This document shows, piece by piece, positions 1 to 64,000 of a DNA stretch of 64,000 bases. The stretch lies in the sequence record PQ338057.1, one strand, 5' to 3'. This stretch comes from a phage. The notes under the pieces were generated by a model. That model ran no database searches, was not told where the DNA came from, and was given only the letters and a program-made list of their open reading frames with translations. The translations under genes and the position numbers were made by a program. The stretch's first letter is position 1. Each line of letters begins with the position of its first letter.

Positions 1-28
1 GGGCTGCCCGCAGGGCGAGCGAAGCGAG

Positions 29-49
29 TCAATCCCCCCCTCACCGCCA
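29..49 (+). other. tRNA-Ser-like 3' terminal fragment (acceptor 3' strand + CCA) without a foldable T-arm; possible att remnant
   Basis: aatccccccctcaccgcca matches the 3' end of enterobacterial tRNA-Ser as I recall it; upstream bases do not form a T-stem. Confidence 0.35.
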
Positions 50-62
50 TATTTAAAGAAGA

Positions 63-90
63 GCTCGTACGAAAGTGCGAGCTTTTTTTT
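63..90 (+). terminator. Rho-independent terminator
   Basis: 8-bp stem gctcgtac/gtgcgagc, GAAA loop, run of 8 T. Confidence 0.6.
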
Positions 91-391
91 CGCATTTTAT
101 CTGTCTGTACGGCAGTGAACATGGTGGGCGGGTGGAGTATGTTACCTGTGAATTTCTAAGCTGCCTGTACGGCAGTGAACTCAAATACTACACGTTTAGC
201 CCGTTGTTAATAAAGCAAAACCATCCCATTCTCCTGCAGCACCCTTTTTTATCCTTACCTTCCAGCAGCACTAATTATCAACAACTTACCTTCACCTCCA
301 AAAATAGGGTTTTCACCGTTCCACCCCATAAACAAAAAGTCCGTAACCTCTTTCGAGATTACGGACTTCACCAACCTACCTGACAATCAGA

Positions 392-2668
392 TTAATGCGC
401 TGCTTCCGCCTTGTGCTTTTGTGCACTCTGGAATCCGTAAGTCAGCTCATTTTTCTCTTTATCCAGCGCGACGGTGACCTGACCGCCGTCCACCAGCGAA
501 CCAAACAGCAGTTCGTTGGCGAGCGTTTTTTTCAGGTTGTCCTGGATGACACGCGCCATCGGACGTGCGCCCATTGCCCGGTCGTAACCTTTCTCGGCCA
601 GCCAGTTACGCGCTTCCTGGCTCACTTCCAGAGAAACACCTTTCTGATCCAGCTGAACCTGCAACTCGACGATGAATTTATCCACCACCTGATGGATCAC
701 GTCGGTTGACAGATGATCAAACCAGATAATGTTGTCGAGACGGTTACGGAATTCCGGTGTAAAGATCTTCTTAATCTCTTCCATCGCATCGGTGCTGTTA
801 TCCTGGTGGATAAGACCAATGGATTTACGCTCAGTTTCACGTACCCCGGCGTTGGTGGTCATCACCAGCACCACGTTACGGAAGTCCGCTTTGCGTCCGT
901 TGTTATCGGTCAGCGTACCGTTGTCCATCACCTGCAACAGAATATTGAACACGTCAGGGTGCGCTTTCTCGATTTCGTCCAGCAGCAGAACCGCATGTGG
1001 ATGCTTGATGACCGCATCAGTCAGCAAACCGCCCTGATCAAAACCAACGTATCCCGGAGGCGCACCAATCAGACGGCTGACGGTATGGCGTTCCATATAC
1101 TCGGACATATCAAAGCGCAGAAGCTCAATGCCCAACGCTTTCGAAAGCTGTACCGTCACCTCTGTTTTCCCGACCCCGGTAGGACCGGCAAACAGGAACG
1201 AACCGACCGGTTTATGTTCGTGACCTAAACCTGCACGCGCCATCTTAATGGCTTCAGTCAGCGCCTCAATGGCTTTATCCTGGCCGAAGACCAGCATTTT
1301 CAGGCGATCGCCGAGGTTTTTCAGGGTATCGCGGTCACTCTGAGAAACACTCTTCTCTGGAATGCGTGCAATACGGGCCACCACGGACTCAATATCCGCC
1401 ACATTAACGGTTTTCTTGCGTTTGCTTACCGGCATCAGACGTGCGCGAGCGCCCGCTTCGTCGATAACATCAATGGCTTTATCCGGCAGATGACGATCGT
1501 TAATGTATTTCACCGCCAGCTCTACCGCCGCACGCACCGCTTTTGCGGTATAACGCACGTCGTGGTGCGCTTCATACTTCGGTTTCAGGCCATTGATGAT
1601 TTGAACAGTTTCTTCGATCGACGGTTCAGTAATATCAATTTTCTGGAAGCGACGCGCCAGAGCACGGTCTTTCTCGAAAATGTTGCTGAACTCCTGATAG
1701 GTTGTCGAACCAATTACGCGAATTTTACCGCTGGAGAGCAACGGTTTGATCAGGTTAGCCGCATCGACCTGGCCACCAGACGCTGCACCCGCACCGATAA
1801 TGGTGTGGATCTCATCAATAAACAGGATGCTGTTAGTGTCCTGCTCCAGCTGCTTGAGCAACGCTTTAAAACGTTTTTCAAAGTCGCCGCGATATTTAGT
1901 GCCCGCTAACAGAGAACCGATATCGAGAGAGTAAATTGTACAGTCAGCCATCACTTCCGGCACATCGCCCTGAACAATTCGCCAGGCAAGACCTTCTGCA
2001 ATCGCGGTTTTACCGACACCAGATTCCCCCACCAGCAGCGGGTTGTTTTTACGGCGACGGCAGAGAACCTGAATAGCACGCTCAAGCTCCTTCTCACGAC
2101 CAATCAGTGGGTCGATTCCGCCCACGCGCGCAAGCTGATTCAGGTTCGTCGTGAAATTCTCCATACGTTCCTCCCCACCAGCTTGTTCTTCGCTGTTTGG
2201 CTGGCTGCCAGGATCAGAAGACTGTGTCGGCTCGTCTTTACGCGTGCCATGAGAGATAAAATTCACCACATCGAGACGGCTGACTTCATGTTTACGCAAC
2301 AGATATGCCGCCTGCGACTCCTGTTCGCTAAAGATAGCGACCAGAACGTTTGCACCGGTAACCTCATTGCGACCGGAGGACTGGACATGGAAGACCGCAC
2401 GTTGCAGTACACGCTGAAAACTCAGCGTCGGCTGTGTGTCGCGCTCCTCTTCACTGGCAGGCAGAACGGGTGTGGTTTGTTCAATAAAGGCTTCCAGTTC
2501 CTGACGGAGCGCAACCAAATCCACAGAACACGCTTCCAGCGCCTCCCGGGCAGATGGGTTACTGAGCAGCGCCAGTAACAAGTGCTCGACGGTCATAAAC
2601 TCATGACGGTGCTCGCGCGCTCTGGCGAAAGCCATATTTAAACTGAGTTCCAGTTCTTGATTGAGCAT
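392..2668 (-). CDS. clpA: ATP-dependent Clp protease ATP-binding subunit ClpA
   Basis: 758-aa product starting [17 protein letters not shown]; two AAA+ modules with Walker A GESGVGKT and GPTGVGKT. Confidence 0.97.
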
Positions 2669-2698
2669 AGGCACCTCCCCCAATTTTTATGCCTGCAT

Positions 2699-3019
2699 TC
2701 AGGCTTTTTCTAGCGTACACAGCAATGGATGCTCATTCTCCCTCGCGTACTTGTTCACCATCGCCACTTTGGTTTCTGCAACCTCGGCGGTAAAGACTCC
2801 GCAAATGGCCTTCCCCTGGTAGTGAACAGCGAGCATCAATTGCGTTGCACGTTCTACATCATAAGAAAAGAATTTTTGTAACACGTCAATAACAAACTCC
2901 ATCGGAGTGTAATCATCATTGACTAATATCACTTTATACATAGATGGCGGTTTTAGCGCGTCGCGAACTTTTTCTTCCGCCAGTTGATCAAAGTCCAGCC
3001 AGTCGTTCGTTTTACCCAT
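2699..3019 (-). CDS. clpS: ClpS adaptor protein
   Basis: 106 aa, directly upstream of clpA on same strand. Confidence 0.95.
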
Positions 3020-3341
3020 TGTCAGTTATCATCTTCGGTTACGGTTATCGGCAGAACGCCCTGCCGCTGACAAGAGCTTATTTGCCTGACCAATCTACTC
3101 CACATGATAGATAACTATCATCTATCGTTGGCATCAGCGACATCTGTCACATTCCTGTCAATAGCGTTAACTGCTTCAAATTTTTGATTCATACCTGCCC
3201 CCTGTCCCCTGTCAAATGCTTGACGGCTCGCCCTAATTCTCTAAATTGTATTTCTAGAGTTGGCGAGGTTTTGAACAGCCCCCTCTCTGACCCCGGTTTA
3301 TTCCATCTTACTTGTATAAGATTTGCGAAGGATGTCGAAGC

Positions 3342-3566
3342 ATGGAAAAGGGTACTGTTAAGTGGTTCAACAATGCCAAAGGGTTTGGTTTCATCTGCCC
3401 TGAAGGCGGCGGCGAAGATATTTTCGCTCATTATTCCACCATTCAGATGGATGGTTACAGAACGCTAAAAGCTGGACAATCCGTTCAGTTTGATGTCCAC
3501 CAGGGGCCAAAAGGCAATCACGCCAGTGTTATTGTGCCCGTCGAAGTAGAAGCGGCAGTCGCATAG
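3342..3566 (+). CDS. cspD: Cold-shock-domain protein CspD
   Basis: 74 aa from MEKGTVKWFN; cold-shock domain; ORF track start is upstream of the likely real start. Confidence 0.93.
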   Translation: MEKGTVKWFNNAKGFGFICPEGGGEDIFAHYSTIQMDGYRTLKAGQSVQFDVHQGPKGNHASVIVPVEVEAAVA

Positions 3567-3602
3567 CTCTTCTGTCTCATTGTGTACATCCTAAAGGCAA
3601 AA

Positions 3603-3630
3603 TGCCAGCCCGATCGGCTGGCATTTTTAT
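3603..3630. terminator. Hairpin terminator between convergent cspD and macB
   Basis: tgccagcc/ggctggca stem flanked by A-run and T-run. Confidence 0.5.
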
Positions 3631-3638
3631 CTCAAAAA

Positions 3639-5585
3639 TTACTCTCGTGCCAGAGCATCTACTGGATCCAGTCGTGCCGCATTTCGTGCGGGTAACCAGC
3701 CAAATAAAATCCCGGTGACCGTCGAGCAGAGAAACGCCAGCAGCAGCGCCAACGGTGAAAAACCAATCTCCCAGCCGGGTAAGAAAAGCTGCAAGGTGAA
3801 AGCAATTAACAGTGACAGTGTTATTCCCAACGCGCCACCGACCAGGCAAACCAGTACGGCTTCGATCAGGAACTGTTGCAAAACATCGCTTGCTCGCGCA
3901 CCTACAGCCATGCGAATGCCAATTTCCCGCGTCCGCTCGGTCACTGACACCAGCATAATATTCATTACACCAATACCGCCCACCACCAGCGAAATCACCG
4001 CCACCAGCGTCAGAAACAGTTGTAAAGTACGTGTGGTCTTTTCAACAGTTTTCAAGACGCCGTCCATGTTCCAGGTAAAGAAATCCTTCTTTCCGTGGCG
4101 CAGTGAAAGTAAACGCGTGAGTTGCTGTTCCGCCTCGGCGCTGTCAAATCCTTCTTTCACCCTGACAGTAATGGAGTTAAGCCACGACTGGCCCATAACT
4201 CGCCCGGACATCGTGCTGTAAGGTAGCCAGACACGCAGCACTTTACTGCTACCAAACATCGACTGTTTTTCTTCCGCCACACCAATGACTCTGGCGGGCA
4301 TATTGCCGACCAGAATCACCTCGCCAACCACATCTGCTTTATGGGGGAAAAGCTGGCGGCGAGTATTACTGTCGAGAACCACGACCTGCGCACGACCGTT
4401 CAGCTGCTCCTGATTAAAGGTGTTCCCTTCACTGAAGGTCATGCCATAGACATTAAAATAATCGCCGCTCACGCCATTGGCACTGGCAGCAACATCAACA
4501 TTGTTATAACGCAGGCGCAGGTTTTGCGAGACGGCAGGTGTGGCTGAGGCGACCCACGGTTGTTTTTGGATGGCGATTAAGTCGTCGTACTTCAGCGCCT
4601 GTTGATATTGCGGATCGTCATCGCCAAAATCTTTCCCGGGATAGACATCAATAGTATTCGTACCAATAGAACGAATATCCGCCAGCACCATTTGTTTGGC
4701 GGCGTCACCCACCACGACAATGGAAACCACCGACGCAATACCGATAATAATCCCCAGCATGGTCAGTAAAGTACGCATTTTATTCGCTGCCAGCGCCCGC
4801 CATGCCATCGTCAGCGCCTCGTTAAAACCGCTGACAAACTGCCGCCAGCCAGACACCGTGTTGACAACAGGCTCCGTCCCGCCAGCAACATTCACTTTTT
4901 CAATGGCGGGAGGATTGCGCACAATTTCGCCGTCGCGAATTTCGATCACCCGCTCGGCCTGAGCAGCGACCTGCGGATCGTGGGTGACGATAATCACCGT
5001 ATGCCCGCGATCGCGCAGCTGATGCAGGATCGCCATCACCTCTTCGCCAGAATGGCTGTCCAGTGCGCCGGTTGGTTCATCGGCAAGAATTACCTGACCG
5101 CCGTTCATCAATGCCCGCGCGATGCTGACGCGCTGTTGCTGACCACCCGAAAGCTGTGCCGGATAATACTCTGTACGGTCTTCCAGCCCCAGCCGTTGCA
5201 GCAACTCCTGGGCGCGAAGCAGCCGCTGTTTCCGCTCAAGACCAGCATAGACGGCGGGAACTTCAACGTTCTGCTCGGCGGTTAAATGCGAAAGCAAATG
5301 GTAACGCTGGAAAATAAAGCCGAAATGCTCGCGGCGCAGTTGCGCCAGCGCATCGGCGTCCAGCGTGGCAACATCCTGACCGGCGACGCGATAGGTGCCG
5401 CTGGTGGCCTTATCCAGACAGCCGAGAATATTCATCAGGGTCGATTTACCGGAACCCGAAGCGCCAACAATCGCCACCATCTCACCAGCATAAATATCGA
5501 GGGTGATGCCCTTCAGCACCTCAACCTGCTCATCACCGGCAGGATAGCTGCGACGAATATCCTTTAATTCGAGCAAAGGCGTCAT
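3639..5585 (-). CDS. macB: Macrolide export ABC transporter ATPase/permease MacB
   Basis: 648 aa; N-terminal ABC domain ([17 protein letters not shown]) plus C-terminal permease. Confidence 0.95.
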
Positions 5586-6697
5586 TGTGCAGCTCCTGGT
5601 TTGGCCTCACCAATCACCACTTCATCGCCCGCTTCAAGCCCTTTGACAATCTCAACATCGGTATCGTTACGTGCGCCAATCGTCACTTCACGCTCGCGTG
5701 TTTCACCATTACGCAACAATTTGACTTTATAACGATTATCGCCAACCGGATCGCCTAACGCCGACAGAGGGATCGTCAGCACATTTTTCACATCGGTGAG
5801 CTGAATATGCACTTGCGCAGTCATATCCAGCCGCAGCAAACCATTGGGGTTGGGGACTTCAAAACGGGCGTAATAGAAAATAGCGTCGTTAACCTTTTCC
5901 GGCGTCGGTAGTACATCCTTGATTTGCCCCTCGTAGCGCGTCAGTGGATCGCCAAGCACCGTAAACCAGGCTTTTTGCCCCGGCTTCAGGTGGATTACAT
6001 CCGCTTCAGAAACCTGCGCTTTTACCAGCATGGTGCTCATATCTGCCAGCGTCAGAATGTTCGGTGCTTGTTGTGCGGCAATCACCGTCTGGCCTTGCAG
6101 AGTGGTGATTTGCGTGACTTCCCCGGCCATCGGGGCAACGATGCGAGTGTAATCGAGATTGGTTTTAGCCGTATCGAGAGAAGCCTGATTGCGCTTGATT
6201 TGCGCGTCAATGGTGCCAATTTGCGCCTGTTTCACAGCCATCTCCGTCGCGGCGGTGTCGAGATCCTGCTGTGAAACAGCCTTCGTTTGTGCCAGACGTT
6301 GCTGACGGGAATACGTCACCCGCGCCAGTTTCAGCTCCGCTTCCGCCTGCTGCCGCTGCGCGCGTAGCTCCATCAGCGTTGCTTCGACCTCCTTGATCTG
6401 GTTTTCAGCCTGTTCAGGATCAATGACCCCTAAAAGCTGGTCTTTTTTTACTTTATCGCCAATCGCCACCGACAGCGTTTTCAACTGACCGCTGACCTGC
6501 GCGCCCACGTCAACCTTACGCAGCGCGTCCAGCTTTCCGGTCGCCAGCACGCTTTGCTGTAAATCACCGGGGCGCACAATCAGTGTCTGATAAGTCGGCA
6601 CGGGTGCGTTAAGAATTCTCCATAACGTAATCAGTCCGGCGATGACTATCACCAGCGCAATAACGTAACGCTTCTTCACGGTTTTCCGCTTTTTCAT
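5582..6697 (-). CDS. macA: Macrolide efflux periplasmic adaptor MacA
   Basis: 371 aa from MKKRKTVKK; 4-bp overlap with macB. Confidence 0.92.
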
Positions 6698-6811
6698 AAA
6701 TATTCTGAATACTCCATATGCCAATCCGGGTCATTAACTTCAACGAAATATCAACAAACCCCTAAAATTTACGTTAGTAATCACACTATTGATGTTTGGT
6801 TAAGATACGCA

Positions 6812-7804
6812 ATGGTGAAATCGACGTCATGTATAACCATTGATTTCATGAATATGTCGCAGCTAACTGAACGGACCTTTACGCCATCTGAATCTCTCAG
6901 CAGCCTGTCACTTTTTCTTAGTCTGGCACGTGGACAGTGTCGGCCGGGTAAATTCTGGCATCGCCGTAGTTTTCGCCAGAAATTTTTGCTGCGCTCGTTG
7001 ATTATGCCGCGTTTAAGCGTTGAGTGGATGAACGAACTTTCCCACTGGCCTAATCTCAATGTATTGTTAACGCGCCAGCCGCGACTGCCTGTGCGTCTGC
7101 ATCGCCCTTACCTTGCGGCGAATCTTAGCCGTAAGCAATTGCTGGAGGCGTTACGTTACCATTATGCGTTACTCCGCGGATGTATGTCGGCGGAAGAATT
7201 CAGCTTATATTTGAATACCCCCGGGCTGCAACTGGCGAAGCTGGAAGGCAAAAACGGCGAGCAGTTCACGCTTGAGCTGACCATGATGATCTCAATGGAT
7301 AAAGAAGGTGACAGCACAATCCTGTTCCGCAACAGCGAAGGTATTCCTCTGGCAGAGATCACGTTTACCCTGTGTGAATATCAGGGGAAAAGAACGATGT
7401 TTATTGGCGGACTGCAAGGCGCAAAATGGGAAATTCCACATCAGGAAATCCAGAATGCGACGAAAGCCTGCCACGGGCTATTTCCCAAACGCCTCGTGAT
7501 GGAAGCGGCCTGTCTGTTTGCCCAACGTTTGCAGGTAGAGCAGATTATTGCCGTCAGCAATGAAACGCATATTTACCGCAGCCTGCGTTATCGCGATAAA
7601 GAAGGCAAGATCCACGCTGATTACAACGCTTTCTGGGAATCGGTTGGCGGCGTATGTGATGCTGAACGCCATTACCGCCTTCCAGCACAGATAGCACGAA
7701 AAGAGATTGCCGAAATCGCCAGTAAAAAACGGGCTGAATACCGTCGGCGCTATGAGATGCTCGACGCTATTCAGCCACAAATGGCCACGATGTTTCGCGG
7801 TTAA
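6812..7804 (+). CDS. ybjX: YbjX (VirK-like, DUF535) protein
   Basis: 330-aa ORF at the position expected from synteny; start not verified. Confidence 0.8.
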   Translation: MVKSTSCITIDFMNMSQLTERTFTPSESLSSLSLFLSLARGQCRPGKFWHRRSFRQKFLLRSLIMPRLSVEWMNELSHWPNLNVLLTRQPRLPVRLHRPYLAANLSRKQLLEALRYHYALLRGCMSAEEFSLYLNTPGLQLAKLEGKNGEQFTLELTMMISMDKEGDSTILFRNSEGIPLAEITFTLCEYQGKRTMFIGGLQGAKWEIPHQEIQNATKACHGLFPKRLVMEAACLFAQRLQVEQIIAVSNETHIYRSLRYRDKEGKIHADYNAFWESVGGVCDAERHYRLPAQIARKEIAEIASKKRAEYRRRYEMLDAIQPQMATMFRG

Positions 7805-9459
7805 TCCGCGCGACCGCGCGCCAGCCACAGCACGCGTGAGAACATTTTTTTCAGCAGCGTCGGTACGGAGTCCACACCACGACGTCCTGCCTCCATTGCC
7901 ACTTCAATGGCAAGATCGGGTTTGGAAGAGCGATGGATCGCTTTCGAGATAATTTTGCGTAGATTCATCGGTACATTTTCCGGGATTTGCGCCATGCGGT
8001 GGAACACATCGGAAAATCCCTGGCGATACATAAAATGTTCCATATCCAGCGCCGGTAACGCCGTTAAATGTTCTCGTTCGGCTTCCCGATCGTTATTCAA
8101 CAGGCTGCGTACCGTAGCGGCATATTTCTTCCCTGCTTCATCGCCATCGACCAGTACATGCCATTCAATCCCCATTCGGCGGGCAAATTTAACCAGTGGC
8201 TTTAGCCCGGACTGGGCAAACTCAATGACCTTGATCCCTTCGGCATCAAAATGATGTCCGCACTGACGCGCCAGTTCATTGATAACCCAGGTTTCCGTTT
8301 CCCCTTCCACCAGCAACCAGCAGCGTGCAAACAGCGATGACGGACGGTTAAAACGAATGTGAAAGGATATGCGTCGGCTATCTTCGGTACTCAAGCCACT
8401 CGGCCCCAGACGCCAGGCGGCAACGCGCGAGGACTCACGTACCAGTCGGCAAACATGCTCTACCGGCGTTAACGAAAGCAACTCACCCGAGTTGGTGGTG
8501 GCAATGCGCTGCAATGGCAGAAGATTCAACAGATGCCAGGCAACTGAAAGCATAATGGGGTGTAAACGGGTTTCTGGATCTTCGATCAGCAACAATGGAC
8601 GGGCGTCTTTATCCAGTCGCAATGTGCCTTTTGCCTGCAACAAAGTAGCAAACAGGCCGAGCAAAATAACCCGATACGAGCGCCCACCAGGTCGGTCAAT
8701 CATCCGGTTGATGATATCCAGATAGCGCCAGCTTCGTTGCTCATTGCTGGCTCGCCGCCGCATTAAACGATATCGCGCCTGTCCGGCCCCCTGCTCAGAG
8801 AAATAATGCTCAAGCAGCTGTACCATTGCGGAAAGTCCCTGACGAATCTGCCCATCAGAGAGATTTTGCGGATGTGAGGATAACTCACGGGCGAGGAAAT
8901 CGAGCTGGCGCGCGGTGACTTCCACATTAGGGACATTTGGCACCGTGCCGTTACGAATACGGCGCATAAAACGGGCATCACGCAAGCGCAGCACCGGCAT
9001 TAAACGCACCAGATGGCGTGCCTGATCGTTAATATCCTCGACATCAATCGGATGTCCGTCTTTATCGAGAAAACTGCGCAGTGTCATCACGCTGCCGTCT
9101 TCCGCACTCTCCCCTTCCAGACGATAAAAAATACGGTGATAGCCATCGGTGCATGGCGTCCAGCACGCTTCCAGCGGCCGATAACGGCGAACCCGATGTC
9201 GGCCTGGCAGCGATTCGCGGAAGGTCAAAATAATATGCAGATGATGTTCTCGCCCGTTGATATCTCCCGGCGGGAACCAGAAATCGTCGCGCTCAAAATG
9301 GTAGAGATCTGATTCTGGCGATAGCAGCAGAGTTAAGGCGTCCAGCAAGCTGGATTTACCCCACGCGTTCTCCCCAATCAGGACGTTGTTTTGTTCCAGC
9401 ATCAACGACAAACGGTTGATACCGCGAAAACCCACAATTTCAACGCGCTCAAGAATCAT
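7801..9459 (-). CDS. ybjD: OLD-family-like ATPase/nuclease YbjD
   Basis: 552 aa; N-terminal P-loop GENAWGKSS; conserved synteny. Confidence 0.88.
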   Translation of the reverse strand: MILERVEIVGFRGINRLSLMLEQNNVLIGENAWGKSSLLDALTLLLSPESDLYHFERDDFWFPPGDINGREHHLHIILTFRESLPGRHRVRRYRPLEACWTPCTDGYHRIFYRLEGESAEDGSVMTLRSFLDKDGHPIDVEDINDQARHLVRLMPVLRLRDARFMRRIRNGTVPNVPNVEVTARQLDFLARELSSHPQNLSDGQIRQGLSAMVQLLEHYFSEQGAGQARYRLMRRRASNEQRSWRYLDIINRMIDRPGGRSYRVILLGLFATLLQAKGTLRLDKDARPLLLIEDPETRLHPIMLSVAWHLLNLLPLQRIATTNSGELLSLTPVEHVCRLVRESSRVAAWRLGPSGLSTEDSRRISFHIRFNRPSSLFARCWLLVEGETETWVINELARQCGHHFDAEGIKVIEFAQSGLKPLVKFARRMGIEWHVLVDGDEAGKKYAATVRSLLNNDREAEREHLTALPALDMEHFMYRQGFSDVFHRMAQIPENVPMNLRKIISKAIHRSSKPDLAIEVAMEAGRRGVDSVPTLLKKMFSRVLWLARGRAD

Positions 9460-9883
9460 ATCCCCTCCAGAAATATGTGACTTATCCTTTACGCTGGCAG
9501 TATAACGGGAAAGGCCTTGCTAATACGTGATGACATCACATTTAAGCATGGCAAATGTCTGAAAAATGAGCGAATAATCGCGTTATACTCCCTCTTGCTG
9601 ATAAGTCTGCAAAAACAACAAAATCAAATAATTAGCATGATAAATTATTTTTTATTACGCCTAAAGGATTAAATCTTTTGCTTGCACTACACTGTCAATC
9701 AGACAAACGACTATATGGGGCAACCCGCTGTTGCCCTAAATCAAATTTACTGGATTTATTTATCTGGTGAATGACTCGCCTTCGTTTTTAAAATAGCCGC
9801 GCATTATTTCCGTCGTCACTTTTTACGACGGCCCTATAAAACGACCATATTTTTCACAGGGTCAATTTTTAATTGAGGTGGAT

Positions 9884-10579
9884 ATGTTCAGAAAATTAGC
9901 AGCTGAATGTTTTGGTACTTTCTGGCTTGTTTTTGGTGGCTGTGGTAGTGCTGTACTGGCCGCAGGCTTCCCGGAATTAGGCATTGGTTTTGCCGGCGTG
10001 GCGTTGGCGTTCGGTCTGACCGTTCTGACGATGGCCTTTGCTGTTGGTCATATTTCTGGTGGTCATTTTAACCCGGCGGTCACTATTGGTTTATGGGCTG
10101 GCGGACGTTTTCCGGCAAAAGAAGTCGTTGGCTACGTAATTGCCCAGGTTGTCGGCGGTATTGTTGCGGCAGCGCTGCTGTATTTAATTGCCAGTGGTAA
10201 AACGGGTTTTGACGCGGCAGCCAGCGGTTTTGCTTCTAACGGTTATGGCGAGCATTCACCAGGCGGTTATTCCATGCTTTCCGCGCTGGTAGTTGAACTG
10301 GTATTGAGTGCAGGTTTCCTGTTGGTGATCCACGGCGCAACCGACAAATTCGCGCCGGCAGGTTTTGCGCCGATCGCTATTGGTCTGGCCTTAACCCTGA
10401 TTCACTTAATTAGTATTCCGGTGACTAACACTTCTGTTAACCCGGCGCGCAGCACCGCGGTTGCTATCTTCCAGGGCGGCTGGGCATTAGAACAACTGTG
10501 GTTCTTCTGGGTGGTGCCAATTGTCGGCGGCATTATCGGTGGTCTGATTTACCGGACCCTGCTGGAAAAGCGTGATTAA
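9884..10579 (+). CDS. aqpZ: Aquaporin Z
   Basis: 231 aa from MFRKLAAE; two NPA motifs ([14 protein letters not shown]). Confidence 0.96.
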
Positions 10580-10588
10580 TTAACGCAG

Positions 10589-10618
10589 AAGGCCTGGCGT
10601 AATGTCAGGCCTTTTTTT
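10589..10618 (+). terminator. aqpZ intrinsic terminator
   Basis: aggcctg/caggcct stem followed by T-run. Confidence 0.55.
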
Positions 10619-10679
10619 AAGATGTTGTTATATGTTGATTCATCATCTTGTTGCGCTCCTTTCATGAGCTAAGCAACAT

Positions 10680-10910
10680 ATTGCCACTGGCGCAAGGAGC
10701 GCGCAGGGGGCGGCCAATCGCCGCCGCCCCCTGCACCCCCGGGCTCTGGCGAACAAAATCGCCGCTGCGCGGTGCCCTCGACTTATCCCTTACGGCTACC
10801 GGGTCGGGCGCGAGGTAACATCCCTGTAAAACGCGCCCTCAGCCCACATCCATGTGGGCTGCCCCGGCCTTCAGGGAACGCCTCGGCGATTTTGACGCCA
10901 CCAACATCGG
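10680..10910. repeat. GC-rich intergenic element with nested palindromes
   Basis: hairpins gcagggggcggc...gccgccgccccctgc and cagcccacat-c-catgtgggctg; GC far above the flanking AT-rich DNA. Confidence 0.4.
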
Positions 10911-11073
10911 TGCAGTTTGTAATTAAAGCGCAAGAATATCTTTAAATGAAAACGAATACTCTACTGCTCCTTATGCATAACATTTCCTTTTAATTGCAAC
11001 TTTACTCGTCCTTCCGCTTTCAGTAGTGTGTCATCGCGCATTTCGACTTCATCTTTGCAAGGACTGGGTTTTC

Positions 11074-11973
11074 ATGTTTTCTGGGCTGTTAATCATTCTG
11101 GTTCCCCTGATTGTGGGTTACCTCATTCCGCTTCGCCAACAAGCTGCGTTAAAAGTTATTAATCAGCTATTAAGCTGGATGGTTTACCTTATTCTCTTTT
11201 TTATGGGTATCAGTCTGGCGTTTCTCGATAACCTCGCCAGTAACCTGTTGGCGATTCTGCATTATTCTGCCGTCAGTATTACCGTTATTTTACTGTGTAA
11301 TATTGCCGCCCTGATGTGGCTGGAGCGAGGCCTGCCGTGGCGCAACCACCATCAGCAAGAAAAACTCCCGTCGCGTATTGCGATGGCGCTGGAGTCGCTA
11401 AAACTGTGCGGCGTAGTAGTGATTGGTTTTGCCATTGGTCTGAGTGGACTGGCTTTCTTACAACACGCGACCGAAGCCAGTGAATACACGTTAATTTTGC
11501 TACTTTTCCTCGTTGGTATTCAGTTGCGCAATAATGGCATGACCTTAAAGCAGATTGTCCTTAATCGCCGGGGAATGATTGTCGCCGTGGTGGTGGTTGT
11601 CAGTTCATTAATTGGTGGTTTAATTAACGCCTTTATTCTTGATCTCCCCATCAATACCGCGCTGGCAATGGCCTCCGGTTTCGGCTGGTATTCTCTTTCC
11701 GGTATTTTATTGACCGAATCTTTTGGTCCGGTAATCGGGAGCGCGGCGTTTTTTAATGATCTGGCCCGTGAACTGATTGCTATTATGTTGATCCCTGGGC
11801 TGATTCGCCGCAGCCGCTCTACTGCACTGGGCTTATGCGGTGCCACATCAATGGATTTCACCCTGCCCGTTCTTCAACGTACTGGCGGGCTGGATATGGT
11901 CCCGGCGGCAATTGTTCACGGTTTTATTCTTAGCCTGTTAGTGCCGATCCTCATCGCCTTTTTCTCTGCGTAA
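11074..11973 (+). CDS. ybjE: Inner-membrane lysine exporter YbjE (LysO)
   Basis: 299 aa from MFSGLLIILVPL; polytopic membrane protein. Confidence 0.85.
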   Translation: MFSGLLIILVPLIVGYLIPLRQQAALKVINQLLSWMVYLILFFMGISLAFLDNLASNLLAILHYSAVSITVILLCNIAALMWLERGLPWRNHHQQEKLPSRIAMALESLKLCGVVVIGFAIGLSGLAFLQHATEASEYTLILLLFLVGIQLRNNGMTLKQIVLNRRGMIVAVVVVVSSLIGGLINAFILDLPINTALAMASGFGWYSLSGILLTESFGPVIGSAAFFNDLARELIAIMLIPGLIRRSRSTALGLCGATSMDFTLPVLQRTGGLDMVPAAIVHGFILSLLVPILIAFFSA

Positions 11974-12116
11974 TACCTCTCTGGCGGTAGAGCCCTGCCG
12001 CCAAAATTGCGCTAAATCAATCTCCCTTAAAGTTGCATGAAAAATCCCTTTTATCCCCGCGTTAAGCGTCTTAACCTTAAACATGTATATTAAATATAAC
12101 TTTAAAAGGTGTGATC

Positions 12117-13769
12117 ATGTTTTGTGTGCAATGTGAACAAACTATCCGTACTCCGGCAGGAAACGGCTGCTCATACGCGCAGGGGATGTGTGGTAAAACG
12201 GCGGAAACTTCTGACCTTCAGGATTTACTCATCGCGGCGCTGCAAGGGCTTTCTGCCTGGGCGGTAAAAGCGCGTGAATACGGCATCATCAACCACGATG
12301 TTGACAGCTTCGCGCCACGTGCCTTTTTCTCAACCCTGACCAACGTTAACTTCGATTCTCCGCGTATTGTCGGCTACGCTCGTGAAGCGATTGCCTTGCG
12401 CGAGGCGCTGAAAGCACAATGCCTGGCTGTAGATGCCAACGCGCGCGTCGATAACCCGATGGCTGACCTGCAACTGGTGAGCGATGATCTCGGCGAGCTG
12501 CAACGTCAGGCAGCAGAATTTACCCCTAACAAAGATAAAGCGGCGATTGGCGAAAACATTCTCGGCCTGCGTCTGCTGTGCCTGTATGGCCTGAAAGGTG
12601 CGGCGGCCTATATGGAACACGCGCATGTTCTCGGTCAATACGACAACGATATTTATGCCCAGTACCATAAAATCATGGCGTGGCTGGGGACCTGGCCTGC
12701 CGATATGAACGCGCTTCTTGAGTGTTCAATGGAAATCGGCCAGATGAACTTCAAAGTGATGAGCATTCTGGATGCAGGCGAAACCGGTAAATACGGTCAC
12801 CCGACGCCAACCCAGGTCAACGTCAAAGCGACGGCGGGTAAATGCATCCTGATTTCCGGTCACGATCTCAAAGATCTCTACAACCTGCTGGAACAGACCG
12901 AAGGCACGGGCGTTAATGTTTACACCCACGGCGAAATGCTGCCTGCGCATGGCTACCCGGAGCTGCGTAAATTCAAGCATCTGGTCGGTAACTACGGCAG
13001 CGGCTGGCAGAATCAGCAAGTGGAGTTCGCTCGTTTCCCTGGCCCCATCGTGATGACCTCGAACTGCATCATCGACCCAACCGTAGGCGCTTATGACGAT
13101 CGTATCTGGACCCGCAGCATTGTTGGCTGGCCTGGCGTGCGTCATCTGGACGGTGATGATTTCTCTGCGGTTATCACCCAGGCGCAACAGATGGCAGGCT
13201 TCCCGTACAGCGAAATTCCGCACCTTATCACCGTGGGTTTTGGTCGCCAGACGCTGCTTGGCGCTGCTGATACGCTGATTGATCTGGTGAGCCGTGAAAA
13301 ACTGCGTCATATCTTCCTGCTTGGTGGCTGTGACGGCGCACGCGGCGAGCGCCACTACTTCACCGATTTCGCCACCAGCGTGCCGGATGACTGCCTGATC
13401 CTGACCCTCGCCTGTGGTAAATATCGCTTTAACAAACTTGAGTTTGGCGATATCGAAGGTCTGCCGCGTCTGGTAGATGCAGGTCAATGTAACGATGCTT
13501 ACTCAGCGATTATTCTGGCTGTCACTCTGGCAGAGAAACTGGGCTGTGGTGTGAACGATCTGCCGCTGTCGCTGGTGCTCTCCTGGTTTGAACAGAAAGC
13601 GATCGTCATTCTGCTGACGCTGCTTTCTCTGGGCGTGAAAAATATCGTCACCGGCCCGACTGCACCTGGTTTCCTGACACCAGACCTGCTGGCGGTGCTG
13701 AACGAGAAATTCGGCCTGCGTTCTATCACCACTGTTGAAGAAGACATGAAGCAACTGTTGAGCGCGTAA
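12117..13769 (+). CDS. hcp: Hybrid-cluster protein (hydroxylamine reductase)
   Basis: 550 aa from MFCVQCEQT; N-terminal Cys cluster. Confidence 0.95.
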
Positions 13770-13780
13770 GGAGTTTGTCG

Positions 13781-14749
13781 ATGACGATGCCAACGAATCA
13801 ATGCCCGTGGCGGATGCAGGTTCATCACATTACGCAAGAAACGCCGGATGTGTGGACGATTTCCCTGATTTGCCACGATTACTACCCATATCGCGCCGGG
13901 CAATATGCACTGGTCAGCGTGCGTAACTCAGCGGAAACGCTGCGTGCTTACACCATTTCCTCCACGCCAGGAGTGAGTGAATACATCACCCTGACCGTGC
14001 GGCGGATTGATGACGGTGTCGGCTCCCAGTGGCTGACGCGCGATGTAAAACGCGGTGATTATCTCTGGCTTTCGGACGCGATGGGGGAATTTACCTGCGA
14101 CGATAAAGCAGAAGATAAATTCCTGTTGCTGGCGGCAGGCTGCGGCGTCACGCCGATTATGTCGATGCGTCGCTGGCTTGCGAAGAACCGTCCACAGGCC
14201 GATGTGCGGGTGATCTACAACGTGCGTACGCCGCAGGATGTTATTTTCGCCGATGAGTGGCGTAACTATCCGGTAACGCTGGTGGCAGAAAATAACGTTA
14301 CCGAAGGCTTTATCGCTGGTCGTCTCACTCGCGAACTGCTGGCAGGTGTACCTGACTTAGCTTCACGTACCGTGATGACCTGCGGCCCGGCTCCGTATAT
14401 GGATTGGGTAGAGCAGGAAGTGAAAGCGCTCGGCGTGACGCGTTTCTTTAAAGAGAAATTCTTCACCCCAGTAGCAGAAGCGGCGACCAGCGGTCTGAAA
14501 TTCACCAAACTGCAACCGGCACGAGAATTTTACGCCCCGGTTGGCACCACGCTACTGGAGGCGCTGGAAAGCAATAACGTTCCGGTTGTCGCTGCCTGCC
14601 GTGCGGGTGTTTGCGGCTGCTGTAAGACAAAAGTGGTTTCCGGTGAATATACGGTGAGCAGCACAATGACGCTGACCGACGCCGAAATCGCTGAAGGTTA
14701 CGTACTGGCCTGCTCCTGCCATCCGCAGGGGGATTTGGTTCTCGCATAA
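13781..14749 (+). CDS. hcr: NADH oxidoreductase for Hcp
   Basis: 322 aa; C-terminal 2Fe-2S ferredoxin Cys motif CRAGVCGCCK; immediately downstream of hcp. Confidence 0.94.
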   Translation: MTMPTNQCPWRMQVHHITQETPDVWTISLICHDYYPYRAGQYALVSVRNSAETLRAYTISSTPGVSEYITLTVRRIDDGVGSQWLTRDVKRGDYLWLSDAMGEFTCDDKAEDKFLLLAAGCGVTPIMSMRRWLAKNRPQADVRVIYNVRTPQDVIFADEWRNYPVTLVAENNVTEGFIAGRLTRELLAGVPDLASRTVMTCGPAPYMDWVEQEVKALGVTRFFKEKFFTPVAEAATSGLKFTKLQPAREFYAPVGTTLLEALESNNVPVVAACRAGVCGCCKTKVVSGEYTVSSTMTLTDAEIAEGYVLACSCHPQGDLVLA

Positions 14750-14881
14750 TCGCCTTATGCCCGATGATATTCCTTTCATCGGGCTATTTAACCGTTAGTG
14801 CCTCCTTTCTCTCCCATCCCTTCCCCCTCCGTCAGATGAACTAAACTTGTTACCGTTATCACATTCAGGAGATGGAGAACC

Positions 14882-16600
14882 ATGAAACAAACGGTTGCAG
14901 CTTATATCGCCAAAACACTCGAATCGGCAGGGGTGAAACGCATCTGGGGAGTCACAGGCGACTCTCTGAACGGTCTTAGTGACAGTCTTAATCGCATGGG
15001 CACCATCGAGTGGATGTCCACCCGCCACGAAGAAGTGGCGGCCTTTGCCGCTGGCGCTGAAGCACAACTTAGCGGAGAACTGGCGGTCTGTGCCGGATCG
15101 TGCGGCCCCGGCAACCTGCACTTAATCAACGGCCTGTTCGATTGCCACCGCAATCACGTTCCGGTACTGGCGATTGCCGCTCATATTCCCTCCAGCGAAA
15201 TTGGCAGCGGCTATTTCCAGGAAACCCACCCACAAGAGCTATTCCGCGAATGTAGTCACTATTGCGAGCTGGTTTCCAGCCCGGAGCAGATCCCACAAGT
15301 ACTGGCGATTGCCATGCGCAAAGCGGTGCTTAACCGTGGCGTTTCGATTGTCGTGTTACCAGGCGACGTGGCGTTAAAACCTGCGCCAGAAGGGGCAACC
15401 ATGCACTGGTATCATGCGCCACAACCAGTCGTGACGCCGGAAGAAGAAGAGTTACGCAAACTGGCGCAACTGCTGCGTTATTCCAGCAATATCGCCCTGA
15501 TGTGTGGCAGCGGCTGCGCGGGGGCGCATAAAGAGTTAGTTGAGTTTGCCGGGAAAATTAAAGCGCCTATTGTTCATGCCCTGCGCGGTAAAGAACATGT
15601 CGAATACGATAATCCGTATGATGTTGGAATGACCGGGTTAATCGGCTTCTCGTCAGGTTTCCATACCATGATGAACGCCGACACGTTAGTGCTACTCGGC
15701 ACGCAATTTCCCTACCGCGCCTTCTACCCGACCGATGCCAAAATCATTCAGATTGATATCAACCCAGCCAGCATCGGCGCTCACAGCAAGGTGGATATGG
15801 CACTGGTCGGCGATATCAAGTCGACTCTGCGTGCATTGCTTCCATTGGTGGAAGAAAAAGCCGATCGCAAGTTTCTGGATAAAGCGCTGGAAGATTACCG
15901 CGACGCCCGCAAAGGGCTGGACGATTTAGCTAAACCGAGCGAGAAAGCCATTCACCCGCAATATCTGGCGCAGCAAATTAGTCATTTTGCCGCCGATGAC
16001 GCTATTTTCACCTGTGACGTTGGTACGCCAACGGTGTGGGCGGCACGTTATCTAAAAATGAACGGCAAGCGTCGCCTGTTAGGTTCGTTTAACCACGGTT
16101 CGATGGCTAACGCCATGCCGCAGGCGCTGGGTGCGCAGGCGACAGAGCCAGAACGTCAGGTGGTCGCCATGTGCGGCGATGGCGGTTTTAGCATGTTGAT
16201 GGGCGATTTCCTCTCAGTAGTGCAGATGAAACTGCCAGTGAAAATTGTCGTCTTTAACAACAGCGTGCTGGGCTTTGTGGCGATGGAGATGAAAGCTGGT
16301 GGCTATTTGACTGACGGCACCGAACTACACGACACAAACTTTGCCCGCATTGCCGAAGCGTGCGGCATTACGGGTATCCGTGTAGAAAAAGCGTCTGAAG
16401 TTGATGAAGCCCTGCAACGCGCCTTCTCCATCGACGGTCCGGTGCTGGTGGATGTGGTGGTCGCCAAAGAAGAGTTAGCCATTCCACCGCAGATCAAACT
16501 CGAACAGGCCAAAGGATTTAGCTTGTATATGTTGCGCGCAATCATCAGCGGACGCGGCGATGAAGTGATCGAACTGGCGAAAACGAACTGGCTAAGGTAA
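14882..16600 (+). CDS. poxB: Pyruvate oxidase (ubiquinone-dependent)
   Basis: 572 aa; thiamine-diphosphate enzyme motif [11 protein letters not shown]. Confidence 0.95.
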
Positions 16601-16636
16601 AAAGGGTGGCATTTCCCGTCATAATAAGGACATGCC

Positions 16637-17638
16637 ATGATTGATTTACGCAGTGATACCGTTACCCGACCGAGCCGCGCCATGCTCGAAGCAATGATGG
16701 CCGCCCCGGTTGGGGACGACGTTTACGGAGACGACCCTACCGTTAATGCTCTGCAGGACTACGCCGCAGAGCTTTCCGGTAAAGAAGCCGCCATTTTTCT
16801 GCCGACCGGCACTCAGGCCAACCTGGTCGCTCTGCTCAGTCACTGCGAACGTGGCGAAGAGTATATTGTCGGTCAGGCCGCGCATAACTATCTGTTTGAA
16901 GCCGGTGGCGCAGCGGTGCTGGGCAGTATTCAGCCGCAACCCATCGACGCGGCTGCCGACGGCACGCTACCGCTGGATAAAGTGGCGATGAAAATCAAAC
17001 CCGACGATATCCATTTCGCCCGCACCAAATTACTCAGTCTGGAAAACACCCACAACGGCAAAATGCTGCCGCGTGAATACCTGAAAGAAGCATGGGAATT
17101 TACCCGCGAGCGCAATCTGGCGCTGCATGTTGACGGTGCGCGCATCTTTAATGCCGTGGTGGCTTACGGCTGCGAACTGAAAGAGATCACGCAATATTGT
17201 GATTCGTTCACCATTTGCCTGTCGAAAGGTCTTGGGACGCCAGTCGGTTCATTACTCGTCGGTAATCGTGATTACATTAAACGTGCCATCCGCTGGCGGA
17301 AAATGGCCGGTGGCGGGATGCGTCAGTCCGGGATTCTGGCTGCCGCCGGGATGTATGCCCTGAAAAATAACGTCGCACGGTTGCAGGAAGATCACGACAA
17401 CGCCGCCTGGATGGCGGAGCAACTGCGTGAAGCAGGCGCGGATGTGATGCGTCAGGACACTAATATGCTGTTTGTTCGCGTCGGGGAAGAAAATGCTGCC
17501 GCGTTAGGCGAATACATGAAAGCGAGAAACGTGCTGATTAACGCCTCGCCGATTGTCCGCCTGGTGACGCATCTTGACGTCTCGCGCGAACAACTGGCGG
17601 AAGTCGCCGCCCACTGGCGCGCATTCCTGGCGCGTTAA
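16637..17638 (+). CDS. ltaE: Low-specificity L-threonine aldolase
   Basis: 333 aa from [13 protein letters not shown]. Confidence 0.95.
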
Positions 17639-17648
17639 GGAGAGAGAC

Positions 17649-19079
17649 GTGCCGCAACGCATTTTAGTTCTCGGTGCCAGTGGCTACATTGGTCAGCATC
17701 TGGTGCGCACACTCAGCCGGCAAGGGCATCAGATCCTGGCGGCGGCACGTCATGTCGACAGGCTTGCAAAGCTGCAACTGGCAAACGTCAGTTGCCATAA
17801 AGTCGATCTCAGCTGGCCGGATAACCTTCCGGCCCTGTTGCAGGATATCGATACCGTCTATTTTCTGGTGCACAGCATGGGCGAAGGCGGCGATTTTATC
17901 GCTCAGGAGCGCCAGGTGGCTCTCAACGTCCGCGATGCGCTACGTGAAGTACCAGTTAAGCAATTAATCTTTCTCAGTTCGTTGCAGGCCCCGCCACATG
18001 AGCAGTCGGATCATCTGCGTGCTCGTCAGGCTACGGCGGACATTCTTCGTGAAGCGAATGTACCTGTGACCGAACTTCGGGCCGGAATTATCGTTGGCGC
18101 AGGTTCAGCGGCGTTCGAAGTCATGCGCGATATGGTCTACAACCTGCCAGTGTTAACGCCGCCACGCTGGGTACGTTCACGCACCACGCCCATCGCGCTG
18201 GAAAACTTGCTGCACTATCTGGTGGCGTTGTTAGATCATCCGGCCAGCGAACACCGCATCTTCGAAGCCGCCGGACCAGAGGTGCTCAGTTATCAGCAAC
18301 AGTTTGAACATTTTATGGCGGTGAGCGGTAAGCGCCGCTGGTTGATCCCCATCCCCCTCCCCACCCGCTGGATTTCGGTGTGGTTTCTCAATGTGATTAC
18401 TTCCGTACCGCCCACCACCGCCAGGGCGTTGATTCAGGGGCTGAAACACGATCTGCTGGCGGATGATACCGCGCTACGTGCACTCATCCCACAACGGCTG
18501 ATCGCTTTCGATGACGCGGTACGTAGCACGTTGAAAGAGGAGGAAAAACTGGTCAACTCCAGCGACTGGGGCTACGACGCTCAGGCCTTTGCCCGCTGGC
18601 GACCGGAGTACGGTTATTTTGCCAAACAGGCGGGGTTTACCGTTAAAACGTCCGCCAGCCTTGCTGCTTTATGGCAGGTAGTGAACCAAATCGGCGGTAA
18701 AGAGCGTTATTTCTTTGGCAATATTTTGTGGCAGACACGGGCGTTGATGGACCGCGCGATCGGTCATAAGCTGGCGAAAGGCCGCCCGGAGCGCGAATAT
18801 TTACAGACTGGCGATGCGGTGGATAGCTGGAAAGTGATTGTCGTTGAACCGGAAAAACAACTTACGTTGTTATTTGGCATGAAAGCGCCGGGGCTGGGAC
18901 GACTGTGTTTTAGCCTGGAAGATAAAGGCGACTATCGTACTATCGATGTCCGCGCTTTCTGGCATCCGCACGGTATGCCGGGGCTGTTTTACTGGTTATT
19001 GATGATCCCCGCGCATCTGTTTATTTTTCGCGGAATGGCAAAACAAATCGCCAGACTGGCAGAACAAAGCACAGATTAA
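17649..19079 (+). CDS. ybjT: NAD(P)-binding Rossmann-fold protein YbjT
   Basis: GTG start gives 476 aa from [16 protein letters not shown]; ORF-track ATG start lies inside ltaE. Confidence 0.82.
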
Positions 19080-19177
19080 TCGACAAAACCTGCGTTATTC
19101 TTTCATGTTTCCCATTGCATCATGGGGGAAATCACGGAAGAATGCGCACGTTATTTTCTCAACAACAGTGGATTGAT

Positions 19178-20191
19178 ATGAAGGTACTGGTTACCGGCGC
19201 CACCAGCGGCTTAGGTCGAAACGCGGTAGAGTTTTTATGCCAGAAAGGCATCAGCGTGCGAGCGACCGGTCGCAACGAGGCAATGGGCAAATTGCTGGAA
19301 AAAATGGGCGCAGAGTTTGTTCCGGCGGATCTGACCGAGCTGGTTTCATCACAAGCTAAAGTGATGCTCGCGGGCATTGATACGCTGTGGCACTGCTCCA
19401 GCTTTACCTCACCCTGGGGGACACAACAGGCTTTCGATCTGGCTAACGTTCGCGCCACTCGCCGCCTGGGTGAATGGGCTGTCGCCTGGGGTGTGCGTAA
19501 CTTTATTCATATCTCTTCCCCCTCCCTGTACTTCGATTATCACCACCATCGCGATATTAAAGAAGATTTTCGCCCTCACCGCTTCGCCAACGAGTTTGCC
19601 CGCAGCAAAGCAGCCAGCGAAGAAGTGATCAATATGCTTTCGCAGGCGAATCCACAAACGCGCTTTACTATTCTGCGCCCACAAAGTCTGTTCGGACCGC
19701 ACGATAAAGTCTTTATTCCCCGTCTGGCGCATATGATGCACCACTACGGCAGTATTCTGTTACCGCATGGCGGCAGTGCGCTGGTCGATATGACCTACTA
19801 TGAAAATGCCGTGCACGCAATGTGGCTGGCAAGCCAGGAAGCCTGCGATAAGCTACCTTCCGGGCGTGTGTACAACATCACCAACGGCGAGCATCGCACA
19901 CTGCGCAGCATCGTGCAGAAGCTGATCGACGAGTTGAATATTGACTGTCGTATTCGTTCCGTCCCCTACCCGATGCTGGATATGATCGCCCGCAGCATGG
20001 AGCGTTTAGGCCGCAAGTCAGCAAAAGAGCCGCCGCTGACCCACTACGGCGTCTCCAAGTTGAATTTTGACTTTACGCTGGATATTACGCGTGCGCAGGA
20101 AGAGTTAGGTTATCAGCCGGTCATCACCCTGGATGAAGGTATCGAGAAAACTGCCGCCTGGCTACGCGACCACGGAAAACTGCCGCGCTAA
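19178..20191 (+). CDS. ybjS: NAD-dependent epimerase/dehydratase-family protein YbjS
   Basis: 337 aa from [13 protein letters not shown]. Confidence 0.85.
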
Positions 20192-21018
20192 TCCTGCCCG
20201 TATTTCTCCAGCAATGCTTCGGCAATCGCCTGAGTTTCTGCATCCGCTTCGCCGTTATATAACGTCGGGCGGAAATGCATCTGGAATGCCATAATCACGC
20301 GCCGCTGCTCGCGCGGTATCATATCAGGTTTAACGTCATAACCGTAGCGCGCCAAAAGCTCCAGCAATGACGTAGTATCTACAGGAGTGTGCGGCGCGCG
20401 CCCGGCAAGGTAAAAGTTAACCCGCTGCGCATCCGGCCAGGCACCAATCCCCTGCTGCGCCAGTTGCTGCCAGGGAAATAATGGCCCCGGATCGTCTTTG
20501 CGCTGCGGTGCGATATCCGCATGTGCCACTACGTTTTCCGGCTTGATGTGATAACGGGCAATAATATCTTTCGCCAGTGGAATAAGCGCCTGAATCTGTG
20601 CCGGTTCAAACGGGGCAAAATATTTCACTCCGGCCGATTTTTGCCAGCCACGGTTTTCCAGCTCAATGCCAATAGAGGTGTCGTTAAGGCGCGTTGCCCC
20701 GCGCCAGGCGCTAATCCCCGCATGCCAGGCCAGTTCTTGTTCCGGCACCAGTTGCCAGATGCGCGGTTTACCGTTGTATCGCGGTGGTACCGCAGGGACC
20801 AGATAATGCGAGCTGACCTGCTTATCGGTCAGTGTCGCCAGCGAGCTATCAAAATCATCTGCGGTGTAGTGGATCACCAGCACTTTAATGCGCGGATACG
20901 CCGCCTGCGCCTGGCGTCGGGTATCAAGCTGATATCCCTCTTTCTCGACAATGCCTTTTTCGCCTGCACACCCTGCCAATAACAGAGCGGCAGCGACCAG
21001 CCAGAAGACTCTTCTCAT
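20188..21018 (-). CDS. amiD: N-acetylmuramoyl-L-alanine amidase lipoprotein AmiD
   Basis: 276 aa; lipobox LLLAGCAG. Confidence 0.9.
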
Positions 21019-21338
21019 CGACGCGTTTTCACCGCCGTACCGCTGACGCTAACCATCAGCATACTGCCGTTTTGCCCGACCGTTTCGTAGTCGATATCAA
21101 TACCGACGACGGCATCGGCCCCCAGCGCCCGCGCCTGGGAGCCTAATTCCTCAAAGGCGATCTCCCGTGCTTTACGCAGTTCTTTTTCATACGCACCGGA
21201 ACGTCCGCCAACGATATCGCGGATACCGGCAAAGAAATCACGGAAAATATTGGCACCTAAAATCGCTTCGCCGGTCACCACACCGCAATATTCAACGATG
21301 GTCTGGCCTTCCAGAGTTGGGGTTGTAGAAAATTGCAT
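21015..21338 (-). CDS. ybjQ: YbjQ (UPF0145) protein
   Basis: 107 aa; overlaps amiD start by 4 bp. Confidence 0.88.
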
Positions 21339-21463
21339 GATCGATCTCCTTGTTTGCTAAGCCTTCGATCTCAAAAGCATTATCAGACTGATACGCTATT
21401 ATTGAAAGGATATCATTATTATCGTAGAACGCTTTCAGAGCGATCGCTTATAAGGAAATCATT

Positions 21464-21979
21464 ATGCGCTACAGCAAATTGACAATGCTTATCCCCTGCG
21501 CACTGCTCCTCAGTGCCTGCACCACAGTCACTCCAGCTTATAAAGATAACGGCACACGCAGTGGTCCTTGCGTTGAAGGAGGCCCGGATAACGTGGCCCA
21601 GCAATTTTATGACTACCGCATTTTGCACCGCAGCAACGACATCACCGCCTTGCGCCCTTATCTGAGCGACAAACTGGCGACACTGCTTAGCGATGCCTCC
21701 CGGGATAATAACCATCGGGAACTACTGACCAACGATCCATTCTCCAGTCGAACCACCTTGCCAGATAGCGCCCACGTTGCCAGTGCATCGACTATCCCTA
21801 ATCGTGATGCCCGTAACATTCCATTGCGCGTGGATCTCAAACAGGGTGACCAGGGTTGGCAGGATGAAGTGTTAATGATTCAGGAAGGCCAGTGTTGGGT
21901 CATCGACGATGTGCGTTACTTAGGCGGTAGCGTTCATGCCACGGCGGGTACGCTCCGTCAGTCCATCGAGAATCGCTAA
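21464..21979 (+). CDS. ybjP: Lipoprotein YbjP
   Basis: 171 aa; lipobox LLLSAC. Confidence 0.85.
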   Translation: MRYSKLTMLIPCALLLSACTTVTPAYKDNGTRSGPCVEGGPDNVAQQFYDYRILHRSNDITALRPYLSDKLATLLSDASRDNNHRELLTNDPFSSRTTLPDSAHVASASTIPNRDARNIPLRVDLKQGDQGWQDEVLMIQEGQCWVIDDVRYLGGSVHATAGTLRQSIENR

Positions 21980-22196
21980 CGCCTTGATCAACCAATAAAC
22001 CCCGTAAATTGTCCGGCATTTCGTGAGGAATGCCGACATTTATGCTCGCCGACCACCGCCCCCGTTATTTTGTGCTATGTTTATTGAATAATGCGCTTTG
22101 CTTTTAACTTTTAAAGCAGAAATATTGCATAATTATTCTGTCAAAGGTACTATCTTCGACCTCAATAGCTATCAGACTGCCAGTATACGAGTGTCA

Positions 22197-22925
22197 ATGA
22201 GTATTCAATTAAACGGCATTAATTGCTTCTACGGCGCGCATCAGGCGCTGTTCGATATCACGCTGGATTGCCCACAGGGCGAAACGCTGGTGTTACTTGG
22301 CCCCAGCGGCGCGGGTAAAAGCTCGCTGCTGCGTGTACTCAATCTGCTTGAGATGCCGCGCTCCGGTACGCTCAACATTGCAGGCAACCATTTCGATTTC
22401 ACCAAAACACCCTCTGACAAAGCGATTCGCGATTTGCGTCGTAACGTTGGCATGGTGTTTCAGCAATACAACCTGTGGCCGCATCTGACCGTGCAGCAAA
22501 ACCTGATTGAAGCGCCCTGCCGTGTACTGGGGTTGAGTAAAGATCAGGCGCTGGCCCGTGCAGAAAAACTGCTGGAACGTCTGCGTCTCAAACCTTATAG
22601 CGATCGTTACCCGCTGCATCTTTCTGGTGGTCAGCAGCAGCGTGTTGCTATTGCCCGTGCGTTGATGATGGAACCGCAGGTACTGCTGTTCGATGAACCG
22701 ACCGCCGCACTGGACCCGGAAATTACGGCACAAATCGTCAGCATCATTCGTGAGCTGGCAGAAACGAATATTACCCAGGTGATCGTCACCCACGAAGTTG
22801 AAGTGGCGCGTAAAACCGCCAGCCGAGTGGTGTATATGGAAAATGGTCATATCGTAGAACAAGGCGACGCGAGCTGCTTTACCGAGCCGCAAACCGAAGC
22901 ATTTAAAAACTATCTCTCTCACTAA
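22197..22925 (+). CDS. artP: Arginine ABC transporter ATP-binding protein ArtP
   Basis: 242 aa from [13 protein letters not shown]; Walker [10 protein letters not shown], signature LSGGQQQR. Confidence 0.95.
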
Positions 22926-22942
22926 GATTCGGGATAACAACA

Positions 22943-23674
22943 ATGAAAAAAGTTCTGATTGCCGCGTTAATTGCAGGTTTTAGTCTTTCCGCCACAGCTG
23001 CCGAAACCATTCGTTTTGCTACCGAAGCCTCCTATCCTCCGTTTGAATCGATTGATGCAAACAACCAGATCGTTGGTTTTGACGTCGACCTGGCACAAGC
23101 GCTGTGTAAAGAGATTGATGCAACCTGCACTTTCTCTAACCAGGCGTTTGACAGCCTGATCCCAAGCCTGAAATTCCGTCGCGTAGAAGCCGTGATGGCG
23201 GGCATGGATATCACTCCGGAGCGTGAAAAGCAGGTGCTGTTTACCACCCCGTACTATGACAACTCTGCCCTGTTTGTGGGTCAGCAAGGCAAATACACCA
23301 GTGTTGATCAGCTGAAAGGCAAAAAAGTCGGCGTACAGAACGGGACGACACACCAGAAATTCATTATGGATAAGCACCCGGAAATCACTACCGTTCCGTA
23401 TGACAGCTACCAGAACGCAAAACTGGATCTGCAAAACGGGCGTATCGACGGCGTCTTCGGTGACACCGCAGTGGTCACTGAGTGGCTGAAAGATAACCCG
23501 AAACTGGCGGCGGTGGGCGACAAAGTGACCGATAAAGATTACTTCGGCACTGGCCTCGGCATCGCGGTACGTCAGGGCAACACTGAGCTGCAGCAGAAAC
23601 TCAACACTGCGCTGGAAAAAGTGAAGAAAGATGGCACTTACGAAACCATCTACAACAAATGGTTCCAGAAGTAA
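22943..23674 (+). CDS. artI: Arginine-binding periplasmic protein ArtI
   Basis: 243 aa with signal peptide; paralogous to the artJ product. Confidence 0.95.
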   Translation: MKKVLIAALIAGFSLSATAAETIRFATEASYPPFESIDANNQIVGFDVDLAQALCKEIDATCTFSNQAFDSLIPSLKFRRVEAVMAGMDITPEREKQVLFTTPYYDNSALFVGQQGKYTSVDQLKGKKVGVQNGTTHQKFIMDKHPEITTVPYDSYQNAKLDLQNGRIDGVFGDTAVVTEWLKDNPKLAAVGDKVTDKDYFGTGLGIAVRQGNTELQQKLNTALEKVKKDGTYETIYNKWFQK

Positions 23675-23680
23675 TTCCTG

Positions 23681-24397
23681 ATGAATGAATTTTTTCCTTT
23701 AGCAAGCGCCGCCGGGATGACCGTCGGCCTTGCCGTTTGTGCATTGATTGTCGGGCTGGCGCTGGCGATGTTCTTTGCGGTATGGGAGTCGGCAAAATGG
23801 CGTCCTGTCGCGTGGGCAGGTTCAGCGCTGGTAACCATTCTGCGTGGCCTGCCAGAAATTCTGGTGGTGCTGTTTATCTATTTTGGCTCCTCGCAGCTGC
23901 TGCTGACGCTTTCGGATGGCTTCACTATCAATCTTGGGTTCGTGCAGATCCCAGTGCAGATGGACATTGAGAACTTCGACGTTAGCCCGTTCCTTTGTGG
24001 TGTCATCGCTCTGTCACTGCTGTATGCCGCCTATGCCTCGCAAACGCTTCGGGGCGCGTTGAAAGCGGTGCCGGTGGGTCAGTGGGAGTCTGGTCAGGCG
24101 CTGGGGCTGTCGAAATCGGCTATCTTTTTCCGTCTGGTGATGCCGCAGATGTGGCGTCATGCGCTGCCTGGCCTCGGTAACCAGTGGCTGGTGCTGCTGA
24201 AAGATACCGCGCTGGTCAGTTTGATTAGTGTGAATGATTTAATGCTGCAAACAAAAAGCATCGCTACTCGTACCCAGGAACCATTTACCTGGTACATTGT
24301 GGCGGCGGCGATTTACCTGGTGATCACCCTGCTCAGTCAGTACATTCTCAAACGCATTGACCTGCGCGCGACACGTTTTGAGCGGAGGCCCAGCTAA
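23681..24397 (+). CDS. artQ: Arginine ABC transporter permease ArtQ
   Basis: 238-aa polytopic permease. Confidence 0.95.
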
Positions 24398-25065
24398 TGT
24401 TTGAGTATTTACCCGAACTGATGAAAGGGCTACACACCAGCCTGACGCTAACCGTTGCCTCGCTGATTGTGGCACTGATTCTGGCATTGATTTTTACCAT
24501 CATCCTGACGCTGAAAACGCCGGTGCTGGTGTGGCTGGTGCGGGGTTATATCACGCTGTTTACCGGTACGCCGCTGCTGGTGCAGATCTTCCTGATTTAT
24601 TACGGGCCGGGCCAGTTTCCGACTTTGCAGGAGTATCCGGCACTGTGGCATTTGTTGTCAGAACCGTGGTTATGTGCGCTGATTGCGTTGTCGCTGAATA
24701 GTGCGGCGTATACCACGCAGCTGTTTTACGGTGCAATTCGTGCGATCCCGGAAGGTCAGTGGCAGTCCTGTAGCGCCCTGGGAATGAGCAAAAAAGATAC
24801 GCTGGCGATCCTGCTGCCGTATGCCTTTAAACGCTCGCTCTCTTCTTATTCCAACGAAGTGGTGCTGGTATTCAAAAGTACCTCTCTGGCATACACCATT
24901 ACGCTGATGGAAGTGATGGGATACAGCCAGTTGTTGTACGGACGCACCTACGATGTAATGGTGTTCGGTGCGGCAGGGATTATTTACCTGGTCGTTAACG
25001 GCCTGCTGACGCTGATGATGCGTCTGATCGAGCGCAAAGCGCTGGCATTCGAACGGCGAAATTAA
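24397..25065 (+). CDS. artM: Arginine ABC transporter permease ArtM
   Basis: 222-aa permease; start overlaps artQ stop. Confidence 0.95.
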   Translation: MFEYLPELMKGLHTSLTLTVASLIVALILALIFTIILTLKTPVLVWLVRGYITLFTGTPLLVQIFLIYYGPGQFPTLQEYPALWHLLSEPWLCALIALSLNSAAYTTQLFYGAIRAIPEGQWQSCSALGMSKKDTLAILLPYAFKRSLSSYSNEVVLVFKSTSLAYTITLMEVMGYSQLLYGRTYDVMVFGAAGIIYLVVNGLLTLMMRLIERKALAFERRN

Positions 25066-25084
25066 TGTGGCTGCGTACATTCGC

Positions 25085-25195
25085 CGGGGGGTTTTGTAGG
25101 TCTGATAAGACGCGCCAGCGTCGCATCAGACATCAGCACGGTGCCTGTGCCGGATGCGGCGGGGACGCCTTATCCGGCCTACATAGTGCATAAAT
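25085..25195. repeat. REP/BIME palindromic units
   Basis: gccggatgcggcg ... cgccttatccggcctaca REP-type palindromes. Confidence 0.6.
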
Positions 25196-25355
25196 TCTTA
25201 TAATGAAGACGGACAACCCACTAAGTTGTCCGTCTTTTTTATTTCATTTAAATTATTTAATCATGTTTATTGCATATAAATTCACTTGATGGCATTGTTA
25301 TCCCATGCCGCAGACACGGCCAAAAATCATAAGATTGACAGACGGGAGTTCCATC

Positions 25356-36111: not shown

Positions 36112-37797
36112 GTGAATATAAACGTCGCCGAATTGTTAAATGGGAATTACATTCTGTTATTATTTGTGGTCCTCGCGCTTGGGCTATGTCTCGGAAAGTT
36201 ACGACTTGGTTCGATCCAACTGGGTAATTCCATTGGCGTTTTAGTCGTATCGCTGTTATTAGGCCAACAACATTTCAGCATTAACACCGATGCGCTTAAT
36301 CTTGGCTTTATGCTGTTTATTTTCTGCGTCGGGGTCGAAGCCGGACCGAACTTTTTTTCCATTTTTTTTCGCGATGGGAAAAATTACCTAATGTTAGCAC
36401 TGGTGATGGTTGGCAGTGCGCTGGTGATCGCCTTAGGGTTAGGTAAGCTGTTTGGCTGGGATATTGGCCTGACGGCCGGTATGTTAGCAGGCTCTATGAC
36501 GTCGACACCGGTTCTGGTCGGTGCTGGCGATACACTGCGTCATTCCGGCATGGAAAGCAGGCAGCTCTCACTGGCACTGGATAATCTGAGCCTCGGGTAT
36601 GCCTTAACCTATTTAATCGGTCTGGTGAGTTTGATTGTTGGTGCGCGTTACTTGCCGAAATTGCAGCATCAGGACTTACAGACCAGCGCCCAGCAAATCG
36701 CCCGCGAACGTGGCCTGGACACTGATGCCAACCGTAAGGTTTATTTACCGGTGATCCGCGCCTATCGCGTCGGCCCGGAACTGGTGGCCTGGACCGACGG
36801 CAAAAATCTGCGTGAACTGGGTATTTATCGACAAACCGGCTGCTACATTGAACGTATTCGACGTAACGGGATTCTGGCAAATCCAGACGGTGATGCCGTG
36901 CTACAAATGGGCGATGAAATAGCGTTGGTAGGCTATCCCGACGCCCATGCCCGACTCGATCCCAGCTTCCGTAACGGTAAAGAAGTTTTCGATCGTGACC
37001 TTCTCGACATGCGTATCGTCACTGAAGAAGTGGTCGTTAAAAACCATAACGCTGTAGGTAAACGTCTCGCACAACTGAAGTTGACCGATCACGGTTGCTT
37101 CCTTAACCGCGTCATTCGTAGCCAGATTGAGATGCCGATAGATGACAACGTCGTGCTTAACAAAGGTGACGTTTTACAAGTCAGCGGCGATGCCCGCCGC
37201 GTAAAAACCATCGCCGATCGCATCGGCTTTATCTCGATTCACAGCCAGGTCACTGACCTGCTGGCATTCTGCGCCTTCTTTGTTATTGGGCTGATGATCG
37301 GGATGATCACCTTCCAGTTCAGCACATTCAGTTTCGGCATGGGGAACGCTGCCGGGTTGTTATTCGCCGGAATTATGCTGGGCTTTATGCGTGCTAACCA
37401 CCCGACCTTCGGTTACATTCCGCAGGGTGCATTAAGCATGGTGAAAGAGTTCGGCTTGATGGTGTTTATGGCAGGCGTTGGTCTGAGCGCCGGTAGCGGT
37501 ATTAATAACGGCCTGGGCGCGATTGGCGGTCAGATGTTGATTGCCGGATTGATTGTCAGTCTGGTGCCCGTGGTTATCTGTTTCTTGTTCGGTGCTTATG
37601 TATTGCGAATGAACCGCGCGCTGTTGTTCGGCGCAATGATGGGCGCACGTACCTGCGCGCCGGCAATGGAGATCATCAGTGATACAGCTCGCAGTAACAT
37701 CCCGGCGCTGGGCTATGCGGGCACCTATGCAATCGCCAACGTCCTGCTGACGCTGGCAGGGACAATCATCGTCATGGTATGGCCAGGATTAGGATAA
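36112..37797 (+). CDS. ybjL: Putative transporter YbjL (duplicated membrane domains plus cytoplasmic domain)
   Basis: 561 aa; conserved synteny. Confidence 0.9.
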
Positions 37798-37918
37798 AAC
37801 TGAAGTTGCCCTGAAAATGAAATTTTTTTGCACAACCGCAGAACTTTTCCGCAGGGCATCAGTCTTAATTAGTGCCACTGCTTTTCTTTGATGTCCCCAT
37901 TTTGTGGAGCCCATCAAC

Positions 37919-37961
37919 CCCGCCATTTCGGTTCAAGGTTGATGGGTTTTTTGTTGCCTGA
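37919..37961 (+). terminator. ybjL intrinsic terminator
   Basis: 10-bp stem cccatcaacc/ggttgatggg followed by T-run. Confidence 0.55.
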
Positions 37962-38009
37962 AATTTATGCTCTTTAAAATCATGATGTTAGAAGCACTGT
38001 TTTTTAACG

Positions 38010-38032
38010 ATGGCGACAAAATGGCGGCAGCG
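38010..38032. repeat. Prophage att core repeat (ogr-proximal end)
   Basis: atggcgacaaaatggcggcagcg; 22/23 identical to 61982-62004; abuts ogr stop codon. Confidence 0.6.
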
Positions 38033-38284
38033 TCAAAGAGAGAGCGCCACCTGTCCTGATTTCATTGGATGCGGCTGAACCGGATTTGACTCTTTTGGCG
38101 TTGCAATCGAACGAACAAAAGTTTCATGAGTAACAAAAGTATGGCTGCAGTTAATGTTCTGGCACTGGTTGTAACGCTCTTTGGTCAATGAAGATACCTG
38201 AAAACTGCTGCGAGTATGGGCGGCACTTCCACACAGTGGGCAAATCATCATTTTTCGAGTTCTCCCCATTTTTGCTAAATTCAC
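38033..38284 (-). CDS. ogr: Ogr/Delta-type zinc-finger late-gene activator
   Basis: 83 aa; CPLCGSAAH...CQNINCSHTF four-Cys motif as in P2 Ogr. Confidence 0.85.
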   Translation of the reverse strand: MNLAKMGRTRKMMICPLCGSAAHTRSSFQVSSLTKERYNQCQNINCSHTFVTHETFVRSIATPKESNPVQPHPMKSGQVALSL

Positions 38285-38341
38285 AATAATGATACCGCAT
38301 TATTCCATTTTGAGAACTTAAAAGTTCTCCATTGCGAAGAA

Positions 38342-38710
38342 TCATTCCATTTCGAAATCATCAATCTTCACTTCAAGCTCCAGACTGGTCGTAAAACCGT
38401 TATCCGGGCTGACAGTATGCGTCAGGGTGGTAATAGTCCATTCCGCATCATCTATCGGCTGTTTAAAGCCACTGACTTTCACTGGCATTTCCGTGTAGAG
38501 ATCTGCCCGCCCTTCCGCCAGTTGTAGCGAGAATGACGCAACGCCGCGTTGCAGGCGTTCCCACTGCATTTTCGCCGCTCGTTCGGCGTTGCTCCGGTTG
38601 GCATAAGTGCGATTAAGTACCAGCACGTTTTCATCCGTACCCACCAGGTAATCGCCCTGCTTCGCTTCCGGCTCTTTCTTCTGCTTCTTAGTTCTGCGCT
38701 TACGCTTCAC
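38342..38710 (-). pseudogene. C-terminal remnant of P2 gpD-like late tail protein
   Basis: 122-aa ORF immediately upstream of ogr as in P2 (U-D-ogr); far shorter than gpD (~390 aa); fused to the invertase remnant. Confidence 0.55.
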
Positions 38711-38988
38711 CGTGGTGCTTTCTTTCTTCGCAGGTTCGCGGGTAACTCTTCTATCAGCGTAACAAGATGCCGCATACTGCGCCCCAACCTGTCCAGCTTC
38801 CAGACAACCAGCGTGTCTCCTGCCGATAGTGTCCTGAGCAGTTTTTTCAGCCCCGGTCTGTCGGACTTAGTGCCGCTGATTTTATCCTCAAAAATCCGCT
38901 CACATCCCGCGCAGTTCAGCGCACTACGTTGCAAATCGGTGTTCTGGTCATTTGTTGACACGCGTACATAGCCAATAAGCATGATCAT
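38707..38988 (-). pseudogene. Truncated Gin/Pin/Hin-family serine DNA invertase (N-terminal ~80 aa only)
   Basis: MLIGYVRVSTNDQNTDLQ...DTLVVWKLDRLGRS matches the invertase catalytic domain; C-terminal HTH domain absent. Confidence 0.75.
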
Positions 38989-39009
38989 CTCCTTGAATAA
39001 AAATCGGGG

Positions 39010-39552
39010 ATGATGCCAGTTAGTCGTAATCGCTGCATTTTCTTAAACGTTGGTTTGGGAGAAGACTCTGCATTACCTGTTGGGGTGCCTGTTCCGTGGC
39101 CTTCAGCCACTCCGCCTACAGGCTGGCTGAAATGCAATGGTGCAGCTTTTTCTGCTGAAGAATACCCGGAACTGGCAAAGGCTTATCCGACAAATAAATT
39201 GCCTGATTTACGTGGTGAGTTTATTCGTGGCTGGGATGATGGGCGTGGTATTGATGCTGGACGTGCCTTGCTAAGTCTTCAGAATGGAGGAGTGGAATCA
39301 CACACCCACCAGGGACAGCTCTTCAGAGTCAGTGATTATCGTACAAAAGAAATACCAGCATCAGAAGTTATGGGAAGAGGATATATTGCAAGCCTGACGC
39401 CGGGTGCTGATAGCCCACTTGATTTTGATGATTATTCTGTATCCTCTAATCCAAATGGATATTTTGTCGGGAATCAGAGAACAACAGCATATGGGGTAAA
39501 TGAAACCCGCCCACGGAATATTGCATTTAACTATATCGTGAGGGCTGCATAA
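39010..39552 (+). CDS. Alternative tail-fibre C-terminal cassette (promoterless) in invertible segment
   Basis: Opposite orientation to H; shares the GLG junction with H at the crossover repeat; followed by its own tfa gene. Confidence 0.7.
   Translation: MMPVSRNRCIFLNVGLGEDSALPVGVPVPWPSATPPTGWLKCNGAAFSAEEYPELAKAYPTNKLPDLRGEFIRGWDDGRGIDAGRALLSLQNGGVESHTHQGQLFRVSDYRTKEIPASEVMGRGYIASLTPGADSPLDFDDYSVSSNPNGYFVGNQRTTAYGVNETRPRNIAFNYIVRAA
39041..39064. repeat. gix/hix-like invertase crossover site (invertase-proximal)
   Basis: ttcttaaacgttggtttgggagaa; 13-bp core ttggtttgggaga is a perfect inverted copy of 41127-41139. Confidence 0.55.
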
Positions 39553-40154
39553 TGGATAACGCTGTATTAAATAGCGAGCTTATTGCCACGAAGGCGGGAA
39601 ATATTCCTGTCTATAACTATGATGGTGAAACACGGGAATATATTTCCACTTCAAATGAATATCTTTCCGTTGGTGTCGGCATTCCGGCATGTTCCTGTTT
39701 AGATGCCCCTGGCACACATAAGGCTGATTATGCAATCTGCCGTTCTACAGATTTTAACTCATGGGAATATGTGCCAGATCATCGCGGTGAAATCGTCTAT
39801 AACACCGAAACGGGAGATGCCAAAGAAATCACAGCTCCGGGTGATTACCCTGAAAATACAACCACTATCGCACCGTTAACGCCATACGATAAATGGGATG
39901 GTGAGAAATGGGTGACAGATACTGAGGCACAACACGGTGCCGCAGTAGAAGTGGCAGAAGCACAACGCCAGTCACTGATTGATGCAGCAATGGCTTCCAT
40001 TAGTCTGATTCAGCTGAAATTGCAGGCCGGGCGGAAGCTGATGCAGGCAGAAACCACCCGACTTAACATTGTGCTGGATTACATTGACGCGGTGACGGCA
40101 ACAGATACCAGCACCGCGCCGGATGTCATCTGGCCTGAACTGCCGGAGGCGTAG
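39552..40154 (+). CDS. Tail-fibre assembly chaperone (alternative Tfa)
   Basis: 200 aa; convergent with the prophage G-like tfa; typical Mu-G-segment-like layout. Confidence 0.75.
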   Translation: MDNAVLNSELIATKAGNIPVYNYDGETREYISTSNEYLSVGVGIPACSCLDAPGTHKADYAICRSTDFNSWEYVPDHRGEIVYNTETGDAKEITAPGDYPENTTTIAPLTPYDKWDGEKWVTDTEAQHGAAVEVAEAQRQSLIDAAMASISLIQLKLQAGRKLMQAETTRLNIVLDYIDAVTATDTSTAPDVIWPELPEA

Positions 40155-40563
40155 GCCATTCAATATCTGGCACACTGGAGGTATCAACCAGCTCCAGTGC
40201 GTCCAGATAATCCAGCCACGAATTATATTGCGCCAGTTCCTCGCCTTTCAGACGACCAATAGCGGCTTTACCGGGCCATTGTTTACTGTTCATGTATTCG
40301 TTGGCCTGATTAATTAATAGCTGTCTTTTTGACTCAGAAATTTCAATAAGTTCTTCATGCGTGGGTGAAGGAATATCTGCCCACGCAGGCATTCCGTCTG
40401 CACCTGCAATACGTCGCTTACCCTGCGGAGGTGTCGCCATAAACGACTCGGCACGTCGGGTTTCAATATCTTTTGCATCATCAGGCCATGTGCCGGAATC
40501 GCGGTATACGGCCTCATTACCAGCCAGATAAAACGCATTTTTTTTAGCACTGTATTTGTACAT
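40126..40563 (-). CDS. Tail-fibre assembly protein (P2 gpG-like)
   Basis: 145 aa directly downstream of H. Confidence 0.8.
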   Translation of the reverse strand: MYKYSAKKNAFYLAGNEAVYRDSGTWPDDAKDIETRRAESFMATPPQGKRRIAGADGMPAWADIPSPTHEELIEISESKRQLLINQANEYMNSKQWPGKAAIGRLKGEELAQYNSWLDYLDALELVDTSSVPDIEWPTPPAVQAR

Positions 40564-40564
40564 A

Positions 40565-42187
40565 TTATTTCCCTACCGCAATCCAGAAAAATGAACTCAT
40601 GCTGGCTACTGGTGCTCCGCCCGCTGTTGGAATCATCAGATTTCGGACGCCGCATCCTAAATTAGTTATCGTTGGCGCTGAAATTACTGGCGACTGAACT
40701 ACGTTAGGAAGCGATGCCTGCTGAGGACCAAATCCCACATACATCGGGTATGCAGAGAACGCGACAGGAAACGTAATAAAGATCTCTCCAGTTGATGATG
40801 GATTGGCTGCCCCCCACTGAATAATCAGACCTGACGGTAATTTTTGCCAGCCAGGGCTGGTCAGGCTGGATGTGAAGTCATTCATATCCGGAATCTGATT
40901 TGCCCCTGAGCCAACATCCCTTTGAGCCGCACTTTTCAGATCAAGATAAGTTCTTAGTTCAGCCTTATCCTTACCGCTTAAATCTGTCAGTGTCTGGTCT
41001 TTTGGTTGCGCATAGTCTTTTGTTGCCAGACGAACTACTGTATTTGTTCTGGCGAATCGCATATACGGGGCATTGACGTTACTACTGTCAAACCCTGCAA
41101 TTTTACATTCATCACCAATTAATGCATCTCCCAAACCAAGGTATGCGAGAAGACCAGCTACATCCTTTCCACTCAAATTAGTCAGCGTATTGTCCAACGG
41201 TTGTTTACCTGCCAGCGCATTAAGCATTGTCGTGGCAAAGTTCGGGTCATTCCCCAGCGCCGCAGCCAGTTCGTTCAGTGTATCCAGTGCAGCAGGTGCA
41301 GACCCCACCATTGCCGCAATTGCCGATTTCACAAAAGCCGTGGTGGCAATCTGTGTATTGTTAACCGACTGTGCGGCAGTGGGGGCTGTTGGCGTTCCGG
41401 TGAATGCCGGACTTAACAGCGGCGCTTTCAGTGCCAGCGCATTGTTAATGGTGGTACTGAATTTCGGGTCATTATTAATGGCAGCGGCAATTTCTTTCAT
41501 CGTATCCAGTGTGGCTGGCGCACCATTAATAAGGGCCATCAGTGCCGCCTGAACAAACGCGGTGGTCGCAATCTGCGTGGTGTTATTCCCCTCCGCTGGC
41601 GTTGGCGCTTTGGGTGTTCCGGTCAATGTCGGGCTTTCTTTGGGTGCATACTGTGAATGCGGGTCCGGTGCGGCAAGATGTTTTGCCATCTTATCATCCA
41701 CGAACACCTTCAGCTCCAGTACCTTGTCATCCACATACTTGCGGGTTGCCAGCACGACGGCAGGGTCGATTTTCAGGGTGATATTGTCCGTGCTGCTGGT
41801 AATCAGCACCATGCGCACGGTCTGGGTACGCCCACTGCCTTCAGCCAGTTGCGGCTTATAGCTTTCCGGGCAGTTTCCCACGGCAATCAATGCCCCGGAC
41901 TCATCAAACAGGCCCACTTCACGTATCCACCAACCGCCCTCATTTTCAGGGATTACCTGTTCAGCAATAATCTGGCTACTGTTCTGCGGGTCGATATAGA
42001 GCATATTCAGCGCAGCCCGGCGTTTCTCATTCACCAGTGCAGTCTGCTTTGCATCCGGCGTTGGCAATACTCCGCCGCCATCGCCGACCGCCATATGGGT
42101 AATTTTTAAAGGCACACCGAGCGCGGCGGCGCTGGCAAGTTTCGCCGCGCCAATATCCGTCAGCAGGGTATAAAATTTTGTGCTCAT
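40565..42187 (-). CDS. Tail fibre protein (P2 gpH-like)
   Basis: 540 aa; N-terminus MSTKFYTLLTDIGAAKLA...MAVGDGGG resembles P2 H. Confidence 0.88.
   Translation of the reverse strand: MSTKFYTLLTDIGAAKLASAAALGVPLKITHMAVGDGGGVLPTPDAKQTALVNEKRRAALNMLYIDPQNSSQIIAEQVIPENEGGWWIREVGLFDESGALIAVGNCPESYKPQLAEGSGRTQTVRMVLITSSTDNITLKIDPAVVLATRKYVDDKVLELKVFVDDKMAKHLAAPDPHSQYAPKESPTLTGTPKAPTPAEGNNTTQIATTAFVQAALMALINGAPATLDTMKEIAAAINNDPKFSTTINNALALKAPLLSPAFTGTPTAPTAAQSVNNTQIATTAFVKSAIAAMVGSAPAALDTLNELAAALGNDPNFATTMLNALAGKQPLDNTLTNLSGKDVAGLLAYLGLGDALIGDECKIAGFDSSNVNAPYMRFARTNTVVRLATKDYAQPKDQTLTDLSGKDKAELRTYLDLKSAAQRDVGSGANQIPDMNDFTSSLTSPGWQKLPSGLIIQWGAANPSSTGEIFITFPVAFSAYPMYVGFGPQQASLPNVVQSPVISAPTITNLGCGVRNLMIPTAGGAPVASMSSFFWIAVGK
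41127..41152. repeat. gix/hix-like invertase crossover site inside H
   Basis: tctcccaaaccaa is the reverse complement of the 39050-39062 core; sits at the GLG codons of H. Confidence 0.55.
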
Positions 42188-42789
42188 GGATTCACTCTCA
42201 TTGTGTCAATAACATGGACCGCCCCGCCTTCATGCGCGGTGCCACCGGAAATAATTGTTTCGTTGATATACGGATAGATCGTGATTTCTTCGCCAAGATA
42301 GCTGGCGGCTCCCACCCAATGCGGGCCGCTGGTCTGCAGGTTGATGGACATGCCGATCATGTGACGGCTGCATGGTTTGGCATCGCTTATCAGTCGCTCA
42401 AGTTCCAGATAGGTATCTTCAGTGATGCCCTGGTCCTGCACGCCGATATCCAGACGAAACGTGCCCGGTGTCTCTCCGGTCTGCCACCACTCAATAATGC
42501 GGATCAGAAAGCCGAACGGCTCCACCACCCGCCGCACGGCACTGGTGGTCCCTTTATGCTGATGAATATAAAAAGCATCCTTCACCACCTGGCGCTTGAC
42601 ACTTTCTGTCCAGTCCTCGTCCCAGCGATCCACAGAGAACGCCCAGGCGAGATAAGGCAGGAAACTGACCGGACAGGTTGCCGGATTCCACAAGTCACGA
42701 AGCGGCACCTGCAGATCAGAAATCCCGCTGCAGGTTTGCGCCAGTCGGCGCTCCAGTGGTGTTGAACCCGGTGGCAGCAGACTATTCAT
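42184..42789 (-). CDS. Baseplate assembly protein (P2 gpI-like)
   Basis: 201 aa; position between J and H. Confidence 0.85.
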   Translation of the reverse strand: MNSLLPPGSTPLERRLAQTCSGISDLQVPLRDLWNPATCPVSFLPYLAWAFSVDRWDEDWTESVKRQVVKDAFYIHQHKGTTSAVRRVVEPFGFLIRIIEWWQTGETPGTFRLDIGVQDQGITEDTYLELERLISDAKPCSRHMIGMSINLQTSGPHWVGAASYLGEEITIYPYINETIISGGTAHEGGAVHVIDTMRVNP

Positions 42790-43690
42790 CCGTTCCTCCG
42801 TTGGTTACGCTCCACTGCGTACATGATGCCGCCTGTGTTTTGTTCAGGACCACATCCGCCAGAGGAGAAGCCAGCTCCACACGCTGCACACCCTCAACAT
42901 GCAAGGCGGCAAAGATGGCGCTACGGCGAATATCCCGACCAAGACGCGTCTGACTGGCGATGTACTTCTGCAGGCTGGCTTTTGCCGCTGCCATTACCGG
43001 CTCTGCTTCCGGTCCCGGATAGAGAAAAATGGTGGCTTCCACGCGATACGGGATGATTTCTGCGCTGCGAACCGTCAGACGGTCAGCCACCGGGCGGACG
43101 TTCTCACTGTTCAGGGCTTTTTCCACCACATCCAGCAGGTCTTTTTCTGCTGTTCCGTCGCCTTCACGGCTAAGGACAGTCAGTACCACCTCTGCAGGTG
43201 CCGGACTGGTTGCACTGGCATCCGCCACCCGACCGTCGGCGCTTCGGGCATGAAATTCATAGGCTGCAGTTGGCCCCGCAACTGAAAGCCCTTCAAAGGC
43301 TGCAGGCACACGCAGGCGTAACGCTTCATCGCTTTCCATCACAGCCGCAACGGGCGGCACAGCGTCATTATCAGCAGGCGTCACCGTCAGGCGTTTCACG
43401 TTGTAGTTGGCAGCGAGCTGGTCAAGATCGCCGCCCATCGCGTAAGCCACCATCACCGCCTGCGCGGCTTCGTTAATGCGCTGGCGCAGAAGCAACTCAC
43501 GGTAAGCATTCTCCTGCAGCAATTTGGTGACGGGTTCAGATTCCAGTTCCAGCGTGCGGATCACGGCTTCCTGCTCATCTTTCGGATGAAGCGCAACAAA
43601 TTCGGCCTTGCGTTCGGCAAGCAACGTCTCAAAGTCCGGCACATCGACAATCTGCGGCGCAGGCAACTGCGAAAGGTCAATCACTGCCAT
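42782..43690 (-). CDS. Baseplate assembly protein J (P2 gpJ-like)
   Basis: 302 aa from MAVIDLSQLPAP; closely resembles P2 gpJ as recalled. Confidence 0.88.
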   Translation of the reverse strand: MAVIDLSQLPAPQIVDVPDFETLLAERKAEFVALHPKDEQEAVIRTLELESEPVTKLLQENAYRELLLRQRINEAAQAVMVAYAMGGDLDQLAANYNVKRLTVTPADNDAVPPVAAVMESDEALRLRVPAAFEGLSVAGPTAAYEFHARSADGRVADASATSPAPAEVVLTVLSREGDGTAEKDLLDVVEKALNSENVRPVADRLTVRSAEIIPYRVEATIFLYPGPEAEPVMAAAKASLQKYIASQTRLGRDIRRSAIFAALHVEGVQRVELASPLADVVLNKTQAASCTQWSVTNGGTDE

Positions 43691-44036
43691 TCTCTGCTCC
43701 TGTTGATACGGAAAGGGAAACAGGCACACCGTTATTACGCCGCCCGGTCAGTCCCACCACCATTGAACCGTCAAAATTGCTGTTAATGGTGATGGAATCC
43801 AGCGTCAGCCGTGGCTCCCAGCGACTCAGCGCCACATACACTGCCGACATGACCTGCAGGCGTAACGCCGGATTTTGTGGCTGGTCTATCAGTGCCGACA
43901 GCAGGGAACCATATTCACGGCGAGCAATGCGGCTACCCTGCGGCGTCAGCAGAATGTCCCGCACCGACTGGCGCAGATGGTCAATATCAGTAATGACTTT
44001 GCCGCTGGTATTGTTCATCCCGCTATAAAGCGTCAT
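43677..44036 (-). CDS. Baseplate protein W (P2 gpW-like)
   Basis: 119 aa between V and J. Confidence 0.8.
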   Translation of the reverse strand: MTLYSGMNNTSGKVITDIDHLRQSVRDILLTPQGSRIARREYGSLLSALIDQPQNPALRLQVMSAVYVALSRWEPRLTLDSITINSNFDGSMVVGLTGRRNNGVPVSLSVSTGAENGSD

Positions 44037-44611
44037 ACCGGGCCTCCGGTTGTATCGCCGCCTTTCAGGACGCCAGTATGCTGATGCGCATCAACCACGA
44101 TCCCGTTAGAACTCATCGCTCCGCCGCCCTGGGTAACGCCACCATTGATCACCACTTCGCTGTTAATGCGCGTGCGGTCAGCCTCCAGTACAAACTCACT
44201 GGTTTTCATGGTGATGTTATCAGCGGCCTCAATGACCATTGATTTGATGCCCCTGACATACCAGCGCCCGGTGGCGGGTTCGTATTCAAACCAGCCACCG
44301 TCAGGATGTTCTGTCACGCAGGCGTCCGCCGACGTCGACGGTGGTGCGAACTGATTCGAATAGACAGCGGGCAGCGCAAAGGCAGTCTCCAGATTGCCGC
44401 CCAGACTCAGCAGCACCACCTGCTCACCTTCCGATGGTCGCCACCATGTGCGGGCATTACCCGCGCGCAGCGTCAGCCAGCTGATCCAGTTGGTTTCAAG
44501 GTCGCCCGTTTTCACCCGACAAAGCCAGTTTTCCCGGTCCACTTCGGTGACTACACCTATGCGGATCAGATTGGTGATAAGGCGCATGATTTCGGTTAGT
44601 TGTGCGTTCAT
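44033..44611 (-). CDS. Baseplate spike/hub protein V (P2 gpV-like)
   Basis: 192 aa from MNAQLTEIMRLI; ORF-track start is upstream in AT-rich DNA. Confidence 0.8.
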   Translation of the reverse strand: MNAQLTEIMRLITNLIRIGVVTEVDRENWLCRVKTGDLETNWISWLTLRAGNARTWWRPSEGEQVVLLSLGGNLETAFALPAVYSNQFAPPSTSADACVTEHPDGGWFEYEPATGRWYVRGIKSMVIEAADNITMKTSEFVLEADRTRINSEVVINGGVTQGGGAMSSNGIVVDAHQHTGVLKGGDTTGGPV

Positions 44612-44657
44612 AGATATATGATGACAGCTGAAAACTTGTTTATAACTTCTTGCAAAT

Positions 44658-44675
44658 TGTGGTATCGATGGTACA
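44658..44675 (-). promoter_or_regulatory. Putative Ogr-dependent late promoter element upstream of V
   Basis: TGT-N12-ACA dyad (tgtggtatcgatggtaca) about 50 bp upstream of the V start. Confidence 0.4.
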
Positions 44676-44714
44676 AATTGATAAAAGGATAAAAAACAAC
44701 CAATAGGTGGATAA

Positions 44715-45521
44715 ATGAGTGTTATGAATCCAATAAGTTCTAATATATTTAATGCTGAATTTTTAAACACCCCGGCAGCGGCACTTGCCGCATGGATTTC
44801 CATTATTGGAGCTGTTATAACTTTGGTGACGATAGTTATAAGAGCACTATTCAAATATAGAAAATCTCATGATGTAATTTTGAAAAAATCAGGAATACCT
44901 GCGTTTATATTAAATTTTTTTCTTATACGAATATCATTAAAAAGGCTGCCTACTATCACATGGGCTGAAAAATCAATCACGGTTCTCTTTTCACTTCTTT
45001 TTTTGTGTGCAATTTATATTTTTGGTCCAGTTTTCATCCAAGCCATTAGAACCCCACCAAATAGCACATTGCTTTATTGGATAAAGTCCGGTGAATCATT
45101 TTATATGTCAAAAAAACTGGCGACTGCAGCTACAATATTAACCACTCCTGATTGGGAAATATCAAAAGATGATTGCGAAGAGTCATCCTCTGCCAGTACA
45201 GAGAAGTACAAATCATTAACTATCGAACATAAAGAAATTCTTTGTAAACTACTAACCACTGATGAAGGGAATACTTACATTGATGAAGAAGTCAAGAATT
45301 TCGTTAAAGACAAATTCTTTATCTATTCCTTTGCCCCAACAACCATATTTATTCTATTATGGATTTCTTTGGGTTTTATACTGACCATTCACTATTCTAA
45401 AAAAGTTAGGAAATATATTCTGACTGAACAAAAAAATGCAATTCATTGGGCATATGGTGAATTCAAGACAGAAGGAATCTATTCAATATATCACGAGTTA
45501 GAACGTAAGACTCACCATTAA
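44715..45521 (+). CDS. AT-rich cargo gene encoding a polytopic membrane protein
   Basis: 268 aa with several hydrophobic helices; SD aggtgg; anti-oriented between S and V where P2 has no gene. Confidence 0.6.
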   Translation: MSVMNPISSNIFNAEFLNTPAAALAAWISIIGAVITLVTIVIRALFKYRKSHDVILKKSGIPAFILNFFLIRISLKRLPTITWAEKSITVLFSLLFLCAIYIFGPVFIQAIRTPPNSTLLYWIKSGESFYMSKKLATAATILTTPDWEISKDDCEESSSASTEKYKSLTIEHKEILCKLLTTDEGNTYIDEEVKNFVKDKFFIYSFAPTTIFILLWISLGFILTIHYSKKVRKYILTEQKNAIHWAYGEFKTEGIYSIYHELERKTHH

Positions 45522-45909
45522 GACCCAACAAACGACGCTCTGCGTAACGCACTTCCGGTCCTTTGCGGCTGACGCGATCGCGCAGGCCATAATGGTGAAC
45601 GCGGGCAATGCGCTGCACCTTACTTTCAAACTGTACGCTGGCAGAGTCGGCGCTGGCGGCGGTTTTCAGGTATTTGGTGGTGCGCAGCTTTGCAAACATC
45701 TGACGTTTGATGCGGCCTTTTTTACTGCGCGCCGTGACCTTGCGCGGTTCATAACTGCTGCCATCTGGATTGCGCTGCATCCTGATATTCTGCTGCTGTG
45801 TCCGGCGCAGTTCCTGCGCCAGCTGGCGCATCATGCGGCTTCTTGCGACTGGTTCCAGATTCGCCAGTAAGGCACTAAGCCAGTCGTCCACCTTCTGCAG
45901 TTCAGCCAC
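45463..45909 (-). CDS. Tail completion/virion morphogenesis protein (P2 gpS-like)
   Basis: 148 aa, position between R and V. Confidence 0.55.
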   Translation of the reverse strand: MAELQKVDDWLSALLANLEPVARSRMMRQLAQELRRTQQQNIRMQRNPDGSSYEPRKVTARSKKGRIKRQMFAKLRTTKYLKTAASADSASVQFESKVQRIARVHHYGLRDRVSRKGPEVRYAERRLLGLNGESYVLTRDILNRFLLS

Positions 45910-46354
45910 GTTTCACCGTCCACATTTCTTCAGGTTCATCGGGTTCTGCTACAGCTTCAACGCTCGACACACTGCCGTCAGTGCTGACCAGCACACGTTC
46001 CGTCAGATGCAGGTTAAGGCTGATATCACAGACATCGTTGCGCAGAATATCCACCTCAAAGGTAAATAGTTTTTCCCGTAACGCCGGGTTATTGATGGCA
46101 TCGGGCTGGTTATCCCGCAGCCACAGCAAAACCGGGGCCATCAGCAGATTCTGGTCGCCGCTGAAATCCTCAATCACCGCGTTCAGGGTGTAACGGTACT
46201 CCCACGACATGGAGCTGGCCCCCGTGGCAACCAGCGAACCGTTATCCACAAACAGATGCAGTTTGTCCGGGTTATTGCGGACATAAGGCACCGCTTTATT
46301 GAGGGCGTGGCGCAGGGATTGTGGTTTGTTCACTGTTTCGCTCCTGACACGCAA
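45902..46354 (-). CDS. Tail completion protein (P2 gpR-like)
   Basis: 150 aa, position after the lysB/lysC pair. Confidence 0.55.
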   Translation of the reverse strand: MRVRSETVNKPQSLRHALNKAVPYVRNNPDKLHLFVDNGSLVATGASSMSWEYRYTLNAVIEDFSGDQNLLMAPVLLWLRDNQPDAINNPALREKLFTFEVDILRNDVCDISLNLHLTERVLVSTDGSVSSVEAVAEPDEPEEMWTVKRG

Positions 46355-46586
46355 TAATCATGTCCACTTTGTCTGCACAGACCGCCCAGGCGGCCTCCGT
46401 TTCATCCAGCAACGCGTTCAGATCACCGTTAGTGCGCGGCGTTGCCTGATCCAGCCGACACGGCGTCACTCGCGGACAACCACTGACGGTAAGCTGTACC
46501 TCCGGTGAGTGCCGGACGTTCCCGCAGCCGGATAATGTCAGCAGGCAAAGGAGTATCAGCCCAGCGGCGTAAATCCTCGTTCTCAC
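46296..46586 (-). CDS. Outer-membrane lipoprotein o-spanin (LysC/Rz1-like)
   Basis: 96 aa; lipobox LLTLSGC; embedded in a different frame across the lysB 3' region. Confidence 0.6.
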   Translation of the reverse strand: MRTRIYAAGLILLCLLTLSGCGNVRHSPEVQLTVSGCPRVTPCRLDQATPRTNGDLNALLDETEAAWAVCADKVDMIIACQERNSEQTTIPAPRPQ

Positions 46587-46857
46587 GTTTCAGTTCCTCG
46601 ATCCGGTGTTGTCGTTGTCTCAGCAGTGCACTGGTCTGTTCTGCTTCGGCATAGAGCCGCGCCTGCTCCCGGTTATTGGTTTCAGTCAGAATGGACAGGC
46701 TGATAAGCTGGCTGTTTTTCTTCGTCAGTTCCTGCGCTTTACTTTTCAGCGCCGCGCGCTGCGTTTCGATGGTGTGGCTGGCGCTGTTAAGCCGCCACGA
46801 CTGCCAGCCCAGCGCAACGAGTGCCAGCGCCACCACTACTGCCAGCGCACGCGTCAT
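46429..46857 (-). CDS. i-spanin (LysB/Rz-like)
   Basis: 142 aa; N-terminal TM then coiled-coil-rich periplasmic region. Confidence 0.65.
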   Translation of the reverse strand: MTRALAVVVALALVALGWQSWRLNSASHTIETQRAALKSKAQELTKKNSQLISLSILTETNNREQARLYAEAEQTSALLRQRQHRIEELKRENEDLRRWADTPLPADIIRLRERPALTGGTAYRQWLSASDAVSAGSGNAAH

Positions 46858-46993
46858 AGTCCAGCTCCTTTAAGGCACCAGGCCATCTCCCGCGCACGGC
46901 GGTTATCCAGCCCCTGATTAAACACACCTTTTACATAAACCCAGCGCGGCAACTGTCGGCACGCATCTGCCCAGCGCCGCTGATTGAGCAATT

Positions 46994-47746
46994 TCACCAG
47001 TGTGGAACTACAGGCATTGCCCGTTGCTGCTTCTGCAGAGCAGACTCCAGTTCAGACAGGCGTTCTTCCTGCTCAGACAGAGATTTTTCGGTTCGCGCGC
47101 TCAGGTTTTGCTGCTCAGTGGCGACCAGCTCCACGGCCTTATGCACATCAGAGAACCGGGCGTCATCGGACTGCTCTTTTTTGGTGAACAGCGCCGTGAC
47201 GCGGGAAAACAGGGACGGTTTGTCGTCCTGGACTTCCTCCAGTTCGATCACCGTTTCCTCTGCAGCGGTAAAGAGATTGGCAGGATTCTGCTTGCGGTTT
47301 GCCAGCGGGTTATGGGCTGCACTGGCGCTGAATGTCAGCATTTCAGTGCCCAGACTGGCAGGGTCATCAGTGGCAGCCAGGCCGACCAGGTAGGCTTTGC
47401 CCGTATCAGCGAACTTCGGGCTGACTTCCATAGAGGTGAATAATTTCTGGCCTTTTTTCACCAGTTCCACCAGGGACTCCGTTGGCTCAACGTCGGCATA
47501 CAGCGCCATCTTGCCTGCCAGCGGACCTTCCGTGATTTCCTCAGCAAACAGCGCCGTCACCTTGCCGTAGCGGTTAAAGGTGCTGTCCGGCAGATAAGAC
47601 TTGATGTGCTCAAGGTTAATCAGCGCGGTATACACCGCCGGGTTGTAGCTGGCTGCCATCTGTTCCAGCCATTCACGCTGGATTTCGCGTCCGTCGGTGG
47701 TGGCACCTTCCACCCCGATGCGAAAACGCTTTGCTTTCACTGTCAT
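46994..47746 (-). pseudogene. Capsid scaffold protein (P2 gpO-like), C-terminally truncated
   Basis: 250 aa, resembles P2 gpO; divergent from P; the downstream N-M-L-X-Y-K-lysA block is missing. Confidence 0.7.
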
Positions 47747-47824
47747 GAGCCGTGCTCCGTTAAAAAAAACTTACTGGAGCCTTATGGTTGCGGTGATGGG
47801 GGTAGTGAAACAATGCGCGGTATT

Positions 47825-47842
47825 TGTACCGACAACCACACA
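47825..47842 (+). promoter_or_regulatory. Putative Ogr-box in the divergent P/O late promoter region
   Basis: tgt-accgacaaccac-aca (TGT-N12-ACA) about 50 bp upstream of the P start. Confidence 0.4.
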
Positions 47843-47888
47843 AACCGCAGGCGGGGAAAGCCTTCATTCAAGGCTGTAGGTTTGTGCC

Positions 47889-49655
47889 ATGAACACCACA
47901 CTGACACCCGCAGATCTCGATCCCCGTCGGCAGGCCATGCTGCTGTACTTTCAGGGATACCGCGTAGCCCGCATTGCTGAAATGCTGGGCGAGAAAGTTG
48001 CAACCGTTCACAGCTGGAAAAAACGCGACAAGTGGGGTGACTATGGGCCGCTGGATCAGATGCAGCTCACCACCGCCGCACGCTACTGCCAGCTCATTAT
48101 GAAGGAGCACAAAGAAGGGAAAGATTTCAAAGAGATTGACCTGCTGGCGCGCCAGTCGGAGCGCCATGCGCGGATCGGCAAGTTTAACAATGGCGGCAAC
48201 GAAGCCGACTTAAACCCTAACGTCGCCAACCGCAACAAAGGCCCGCGTCGTCAGCCGGAAAAGAACGTTTTCACCGATGAACAGATTGAGAAGCTGGAAG
48301 AAATCTTCCATTCCTCCATGTTCAACTACCAGCGCCACTGGTGGGAAGCCGGAAAAACCAACCGCATCCGCAACCTGCTGAAGTCACGCCAGATCGGCGC
48401 GACCTTCTATTTTGCCCGTGAAGCCCTGATTGACGCCCTGCTAACCGGGCGTAACCAGATTTTCCTTTCCGCCAGCAAGGCACAGGCCCACGTCTTTAAG
48501 CAGTACATCATCGACTTCGCCAAAGAAGTGGAGGTGGAGCTGAAAGGCGATCCGATAGTGCTTCCTAACGGGGCCACGCTGTACTTCCTCGGCACCAATG
48601 CCCGCACGGCCCAGAGTTACCACGGCAACCTGTATCTGGATGAATATTTCTGGATACCGAAATTCCAAGAGCTGCGCAAAGTGGCTTCCGGTATGGCTAT
48701 TCACAAAAAATGGCGACAAACCTATTTTTCCACGCCATCCAGCCTGACACACAGTGCTTATCCGTTCTGGTCCGGTGCGCTGTTCAACCGTGGGCGCAAC
48801 AAAGCCGACAAGGTGGACATCGACCTGTCCCACAGCAATCTGGCCCCCGGCCTGCTGTGCACAGACGGGCAATACCGCCAGATAGTCACCGTGGAAGATG
48901 CGGTGCGCGGCGGCTGTAACCTGTTCGACCTCGACCAGCTACGCATGGAGTACAGCCCGGACGAATACCAGAACCTGCTGATGTGCGAGTTCGTGGACGA
49001 TCTCGCGTCCGTGTTCCCGCTCAGCGAGCTGCAAGCGTGCATGGTGGACAGTTGGGAAATCTGGACCGACTTTCATGCACTGGCCCTGCGCCCGTTTGGC
49101 TGGCGCGAAGTGTGGATCGGTTATGACCCGGCAAAAGGTACGCAGAACGGCGACAGTGCCGGATGCGTGGTGGTGGCACCGCCAGCCGTGCCGGGTGGTA
49201 AGTTCCGCATTCTTGAGCGTCACCAGTGGCGCGGGATGGACTTCCGCGCCCAGGCTGACGCCATCAAAAAACTGACCGAGCAGTACAACGTGACCTACAT
49301 CGGCATCGACTCGACAGGTGTCGGCCACGGGGTTTACGAGAACGTGAAAGCGTTTTTTCCAGCCGTCCGGGAGTTTGTCTACAACCCCAACGTTAAAAAC
49401 GCCCTGGTACTCAAGGCCTACGACATTATCAGTCACCGTCGTCTGGAGTTTGACGCCGGACACACCGACATAGCGCAGTCATTTATGGCAATCCGTCGCG
49501 CCACCACCGCCAGCGGCAACCGCCCAACCTATGAAGCCAGCCGCAGCGAAGAAGCCAGCCATGCCGATCTGGCCTGGGCAACAATGCACGCACTGTTTAA
49601 CGAACCGCTGCAGGGCGAGTCCGCCAATACCAGCAATATTGTGGAGATTTTTTGA
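47889..49655 (+). CDS. Terminase large (ATPase) subunit, P2 gpP-like
   Basis: 588 aa. Confidence 0.9.
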   Translation: MNTTLTPADLDPRRQAMLLYFQGYRVARIAEMLGEKVATVHSWKKRDKWGDYGPLDQMQLTTAARYCQLIMKEHKEGKDFKEIDLLARQSERHARIGKFNNGGNEADLNPNVANRNKGPRRQPEKNVFTDEQIEKLEEIFHSSMFNYQRHWWEAGKTNRIRNLLKSRQIGATFYFAREALIDALLTGRNQIFLSASKAQAHVFKQYIIDFAKEVEVELKGDPIVLPNGATLYFLGTNARTAQSYHGNLYLDEYFWIPKFQELRKVASGMAIHKKWRQTYFSTPSSLTHSAYPFWSGALFNRGRNKADKVDIDLSHSNLAPGLLCTDGQYRQIVTVEDAVRGGCNLFDLDQLRMEYSPDEYQNLLMCEFVDDLASVFPLSELQACMVDSWEIWTDFHALALRPFGWREVWIGYDPAKGTQNGDSAGCVVVAPPAVPGGKFRILERHQWRGMDFRAQADAIKKLTEQYNVTYIGIDSTGVGHGVYENVKAFFPAVREFVYNPNVKNALVLKAYDIISHRRLEFDAGHTDIAQSFMAIRRATTASGNRPTYEASRSEEASHADLAWATMHALFNEPLQGESANTSNIVEIF

Positions 49656-50680
49656 TGGGAAAGAGTAAGAAAAACCGCGCTGCGGCGACGAACCAGATCC
49701 AGCATAAAAACCAAACTTCAGCCGAAGCATTCAGCTTCGGTGATCCCGTTCCTGTTCTGGACCGCCGCGAATTACTGGACTATGTGGAATGCGTAAAGAT
49801 GGACCGCTGGTATGAGCCACCCGTAAGTTTTGACGGACTGGCGCGAACATTCCGCGCCGCCGTACACCACAGTTCACCGATTGCAGTAAAGTGCAACATT
49901 CTGACCAGCACCTACATCCCTCACCCGCTGCTCAGCCAGCAGGCGTTTTCACGTTTTGTGCAGGACTATCTGGTTTTTGGTAACGCCTACCTGGAGAAAC
50001 GCACGAACCGATTCGGTGAAGTTATCGCCCTTGAGCCTGCGCTGGCAAAATACACCCGACGCGGATTAGACCTAGATACCTACTGGTTTGTGCAATACGG
50101 CATGACCACGCAGCCGTATCAGTTCACGAAAGGCAGCATTTTTCATCTGATGGAACCGGACATCAACCAGGAGATCTACGGCCTGCCCGGCTATCTTTCT
50201 GCCATCCCATCCGCCCTGCTCAACGAGTCCGCCACGCTGTTCCGCCGAAAGTATTACATTAACGGTAGTCATGCAGGCTTCATCATGTACATGACCGATG
50301 CCGCGCAGAACCAGGAAGATGTGAACAACCTCCGCAATGCGATGAAAAGTGCCAAAGGCCCTGGCAACTTCCGCAACCTGTTTATGTACTCGCCTAATGG
50401 TAAAAAAGACGGACTTCAGATTATCCCGTTGTCAGAAGTCACAGCGAAGGATGAGTTTCTGAATATCAAGAACGTGAGCCGTGATGACATGATGGCGGCA
50501 CACCGCGTGCCGCCGCAAATGATGGGAATTATGCCTAATAATGTCGGGGGGTTTGGGGATGTGGAGAAGGCTAGCAAGGTATTCGTAAGAAACGAATTGA
50601 TGCCCCTGCAGAAACGATTGCAGGAACTAAATAACTGGTTGGACGAAGAAGTGCTCAATTTTTCAACCTATGAGCTTTAG
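49652..50680 (+). CDS. Portal protein, P2 gpQ-like
   Basis: 342 aa; overlaps P stop. Confidence 0.9.
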   Translation: MMGKSKKNRAAATNQIQHKNQTSAEAFSFGDPVPVLDRRELLDYVECVKMDRWYEPPVSFDGLARTFRAAVHHSSPIAVKCNILTSTYIPHPLLSQQAFSRFVQDYLVFGNAYLEKRTNRFGEVIALEPALAKYTRRGLDLDTYWFVQYGMTTQPYQFTKGSIFHLMEPDINQEIYGLPGYLSAIPSALLNESATLFRRKYYINGSHAGFIMYMTDAAQNQEDVNNLRNAMKSAKGPGNFRNLFMYSPNGKKDGLQIIPLSEVTAKDEFLNIKNVSRDDMMAAHRVPPQMMGIMPNNVGGFGDVEKASKVFVRNELMPLQKRLQELNNWLDEEVLNFSTYEL

Positions 50681-50688
50681 TTTTAAAA

Positions 50689-50716
50689 CGAAGACCATTA
50701 GGTCTTCGCTTTATTT
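50689..50716. terminator. Hairpin between convergent portal and retron RT genes
   Basis: cgaagacc-atta-ggtcttcg followed by ctttattt. Confidence 0.45.
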
Positions 50717-51660
50717 AAAGGGTTCTTTCCATATTTTTTTTCTAATTTGCTAATATAAGTTATTAATCTCCTATGGCTTTTTGAATCCACACTTAAAATA
50801 AATGACAACCATCCCCTAACGTGTTCTATCTCAGAAGACTTACCGCAAAATATATGATGTATCTTTGCTCTAATTTCTTTATATTTTTCTCTACCTATCC
50901 CAACTTTCTCTTGTGAAATAACTAAACCTGTAACTTTCCTCTGACTACGAGGCCCACTAATACAAGTTTTTTTTGAGTTAATAACCAATCCTTCACTTGG
51001 GATTATAGAAAATAAAAAATCACGTGCTTTAACAACCTTTTTCATAGACTGTGCAGATAAGGTGAGATCATCGGCATATCTCGTATATATCAAGCCCCGA
51101 CTACCTGCATAACCCTGAATACGATAATCAAGTTTAGAACATATTAGATTAGCTAATTTAGGTGATGATGGAGCACCTTGTGGTAGCAGATTTTTATAAC
51201 AACATATTTTTGTCAAAACTGAAGATATTAGTCGATTATAACCAAGAGAATGGAACACTCCAAAAACTTTGTTAGCAGTTAAACTTGGGAAAAAATCCTC
51301 CAAATCAATATTCAGTATAAAGTTTGCCCCAATATGCGGGGTAGCATTATTCAAAATAGATTGGTGCTTTTCAAATCCAATAGAAAAAGGAGATGACGAC
51401 AGTTTATCTAAAATGTTACGTAGAACCCATCCTTGTAAGGCTTTAAGTTCTCGAGAAGGTTGGTAAATGGTTCTCATTCTCTTCTCTGGGCCTTTCTTTT
51501 CTACAGTGTAGATCCTATAGCGAAAATCAGCTGTATAGATTAACAACCGAAGTGTTTCAACAGATATGCGAGTCGCCTTAGACATGTCATGCAAATTGTT
51601 CATGACAGGTAGGCCGAGATTTCTCAATCTAAAAGTGTTCAAATATTCAGCGGATTTCAT
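50698..51660 (-). CDS. ret: Retron-type reverse transcriptase
   Basis: 320 aa; motifs NATPH (NAxxH), YADD, VTG; AT-rich; ncRNA immediately upstream; from memory matches the Ec86/Eco1 RT. Confidence 0.95.
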   Translation of the reverse strand: MKSAEYLNTFRLRNLGLPVMNNLHDMSKATRISVETLRLLIYTADFRYRIYTVEKKGPEKRMRTIYQPSRELKALQGWVLRNILDKLSSSPFSIGFEKHQSILNNATPHIGANFILNIDLEDFFPSLTANKVFGVFHSLGYNRLISSVLTKICCYKNLLPQGAPSSPKLANLICSKLDYRIQGYAGSRGLIYTRYADDLTLSAQSMKKVVKARDFLFSIIPSEGLVINSKKTCISGPRSQRKVTGLVISQEKVGIGREKYKEIRAKIHHIFCGKSSEIEHVRGWLSFILSVDSKSHRRLITYISKLEKKYGKNPLNKAKT

Positions 51661-51666
51661 GAAAGT

Positions 51667-51836
51667 TGCGCACCCTTACGTCAGAAAAAACGGGTTTCCT
51701 GGTTGGCTCGGAGAGCATCAGGCGATGCTCTCCGTTCCAACAAGGAAAACAGACAGTAACTCAGATTCAATGCAGGATGCCGAAACAACATCCAGAGGTT
51801 GACCTTAATGATAAACCTCTCGCTAAGGGTGCGCAT
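51667..51836 (-). ncRNA. msr-msd: Retron msr-msd non-coding RNA
   Basis: 12-nt terminal inverted repeats tgcgcaccctta (51667-51678) and taagggtgcgca (51824-51835); long internal hairpin; ends 7 nt before the RT start. Confidence 0.85.
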
Positions 51837-52746
51837 ACGGAATCTTATCATAGTTAAATGTTGATTTTCTACGGTTTTCAAAATTCATAATCTCAAGCCG
51901 CAATCGGTCAAGTGTCTTTCTATCAAAGACGCTCCTAACATAGCTAGCCCCCAAAGCAGTGACCTGATAACCATCAGTCATTTGAAGTATTTTTCGTTCA
52001 TTTATTAGACGAGAAACAACGGATCTAACAATAATTTTAGATAAAACATCATCTTGCTTTATCGCTTTAAAAGCTAGTTCACACAGTGTGCGGTAGTTGA
52101 CACTATCCAGTAAATAGATACAAGGCAATAGAAACCGCTCTGCGTATAATATATTTCCAATATCTTTTGATACTTTATTTTCTTTCCTAACCTTCTTAAT
52201 AGATGCCATTAATTTTTTATATAATCGTAATTTTCTGGCAACATCAATAGATGAATCACACATTTCTTTTAGTTCATTTGAACTACAACGCAAAACAGAT
52301 TTTGAATTAAACTTACGCAACAGGCGAACAGGACCATAGTTAATAAAGCTACGTTTTGATTTAAATTTTGCATCTTGAATGCAAATCAACTTTCTCCTTA
52401 AGTTTTCATTATTAGAGAACGCACCAAGCTCTGTGAAAGACCCCGGACTTTCAGGAAATAAAATTATTACATCGACAGCTTCAGCCAGAATATTTTCTAA
52501 ACTTAAAAGGCTATGCTGCCCTTGACCAGCCAAAAGATCATCAAATAGATCTTCTGGATAAAATATATCAACATCACTGAACTTTGCTAAAAATTGTGAT
52601 AATTGATGACGCCAAGATTGATGATTAGCAACGTCACCACCACATAGAAAAATGGTTATTTTAATATTAGCTCCTCGATAGAAGCCTTTCTTTGTGAGAT
52701 GTCCTATAAGCTGTTGTTGCTGCTCATCGGTAAATTTTTTATTCAT
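51823..52746 (-). CDS. Retron effector (predicted nucleoside-deoxyribosyltransferase-like N-glycosidase with C-terminal DNA-binding region)
   Basis: 307 aa, AT-rich; first gene of the retron operon with its 3' end overlapping the msr start; Rossmann-like N-terminus KITIFLCGG. Confidence 0.75.
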   Translation of the reverse strand: MNKKFTDEQQQQLIGHLTKKGFYRGANIKITIFLCGGDVANHQSWRHQLSQFLAKFSDVDIFYPEDLFDDLLAGQGQHSLLSLENILAEAVDVIILFPESPGSFTELGAFSNNENLRRKLICIQDAKFKSKRSFINYGPVRLLRKFNSKSVLRCSSNELKEMCDSSIDVARKLRLYKKLMASIKKVRKENKVSKDIGNILYAERFLLPCIYLLDSVNYRTLCELAFKAIKQDDVLSKIIVRSVVSRLINERKILQMTDGYQVTALGASYVRSVFDRKTLDRLRLEIMNFENRRKSTFNYDKIPYAHP

Positions 52747-52821
52747 AATCTCCCCGCTTTTTTTTCTACTTTATACATCAAGTTATGAATAGATCCAATC
52801 TCCATACCACATGGCGCGCGC

Positions 52822-52840
52822 TCGTATCCCCGCCACGCCT
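52822..52840. other. Possible cos (cohesive-end) remnant
   Basis: Reverse strand reads GGCGTGGCGGGGA, matching the first 13 nt of the 186/P2 19-nt cos as I recall it. Confidence 0.3.
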
Positions 52841-53218
52841 GCCCGCTTTATGCAGTGGTTTTCATGCACATGCATAACATGAGCAAAAGCCCGCCAGTTC
52901 TGGCGGATCTGAGCAAAGACGATCCTCAATCGATCATGCGATTTCATGCAGCATAGTCATGCACTGTCAAGGAAGTGAAAATCCGTATCTGAATGGCCAC
53001 TTGAAAAACGGATCATACGGGTTTACAAAGATGAATGTTCGCTGTGAACGGGAAGCGGAAGTTAACTTTCAGATAACATAATCCATATGCACGAGAACCT
53101 CTAAAATAGAATGGGACACCTAAGCGGGGTACTTACAACGATTCTTTCCATATTCACAGTTAACACTCTGTTTGGCGTATTTTTATTCAAATAGCAAACA
53201 CCAATAAAAGGAGTTTCC

Positions 53219-53554
53219 ATGAACAATATTCCCCCTATACCACAGTTAGGAATTTATGTCTCAAAAATCGATCCCACCCTACGTATCACTGTAACCGATG
53301 TTGATATTGTTGATGGTGAGGATGATTCTCCTGATGATGAATTGTTTTATTTAGTCCACTGGATCGAGGGGGAAGATGAAAGTGATATGACAGCAATGGG
53401 ATTTGAGCTAGACCCAGTAGAGTGGCAGGCTTTCGTTGAATCTGAGCAATTAGTGTTTGAGCGTGATCCGTACATGGATTCAATCCCCGAAAATTCAAAC
53501 TTGGCAAAGATTCGGGATTTTCTCATGAAGACTAAACAGAATGATCATTCGTAA
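53219..53554 (+). CDS. Small highly acidic protein of unknown function
   Basis: 111 aa; strong SD aaaaggag; D/E-rich runs DGEDDSPDDE and EGEDESD; accessory locus. Confidence 0.5.
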   Translation: MNNIPPIPQLGIYVSKIDPTLRITVTDVDIVDGEDDSPDDELFYLVHWIEGEDESDMTAMGFELDPVEWQAFVESEQLVFERDPYMDSIPENSNLAKIRDFLMKTKQNDHS

Positions 53555-53746
53555 GTGTAAGCATCCATCAGGAAAATGGTTTTGTAAGTGAATCATCAAC
53601 TTTTAGAGAGTCTCAGACACTCCCACTTCTGCTTCTGACACAAAGCGGACGATCACTTATCAAAATAACCGCCCACCTTACGCCTTATTTCACTCATTGC
53701 CCAAACTAGCCCCCATCAGAATGAATCCTCCTGGGGGCAACATTTC

Positions 53747-53981
53747 TTAATGCAGCCAGCTGTCGTCCTCCCACACCTTCTGCATAATTTTCATCACTTG
53801 TTTTCTTTCTTCATCCAGTTGCAGTCCGGTTAGTTCCACACCGTTAGAGCTACCTTTGCGAATGCGAATTACCGTTTTGGGATACAGGGGGCGCAGATTG
53901 CGGTAAAGCTCGGATTCAAGGGCGTCCAGGGTAGACTGGCTAATCTTCTGCTCTTTATCGATCATTATTTCAATGCGCATA
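53747..53981 (-). CDS. DinI-family protein (Tum C-terminal-domain-like)
   Basis: 78 aa from MRIEIMIDKE; DinI-like pattern ending WEDDSWL; SD gaggtgac; downstream of the SOS box. Confidence 0.7.
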
Positions 53982-53990
53982 AAAGTCACC

Positions 53991-54179
53991 TCAGCTGATG
54001 ACATCCATTGAGCGGTTGTATTCGTGGCTTCTGATTTTTGCCATGAGTTCATCAGTCAATTCAGAAACCCACTGCAGAGCCAGCCCCTTCTCTTCATCAC
54101 TACACTCACTAGCCGCTACAAGCTTAAGAAAAAAATCAATGCGCTGGAGCTTCAAAGACTCCAAAAAATAGTCCTGCAT
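53991..54179 (-). CDS. Small protein, first gene after the SOS box (Tum N-terminal-like?)
   Basis: 62-aa ORF; function unknown. Confidence 0.4.
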   Translation of the reverse strand: MQDYFLESLKLQRIDFFLKLVAASECSDEEKGLALQWVSELTDELMAKIRSHEYNRSMDVIS

Positions 54180-54221
54180 CTTTCCTCCTATGACACCAAA
54201 ACAATACTGTATACATAACCA

Positions 54222-54237
54222 CTGTTTATATTTACAG
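54222..54237. promoter_or_regulatory. LexA (SOS) box
   Basis: ctgtttatatttacag = CTGT-(AT-rich)8-ACAG consensus, about 45 bp upstream of the 54179 start. Confidence 0.6.
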
Positions 54238-54331
54238 TATATAATAATCTTACTGATGTAAAACGTTTTTTTACGTTCATCGGCCTGATATGCCTGGTAT
54301 TATTAAGAGCACGAATTGTCAACCCGCGTAA

Positions 54332-56752
54332 TTAATACAGGTTCCGCCACTTATCATCTTCCTTCAGACGCTGGTTCCGATAGAAGATACGCAGGCCTGC
54401 TCCTGACGGAATACTGCCGCCGCGAAGGAGCAAATCGACTTCTTTCTCGCTGCCATCAAATCCCCTGGACTTCAGTTCATAGACGAGCTGCTGTCGCTGA
54501 TGGTCTGTAATTCGCTGTTTGTAGTCTTTACGCCGTTTCGGTTTCACCTGGCGTAACCTTGCAGCCAGTTCCCGGCGCTCTTTTTTGCTCATACTGTGCA
54601 GGTAATTGTGCAACTCCTTGTCATTCATACGGGTAATATCCGTTCTGGAGTCCCCATCAGCTGATTTGTCTTTCCCTTGTTGGTTCAAATTTTCAGCAAG
54701 GGGACAGTTATTGCCACGAGTCCAAGGGGCGCAAGCGCCCTGGTCGGCTGCCGCCTCCTGAACGTCAACGGCCTTACGAACCATTTTCCACTTCACCGCA
54801 TGAGTGCAGATCTTGCCCTCTGCAATGGGTGACCAGATGCCATAAATACGAATACCGTGATCGCCATATGCGGTCGGTTCTTCGTTGATTTCATAAGCAG
54901 TTCTGATGAGGTGATATTTGCGGGGAACCAGTACGCCGCCCTGCTTCATGATGTAGGTGGCAAAACAACCAGCATCAGCAGCAGCCAGGATTGCATCAAG
55001 ACGCGGGTTATCCAGTACCGGCGCACCTGCTTTTTTGTCACCCTGTTGCCTTGCCGCCTGACCAGCCAGCAATCGCAGTTCACGGTAAGCCTGACGCCCC
55101 GGAATGCCAAAGAAGCGGAATTGCTGAACACGATGCAGAGACGCCCAGGCATTAACGTATTCAGCGTTATCACGCAGGGATTTACCCGTTTCCTTGCTGA
55201 TCTCCCCAGCCAGACCACGCCCGTCAATGTTCTTACTGATGTATTTCGCGATATAGCTTGTTGGCGTACCTTTGCGCGGGTTTATCAGCTCAGACTTAAA
55301 GCGTGGTCCCGTGTTATTGCCCAGCTCCTCGCGGTCTTCACGGATGGCAAACTTACGCAGTAATGCAGTGATGGCGCGGCGGTCTTTTTTACGCATGAAA
55401 CACATGAGATGCCAGTGCACAGTACCGTCATGATGCGGCTCAGCTACCCGCACGCCATACCAGCGCAACTCGGCTTTATGCATAGCCTTACGAAATGCAG
55501 CAAACATGCCGACCAGATAATCGCTACTTTGTCTTACCGTCGCGTTTGTCCAGGTCGGGTTTGGTCTGCCGTTATTGAGCGTGGAATGGAAACGCGACGG
55601 ACAGGTGATAGTGTAGAAAACGGCACAGTCACTGCGCATTTCCGCGATAAGCTCCAGACCTTTAACACAGGCCATCATCTCATTGCGGCGATGCGCCGGG
55701 TTGCTGCTGCTGGCGTTTACCACATCTTCCATATCCAGCGTGTCGCCGTCTTCGTTCACCAGTTCATGAGAACGAAAAAACTCCAGCGACTTACGGCGCT
55801 GCTCACGTTTATGCATCACGGCTTCATAGCTGACATAGGGGGATGCTTTTTTGCTGACCAGGCAGACAGCACGCAACTGCTCTTCCCGCCATTCGCAACG
55901 CATCTTCCATAATTTCCGATACCACCAGTCGGCACACAACATACGCGCCAGCGAACCCGGGATGAGTTCATAGAGCACTGGTTTGCGGCGGTTTATTTTC
56001 CGACGAAGTTTCTCAAACGCAGGCGGGATAACATCCAGACGCAGGGTTTCCGCTGCCACCTTTTCCCATGTCTTGCGGATTTCTTCTGGCTTAACGTCAT
56101 CGGTGGCATACAAATCACCACAAGCGTCCTCAAGACACATGCTCATATGCGCTGCTACCAGGGTGGACAGGCGTTTCACCTGATCCTGGCTCATTTCAGG
56201 CAGGATCAGCAGACCCTCCAGCCCTTGATGGCTTGCCATAAAACGGAAAGAAACAGATAGCTGACTGTCACGTACACAATCCAGTCGCTCCAGACATGGC
56301 TTAATCGTCTCACGCAAATAGCGGGAATAAGCCTTTGGCCTGCCCAGGCTGCTGAAGTATTCAATACGTTGCATCAGCGGCTTGCTGATATGGGAAGGCT
56401 GGGCGTTTACGTCCGCCAGAATGACCATGTCCGGATTAAAACGCTGCTGCTCATGCGCCAGCTTTGCCCGGCTAATGAGCTTATCCTGCTCCATTTCGCG
56501 CTGGACAGGATCACGGGATTCATTAAAGAAATAACGCTCCCAGACCTGCTCACTCAGTGCCTCGCGGCGCAGTTGTTCCTGCTCGTTATCGGCAGCGTAC
56601 AGAGTGATCAGGTTTGAAAGTGCAGACTCCGGCGCAACTTCCGCCGGGTCCAGATAAGGGTTAATGGCCTTTTTCGAGCCGTTCCATGAAAATGCTGCGG
56701 CGGCCTCGTTAAAGCCGCTGCAATAGTTCATATCGTCATGACTCATACACAC
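54332..56752 (-). CDS. Rolling-circle replication initiator (P2 gpA-like HUH endonuclease)
   Basis: 806 aa; HWH motif (TVHWHLM) and paired Tyr (SYIAKYISK). Confidence 0.88.
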
Positions 56753-57600
56753 ACTCCGTACACGGCAGAACTATCCACGCCACGCGAAGGATCAAATCCC
56801 AACCAGCAGCTCGGCCCGGAAACAGCAATGATTTCTGTTGCAGATTTACCCTCGCCAGCTGACACGCCGATGCTGCGTTTTGCCTTGATATAGTGGTGAG
56901 TAAAATTGCGATACAGCGAACGAATCAGGGATGTGTCATTGTTAGAAACAATGACCGGATGTCCTTCTGATGACCGATGTTCAAGAATGGATGCCAGGTG
57001 ATACTGGTCATCTTCAGTGAAACCATCAGTGTGATAGCCGGAAAACGTACCGTCATACGGCGGATCGCAATACACCACATCCCCCACCTGCAGCATCGCC
57101 AGCGTTTCATCAAAGCTCGCGCAGATAAACGTTGCCCGCTGGGCTTTCTCTGCAAATGCGCGAATTTCTTTTTCAGGGAAATACGGATTTTTATAATTAC
57201 CGTAGGGAATGTTGAAATACCCGCTCTTGTTATAGCGACATAAACCACGGTAACCGTGACGATTGAGATACAGGAAATATATCGCCTTCATGAAATCAGT
57301 AATTTCAGTTGAGTAATTAAACTCCTGTCTTATGTTGTAATAAGCCAGCTCACTGTTTGCTTCCTCAAATAAAACTTTGGCACGAGATATAAACGCTTCG
57401 CAATCAGCGGCAATCTTTTTATAGAGGTTGATTAAATCAGGATTAATATCCGCAACCAGATAGCTGGGGTAATCCGTCGCCATCATCACAGCACAAGAAC
57501 CCGCGAAAGGTTCAACCAGTCGCGGGCCAGCAGGAAGGTATTTTTTCAGTTCGGACATAATGGCGGTTTTATTACCCGCCCATTTCAGGATGGTGCTCAT
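56743..57600 (-). CDS. dam: DNA adenine methyltransferase (Dam-like)
   Basis: LKWAGNK and DPPY motifs; start taken at [11 protein letters not shown]. Confidence 0.85.
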
Positions 57601-57824
57601 ACAGCACCTCCGTTGTAATGTTTGCCTTTCAGCTCTGCGATTTCCTGGCAGGTAATGCAAAGCTGCACTCCAGGAATGGCACGGCGGCGTGCTGGCGGAA
57701 TTGGCGCTTCACACTCAACGCAAAGCACGCGGGACACGCCCGGCGTTTTGGCACGGGCAGCACGGATATGGCGTTGGCGTTCTTCTTCAACGCGCTGCTG
57801 TACGAGATCCATTGCATCAGCCAT
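57597..57824 (-). CDS. TraR/DksA-family C4 zinc-finger protein
   Basis: 75 aa; CxxC...CxxC (CVECEAP...CITCQ). Confidence 0.7.
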   Translation of the reverse strand: MADAMDLVQQRVEEERQRHIRAARAKTPGVSRVLCVECEAPIPPARRRAIPGVQLCITCQEIAELKGKHYNGGAV

Positions 57825-58063
57825 CAGTGGATCTCCTGCGCTTCGTTCTGGATTGCTTCAGCAGTCACACGCAGCAGTTCTGCCGCTTCGACGTGGTTTA
57901 GCTGGCGGGAGGTGATATGACACGCCAGGCTATCGAGGCGAGCAGCCATTGCTTCAGCCCTTGCCCGGCGTTCTTCCAGACGAGCCTCTGTCAGTAAAAG
58001 ATTAAGACCTGCATCATCCGGTCCGGTTTTGGTCGTGAGGGTTTCAATATTACGCATAAGCAA
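57824..58063 (-). CDS. Hypothetical phage early protein
   Basis: 79-aa ORF in the early operon. Confidence 0.4.
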   Translation of the reverse strand: MLMRNIETLTTKTGPDDAGLNLLLTEARLEERRARAEAMAARLDSLACHITSRQLNHVEAAELLRVTAEAIQNEAQEIH

Positions 58064-58124
58064 TTCTCCTGAATTTAGATAAAGGGATGCCCGGCGGGTT
58101 TACGCCATTAATTTCATTAGTTGG

Positions 58125-58466
58125 TTAATTCGGCATGGTTAGCCGTCTGGGAAATAAGCTCACCACTGCACGAAAATGATTCATTGCTTTAATCAACTCC
58201 CGCTTTTCGTCAGTGGTCAGCTCATTAATGCTGATGCTATGACGTTCAGCTGGAATTTTTGCCATAAAGAATATGGCAGCCAGTGCCCGTTTATTTTGTT
58301 CATTATTGATATCCCGTGGATCACGCATATCTTTAATAAACCGCTCAAGCTCTGACTCAATATTCAAACCAAAAACTTTCGCCCTTAACTCCGCAATATG
58401 ATTAAGTCCATTCAGGCGTTCACCGGGTCTTAATGGAACAGTCGCCGCAGCGCCTTCAATAGCCAT
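58125..58466 (-). CDS. Hypothetical phage early protein
   Basis: 113-aa ORF in the early operon. Confidence 0.4.
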   Translation of the reverse strand: MAIEGAAATVPLRPGERLNGLNHIAELRAKVFGLNIESELERFIKDMRDPRDINNEQNKRALAAIFFMAKIPAERHSISINELTTDEKRELIKAMNHFRAVVSLFPRRLTMPN

Positions 58467-58637
58467 TTGTTCCCCCGTTTTTTCGTAGATAGTTCTGCCA
58501 GCAATTCATCTTGTGAACGGCACGGATGCCAGCGTTTTCCATCCTCACCCATGATCCAGCCGTGACCGTAGTGCATTGCCGGGCTTTGCTTTACCAGCAG
58601 CGATGCAAATGATGGTTCTTTCGTCAGCATAAGCACC

Positions 58638-59153
58638 TCACAGCAAACCGAATGAAGCACCGAGGCCAGTCACGGTATCAACTGCACTCGCCATCGCAGG
58701 GTTAGCCTGTAAACGGGCCTGCAATGAAACAGCAGCCAACGCCATCAGTCGTGTTACAGAGTTAATGCTGCTGATAGCATCACGACGACCTGCACTGGTT
58801 TTTACATCGCCAGATACCGCACCTGCAGCAACACGCCCGATCTCTGCGGTTGCACTCATGACGTAATGTGGCAGTTTCTCTTTTGCCACCTCATTAATCG
58901 GTACGCATGGCAGGCAGTGAATCTGAGCCAGAAAACCATCTACCAGCGTTGAATCTTCAGTCAGATCGGTAAGCAGCCAGATTTCTGGTGCGGTTAATAA
59001 ATGAGGTTGCGCTGGGTTCAACTTGTTCCGCAGAATCTGCACATTCATGCCAGCACGTTCTGCCAGTTGCACCAGGTTGTGGCGCAATGCGAATGCACGA
59101 CAGGCTTCATCAAAATGTGGATGTTTGGAAACTTGGTAATCAAACATGGTCAA
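58638..59153 (-). CDS. CII-like (186-type) HTH lysogeny-establishment activator; alternatively P2 B-like
   Basis: 171 aa; HTH-like [19 protein letters not shown]; second gene of the early operon after apl/cox. Confidence 0.55.
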
Positions 59154-59179
59154 TGCCTCTGATGTATTTCAGAATCGAA

Positions 59180-59401
59180 CTAATTAAGGTTTAGATTGCA
59201 TTCTGAAAGCGCATCAACGGTCATTGCTGCTATGTTGATCATCACTTTTTCGCGTTTTTTATCTTTGCGCAGTCGGTGACGGATAAGGCGTCCATCAGCC
59301 AACATGTCATTGATGGTATCGATGGATAGCCCTGTCAGCTCGCTATAGCGTTCAATAGTCACATGAGGGGTGGTAAGAGTGATTGAAATGTTAGGTCTCA
59401 T
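59180..59401 (-). CDS. Cox/Apl-like excisionase and switch regulator
   Basis: 73 aa, first gene divergent from the repressor. Confidence 0.6.
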
Positions 59402-59520
59402 GATGCAACATTCCTCGTTTAATGATGATTAATCAGGACGAATACGGATCGTTTGTATTTTGTGAACACCATAAACATACGATCGCACAGTGAAATCGTC
59501 AAGATAAAAGTTCACTTGGA
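59402..59520. promoter_or_regulatory. Divergent lysis-lysogeny switch promoter/operator region
   Basis: 119-bp AT-rich gap between the divergent apl-like and cI-like genes. Confidence 0.4.
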
Positions 59521-60096
59521 GTGACCATGAATTTGGAGAAAGGCGGACGAGGCGCTATAGAGCGCATGGTAGAAGCTTATGGATTCAAGACTCGACAGGC
59601 GTTGTGCGATCATTTAGGAATCTCTAAAAGTACACTCGCCACACGCTACATGCGTGACTCATTCCCAGCAGAATGGGTAATCCAGTGCGCCCTTGAAACA
59701 GGCACCTCGCTTAATTGGCTCACAACCGGGCATGGTTCAAAGCAAACTTCAGGTAATACAAATACTATGGAAGTTGCTAAATATGTATTATCTGATGGGG
59801 CCTTGTGTGAAGACGGTTTTTATATTTTCGATAGAGAATTTCTACCGTCGGCATTCAAGAATCTTTTTGTAATCACAGATAATAATTCTGAATTTATTTG
59901 TGATAAGGAATTTGATGATATACGTGATGGTAAATGGGTAATAAGTATTGATGGCGAAATAACGATCCGTGACATTACTCGTTTACCCGGTGGAAGAATC
60001 TTCGTCGAGGGTGGAAATAGAGCCTTCGAGTGCAAGATAGAAGATGTTGAAATAATTGGGAAAATTATAAGTTTAACAATTAAGTACGTTAGGTAA
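59521..60096 (+). CDS. Immunity repressor (186 CI-like size and layout)
   Basis: 191 aa; N-terminal HTH TRQALCDHLGISKSTLATRY; upstream of int. Confidence 0.7.
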   Translation: MTMNLEKGGRGAIERMVEAYGFKTRQALCDHLGISKSTLATRYMRDSFPAEWVIQCALETGTSLNWLTTGHGSKQTSGNTNTMEVAKYVLSDGALCEDGFYIFDREFLPSAFKNLFVITDNNSEFICDKEFDDIRDGKWVISIDGEITIRDITRLPGGRIFVEGGNRAFECKIEDVEIIGKIISLTIKYVR

Positions 60097-60111
60097 TACC
60101 GGGAGGAAACT

Positions 60112-60303
60112 ATGCTTGGTAAGGTATTTTTTGTGGTTTTATCATGCTCTTTGTTATTAAACCCACTAACTACCTATGCTAAAAATTATCCTTGTTCTGG
60201 GAAAAAGGGAGGTGTCTCTCACTGTACCTCCGATGGAAAGTTCGTTTGCAATGATGGAACTATTAGTAAATCAAAAAAAATCTGTACTAAAAACTCGCGA
60301 TAA
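60112..60303 (+). CDS. Small Cys-rich secreted or lipoprotein-like protein
   Basis: 63 aa; signal peptide [23 protein letters not shown]; 5 Cys in mature part; AT-rich. Confidence 0.45.
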
Positions 60304-60489
60304 ATTTTGCTTTTATATCTGCGCCTAATATAACAATGAGCCGCAGGCTAACCGCAAAAGTCACATACTCACATAGCAAAAAATAGCTAACTTCATTATG
60401 GCTTCAGTGAGATGTATGGTCGCAGGATTTCATACATTGACACTGGTTATACATACAGTAAAAATGCTCTCTACTGGAGGGCATTTTTT

Positions 60490-61506
60490 ATGGCAGTACG
60501 AAAACTCACCACAGGAAAATGGCTTTGCGAATGTTACCCCGCCGGACGTAGTGGACGTCGTGTGCGTAAACAATTCGCCACCAAAGGCGAAGCTCTGGCT
60601 TTTGAGCGTCACACGATGGAAGAAACCGAAGCAAAGCCCTGGCTGGGCGAATCAGTGGATCGTCGGACATTGAAAGACGTGATTGAGCTATGGTTCAAAC
60701 TACATGGTAAATCTCTGACAGCTGGGCAGCATGTCTATGACAAACTGCTGTTGATGGTTGACGCTCTGGGCAATCCCCTTGCAACTGATCTAACCTCTAA
60801 AATGTTTGCCCACTATCGAGATAAACGCCTGACAGGTGAGATCTACTTCAGCGAGAAATGGAAGAAAGGAGCAAGCCCGGTCACCATTAACCTGGAGCAA
60901 AGCTATCTAAGTAGTGTTTTTAGCGAACTATCCCGCCTGGGCGAATGGTCGTATCCGAACCCACTGGAGAACATGCGAAAATTCACCATCGCAGAAAAAG
61001 AGATGGCATGGCTTACCCATGAGCAGATTGTTGAACTGCTGGCTGATTGCAAACGTCAGGACCCAATTCTGGCACTGGTAGTCAAGATATGCCTAAGCAC
61101 AGGCGCACGCTGGCGAGAAGCAATAAATCTTACCCGCTCGCAAGTGACCAAATACCGAATTACCTTTGTAAGAACGAAGGGGAAGAAAAACAGAAGCATC
61201 CCTATCAGTAAAGAGCTTTACGAAGAGATCATGGCGCTTGATGGGTTCAATTTCTTTACAGACTGCTATTTTCAATTTTTATCCGTGATGGAAAAAACGT
61301 CTATCGTGCTCCCTCGCGGTCAACTGACACACGTTCTGCGCCATACGTTTGCGGCGCACTTCATGATGTCGGGTGGAAATATCCTTGCTTTGCAAAAAAT
61401 CCTCGGACATCACGATATAAAAATGACTATGCGCTATGCCCATTTAGCACCCGATCATCTTGAGACGGCTCTGAGATTCAACCCCCTCGCAACGCTAGAA
61501 GTGTGA
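60490..61506 (+). CDS. int: Tyrosine integrase (P2/186 Int-like)
   Basis: 338 aa from MAVRKLTTGKW; motifs R...HxxR...Y (LSTGARWREA, HVLRHTFAAH, MRYAHL). Confidence 0.92.
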   Translation: MAVRKLTTGKWLCECYPAGRSGRRVRKQFATKGEALAFERHTMEETEAKPWLGESVDRRTLKDVIELWFKLHGKSLTAGQHVYDKLLLMVDALGNPLATDLTSKMFAHYRDKRLTGEIYFSEKWKKGASPVTINLEQSYLSSVFSELSRLGEWSYPNPLENMRKFTIAEKEMAWLTHEQIVELLADCKRQDPILALVVKICLSTGARWREAINLTRSQVTKYRITFVRTKGKKNRSIPISKELYEEIMALDGFNFFTDCYFQFLSVMEKTSIVLPRGQLTHVLRHTFAAHFMMSGGNILALQKILGHHDIKMTMRYAHLAPDHLETALRFNPLATLEV

Positions 61507-61614
61507 TCTACTGGTGCAAAAATAACATCATCCCCCACTAGCTGAGTTAATTGCGTCAGAGTAAACTTTTATCAGTATATAAGTTCACTTTTATTCAATA
61601 TATTAAGAGATTAC

Positions 61615-61947
61615 ATGGCTATCATTACCGTAAAAAAACATACTGTCAAAAAAGCATTATCGATGGGATTTGAAAAAGTACTTGACGATCGTGGTTATGA
61701 TTCTGGGGCGTACTACGTTAAAGATGGCAAAAAGTGGATTTTTGATATTGTTGCGCTTAAGCAAAAACAAGGAGCAACCTCAGATGATGAGTTAAAAATC
61801 CTTGGGTATGATGTTGATACATATAATCTTGTAAAAAATGAATCTAATGAACTGGCTGAACTTTATCAAGATATTGCAGTTGAAGATGGTGAGCCAATGT
61901 ATCTAGAGGGTGGCGTGTACTTATATCCTGATGGTTCTATCCGTTAG
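61615..61947 (+). CDS. Hypothetical protein between int and the att repeat
   Basis: 110-aa AT-rich ORF. Confidence 0.5.
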   Translation: MAIITVKKHTVKKALSMGFEKVLDDRGYDSGAYYVKDGKKWIFDIVALKQKQGATSDDELKILGYDVDTYNLVKNESNELAELYQDIAVEDGEPMYLEGGVYLYPDGSIR

Positions 61948-61981
61948 CATGCAAATTGGCAGCACAACCGGGTTGTTCCAA

Positions 61982-62004
61982 ATGGCGACAAAGTGGCGGC
62001 AGCG
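61982..62004. repeat. Prophage att core repeat (int-proximal end)
   Basis: atggcgacaaagtggcggcagcg; 22/23 identical to 38010-38032. Confidence 0.6.
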
Positions 62005-62126
62005 GTTGGCATTACCCCGTAATAACCACCACTGACCACCAACCCAACTTATTGTTTTTACTATAACTTATTGTTTTCATTAACCCGTTTACATAAATGG
62101 GTTTTTTGTTATCTAAAACTTATCTA

Positions 62127-62663
62127 CTACCCTGCAACCCTCTCAACCATCCTCAAAATCTCCTCGCGCGATAGCGGCTTACGGTCGGTGACAAAATGCA
62201 GCGTCATCCCCTCAATAAACGCATCAAGCGCGCGGGCGGTTCCGGGTTCAAACCATTGTTCGAGCGTTTGCTGACTGCGCTGCATCCAGTTTTGCATTAC
62301 CGTTTTTAATAGCGGTTTTCGGCTAGCCAGCGCGTAGAGCTGGTACATCAGCTCCATGTTATCCGGCGTTGCAACCTGTGAGCTGTAGATCATATCGGTG
62401 ATAGCCTGGCATGCGCCCGGAGCATCACTAACATCGCTAAAAAATGCCTGATATTGCCGGGACATGATCTCAGTAAAACTGCTGAACGCCTCCAGTAACA
62501 ACTCATCAATTCCTGAAAAATAGTAGGTCATCGATCCCAACGGTACCCCGGCAAGGGTAGCAATTTTGCGGTGCGTAACAGCATGTATTCCGTAAAGTTT
62601 CACCGCCTCCAGCGTGGCCTGGATAATTTTTTCTCGCCGTTGCGGATCGTTAGCGCGACGCAT
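62127..62663 (-). CDS. rcdA: TetR-family transcriptional regulator RcdA (YbjK)
   Basis: 178 aa from [21 protein letters not shown]; N-terminal TetR HTH. Confidence 0.9.
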
Positions 62664-62746
62664 GTCATTTCCTCTCTCTGCAATTGTGTACAAATGTACA
62701 CAACCTTGCTAATGTTGTCTTCCCTCTTCTTATTTTGACGTGATCT

Positions 62747-63955
62747 ATGACCGTAAATTCTTCACGTAATGCATTGAAACGCCGAACCTGGGCGCTGTTT
62801 ATGTTCTTCTTTTTGCCAGGCCTGTTAATGGCGTCCTGGGCAACCCGTACGCCTGCTATCCGCGATATTCTCTCTGTCTCGATCGCTGAAATGGGCGGTG
62901 TTCTCTTTGGTCTGTCGATCGGTTCGATGAGCGGTATTCTCTGCTCGGCGTGGTTAGTGAAACGCTTTGGGACACGTAATGTCATCCTGGTCACGATGTC
63001 CTGCGCATTGATCGGGATGATGATATTAAGTCTGGCACTCTGGCTGACATCGCCCCTGCTCTTTGCCGTTGGTCTCGGCGTCTTTGGGGCAAGTTTTGGT
63101 TCTGCGGAAGTGGCGATAAACGTTGAAGGTGCTGCCGTTGAGCGAGAAATGAATAAGACGGTTTTGCCGATGATGCACGGTTTTTATAGCCTGGGCACGC
63201 TGGCAGGCGCAGGTGTCGGGATGGCACTGACGGCCTTTGGCGTTCCGGCAACGGTGCACATTTTATTGGCGGCGCTGGTAGGTATCGCACCTATTTATAT
63301 CGCCATTCAGGCAATCCCTGACGGTACGGGCAAAAATGCTGCCGATGGCACCCAGCATGGCGAAAAAGGCGTACCTTTTTATCGCGATATCCAGTTGCTG
63401 CTGATAGGTGTTGTGGTGCTGGCGATGGCCTTTGCCGAAGGTTCTGCCAACGACTGGTTACCCTTATTAATGGTTGACGGTCACGGTTTTAGCCCTACTT
63501 CCGGCTCGCTGATTTATGCCGGTTTTACCCTGGGGATGACCGTTGGACGCTTCACCGGCGGTTGGTTCATCGACCGTTACAGTCGCGTTGCCGTGGTTCG
63601 GGCCAGTGCACTAATGGGGGCGTTGGGTATTGGGCTGATTATTTTTGTCGATAGCGCCTGGGTCGCTGGGGTGTCTGTTGTACTCTGGGGACTGGGTGCC
63701 TCGCTGGGCTTCCCGCTGACCATTTCTGCCGCCAGCGATACCGGCCCCGATGCACCAACCCGCGTCAGTGTGGTAGCAACGACCGGTTATCTGGCTTTCC
63801 TCGTCGGGCCGCCGCTGCTGGGCTATCTCGGCGAACATTATGGATTACGTAGTGCAATGCTGGTTGTACTGGCGCTGGTTATTCTCGCGGCTATTGTCGC
63901 GAAAGCCGTCGCCAAACCCGATACCAAAACGCAGACGGCGATGGAGAATAGTTGA
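62747..63955 (+). CDS. ybjJ: MFS transporter YbjJ
   Basis: 402 aa, about 12 TM helices; divergent from rcdA. Confidence 0.9.
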
Positions 63956-64000
63956 TGAGCATTAAATTAATTGCGGTAGACATGGATGGTACTTTCTTAA
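63955..64000 (+). CDS. ybjI: HAD-family phosphatase YbjI (5' end only; truncated by window)
   Basis: [18 protein letters not shown] motif I (DxDGT). Confidence 0.6.
   Translation, partial: MSIKLIAVDMDGTFL

Follow-up and report, generated by a model that had tools for sequence, protein, structure and literature searches.

A small acidic DUF8087 gene beside cos is mobile cargo in a P2-like prophage that carries retron Ec86

What does a small, very acidic protein do when its gene lies next to the cohesive-end site of a prophage that already carries a retron, and does it work for that retron, for the phage or for the lysogen? The question is raised by the window, a stretch of 64,000 nucleotides (record PQ338057.1), which is a 186/P2-like prophage that houses retron Ec86 (Eco1, type II-A). 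A first-pass annotation of the window had described an acidic 111-aa open reading frame in an accessory locus, had recognised no family for it, and had suggested either an anti-defence gene resembling Ocr or ArdA or a regulator of the neighbouring system. The gene, its family, its genomic surroundings and its predicted fold were analysed computationally.

The acidic gene and its family

The open reading frame was confirmed from the sequence on the plus strand, together with its strong ribosome-binding site, an AGGAG Shine-Dalgarno sequence placed 5 nt ahead of the ATG (Table 1). Both of the acidic runs that had drawn attention are there, with DGEDDSPDDE spanning residues 32-41 and EGEDESD residues 50-56, and the overall composition of 26 D+E versus 7 K+R corresponds to a net charge of -19 and a computed pI of ~4.05. 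No catalytic motif, DNA-binding motif or transmembrane segment was found in the 111 residues. The protein is a 100% match to WP_001059831, which is carried by the E. coli B strains BL21(DE3) and REL606 as well as by E. coli C and W, and which is annotated as "hypothetical protein" or, in newer records, as "DUF8087 domain-containing protein". The same or nearly the same gene is present in 214 of 5426 complete E. coli genomes, its homologues form 61 clusters at 50-98% identity, and the pairwise dN/dS among ten copies ranges from 0.06 to 0.42, being mostly ~0.2. Because of these homologous clusters, the low dN/dS and the number of E. coli carriers, the frame is not a chance one; it is a real gene under purifying selection, far beyond what a chance open reading frame would present.

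The statement that no family could be recognised holds for families with a known function, but not for families as such. Indeed, the protein belongs to Pfam DUF8087 (PF26332), as given by the precomputed Pfam annotation at eight loci encoding the exact protein and on all 61 homologous clusters, and it matches PHROG 17127 over its entire length (E = 2e-70, residues 1-111 against profile positions 1-111 of 111); both entries are catalogued with unknown function. The profile searches that had been proposed as a check hence found a family, DUF8087/PHROG 17127, and no functional one. An exhaustive HMM search of 1.84 billion protein representatives recovered 35 DUF8087 relatives, all of them small and acidic, and no tie to any characterised family, a word-indexed search with the DUF8087 profile returned 88 clusters, and a scan of species-representative genomes gave 4 loci. 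Neither a match nor a functional lead was obtained from NCBIfam, PADLOC or a copy of Pfam-A that does not contain the PF26332 model, and the lack of a PADLOC match implies that the acidic protein is not a known defence protein. Furthermore, it is similar to none of the Imm families in Pfam, and the DUF8087 profile had no match among the PDB sequences at E <= 10.

What the family conserves is a core of ~70 residues and its acidity. The residues P8, G11 and W69 are invariant, Y13, V25, V46, E63 and L78 are nearly so, and the conserved acidic positions are D53, D56, E63 and E68. The run DGEDDSPDDE lies in a loop of variable length and is missing from several distant members, which stay acidic nonetheless; indeed, all 39 of the aligned members, down to ~30% identity, have a net charge between -8 and -22.

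A literature search for DUF8087 and WP_001059831 by name found no paper. In Rousset et al. 2022 (PMC9122126), WP_001059831 is entered only as "hypothetical" among the loci of the P2 hotspot, and arrangements made up solely of proteins of <120 aa were dropped by design. Since the literature searched contains no more than this "hypothetical" entry, the gene is catalogued but unstudied.

Position across cos from the retron

The features around the gene are collected in Table 1. The 19-nt cohesive-end equivalent was recognised by inspection of the sequence and alignment with the ends of P2; it departs from the P2 cos pattern at 5 positions and was missed by a pattern search that allowed up to 3 mismatches. 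Together with its flank, it is identical to the circularised P2 cosR/cosL junction at 48 of 64 positions (75%, E = 7e-9), which bears out the cos-like motif noted beside the frame in the first-pass annotation. The start codon of the acidic gene is 379 bp from cos and transcription proceeds away from it, inward, making this the gene nearest one of the two ends of the virion DNA. As had been noted, its orientation is opposite to that of both the retron genes and the DinI-like SOS operon, all of which are on the minus strand.

Table 1. Features of the window in and around the locus of the acidic gene
Feature	Position	Strand	Remarks
Terminase gene P	47889-49655		
Portal gene Q	49652-50680		
Variable cargo slot, Q to cos	50650-52811	-	filled here by retron Ec86; limits are BLAST breakpoints
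Retron reverse transcriptase	50698-51660	-	320 aa
Ec86 msr/msd	~51690-51835	-	
NDT effector	51823-52746	-	307 aa
Flank of cos	52814-52965		conserved in Fels-2, SopEPhi and many Klebsiella and Yersinia P2-like phages
cos	52821-52839	-	19-nt cohesive-end equivalent GGCGTGGCGGGGATACGAG; from alignment with P2 cosL/cosR GGCGAGGCGGGGAAAGCAC
Mobile cassette	53041-53590		~550 bp; BLAST homology of non-P2 copies limited to 53041/53098-53590
Conserved upstream region of the cassette	53041-53218	+	homology starts at 53041-53098 in non-P2 copies
AGGAG Shine-Dalgarno sequence	53209-53213		
DUF8087 acidic gene (CDS)	53219-53554	+	ATG at 53219, stop codon ends at 53554; 111 aa
Conserved 3' tail of the cassette	53555-53590	+	homology to other elements ends at 53590
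GC-rich hairpin GCCCCCA...TGGGGGC	53709-53738		between the convergent acidic and DinI-like genes; outside the mobile cassette
DinI-like gene	53747-53980/54052	-	
DinI-like SOS operon	53747-54179	-	orf62/DinI-like, TumA/TumB-like
62-aa ORF (orf62)	53991-54179	-	
LexA box, perfect	54222-54237		ahead of the orf62/DinI-like operon
Replication gene A	54332-56752	-	followed by Dam methylase

When the window was compared by BLAST with prophages holding other cargo, homology ended at ~50650, near the end of Q, and returned at 52811-52814. Because this gap in homology spans the interval between the two breakpoints, the retron fills the slot from Q to cos and the acidic gene lies across cos from it. The interval between cos and the DinI-like gene is variable as well: it is empty in two related prophages (L039 and L040) and is occupied by an RNase A-like toxin with a CDI immunity gene in a third (L038), by a DUF6236 gene in a fourth (L041) and by a 243-aa gene in Fels-2. 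The description of the locus as accessory was thus correct in that the acidic gene is cargo in a variable slot, empty or otherwise filled in close relatives. In numbers, the cos flank is found in 1394 E. coli genomes and the acidic gene in P2 context in ~132.

Given that the gene lies physically close to Ec86, and that a retron reverse transcriptase is present in 5 of the 8 distinct contexts of the identical protein, the possibility that it serves the retron, or whichever defence system lies across cos, as an accessory subunit or as a regulator was considered, the latter having been suggested in the first-pass annotation. It was dropped. The identical protein is encoded beside at least five different cargos, which are Ec86, Ec67-like reverse transcriptase fusions (586-646 aa), a retron composed of a reverse transcriptase, an ATPase and a 222-aa protein, GmrSD, and a 561-aa AAA_21 ATPase, and wherever a variant differing by 2 residues occurs GmrSD is present. 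Hence, the retron types differ among the contexts that have one, and other contexts have GmrSD or the AAA_21 ATPase. Furthermore, cos separates the gene from the cargo, relatives occur with no retron nearby, and type II-A retrons are already complete with a reverse transcriptase, an ncRNA and an NDT effector, with which the acidic gene shows no consistent co-occurrence. The context data largely rule out an accessory role in the retron, which we regard as highly improbable, and the suggestion that the gene regulates the neighbouring system does not stand. The acidic gene is a "moron", independent and optional cargo that moves horizontally and belongs neither to the retron nor to any neighbouring system.

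The place that the gene occupies is a familiar one in P2. Like the old-tin genes of P2, it is non-essential cargo situated between replication gene A and cos, its start lies within some hundreds of bp of the cohesive end, and it reads inward; for old-tin itself, transcription in P2 begins 150-170 bp from cosR and runs in the same sense. Both belong to the cos-adjacent hotspot of P2-like phages (PMC9122126). The proteins themselves are different, since Old is an ABC-ATPase/TOPRIM nuclease and Tin a protein of 253 aa, and the 111-aa product, a predicted barrel, has no sequence or domain similarity to either. The slot and the inward reading of the acidic gene fit a P2-type lysogenic-conversion moron, that is, cargo of the old/tin/fun kind. 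This hotspot has already been mined for defence genes; the acidic gene is distinct cargo that lies across cos, where old-tin is classically located.

A mobile cassette in unrelated elements

Outside P2-like prophages, the gene recurs as a cassette made up of the open reading frame, ~120-180 bp upstream of it and 36 bp downstream, at 85-88% DNA identity, in elements of five other genera that include islands, ICEs and a lambdoid prophage. The start of the cassette was defined from the non-P2 copies of Morganella, Serratia, Symbiopectobacterium, Lonsdalea, Proteus and E. coli ECONIH1, and the conserved upstream region displays a mean column identity of 85% in an alignment of seven sequences.

The elements that host the gene are diverse. 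In Morganella and Proteus, it is found in CP4-57-like islands with a DUF932 gene, a GTPase gene and, a few kb away, an ArdB/KlcA-type antirestriction gene; the Morganella copy comes after a gene for a 1169-aa helicase-PLD protein. The Lonsdalea and Symbiopectobacterium copies are located in ICE-like regions with type IV secretion genes, beside genes for a DUF4365-TPR protein and an Mrr-like protein and an Imm42 immunity gene, the latter directly following the DUF8087 gene in Symbiopectobacterium. The Edwardsiella copy lies in the early-left region of a lambdoid prophage, after recT, the Xenorhabdus one adjoins an inovirus, and the Serratia one is in a small chromosomal islet, while 80 E. coli genomes of the ECONIH1 type carry a 90% variant in a 40-kb helicase-rich island. 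In P2-like prophages of Klebsiella aerogenes and Enterobacter kobei, the gene is part of one operon in the order immunity repressor, Flk_N-domain gene, DUF8087, integrase, its stop codon overlapping the start of int; the integrase-primase interval to which this position belongs is a minor P2 defence hotspot, as reported by a 2026 survey (PMC13586616). Distant copies, at 30-40% identity to the acidic protein of the window, come from Nitrosospira and one metagenomic contig, where small integrative elements have the DUF8087 gene divergent from an AlpA-like/GPA-replicase operon whose further genes encode a TIR-NLR protein or Gabija together with an RM system. Finally, a lone chromosomal copy is found in Pantoea, 330 bp from tRNA-Leu(taa). 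It is 38% identical to the Klebsiella one, the same tRNA-Leu is the integration site of the Klebsiella prophage, and no integrase or phage gene is present within 8 kb. Elsewhere than in the window, the defence or immunity neighbours of the family are therefore Imm42, the Mrr-like nuclease, the DUF4365-TPR protein, Gabija with its RM system, the TIR-NLR protein and the helicase-rich island. A DUF8087 gene almost certainly acts in conflicts among mobile elements, phages and hosts.

On which side it acts in these conflicts is a matter of weighing. The anti-defence reading supposes a DNA-mimic-like inhibitor, comparable to Ocr, ArdA, Arn or gp5.9, made when the element enters or is induced and blocking the nuclease-type immunity of the host. 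It agrees with the family-wide acidity, with the range of carriers (P2-like and lambdoid prophages, ICEs, CP4-57-like islands and small GPA/int elements), with the ArdB/KlcA-type gene nearby in the Morganella and Proteus islands, with the early-left position in Edwardsiella, with the strong ribosome-binding site and with the place of the gene as the closest one to a virion end; no argument is made here from the order in which the P2 DNA ends enter the cell, on which the papers searched gave no answer. However, none of the 50,697 GenBank phage records contains a DUF8087 gene and none was found in the conjugative plasmids searched, where such genes normally abound; the sole carrier among 72,556 plasmids is a circular P2-like element. 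The repressor-int operon of Klebsiella and Enterobacter likewise counts against anti-defence, as does the preservation of a diverged copy on its own in the Pantoea chromosome, and few P2-like prophages have a known anti-defence gene (28 of 1511; PMC13586616). We give anti-defence slightly less weight than the protective reading favoured below.

The genomic contexts also raise a role in the life cycle of the element, either as an antirepressor-like binder of the DNA-binding surface of the repressor or as a modulator of integrase or excision. Divergence from the AlpA-like/GPA-replicase operon in two distant small elements is a typical regulatory position, the overlap with the int start codon in Klebsiella and Enterobacter would suit such a role, and so would the convergence with the SOS-controlled orf62/DinI-like operon in the window. 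On the other hand, the same cassette, at 85-90% identity, resides in elements with unrelated repressors and integrases, near-identical P2-like prophages do without it, the copies of Pantoea and Serratia persist in the absence of any element, and the gene has no LexA box upstream. A life-cycle regulator is accordingly an improbable reading.

Predicted fold, favoured function and flanking signals

Two AlphaFold runs on the acidic protein reached pLDDT 74.6 and 77.6, which is moderate confidence, and gave one common topology; with a more diverse alignment all five models were between 68 and 78. The strands are predicted at residues 11-15, 22-31, 43-50, 60-64 and 78-82 and the helices at 66-75, after strand 4, at 84-87 and, C-terminally, at 94-108, and both acidic runs are predicted in loops, between strands 2 and 3 and between strands 3 and 4. 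The product is hence predicted to be a small cytoplasmic protein in which a five-stranded, SH3-like barrel bears the acidic loops and is followed by a C-terminal helix. Foldseek searches of PDB and BFVD with the model gave nothing significant. Small SH3/Tudor-like barrels, namely DUF1653 (PDB 3be3), FeoA and the CarD N-terminal domain, obtained marginal scores at 8-13% identity; DUF1653 is itself without known function, and in Pfam it has no match to the acidic protein at E <= 1.

The comparison with Ocr and ArdA made in the first-pass annotation is supported as regards the strongly negative charge and fails as regards kinship. Like Ocr, ArdA, T4 Arn, T7 gp5.9 and Ugi, the protein is small, cytoplasmic, very acidic, encoded by mobile elements and devoid of enzymatic motifs. 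However, structure prediction, Foldseek and sequence searches revealed nothing in sequence or fold that resembles Ocr, ArdA, another solved DNA mimic or an anti-restriction family, which counts against the anti-defence reading; Ocr and ArdA form dimers composed mainly of helices, in contrast to the SH3-like barrel predicted for the acidic protein, which, if the model holds, is a fold unused by known DNA mimics. The colicin Im proteins, barstar, CdiI and the Imm families offer a second comparison, the acidic protein being likewise a small acidic inhibitor-like one. In contrast to the genes of immunity proteins, DUF8087 genes had no toxin gene immediately upstream in any of ~20 distinct contexts, and this lack argues against a classical cognate immunity protein. 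The links to toxins and immunity that do exist are the orphan Imm42 gene next to DUF8087 in Symbiopectobacterium and the toxin-immunity pair that takes the same slot in prophage L038.

The explanation that we favour, with a probability of roughly 40%, is that DUF8087 is a mobile cargo gene for an acidic decoy directed against a basic nucleic-acid-binding protein, expressed by the resident element and protecting the lysogen. Its acidic surface would imitate nucleic acid and would neutralise a basic DNA- or RNA-binding protein by stoichiometric binding, which is the simplest mechanism because the protein has no enzymatic motif and its negative charge is conserved. The gene would be expressed from the integrated element, the target would be foreign and would belong either to a superinfecting phage or to the nuclease-type toxins, and the lysogen would be protected as it is by old and tin. 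Both slots in which P2-like prophages carry a DUF8087 gene otherwise hold defence or lysogenic-conversion genes. A protective role for the resident element is placed ahead of anti-defence because of these slots, the operon with the repressor, the rarity in phages and plasmids and the lone diverged copy. Indeed, the missing likeness to mimics, the absence from phages and plasmids, the defence-type slots and the solitary Pantoea gene point at least as strongly to a resident-element function. The defence or immunity genes that adjoin DUF8087 in other elements are a further hint at expression in the resident state.

Several observations speak against the favoured decoy. A soluble acidic protein of 111 aa has little precedent as a stand-alone exclusion factor, PADLOC gave no match, the ~20 contexts have no toxin gene directly upstream, and the many types of element, including the ICEs and the islands near ArdB/KlcA-type genes, suit anti-defence equally well. 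Moreover, no convincing sigma-70 promoter was found: a strict scan of the region upstream of the gene returned nothing and a relaxed one gave weak candidates only, the best being TTCACA-19-TATTTT at 53153-53183. Since the strict scan is empty and the relaxed candidates are weak, no promoter is claimed. Another conserved role, for instance binding to RNA polymerase or to a nucleoid protein so as to favour the expression of AT-rich cargo, seems unlikely.

If the electrostatic component common to the decoy and the anti-defence readings is taken further, DUF8087 may found a new family of SH3-like barrels that neutralises a nuclease-type immune effector or the DNA-binding protein of an invader by electrostatic mimicry, a proposal that we make tentatively and hold to be less than probable. 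Such a founding member could counter defences broadly or could, as a single gene, provide a protective decoy. Should it prove to be an inhibitor with a new fold, one family would be added to the repertoire of counter-defence proteins or decoys. Because BL21(DE3), REL606, E. coli C and W all carry the gene, looking for a phenotype would cost little, and any that emerged would bear on phage work and retron engineering in these strains; in BL21(DE3), the acidic gene is directly beside the Ec86 retron that is used in genome engineering.

As to the remaining signals, an imperfect inverted repeat, CACAGT..ACTCTG, is found upstream of the gene at ~53155-53172, and the 3' tail of the cassette is predicted to contain only a weak hairpin and a T-run. 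No RNA family of Rfam was found in 50600-54400. Membership of the acidic gene in the SOS module was excluded, as the only LexA box of the region is the one ahead of the orf62/DinI-like operon, to which the gene is convergent. Between the two convergent genes, the segment 53690-53760, which includes the GC-rich hairpin of Table 1, folds with -17.3 kcal/mol, and from its sequence this hairpin is a possible candidate for the terminator of the SOS operon.

cos and the cargo on its two sides

The window was compared with prophages carrying different cargos. Homology among them resumes at 52811-52814 and the cos site lies exactly at this breakpoint, hence the variable retron slot between the portal gene Q and cos directly abuts cos, and cargo is present on either side of it. 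On the other side, where the acidic gene resides in the window, the slot between cos and the DinI-like gene of another E. coli P2-like prophage (L038, 4358-5495) is occupied by a toxin-immunity pair, in which an RNase A-like domain protein precedes a contact-dependent-inhibition immunity protein; this pair thus resides within a phage hotspot.

Coordinates of the features (those outside the window are local to each locus)
Feature	Locus	Position	Strand	Context
cos site GGCGTGGCGGGGATACGAG	window	52821-52839	minus	
Retron Ec86 msr/msd	window	about 51690-51835	minus	between NDT effector and RT
Strong GC-rich hairpin GCCCCCA..16 nt..TGGGGGC	window	53709-53738		just past DinI-like stop codon
Perfect LexA box CTGTTTATATTTACAG	window	54222-54237		upstream of 62-aa ORF and DinI-like gene (both minus)
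127-aa protein gene	L002, E. coli ECONIH1-type island	7538-7921		3' of acidic gene
127-aa protein gene	L033, Edwardsiella lambdoid prophage	7529-7912		3' of acidic gene
Repressor, Flk_N-domain protein (211-215 aa), DUF8087, integrase	L025-L029, L031-L032 (Klebsiella aerogenes, Enterobacter kobei)	about 6900-8330		in this order
Diverged DUF8087 copy, alone	L022, Pantoea	8001-8309		330 bp from tRNA-Leu(taa), by pgsA-uvrC

SOS module and retron RNA near the acidic gene

The LexA box (in the region 53991-54237), the 62-aa ORF and the DinI-like gene together look like a split SOS-inducible module of the TumA/TumB type, as annotated in Fels-2 and PSP3. Transcription of its 62-aa ORF/DinI-like operon runs convergent to the acidic gene, and the two convergent genes are separated by the hairpin, which lies outside the mobile cassette (the acidic ORF and its recurring flanks) and is followed by no T-run on either strand. 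As for the retron, no Rfam family was obtained at E ≤ 1 over the Ec86 msr/msd. A spurious 66-aa ORF is found at 51681-51881, and its translation includes the peptide MRTLSERFIIKVNLWMLFRHPALNLSY, which we take to be translated Ec86 msr sequence.

Neighbours of DUF8087 genes in other elements

The 127-aa gene is found at equal spacing from the acidic gene in both of its loci, and its product displays a hydrophobic segment at the N-terminus and no Pfam match; it may belong to the mobile cassette as an optional second gene.

In the Klebsiella and Enterobacter P2-like prophages the start of int is overlapped by the DUF8087 stop, and the prophage is integrated at tRNA-Leu(taa), adjoining pgsA. The Flk_N-domain gene, likewise uncharacterised, is a further passenger in their lysogeny operon. 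Furthermore, E. coli relatives of the prophage (L008, L009, L013 and L014, about 15200-16336) carry varying large defence-like genes directly after the CI repressor gene, encoding SNIPE/T5orf172, an AAA_15 ATPase or a KAP NTPase; these differing genes mark an additional cargo hotspot in the lysogeny operon.

The solitary Pantoea copy shows 33% identity to the window protein and 38% to the Klebsiella copy, and neither an integrase nor any phage gene lies within 8 kb of it. The same layout, a lone DUF8087 gene by tRNA-Leu(taa) and pgsA-uvrC, was observed in at least six contigs.

Two small integrative elements (L021 and L037; Nitrosospira and a metagenomic contig) have a common order of integrase, ~300-aa gene, DUF8087 and a divergent AlpA-like/GPA-like replicase operon. 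Their defence cargo differs: one encodes a TIR-AAA-TPR protein, the other Gabija together with a BglII/MT-A70 RM system and a SMEK-domain protein. This layout may represent an undescribed satellite-like element type. Among the distant homologues, P0072, P0074, P0075, P0079 and P0086 have their acidic core preceded by a basic N-terminal extension (about 20 residues) starting MGQAK(N/S/R)RG...R(I/V)AQA.

What the first reader, a model, noticed from the sequence alone, without database searches (positions are those of the whole stretch)
53747..54237. SOS-box-controlled Tum/DinI-like module downstream of replication gene A
A consensus LexA box (ctgtttatatttacag) lies about 45 bp upstream of a two-ORF minus-strand unit; the second ORF is a clear DinI-family protein. 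In phage 186 and relatives, a LexA-repressed promoter drives tum, whose product has a DinI-like C-terminal domain and acts as an antirepressor. Here the unit is split into 62-aa and 78-aa ORFs in different frames, either a natural two-gene arrangement or a frameshifted tum. Because the retron is adjacent, DNA damage could also affect transcription through the defence locus.
Basis: partly seen in the sequence, partly recalled or inferred. Interest (0 to 1): 0.45.

Follow-up and report, generated by a model that had tools for sequence, protein, structure and literature searches.

The report
SOS-controlled tumA/tumB prophage induction switch
This is the DNA-damage switch of a P2/186-like prophage: a LexA-repressed promoter drives a small antirepressor gene (tumA) and a DinI-like gene (tumB), and the same two proteins have already been studied in E. 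coli HS, so it is real but ordinary.

Summary
A strong LexA box (54220-54239) lies 42 nt upstream of two minus-strand ORFs downstream of gene A. They are 62 aa (54179..53991) and 77 aa, not 78 (53980..53747).

ORF2 is a DinI-family protein. ORF1 is homologous to the N-terminal part of phage 186 Tum by profile comparison, though not by BLASTP.

The split is a natural two-gene arrangement, not a frameshift:
- It matches tumA/tumB of PSP3 and Fels-2.
- ORF2 has its own ribosome-binding site and ATG.
- Both ORFs are under purifying selection (dN/dS 0.06-0.11).
- The arrangement occurs in about 1,100 complete E. coli genomes.

Both proteins are 100% identical to those of the E. coli HS prophage DuoHS. 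There, deleting the 62-aa gene, or making LexA non-cleavable, abolishes mitomycin induction (PMC12055606). The finding is therefore already known.

- A second, overlapping LexA box gives a colicin-type double operator.
- A third strong LexA box sits in a promoter-like site just upstream of int.
- The prophage here is defective.
- TumA is nearly invariant across phages whose CI repressors are only 37-62% identical.

SOS read-through into the retron is untested and only weakly suggested.

The parts
54257..54262 (-). Putative -35 hexamer TTTACA of the tum promoter (the counterpart of 186 p95)
   Evidence: Read from the sequence. It lies 17 nt upstream of TACTGT, the same layout as the annotated p95 of phage 186, which has -35 TTCACA, an 18-nt spacer and -10 TACTGT. 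This is an inference by analogy. The generic promoter scan did not list it because the -10 is weak.
54234..54239 (-). Putative -10 hexamer TACTGT, which is also the first six bases of LexA box 1
   Evidence: In 186 the annotated -10 of p95 is likewise the first six bases of the LexA site.
54220..54239 (-).
   Evidence: pattern match; 23.9 bits, top site in the window; none this strong in 100 simulations. A box of 17-29 bits lies upstream of tumA/tum in all 16 related phages examined. The sequence is identical in E. coli HS.
54205..54224 (-). LexA box 2 (CAGTGGTTATGTATACAGTA), offset 15 nt from box 1 so that the two 16-mers share one base pair; together they form a colicin-type double SOS operator
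   Evidence: 15.9 bits; 0.07 sites this strong expected per 64 kb. The composite has the same architecture as the ColE1 operator CTGTATATAAAACCAGTGGTTATATGTACAG, whose second box scores 15.2 bits with the same matrix. A second box of at least 13 bits is present in Fels-2, RE2010, Cartapus, Kp4860-7, ST15phi14.1, ST437phi4.1 and HS. It is absent from 186, PSP3, the Yersinia phage and the ESSI phages.
54184..54189 (-). Shine-Dalgarno sequence AGGAGG of tumA
   Evidence: Read from the sequence; it ends 4 nt before the ATG at 54179.
53991..54179 (-). tumA: 62-aa antirepressor gene, including its stop codon
   Evidence: One search lists the ORF. A family profile against 186 Tum gives hhalign probability 94.9%, E 4.5e-8, aligning residues 3-44 of each. 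The protein is 100% identical to ECHS_RS04495 / WP_001154431.1 of E. coli HS, the gene deleted as 'tum' in PMC12055606. dN/dS is 0.06 against SEN8 and ST437phi4.1. PHROGs places it in phrog_698, function unknown.
53987..53992 (-). Shine-Dalgarno sequence GAGGTG of tumB, overlapping the tumA stop codon TGA (53993..53991)
   Evidence: Read from the sequence. Other lineages also have a stop codon, an SD and an ATG at this junction, but with different sequences.
53747..53980 (-). tumB: 77-aa DinI-family gene, including its stop codon
   Evidence: Pfam DinI 6.6e-23. It is 41% identical to 186 Tum residues 71-145, 78% to PSP3 TumB and 100% to the Fels-2 protein. It matches solved DinI 1GHH at E 2.7e-6. 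dN/dS is 0.07-0.11.
53709..53738 (-). Weak hairpin after tumB (GCCCCCAG...CUGAUGGGGGC followed by UAGUUUGGG); at most a leaky terminator
   Evidence: -18.9 kcal/mol, z -1.35, poor U tract. Homology with relatives ends at 53737-53749, so the strong terminator seen about 55 nt after tumB in DuoHS (L020 25106-25132) is not present here.
59527..60096 (+). cI: 186-type immunity repressor, the inferred target of TumA
   Evidence: Pfam Phage_CI_repr 2.8e-33 and Phage_CI_C 8.5e-27. It is 32% identical to 186 CI and differs from E. coli HS DuoHS CI at 3 of 189 residues.
60437..60465 (+). Promoter-like site TTGACA-17-AAAAAT containing a third strong LexA box (60441-60460, CACTGGTTATACATACAGTA), 25-50 nt upstream of the int ATG at 60490
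   Evidence: 23.8 bits; best promoter-like match in the region, 10 of 12. The box sequence is identical in E. coli HS. The region is found in 957 E. coli genomes. Its function is inferred, not shown.

Best explanation
This is the SOS induction module of a Fels-2/186-like (P2 family) prophage.

In undamaged cells LexA occupies a double operator. Box 1 overlaps the -10 of the promoter and box 2 covers the start of the transcript, so the tumA-tumB operon is silent. DNA damage activates RecA, LexA cleaves itself, and the operon is transcribed.

TumA (62 aa) is the antirepressor. It corresponds to the N-terminal part of the 146-aa Tum of phage 186. It inactivates the prophage's 186-type CI repressor without cleaving it, which opens the early lytic promoter (apl, cII, fil, dam, A).

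TumB (77 aa) is a DinI homologue translated from its own ribosome-binding site. It most likely modulates RecA filament activity, and so the strength or duration of the SOS signal. It is not itself the antirepressor.

What is shown and what is inferred:
- Shown here: the sequence features, the homologies, their conservation, and identity to the E. coli HS genes.
- Shown elsewhere on identical proteins: induction needs the 62-aa gene and cleavable LexA.
- Inferred: direct TumA-CI binding in this phage type (by analogy with 186), the role of TumB, cooperative LexA binding to the double box, and the exact promoter hexamers.

The prophage in this window has lost its capsid, sheath, tube and tape-measure genes. 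Firing the switch here could derepress early genes, and perhaps excision and replication, but could not yield virions.
For: LexA sites:
- Box 1 scores 23.9 bits and box 2 scores 15.9 bits. They rank first and third in the 64-kb window, with 0.07 sites at or above 15.9 bits expected by chance.
- A box is present upstream of the homologous gene in all 16 related phages.
- The layout matches the annotated p95/LexA site of 186.
- The double box has the ColE1 architecture.

Genes:
- ORF2 is Pfam DinI at 6.6e-23, 41% identical to Tum 71-145 and matches 1GHH.
- The ORF1 family profile matches 186 Tum 3-44 at probability 94.9%, E 4.5e-8.
- The PSP3 record annotates the same arrangement as tumA ('similar to 5' end 186 tum; UV induction of prophage') and tumB.
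- PMC3121763 states that Fels-2 and PSP3 have tum split by a stop codon, and that in PSP3 the upstream gene carries the antirepressor activity.

Evidence that the split is natural:
- tumB has its own SD and ATG aligned to Met1 of DinI.
- dN/dS is 0.06-0.11 for both ORFs at dS of about 1-1.4.
- The junction sequence differs between lineages but is always stop, SD, ATG.
- None of the 67 representatives at 50% identity is a fusion of about 140 aa.
- The arrangement is annotated as two genes in the E. coli records listed, and the region matches 1,125 of 5,426 complete genomes.

Target: a 186-type CI is present in the same prophage.

Genetics: TumA and TumB are 100% identical to E. coli HS ECHS_RS04495 and ECHS_RS04500, and CI differs at 3 of 189 residues. 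PMC12055606 deleted ECHS_RS04495 as 'tum' and found that the deletion mutant and lexA(Ind-) cells no longer lyse or form virions after mitomycin C.
Against: - BLASTP finds no similarity between ORF1 and 186 Tum, and the profile match to PSP3 TumA is weak (P 0.0039, probability 8.6%). Homology of the antirepressor part rests on one profile comparison plus synteny.
- No experiment on this strain is available.
- Direct TumA-CI binding has been shown biochemically only for 186 Tum (cited in PMC3121763).
- TumA does not co-vary with CI across phages. That is unexpected for a specific antirepressor and needs the extra assumption that it recognises the conserved N-terminal domain of CI.
- The prophage is defective, so the module may have no present-day phenotype.
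- My LexA matrix was built from sites recalled from memory. The ColE1 operator used as a positive control scored as expected.
Confidence: 0.9

Rival explanations
1. The two ORFs are the halves of a single 186-type tum gene broken by a frameshift or nonsense mutation, so the locus is a pseudogene.
For: The lengths, 62 + 77 aa, roughly add up to the 146 aa of 186 Tum. The ORFs are in different frames. The prophage is defective elsewhere.
Against: - The same split is found in viable, inducible phages: DuoHS of E. coli HS, Fels-2, PSP3, RE2010 and many Klebsiella phages.
- Both ORFs have dN/dS of 0.06-0.11 at saturating synonymous divergence.
- tumB has its own SD and an ATG that aligns with Met1 of DinI.
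- Lineages differ in the junction sequence but all keep stop, SD and ATG.
- No fused representative exists in this protein family.
- The 62-aa gene alone is required for induction in HS.
Confidence: 0.02
2. The DinI-like TumB is the effector of induction, for example by acting on RecA or CI, and ORF1 is an unrelated small leader ORF.
For: TumB is the only part with a database-recognised domain. PGAP annotates ORF1 only as 'hypothetical protein' and PHROGs gives its family no known function. One Klebsiella phage record calls it 'levan regulatory domain protein'.
Against: - The gene deleted in E. coli HS to abolish induction is the 62-aa ORF, ECHS_RS04495.
- PMC3121763 reports that the upstream gene of PSP3 carries the antirepressor activity.
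- Related phages (Yersinia vB_YenM_06.16-2, ESSI-2, ESSI2_ev129) have a LexA box and a tumA homologue but no DinI gene.
- The ORF1 profile matches the N-terminal part of Tum.
- A polar effect of the HS deletion on tumB cannot be excluded from the text I read.
Confidence: 0.04
3. In this defective prophage the module no longer serves phage induction. Instead it acts as an SOS-responsive promoter at the head of the gpA-gpQ cargo hotspot, driving or interfering with transcription of the adjacent 111-aa ORF and the retron after DNA damage.
For: - In 186 the SOS operon reads through a partial terminator into orf97, a gene whose expression blocks 186 infection.
- The retron effector and RT are co-oriented with tumAB.
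- The strong terminator that follows tumB in DuoHS is missing here, and only a weak hairpin remains.
- The two hotspot papers I checked do not discuss tum, SOS or LexA.
Against: - A convergent 111-aa ORF lies between tumB and the retron.
- A terminator-like hairpin on the minus strand (52907..52890) precedes the effector gene.
- No expression data are available.
- The cI, apl, cII and A genes are intact and CI is near-identical to that of a working phage, so the classical role is still available.
Confidence: 0.2

Closest known systems
tum of the E. coli HS P2-like prophage DuoHS (ECHS_RS04495) with its DinI-like neighbour ECHS_RS04500 (PMC12055606)
   Same: TumA and TumB are 100% identical in protein sequence. 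LexA box 1 is identical. The integration site next to rcdA is the same. The Apl-like protein is identical (same WP accession), and CI differs at 3 of 189 residues. The LexA box upstream of int is identical.
   Different: DuoHS is a complete, inducible phage, whereas the prophage here has lost head and tail genes. Box 2 differs at 2 bases. The cargo after tumB differs: two unrelated genes preceded by a strong terminator in HS, against a convergent 111-aa ORF plus a retron here.
tumA/tumB of Salmonella phages PSP3 and Fels-2
   Same: The arrangement is the same two genes downstream of gene A behind a LexA box. Fels-2 is 97% (TumA) and 100% (TumB) identical and has the same double LexA box. The PSP3 record names the genes tumA and tumB.
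   Different: PSP3 TumA is only 22% identical and PSP3 has a single LexA box. Fels-2 CI is only about 42% identical to the CI here.
Tum and the SOS operon (p95-tum-orf97) of coliphage 186
   Same: The position after gene A is the same, and the LexA site overlaps a TACTGT -10 in both. The N-terminal part is homologous by profile and the C-terminal part is DinI-like. The target is a 186-type CI. 186 also makes the DinI-like part separately from an internal GTG start.
   Different: 186 encodes one 146-aa polypeptide with an in-frame linker, has one LexA box, and its CI is only 32% identical. BLASTP detects no similarity between TumA and the Tum N-terminal half.
Double overlapping SOS boxes of colicin operons (ColE1 cea)
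   Same: Two LexA 16-mers share one base pair. The 31-nt composite in Fels-2 matches ColE1 at 28 of 31 positions by my hand count on the sequences, and the window version is close to it. The matrix scores are similar: 22.2 + 15.2 bits for ColE1 against 23.9 + 15.9 bits here.
   Different: The downstream genes are different. Cooperative LexA binding and delayed induction are known for colicins from my memory of the literature, and are only inferred here.
LexA-controlled dinI-antirepressor operons of Gifsy prophages (PMC3121763)
   Same: A LexA box controls an operon that pairs a DinI homologue with a small antirepressor that inactivates a non-cleavable repressor.
   Different: The gene order is reversed (dinI first). 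The antirepressors and repressors are unrelated in sequence, and the phages are lambdoid.

Membership tests
Phage 186-type Tum / SOS induction module | A LexA operator overlapping the promoter, located downstream of replication gene A | tested here: met
   The layout matches the annotated p95 of 186.
Phage 186-type Tum / SOS induction module | An antirepressor segment homologous to the N-terminal part of Tum | tested here: met
   hhalign of a 28-sequence family profile against 186 Tum gives probability 94.9%, E 4.5e-8, residues 3-44. Pairwise BLASTP was negative, so the relation is remote.
Phage 186-type Tum / SOS induction module | A DinI-like C-terminal segment | tested here: met
   Pfam DinI 6.6e-23; 41% identity to Tum 71-145.
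Phage 186-type Tum / SOS induction module | Both segments in one polypeptide of about 146 aa | tested here: not met
   There are two ORFs in different frames with a stop codon, an SD and an ATG between them. The locus is therefore the split tumA/tumB variant, not 186-type tum proper.
Phage 186-type Tum / SOS induction module | A cognate non-cleavable 186-type CI repressor in the same element | tested here: met
   Phage_CI_repr and Phage_CI_C domains are present, with 32% identity to 186 CI. Non-cleavability itself was not tested.
Phage 186-type Tum / SOS induction module | Antirepressor activity and SOS-dependent prophage induction | not testable with these tools
   Published genetics on identical proteins in E. 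coli HS show that the tum deletion and lexA(Ind-) both block induction (PMC12055606).
Split tumA/tumB module (PSP3, Fels-2) | An upstream gene of about 60 aa and a downstream DinI-like gene of 77 aa, each with its own start codon, behind one LexA-controlled promoter | tested here: met
   TumA is 97% and TumB 100% identical to the Fels-2 proteins.
DinI family (Pfam PF06183) | A profile match above the curated cut-off over the whole domain | tested here: met
   81.3 bits against a cut-off of 24.2, profile positions 1-63 of 63. It also matches solved DinI 1GHH.
DinI family (Pfam PF06183) | Binding to RecA filaments | not testable with these tools
The role is inferred from family membership.
Colicin-type double SOS operator | Two LexA boxes whose 16-mers overlap by one base pair | tested here: met
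   Boxes at 54220-54239 and 54205-54224 are offset by 15 nt. The ColE1 operator has the same composite.
Colicin-type double SOS operator | Cooperative binding of two LexA dimers and delayed induction | not testable with these tools
   This needs a footprint or gel-shift assay and induction kinetics.

The most novel reading that the evidence does not exclude
TumA of the Fels-2/DuoHS clade may be a broad-spectrum antirepressor.

The same protein (97-100% identical) is paired with at least seven CI types that are only 37-62% identical to one another. Those CI types nevertheless keep a conserved N-terminal DNA-binding domain (68% mean pairwise identity, with near-invariant stretches such as SKST and FPA(E/D)W(V/I)IQC, the last residue differing in one type, followed by LETG). 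TumA would then bind that domain, and one prophage's TumA could cross-induce other prophages of this clade that carry a different CI type.

Together with a colicin-type double LexA operator and a separate LexA-boxed promoter in front of int, this would make SOS control of this phage group more elaborate than the 186 model. The promoter also sits at the head of the gpA-gpQ defence hotspot and might couple some cargo to DNA damage.
Probability: 0.4. Interest if true: 0.4.

Novelty: already known. Interest (0 to 1): 0.15.

Why it matters
For this window the result is mainly an annotation fix. The 62-aa 'hypothetical protein' (PHROGs phrog_698, function unknown) is the Tum antirepressor of Fels-2/DuoHS-type prophages, which are found in about a fifth of complete E. 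coli genomes. The DinI-like gene next to it is its partner, not the switch itself. This explains how such prophages respond to DNA-damaging agents.

In this strain the prophage is defective. SOS induction could therefore derepress early genes (fil, dam, the nickase A) and possibly int without producing phage. That could affect survival after DNA damage and the stability of the retron-carrying element.

Three side observations are small but testable extensions of the 186 paradigm: the double operator, the LexA box in front of int, and an invariant TumA set against diverse CI repressors.

Tried and rejected
- **Pairwise comparison of ORF1 with 186 Tum.** BLASTP found no alignment. A family profile was needed. 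The profile match to PSP3 TumA stayed weak.
- **Frameshifted pseudogene.** Rejected; see the rival explanations.
- **Junction hairpin.** A hairpin spans the tumA stop codon and the tumB SD (54002..53985, flagged). I considered it as an attenuator or coupling device. It folds no better than shuffles (z -1.19) and is not conserved in SEN8, ST437phi4.1 or PSP3, so I dropped it.
- **Strong intrinsic terminator after tumB.** The hairpin at 53709-53738 is not significant (z -1.35) and lacks a U tract.
- **Rfam scan of 50000-55000.** No family matched at E up to 0.1. The retron msr-msd was recognised only from my memory of the Ec86 sequence.
- **Solved structure for TumA.** None at E up to 1.
- **Literature.** Bunny et al. 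2002 on Fels-2 and lexA is not held, so I could not check whether the double LexA box was already described. A whole-word search for tumA/tumB returned only unrelated papers.
- **Expected co-variation of TumA with CI.** It was not found. I recorded this as an observation rather than explaining it away.
Full report
**What is in the sequence**

On the minus strand, gene A ends at 54332. It is an 806-aa ORF matching Pfam Phage_GPA at 9.5e-127. The features that follow it, read, are:
- a putative -35 hexamer TTTACA (54262..54257) and a 17-nt spacer;
- TACTGT (54239..54234), which is both a putative -10 and the start of a LexA 20-mer, TACTGTAAATATAAACAGTG (54239..54220);
- a second LexA-like 20-mer, CAGTGGTTATGTATACAGTA (54224..54205);
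- an AGGAGG ribosome-binding site (54189..54184);
- ORF1, 62 aa, ATG at 54179 and TGA at 53993..53991;
- GAGGTG overlapping that stop codon;
- ORF2, 77 aa, ATG at 53980 and stop codon ending at 53747.

I built a weight matrix from 27 E. coli LexA sites recalled from the literature. It ranks box 1 first in the whole window (23.9 bits) and box 2 third (15.9 bits). In 100 Markov simulations of 64 kb, the mean number of sites at or above 15.9 bits was 0.07, and none reached 23.8 bits. The only corrections are that ORF2 is 77 aa rather than 78, and that there are two overlapping boxes rather than one.

**What the two ORFs are**

ORF2 is a DinI-family protein:
- It matches Pfam PF06183 at 6.6e-23 over the whole profile.
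- It matches solved DinI 1GHH at E 2.7e-6.
- It is 41% identical to residues 71-145 of phage 186 Tum, 78% to PSP3 TumB and 100% to the Fels-2 DinI-like protein.

ORF1 has no Pfam domain, and BLASTP finds no similarity to 186 Tum. An exhaustive HMMER search of 1.84 billion representatives found 67 relatives. Nearly all are stand-alone proteins of about 50-100 aa, and none is a fusion of about 140 aa with a DinI domain. A profile of 28 diverse members aligns with residues 3-44 of 186 Tum at hhalign probability 94.9%, E 4.5e-8. ORF1 is thus a remote homologue of the N-terminal, non-DinI part of Tum. The match to PSP3 TumA is weak.

**Frameshift or natural two-gene unit**

The split is natural, for these reasons:
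- The PSP3 record annotates the same arrangement as tumA ('similar to 5' end 186 tum; UV induction of prophage') and tumB. Fels-2 has it too.
- Lemire et al. [quoted passage not shown]
- tumB has its own SD and an ATG that aligns with Met1 of DinI.
- Against relatives with dS of about 1-1.4 (SEN8, ST437phi4.1), both ORFs have dN/dS of 0.06-0.11.
- The junction differs between lineages (TGA-GAGGTG-ATG here and in Fels-2; TAA followed by AAGGAA in SEN8 or GGGGAA in ST437phi4.1, then ATG; TAG-ATT-ATG in PSP3), but it is always stop, SD and start.
- The region matches 1,125 of 5,426 complete E. coli genomes. The listed records annotate two genes there.
- 186 itself makes the DinI-like part separately from an internal GTG start preceded by AAGGAGG. 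The fused 186 gene therefore looks like the variant rather than the rule.

**Direct experimental link**

The window is 100% identical over this region to an E. coli chromosome. In that record PGAP calls ORF1 WP_001154431.1 and ORF2 WP_001217575.1. The same two accessions are ECHS_RS04495 and ECHS_RS04500 in E. coli HS, in a P2-like prophage at the same site next to rcdA. I confirmed the following:
- Both proteins are 100% identical between the two strains.
- The DNA is 97% identical.
- LexA box 1 is identical.
- CI differs at 3 of 189 residues.

It has been tested genetically on identical proteins with a near-identical repressor.

**Mechanism**

The steps are as follows.
1. LexA represses the promoter. 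This is inferred from the sequence and supported by the lexA(Ind-) phenotype in HS.
2. DNA damage leads to LexA cleavage and expression of tumAB.
3. TumA inactivates CI, which is a 186-type repressor here (Phage_CI_repr and Phage_CI_C domains, 32% identical to 186 CI). This is by analogy with 186 Tum, which binds CI and prevents operator binding (Shearwin et al. 1998, as cited in PMC3121763).
4. TumB, like DinI, probably modulates RecA filaments. The 186 record notes that the truncated DinI-like Tum products 'modulate SOS induction'.

**The double operator**

The double LexA box is the colicin-type composite. ColE1 carries CTGTATATAAAACCAGTGGTTATATGTACAG. With my matrix its two boxes score 22.2 and 15.2 bits at the same 15-nt offset. 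Fels-2 has the identical second box.

A second box of at least 13 bits is present in seven members of this clade. It is absent from 186, PSP3, the Yersinia phage and the ESSI phages. By analogy with colicins (from memory), it would tighten repression and delay firing until damage is sustained. That is an inference.

**Context in this window**

The prophage spans roughly 38000-61700, between ybjL and rcdA. It is defective:
- The scaffold gene is truncated and runs into a partial lysozyme gene. The capsid, small terminase and holin genes are missing.
- The stretch from the tail-fibre region to a partial gpD is also lost, which removes the sheath, tube and tape-measure genes (compare with the intact DuoHS).
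- The regulatory and replication genes (int, cI, the apl-like gene, cII, fil, dam, A, tumAB) are intact.

Firing the switch here can derepress early genes but cannot yield virions.

**The retron suggestion**

Homology with relatives stops at the tumB stop codon (53737-53749). Beyond it lies the gpA-gpQ cargo hotspot described by Rousset et al. 2022 (PMC9122126), which includes retrons. In this window the cargo is a convergent 111-aa ORF (phrog_17127, function unknown) followed by a type II-A retron with an NDT effector and an RT.

DuoHS has a strong terminator about 55 nt after tumB. The window has only a weak hairpin there. A terminator-like hairpin at 52907..52890 precedes the effector gene.

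In 186 the SOS transcript passes a partial terminator into orf97, whose expression blocks 186 infection, so there is a precedent. For this locus, however, SOS read-through into the retron is untested. I give it about 0.2. The two hotspot papers I checked mention neither tum, SOS nor LexA.

**Things found on the way**

- **A third LexA box.** A strong box (60441-60460, 23.8 bits) lies inside the best promoter-like site of its region, TTGACA-17-AAAAAT at 60437-60465. It is 30 nt upstream of the int ATG. The sequence is identical in the functional DuoHS prophage, and the region is found in 957 E. coli genomes. A LexA-controlled int promoter would supply integrase for excision on induction. I have not seen this described, but could not search for it thoroughly.
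- **TumA does not co-vary with CI.** Across the window, Fels-2, Kp4860-7, Kp4845-2, 813R9, Cartapus/RE2010 and ST15phi14.1, TumA is 97-100% identical while the CI proteins are 37-62% identical to one another. The Apl gene is often unrelated. Within these CI proteins the N-terminal DNA-binding domain is 68% identical on average and the C-terminal domain 36%. Fels-2 makes a lexA null lethal in Salmonella, according to the title of Bunny et al. 2002 in the reference list of PMC3121763. DuoHS has been shown to be LexA-controlled. Their CI proteins are 42% identical, and both carry essentially the same TumA. This suggests that TumA recognises the conserved N-terminal domain and could act across CI types.

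**Verdict**

The feature is real and correctly interpreted. It is an already-known kind of module whose exact proteins have been studied. The interest of the finding as stated is low. The side observations are modest leads.

Noticed in passing
window 60437-60465 (LexA box 60441-60460), upstream of int (ATG at 60490): A third strong LexA box (CACTGGTTATACATACAGTA, 23.8 bits) sits in the spacer of a promoter-like site, TTGACA-17-AAAAAT, just before the integrase gene. The sequence is identical in the inducible E. coli HS prophage, and the region is found in 957 E. coli genomes. ESSI2_ev129 also has a 25.7-bit box between cI and int (L016 position 8774). This suggests SOS-controlled int expression.
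   Followed up: partly
window 53991-54179 (tumA) and 59527-60096 (cI); loci L006-L019: TumA is 97-100% identical across phages whose CI repressors are only 37-62% identical to one another, giving at least seven CI types. The CI N-terminal domain is conserved (68% mean pairwise identity) and the C-terminal domain is not (36%). The antirepressor therefore does not co-vary with the repressor.
   Followed up: partly
window about 38000-61700: The P2/186-like prophage is defective. One deletion runs from within the scaffold gene to within the lysozyme gene and removes the capsid, small terminase and holin genes. A second runs from the tail-fibre/invertase region to within gpD and removes the sheath, tube and tape-measure genes. 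This is seen by comparing with the intact DuoHS prophage.
   Followed up: partly
window 50698-52746 (minus strand): This is a type II-A retron: an NDT-like effector (51823..52746) and an RT (50698..51660), confirmed against PADLOC. From memory, the RT sequence is that of retron Ec86, and the msr-msd lies at about 51670-51836, overlapping the end of the effector gene. Rfam found no match there.
   Followed up: partly
window 53219-53554 (plus strand): A 111-aa acidic ORF lies convergent to tumB, between the tum module and the retron. It matches phrog_17127 (function unknown) at 2e-70, with no Pfam or PADLOC hit. Any read-through from the tum promoter would be antisense to it.
   Followed up: no
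window 60112-60303 (plus strand): A 63-aa ORF with a hydrophobic N-terminus lies between cI and int (phrog_6000, function unknown). At the corresponding place some E. coli records annotate a 'YdcA family protein'. It looks like a small secreted cargo protein.
   Followed up: no
L009 (Escherichia phage 500465-1) 4483-4668: The tumA homologue has an internal patch (EERGWLCSGVSEL in place of EEKGLALQWVSEL). This looks like a pair of compensating frameshifts and gives dN/dS of 0.71 against the window.
   Followed up: no
L016, L017, L018 (ESSI2_ev129, Cronobacter ESSI-2, Yersinia vB_YenM_06.16-2): These P2-like phages have a LexA box and a tumA homologue but no detectable DinI-like gene after it. 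The DinI partner is therefore dispensable for the module as such.
   Followed up: partly
L020 25106-25132 (E. coli HS): A strong intrinsic-terminator-like hairpin (11 pairs followed by GTTTTTTGTC) follows tumB in DuoHS. I read the corresponding sequence in Fels-2 as well. It is the counterpart of 186 t95a and is absent from the window because the cargo junction lies immediately after the tumB stop codon.
   Followed up: partly

Follow-up and report, generated by a model that had tools for sequence, protein, structure and literature searches.

What are the two small, AT-rich open reading frames that flank the integrase gene of this element, and what might they do for a lysogen? The window, i.e., the whole 64,000-nucleotide stretch of DNA analysed, is 100% identical between positions 59500 and 62100 to E. 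coli B (BL21/REL606), and the element is the defective P2/186-like prophage at rybB/rcdA of that strain. On the + strand the order is CI, ORF63, int, ORF110 and the att core:

37877-37955, + strand: rybB sRNA gene at the other prophage end (Rfam RF00110, 105 bits)
37942-37955 and 62097-62110: att core, a 14-bp repeat, ATGGGTTTTTTGTT
59527-60096, + strand: CI, 186-type immunity repressor (Pfam Phage_CI_repr 2.8e-33, Phage_CI_C 8.7e-27; RefSeq start)
60112-60303, + strand: ORF63, YdcA-family mini-protein with predicted export (NF007463, PHROG 6000, alignment)
60112-60180, + strand: predicted signal peptide of ORF63
60181-60300, + strand: mature 40-residue basic domain of ORF63, with four cysteines
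60490-61506, + strand: int, P2-type tyrosine integrase of 338 aa (Pfam Int_N, Phage_integrase)
61615-61947, + strand: ORF110, acidic protein (pI 4.7) of an unannotated gammaproteobacterial family

The att core copy at 37942-37955 forms part of the rybB terminator. From att to att the prophage measures only ~24 kb, and the truncation of its D gene indicates that tail genes have been lost. ORF63 and ORF110 have GC contents of 0.349 and 0.363, whereas int has 0.479 and the whole prophage 0.485; both are indeed AT-rich relative to int, as the initial annotation had it. The C-terminal half of the CI gene (GC 0.342) is as AT-rich as ORF63, and the AT-rich block thus begins before ORF63. Being AT-rich, both small genes could be silenced.

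An Rfam search of 59000-62300 returned no RNA family, and none of the defence models in PADLOC-DB 2.0 matched ORF63 or ORF110 at E values up to 0.1. Literature searches on the protein accessions, CP69 and P2 Hy dis gave nothing usable. A match to the 2876-aa P0181 was rejected, as this is a repeat autotransporter with an hhalign probability of 0.2%. Among the leads there was also a weak match to phrog_11801, ‘DNA methyltransferase’ (E 0.005).

ORF63 agrees in coordinates, leader features and cysteine count with its first description as a 63-residue protein with a signal peptide and five cysteines between repressor and int. In RefSeq the E. coli B protein is WP_001321204.1, named ‘YdcA family protein’ or hypothetical. 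It belongs to NCBIfam family NF007463, which it matches over residues 5-63 with 116.1 bits (cutoff 93), and to PHROG 6000 (4.6e-34); PF27300 is precomputed on its homologues. The leader (MLGK, a 12-residue hydrophobic core, then T-Y-A|K, whose Ala at -1 does not vary) is built like a substrate of signal peptidase I. Of the cysteines at residues 12, 28, 38, 46 and 58, Cys12 lies inside the leader in a column that is not conserved, while the remaining four are conserved and belong to the mature part. In a 19-member YdcA alignment A23, K32, G33, G34, C38, C46, D48 and G49 are invariant, and C28 and C58 nearly so.

Lipobox prediction, which had been suggested as a check, found no lipobox when the sequence was read by eye for [LVI][ASTVI][GAS]C preceded by hydrophobic residues free of charge, the Cys falling roughly between positions 15 and 35. 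Lipoprotein processing via V-L-S-C12 was rejected, since this Cys is too near the N-terminus, Lys4 falls within the stretch required to be uncharged, and relatives read L-I-C or F-V-C at that column. Matches to Pfam GULLO2-like_3rd (E 0.068) and NCBIfam lpg1681_fam (E 0.11) were below any threshold and were discarded. Among E. coli variants of ORF63 there are 11 synonymous differences and one non-synonymous difference; the resulting dN/dS of 0.02 marks ORF63 as more than a chance reading frame.

The top PDB sequence match of ORF63 is Legionella Dis2 (Lpg0823), with E 1.2e-5 when the leader is included and E 0.046 for the mature part without it. hhalign gives a probability of 74%, and pairwise BLASTP against the two Dis2 lobes gives E values of 5e-6 and 1e-5. 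Judged by these scores, the resemblance to the Dis2 lobes is borderline.

Membership of the YdcA family raises the question of whether ORF63 serves the host rather than the phage, as a prophage copy of a periplasmic YdcA function acting under acid, organic-acid or envelope stress. Besides exceeding the NF007463 cutoff, ORF63 also matches NF007462, which we take to be the model covering K-12 YdcA, with 68 bits, under that model's cutoff of 118. Enterobacterales, Pasteurellaceae, Moraxella and one Herbaspirillum protein all share a strongly conserved mature domain, a breadth that suggests a target common to Gram-negative envelopes rather than a phage-specific one. Deletion of ydcA renders E. coli W sensitive to 300 mM 3-hydroxypropionate, and the gene is reportedly acid-induced via YdcI (PMC7642389). 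This phenotype, however, comes from a single study, without a mechanism, and the prophage copy falls into a separate subfamily (NF007463, not NF007462). Its fixed coupling to the repressor and its PHROG membership are, moreover, equally consistent with a function selected by the phage. We thus hold a host-fitness role to be possible, though rather unlikely.

The coupling to the repressor is seen throughout the genomes compared. ORF63 lies directly after CI in 632 of 5426 complete E. coli genomes (~12%), in 80 of 80 IMG/VR contigs and at three inspected loci. In Haemophilus phage HP2 its homologue also stands directly after cI, overlapping the cI stop codon, and two exported ORFs are present between cI and int. 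A YdcA-like ORF occurs in Moraxella and Acinetobacter phages among late/tail genes, outside the lysogeny module. The slot between CI and int varies in content among prophages with shared int and att: Klebsiella phage 4LV2017 has a gene for a 349-aa hypothetical protein there, Escherichia phage 813R9 a true defence gene (a SNIPE homologue), and Atlantibacter one for an acyltransferase. By its position, and by the differing genes of related prophages, ORF63 occupies a cI-int accessory hotspot.

Whether the two small genes are read with the repressor was approached from the geometry of the locus, for which three further elements are relevant:

60101-60106, + strand: Shine-Dalgarno GGGAGG, 5 nt before the ORF63 ATG, read from the sequence
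60437-60465, + strand: promoter-like site 5' of int (TTGACA, 17 nt, AAAAAT), a consensus match only
62082-62110, + strand: nine-bp hairpin with U-run, overlapping the att core (-9 kcal/mol, z -2.3)

The ORF63 ATG (60112) is 15 nt past the CI stop codon (60094-60096), and the att-core hairpin is the first terminator-like site predicted on the + strand. The four genes on one strand, the Shine-Dalgarno of ORF63 and the terminator-free stretch up to the hairpin make co-transcription of ORF63 and ORF110 with the repressor, as initially suggested, geometrically plausible. CI is presumed to be the first gene of this lysogenic operon, and in the prophage the hairpin presumably terminates a CI-ORF63-int-ORF110 transcript. 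For phage 186, the sequence record has the terminator of the lysogenic operon on the far side of attP. Homology to 4LV2017 and 813R9 begins near 60431-60432, just 5' of the promoter-like site. A promoter scan of the region found sites no more numerous than in shuffled sequence, and the spacer at 60300-60420 folds no better than shuffled sequence.

On the other side of int, the gene arrangement is more intricate than it first appeared. The integrase is a short-tailed variant with the C-terminus ...NPLATLEV*; aligned with the integrases of P2, 186, HP2 and ML35, its homology stops at NPL, and the catalytic residues are conserved. A longer int start at 60412 was rejected, as the integrase alignment favours 60490. 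From the end of int up to the att core the following were delimited:

about 61496-61975, + strand: ORF110-carrying block of ~480 bp (GC 0.363; from the int alignment)
61976-62022, + strand: what is left of the C-terminal int coding tail (..PNGDKVAAAVGITP*), conserved though not translated here
62046-62082, + strand: AACTTATTGTTTT twice as a direct repeat within the att arm, spacing 19 bp, also conserved in phages 4LV2017 and 813R9

ORF110 starts 108 nt past the int stop codon and ends 150 nt short of the att core, and so lies in the int-att hotspot. The description of a 110-aa ORF between int and the att repeat is therefore right as to position, but the gene is not simply downstream: its block interrupts what in relatives is the 3' end of int. 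Most relatives lack the block, and there int continues 14 codons further; Atlantibacter and Franconibacter have the identical junction between int and block. The 3' end of int in P2 overlaps with the P' arm and with Cox sites, and by analogy the tail remnant here is probably a piece of the attP arm, with the AACTTATTGTTTT repeats as candidate Int, IHF or Cox sites. Both int-att and int-primase hotspots of P2-like prophages have been published (NAR 2026, PMC13586616). The varying content of the CI-int slot and the absence of the ORF110 block from most relatives uphold the proposal that both ORFs are cargo. The interval from repressor to att had also been called compact in P2/186, which holds for P2 but not for 186, where Orf69 lies between int and attP within the lysogenic operon.

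ORF110 is WP_000974872.1 (hypothetical) in RefSeq for E. coli B. It consists of an N-terminal domain of ~65 aa, an acidic linker and a C-terminal motif EDGEPMYLEGGVYLYPDGSIR, and has no match in Pfam or NCBIfam. AlphaFold (AF2) models from 15 and 47 sequences reached pLDDT values of 75.5 and 69.3 with a like order of secondary structure; Foldseek searches of the model against PDB and BFVD gave nothing below E 0.39. Relatives number 29 by single-sequence search, 82 by profile and 121 as cluster representatives, all named ‘hypothetical’. Across genera dN/dS is 0.14-0.22, which indicates that ORF110, too, is more than a chance reading frame. Partner domains of distant relatives (IF2_N, PIN_8, membrane-anchored forms) were set aside as uninformative; the PIN_8 relative has only the C-terminal motif in common with ORF110.

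By sequence, the Salmonella protein STM3752 is a true homologue of ORF110, to which it is 52% identical over the full length (E 3e-29), and the shared YDVDTY and (E/S)(G/D)GMYLYPDGSIR motifs place the two in one family. Homologues of ORF110 lie beside int in rcdA prophages of three genera, and one is found 3' of a P2-type int of only 47% identity. In Providencia a homologue follows a lambdoid int and an HNH gene. Neighbours of the homologues include SNIPE, AbiE, RhuM, SymE and McrBC. The DNA 5' of the homologues is unconserved between contexts and thus gave no sign of a common promoter or cassette boundary.

The tight link to the 3' side of int, retained in three genera with an identical junction and again beside the 47% identical integrase, could mean that ORF110 is an accessory of integration or excision, e.g., a protein that modulates Int or the selection of the att site. 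In the same direction points Orf69 of phage 186, which sits in the equivalent place and has repeats weakly like the C-terminal motif of ORF110. That similarity is, however, limited to Y-L-x-G-G...PDG and is not significant: the best BLASTP alignment covers 24 residues of repeat motif with E 0.097, and homology between the two proteins was not established. A pI of 4.7 is also at odds with the basic character of typical directionality factors, and the Cox/Apl-type excisionase gene sits at the switch region. ORF110 is missing from most prophages that share this int and att: it is present in 71 genomes against 1135 that match the region, and in 3 of 80 viral contigs. Homologues are, furthermore, kept where int is degraded or absent, namely in SPI-3, the Providencia selC island and L115. 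An accessory role is therefore very improbable.

A different doubt is whether either gene is active at all, since one or both could be silent relics, unexpressed AT-rich DNA in a defective prophage. The ~24 kb size and truncated D gene of the prophage would suit such a state, as would the fact that no published expression data were found for either gene. DNA with a GC content of ~0.35, which is that of ORF63 and ORF110, is commonly silenced by H-NS. Against this stands the strong purifying selection on both genes. Hundreds of genomes and viral contigs carry an intact ORF63 at a constant distance from CI, and an ORF110 homologue of 89% identity is intact where the adjoining int has an internal deletion. 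Non-conservation in relatives, which had been raised as an objection to the cargo proposal, is not what we find, as both ORFs are conserved in related prophages. We consider it highly unlikely that they are relics.

Taken together, ORF63 and ORF110 are ordinary prophage passenger genes, in slots that are both already published P2 hotspots. More specifically, they are probably independent passengers, or ‘morons’, in two accessory slots of the lysogeny/integration module. From the geometry, ORF63 would be translated from the CI lysogenic transcript and, from its sequence features, would leave the cytoplasm through Sec, with signal peptidase I cutting behind Ala23. Its mature 40-residue basic domain is expected to be held by two disulfides and to act in the periplasm, close to the outer membrane's inner side, as suggested by the family pattern and the borderline likeness to Dis2. 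There it may give the lysogen an envelope-level trait; speculatively, this would most likely be the exclusion of incoming phage or foreign DNA, with stress tolerance as for chromosomal ydcA as the alternative. The late-gene placement in Moraxella and Acinetobacter phages and the tolerance link of chromosomal K-12 ydcA argue against a function specific to phage exclusion.

ORF110, in turn, would be a cytoplasmic acidic protein of a family that appears repeatedly at the outermost int-att position of integrated elements. Its block seems to have replaced a dispensable C-terminal tail of int, leaving the catalytic core and the att-proximal arm untouched, and ORF110 would be the last gene of the operon, upstream of the att-core hairpin. 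Judged by the neighbours of its homologues, its role most likely lies in mobile-element conflict, i.e., defence or counter-defence.

A bolder version, which we regard as improbable, would make ORF63 one of a widespread class of repressor-coupled periplasmic mini-proteins, kin to the Dis2 lobes, that block the entry of foreign DNA, and ORF110/STM3752 a conflict gene of the int-att edge. Working from the periplasmic side of the outer membrane, the mini-proteins would in that case stop either the injection of phage DNA or conjugation.

The reading of both genes as independent passengers does not overturn current views of prophage organisation. BL21/REL606 are, however, among the most used bacteria, and every copy of their genome carries ORF63 and ORF110. 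A phenotype for ORF63 would annotate a very common prophage gene, found beside the repressor gene in ~12% of complete E. coli genomes as well as hundreds of viral contigs, and would be a first step towards the function of the chromosomal YdcA family and perhaps of Legionella Dis2. ORF110, for its part, illustrates cargo tolerated at the boundary of int and the attP arm at the price of the int C-terminal tail, a placement that bears on the workings of the recently described int-att hotspot.

Among known systems, the lactococcal Sie2009 and Streptococcus thermophilus Ltp are superinfection-exclusion genes located between repressor and integrase. Their products are small, envelope-targeted and lysogen-expressed, and are membrane proteins or lipoproteins of Gram-positive phages. 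Their placement in the lysogeny module is that of ORF63, which is unrelated to them in sequence and has neither lipobox nor membrane anchor. Members of the YdcA family share with ORF63 an equal length, a cleavable leader and a conserved motif; K-12 ydcA is a chromosomal gene, while ORF63 is a paralogue carried by a prophage and tied to its CI gene. Dis2 consists of two disulfide-pinned lobes adjoining the outer membrane (PMC8486379). A likeness to ORF63 lies in the pattern CS.K.GG[IV]..C.S.G..VCN[ND]G..S, carried by both of its lobes; Dis2 and ORF63 are also both small, cysteine-rich and exported (by prediction for ORF63). Dis2, however, belongs to a secretion machine and has two lobes with ten cysteines, whereas ORF63 has one lobe and four cysteines in the mature part; beside it lie CI and int of a P2-like prophage, and no Dot/Icm-type or other type IV system.

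The cI-int slot corresponds to the hotspot published for Vibrio K139-like phages (Rousset et al. 2022, PMC9122126). There the content is variable, whereas ORF63 is near-fixed with its CI type, in an E. coli lineage rather than in Vibrio phages. For ORF110, Orf69 of phage 186 offers a counterpart that is also small and has the identical slot and strand, but which, unlike ORF110, is a string of LAPDGTYVGG-like repeats. The closer parallel is STM3752, the first gene of SPI-3, about 320 bp from tRNA-SeC (selC). It belongs to a pathogenicity island and has no adjacent integrase, whereas ORF110 belongs to a P2-like prophage; in both cases, the gene is the outermost one at the attachment site.

The stretch from 59500 to 62100 is 100% identical in E. 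coli B (REL606, BL21 and derivatives), E. coli C and ATCC 11303. RefSeq gives the gene order there as CI repressor, 63-aa protein (labelled 'YdcA family protein' or hypothetical), integrase, 110-aa hypothetical protein, convergent rcdA (ybjK) and ybjJ. The repressor is of the 186 type (Pfam Phage_CI_repr + Phage_CI_C) and the integrase of the P2 type (Pfam Int_N + Phage_integrase). The element, which also encodes gpA, a portal protein, an Ogr-like gene and a truncated D gene, is a P2/186-like prophage. Its ends are marked by a 14-bp direct repeat, ATGGGTTTTTTGTT, at 37942–37955 and 62097–62110, and it is therefore only ~24 kb long and defective. Four genes lie at its right end:

59527–60096, + strand, CI repressor
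60112–60303, + strand, ORF63, the 63-aa protein
60490–61506, + strand, integrase (int)
61615–61947, + strand, ORF110, the 110-aa protein

The left end falls within the rybB sRNA gene (37877–37955, + strand; Rfam RF00110, 105 bits). The 3′ half of the RybB terminator doubles as the 14-bp att core; this prophage family thus targets the 3′ end of an sRNA gene and rebuilds it upon insertion. At the right end, phage DNA and core make another hairpin (62082–62110). The left part of the prophage (window 38033–39552; translations judged by eye) is rearranged, which fits a defective ~24-kb element:

38033–38284, Ogr-like zinc-finger ORF
38342–38710, D-like tail gene, C-terminal 122 aa only
38707–38988, truncated invertase-like ORF, followed by a tail-fibre-like ORF

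Flanked by the portal gene (49652–50680) and gpA (54332–56752), the minus strand (50698–52746) encodes a 320-aa reverse transcriptase (RVT_1) next to a protein of 307 aa that RefSeq names 'retron St85 family effector'. This position is the classical P2 GpA–GpQ defence hotspot, and the two genes presumably correspond to the retron already described in E. coli B. In the BL21(DE3) assembly CP081489, the cII and replication-endonuclease genes (2203–3648) are annotated as partial, which suggests that DNA has been lost internally. By comparison, the window encodes CII as a complete 171-aa ORF (58638–59153) along with a gpA of 806 aa; assemblies of B strains thus vary within this prophage. A CRISPR repeat at 153–180 (Rfam CRISPR-DR4, 50 bits) and a 60-bp-spaced direct repeat at 101–180 are unrelated to the two ORFs.

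Both ORF63 and ORF110 are real genes. Among E. coli variants, ORF63 shows 11 synonymous versus 1 non-synonymous differences (dN/dS 0.02), and ORF110 has a dN/dS of 0.14–0.22 when E. coli, Atlantibacter and Providencia are compared. The initial annotation, which described them as AT-rich cargo and possible lysogenic-conversion genes, was correct in all essentials of its observation, and its interpretation is supported in part. The GC content is indeed low in ORF63 (0.349) and ORF110 (0.363) relative to int (0.479). Because the C-terminal half of CI (window 59761–60096) is equally AT-rich (GC 0.342), the low-GC block begins within CI, the N-terminal DNA-binding part of which has a GC content of 0.49. 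Similarity to Klebsiella phage 4LV2017 and Escherichia phage 813R9 starts only at ~60431. Taken with the GC pattern, this indicates that cox–CI–ORF63 behaves as a single immunity unit that can be exchanged separately from int–att.

A gap of 15 nt separates the CI stop from the ATG of ORF63, which is preceded at 5 nt by a GGGAGG site. The sole predicted terminator-like site on the + strand is the hairpin and U-run at 62082–62110, overlapping the att core. A promoter scan found 8 sites versus 7.2 expected, no excess, and a near-consensus promoter-like site lies directly upstream of int (60437–60465). Expression of both ORFs from the repressor transcript, as first proposed, is plausible and the best-supported reading of this gene geometry. 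On this reading, any cell producing CI would also produce ORF63 and export it to the periplasm, and ORF110 would occupy the distal end of the lysogenic operon. The phage 186 record describes a lysogenic operon that includes cI, int and Orf69, with a terminator beyond attP. The interval was said to be compact in P2 and 186; this holds for P2, but in 186 Orf69 separates int from attP. Orf69 (NC_001317, 658–909, − strand) consists of about six LAPDGTYVGG-like repeats and resembles ORF110 only at the C-terminal Y-L-x-G-G...PDG motif (E ~0.1).

The leader of ORF63 has a positively charged MLGK start, a 12-residue hydrophobic core and a T-Y-A|K junction, with Ala at −1 invariant among 19 aligned family members; it has a signal-peptidase-I pattern. 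The signal peptide and five cysteines noted initially were confirmed: Cys12 lies in the leader and is not conserved, and the four in the mature part are. Lipoprotein attachment through V-L-S-C12 was considered and rejected, as the sequence breaks the lipobox rule and Cys12 varies. ORF63 matches the NCBIfam YdcA-family model NF007463 (116 bits, cutoff 93) and PHROG 6000 (4.6e-34), a phage protein family with no function assigned there; PF27300 is the precomputed Pfam entry on its homologues. The basic 40-residue mature part (pI 9.6) shows very strong conservation, including a shared 28-residue motif, from Enterobacterales to Haemophilus, Moraxella and one Herbaspirillum protein. A literature search for functional data on the family yielded only chromosomal ydcA, deletion of which renders E. 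coli W sensitive to 3-hydroxypropionate and which is reportedly acid-induced (PMC7642389).

Searched against the PDB, the ORF63-family profile returned one significant sequence, Legionella pneumophila Dis2 (Lpg0823; 7MUC chain AN), with E values of 1.2e-5 with the signal peptide and 0.046 for the mature part only. Both Dis2 lobes align to the profile, pairwise BLASTP against the two lobes gave E values of 5e-6 and 1e-5, and hhalign against Dis2 with orthologues from two Legionella genomes gave 74% probability. Dis2 is described as a pair of lobes alike in sequence and pinned by five disulfides, which adjoins the outer membrane on the Dot/Icm cap and has no structural relatives (PMC8486379); secretion does not require it (PMC12716638). 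On these alignments, remote homology between ORF63 and Dis2 is probable but unproven. The likeness supports a disulfide-stabilised periplasmic module and tells nothing direct about function.

The ORF63 block occurs in 632 of 5426 complete E. coli genomes (91–100% identity), with the order CI, ORF63, int (350 aa), rcdA in all three loci inspected. Relatives are encoded on 493 IMG/VR viral contigs; among the best 80 of these, the ORF follows CI at constant spacing in 80 and has int downstream in 78. Haemophilus phage HP2 (NC_003315), a distant member of the P2-like family Peduoviridae, carries between cI and int an unannotated 60-aa YdcA-like ORF (2920–3102), its ATG overlapping the cI stop codon; an exported 254-aa tRNA_anti-like (OB-fold) protein follows, then int. 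Phage S2 has the same unannotated match. In Moraxella and Acinetobacter phages the homologue lies among late genes instead, making the family a recurrent phage passenger that is not bound to one module.

ORF110 sits where the integrase tail would otherwise be encoded. The int gene of Klebsiella phage 4LV2017, Escherichia phage 813R9 and E. coli ML35 encodes 350 aa that end in ...ATLPSGDKVAAAVGITP before the stop. In the window, a ~480-bp block (~61496–61975) after ...ATL of int contributes E-V-stop, a 108-nt spacer and ORF110; past it the old tail-coding sequence resumes untranslated (61976–62022), and the att arm is next. Homology among P2, 186, HP2 and the compared integrases stops at the NPL motif with catalytic residues intact, so the change is limited to the variable tail. 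The difference may stem from an insertion here or from a deletion in the other lineage. An identical junction in prophages of Atlantibacter and Franconibacter, at the corresponding rcdA site, marks the block as an established module rather than an accident of strain B. The segment 61976–62096, which holds two AACTTATTGTTTT repeats, is conserved whether translated or not, and the P2 int gene shares its 3′ end with the P′ arm and Cox sites; from these two points we infer that it was retained as putative att-arm DNA.

ORF110 is acidic (pI 4.7) and matched nothing in Pfam, NCBIfam or PADLOC. Its family is small, with every member named 'hypothetical', and spans Enterobacterales, Pseudomonas and Pasteurellaceae. 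The protein has three parts:

N-terminal domain of ~65 residues, AL..G(Y/F)E...D..AY.G.Y(Y/F)IKDGKKWI..I..LK..LG...D.EL....YDVD.Y
variable acidic linker
C-terminal motif, (L)Y..(L)..EDGEP(V/M)YL(E/S)(G/D)G(M/V)YL.PDGSIR

Elsewhere the N-terminal domain is found by itself, in duplicate, or as the C-terminal part of longer proteins. The C-terminal motif appears to be a portable tail module; in a ~35-residue form, LY..L.VEDGEPVY(L/M)SDGMYL.PDGS(I/L), it ends otherwise unrelated proteins (P0208, P0182, P0193 and P0207 in our comparison), among them a 456-aa PIN_8 nuclease-domain protein. Two AlphaFold models agreed in secondary-structure order at moderate confidence (pLDDT 75.5 and 69.3), and neither matched anything in the PDB or BFVD.

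The ORF110 block is present in 71 of the 5426 E. coli genomes, always at least 99% identical, and in 3 of the best 80 ORF63-bearing viral contigs; relatives occur on only 7 IMG/VR contigs overall. Its 90%-identity cluster covers >1000 contigs from E. coli, Klebsiella, Citrobacter, Enterobacter and Salmonella. Homologues are repeatedly found at the outermost position of integrated elements:

locus L117, 3′ of a P2-type int only 47% identical
locus L115, 3′ of an internally deleted int, beside a SNIPE homologue
Providencia rettgeri, after a lambdoid int and an HNH gene
Salmonella SPI-3 edge, STM3752, ~320 bp from tRNA-SeC
Kluyvera and Providencia selC islands, beside SymE, Rap1a, AbiE and RhuM

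The view of both genes as cargo is borne out, since slot contents differ among related prophages. Prophages sharing int and att carry in the CI–int slot a SNIPE-type protein (DUF4041 + T5orf172/MUG113, 558 aa; SNIPE is described in PMC13190303), at 1304–2980 in the sister prophage 813R9, where the phage record labels it 'chromosome segregation ATPase', at 1773–3401 in L115 and at 3429–5105 in a further locus, L013. A specialist would not find the presence of ORF63 and ORF110 surprising, and their occurrence in a common laboratory strain makes both easy to test.

Both slots are already described: a cI–int hotspot in P2-related Vibrio prophages by Rousset et al. (PMC9122126), and minor defence hotspots at int–att (3% of systems) and int–primase (8%) in a 2026 survey of thousands of P2-like prophages (PMC13586616). 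Against this background, the modest additions made here are the near-constant linkage of a secreted YdcA-family mini-protein with this CI type, its unannotated copy in HP2 included; the replacement of the int tail by the ORF110 block with the att arm spared; and the tendency of ORF110/STM3752 family members to sit at element edges, together with the possible kinship of the ORF63 family with Dis2.
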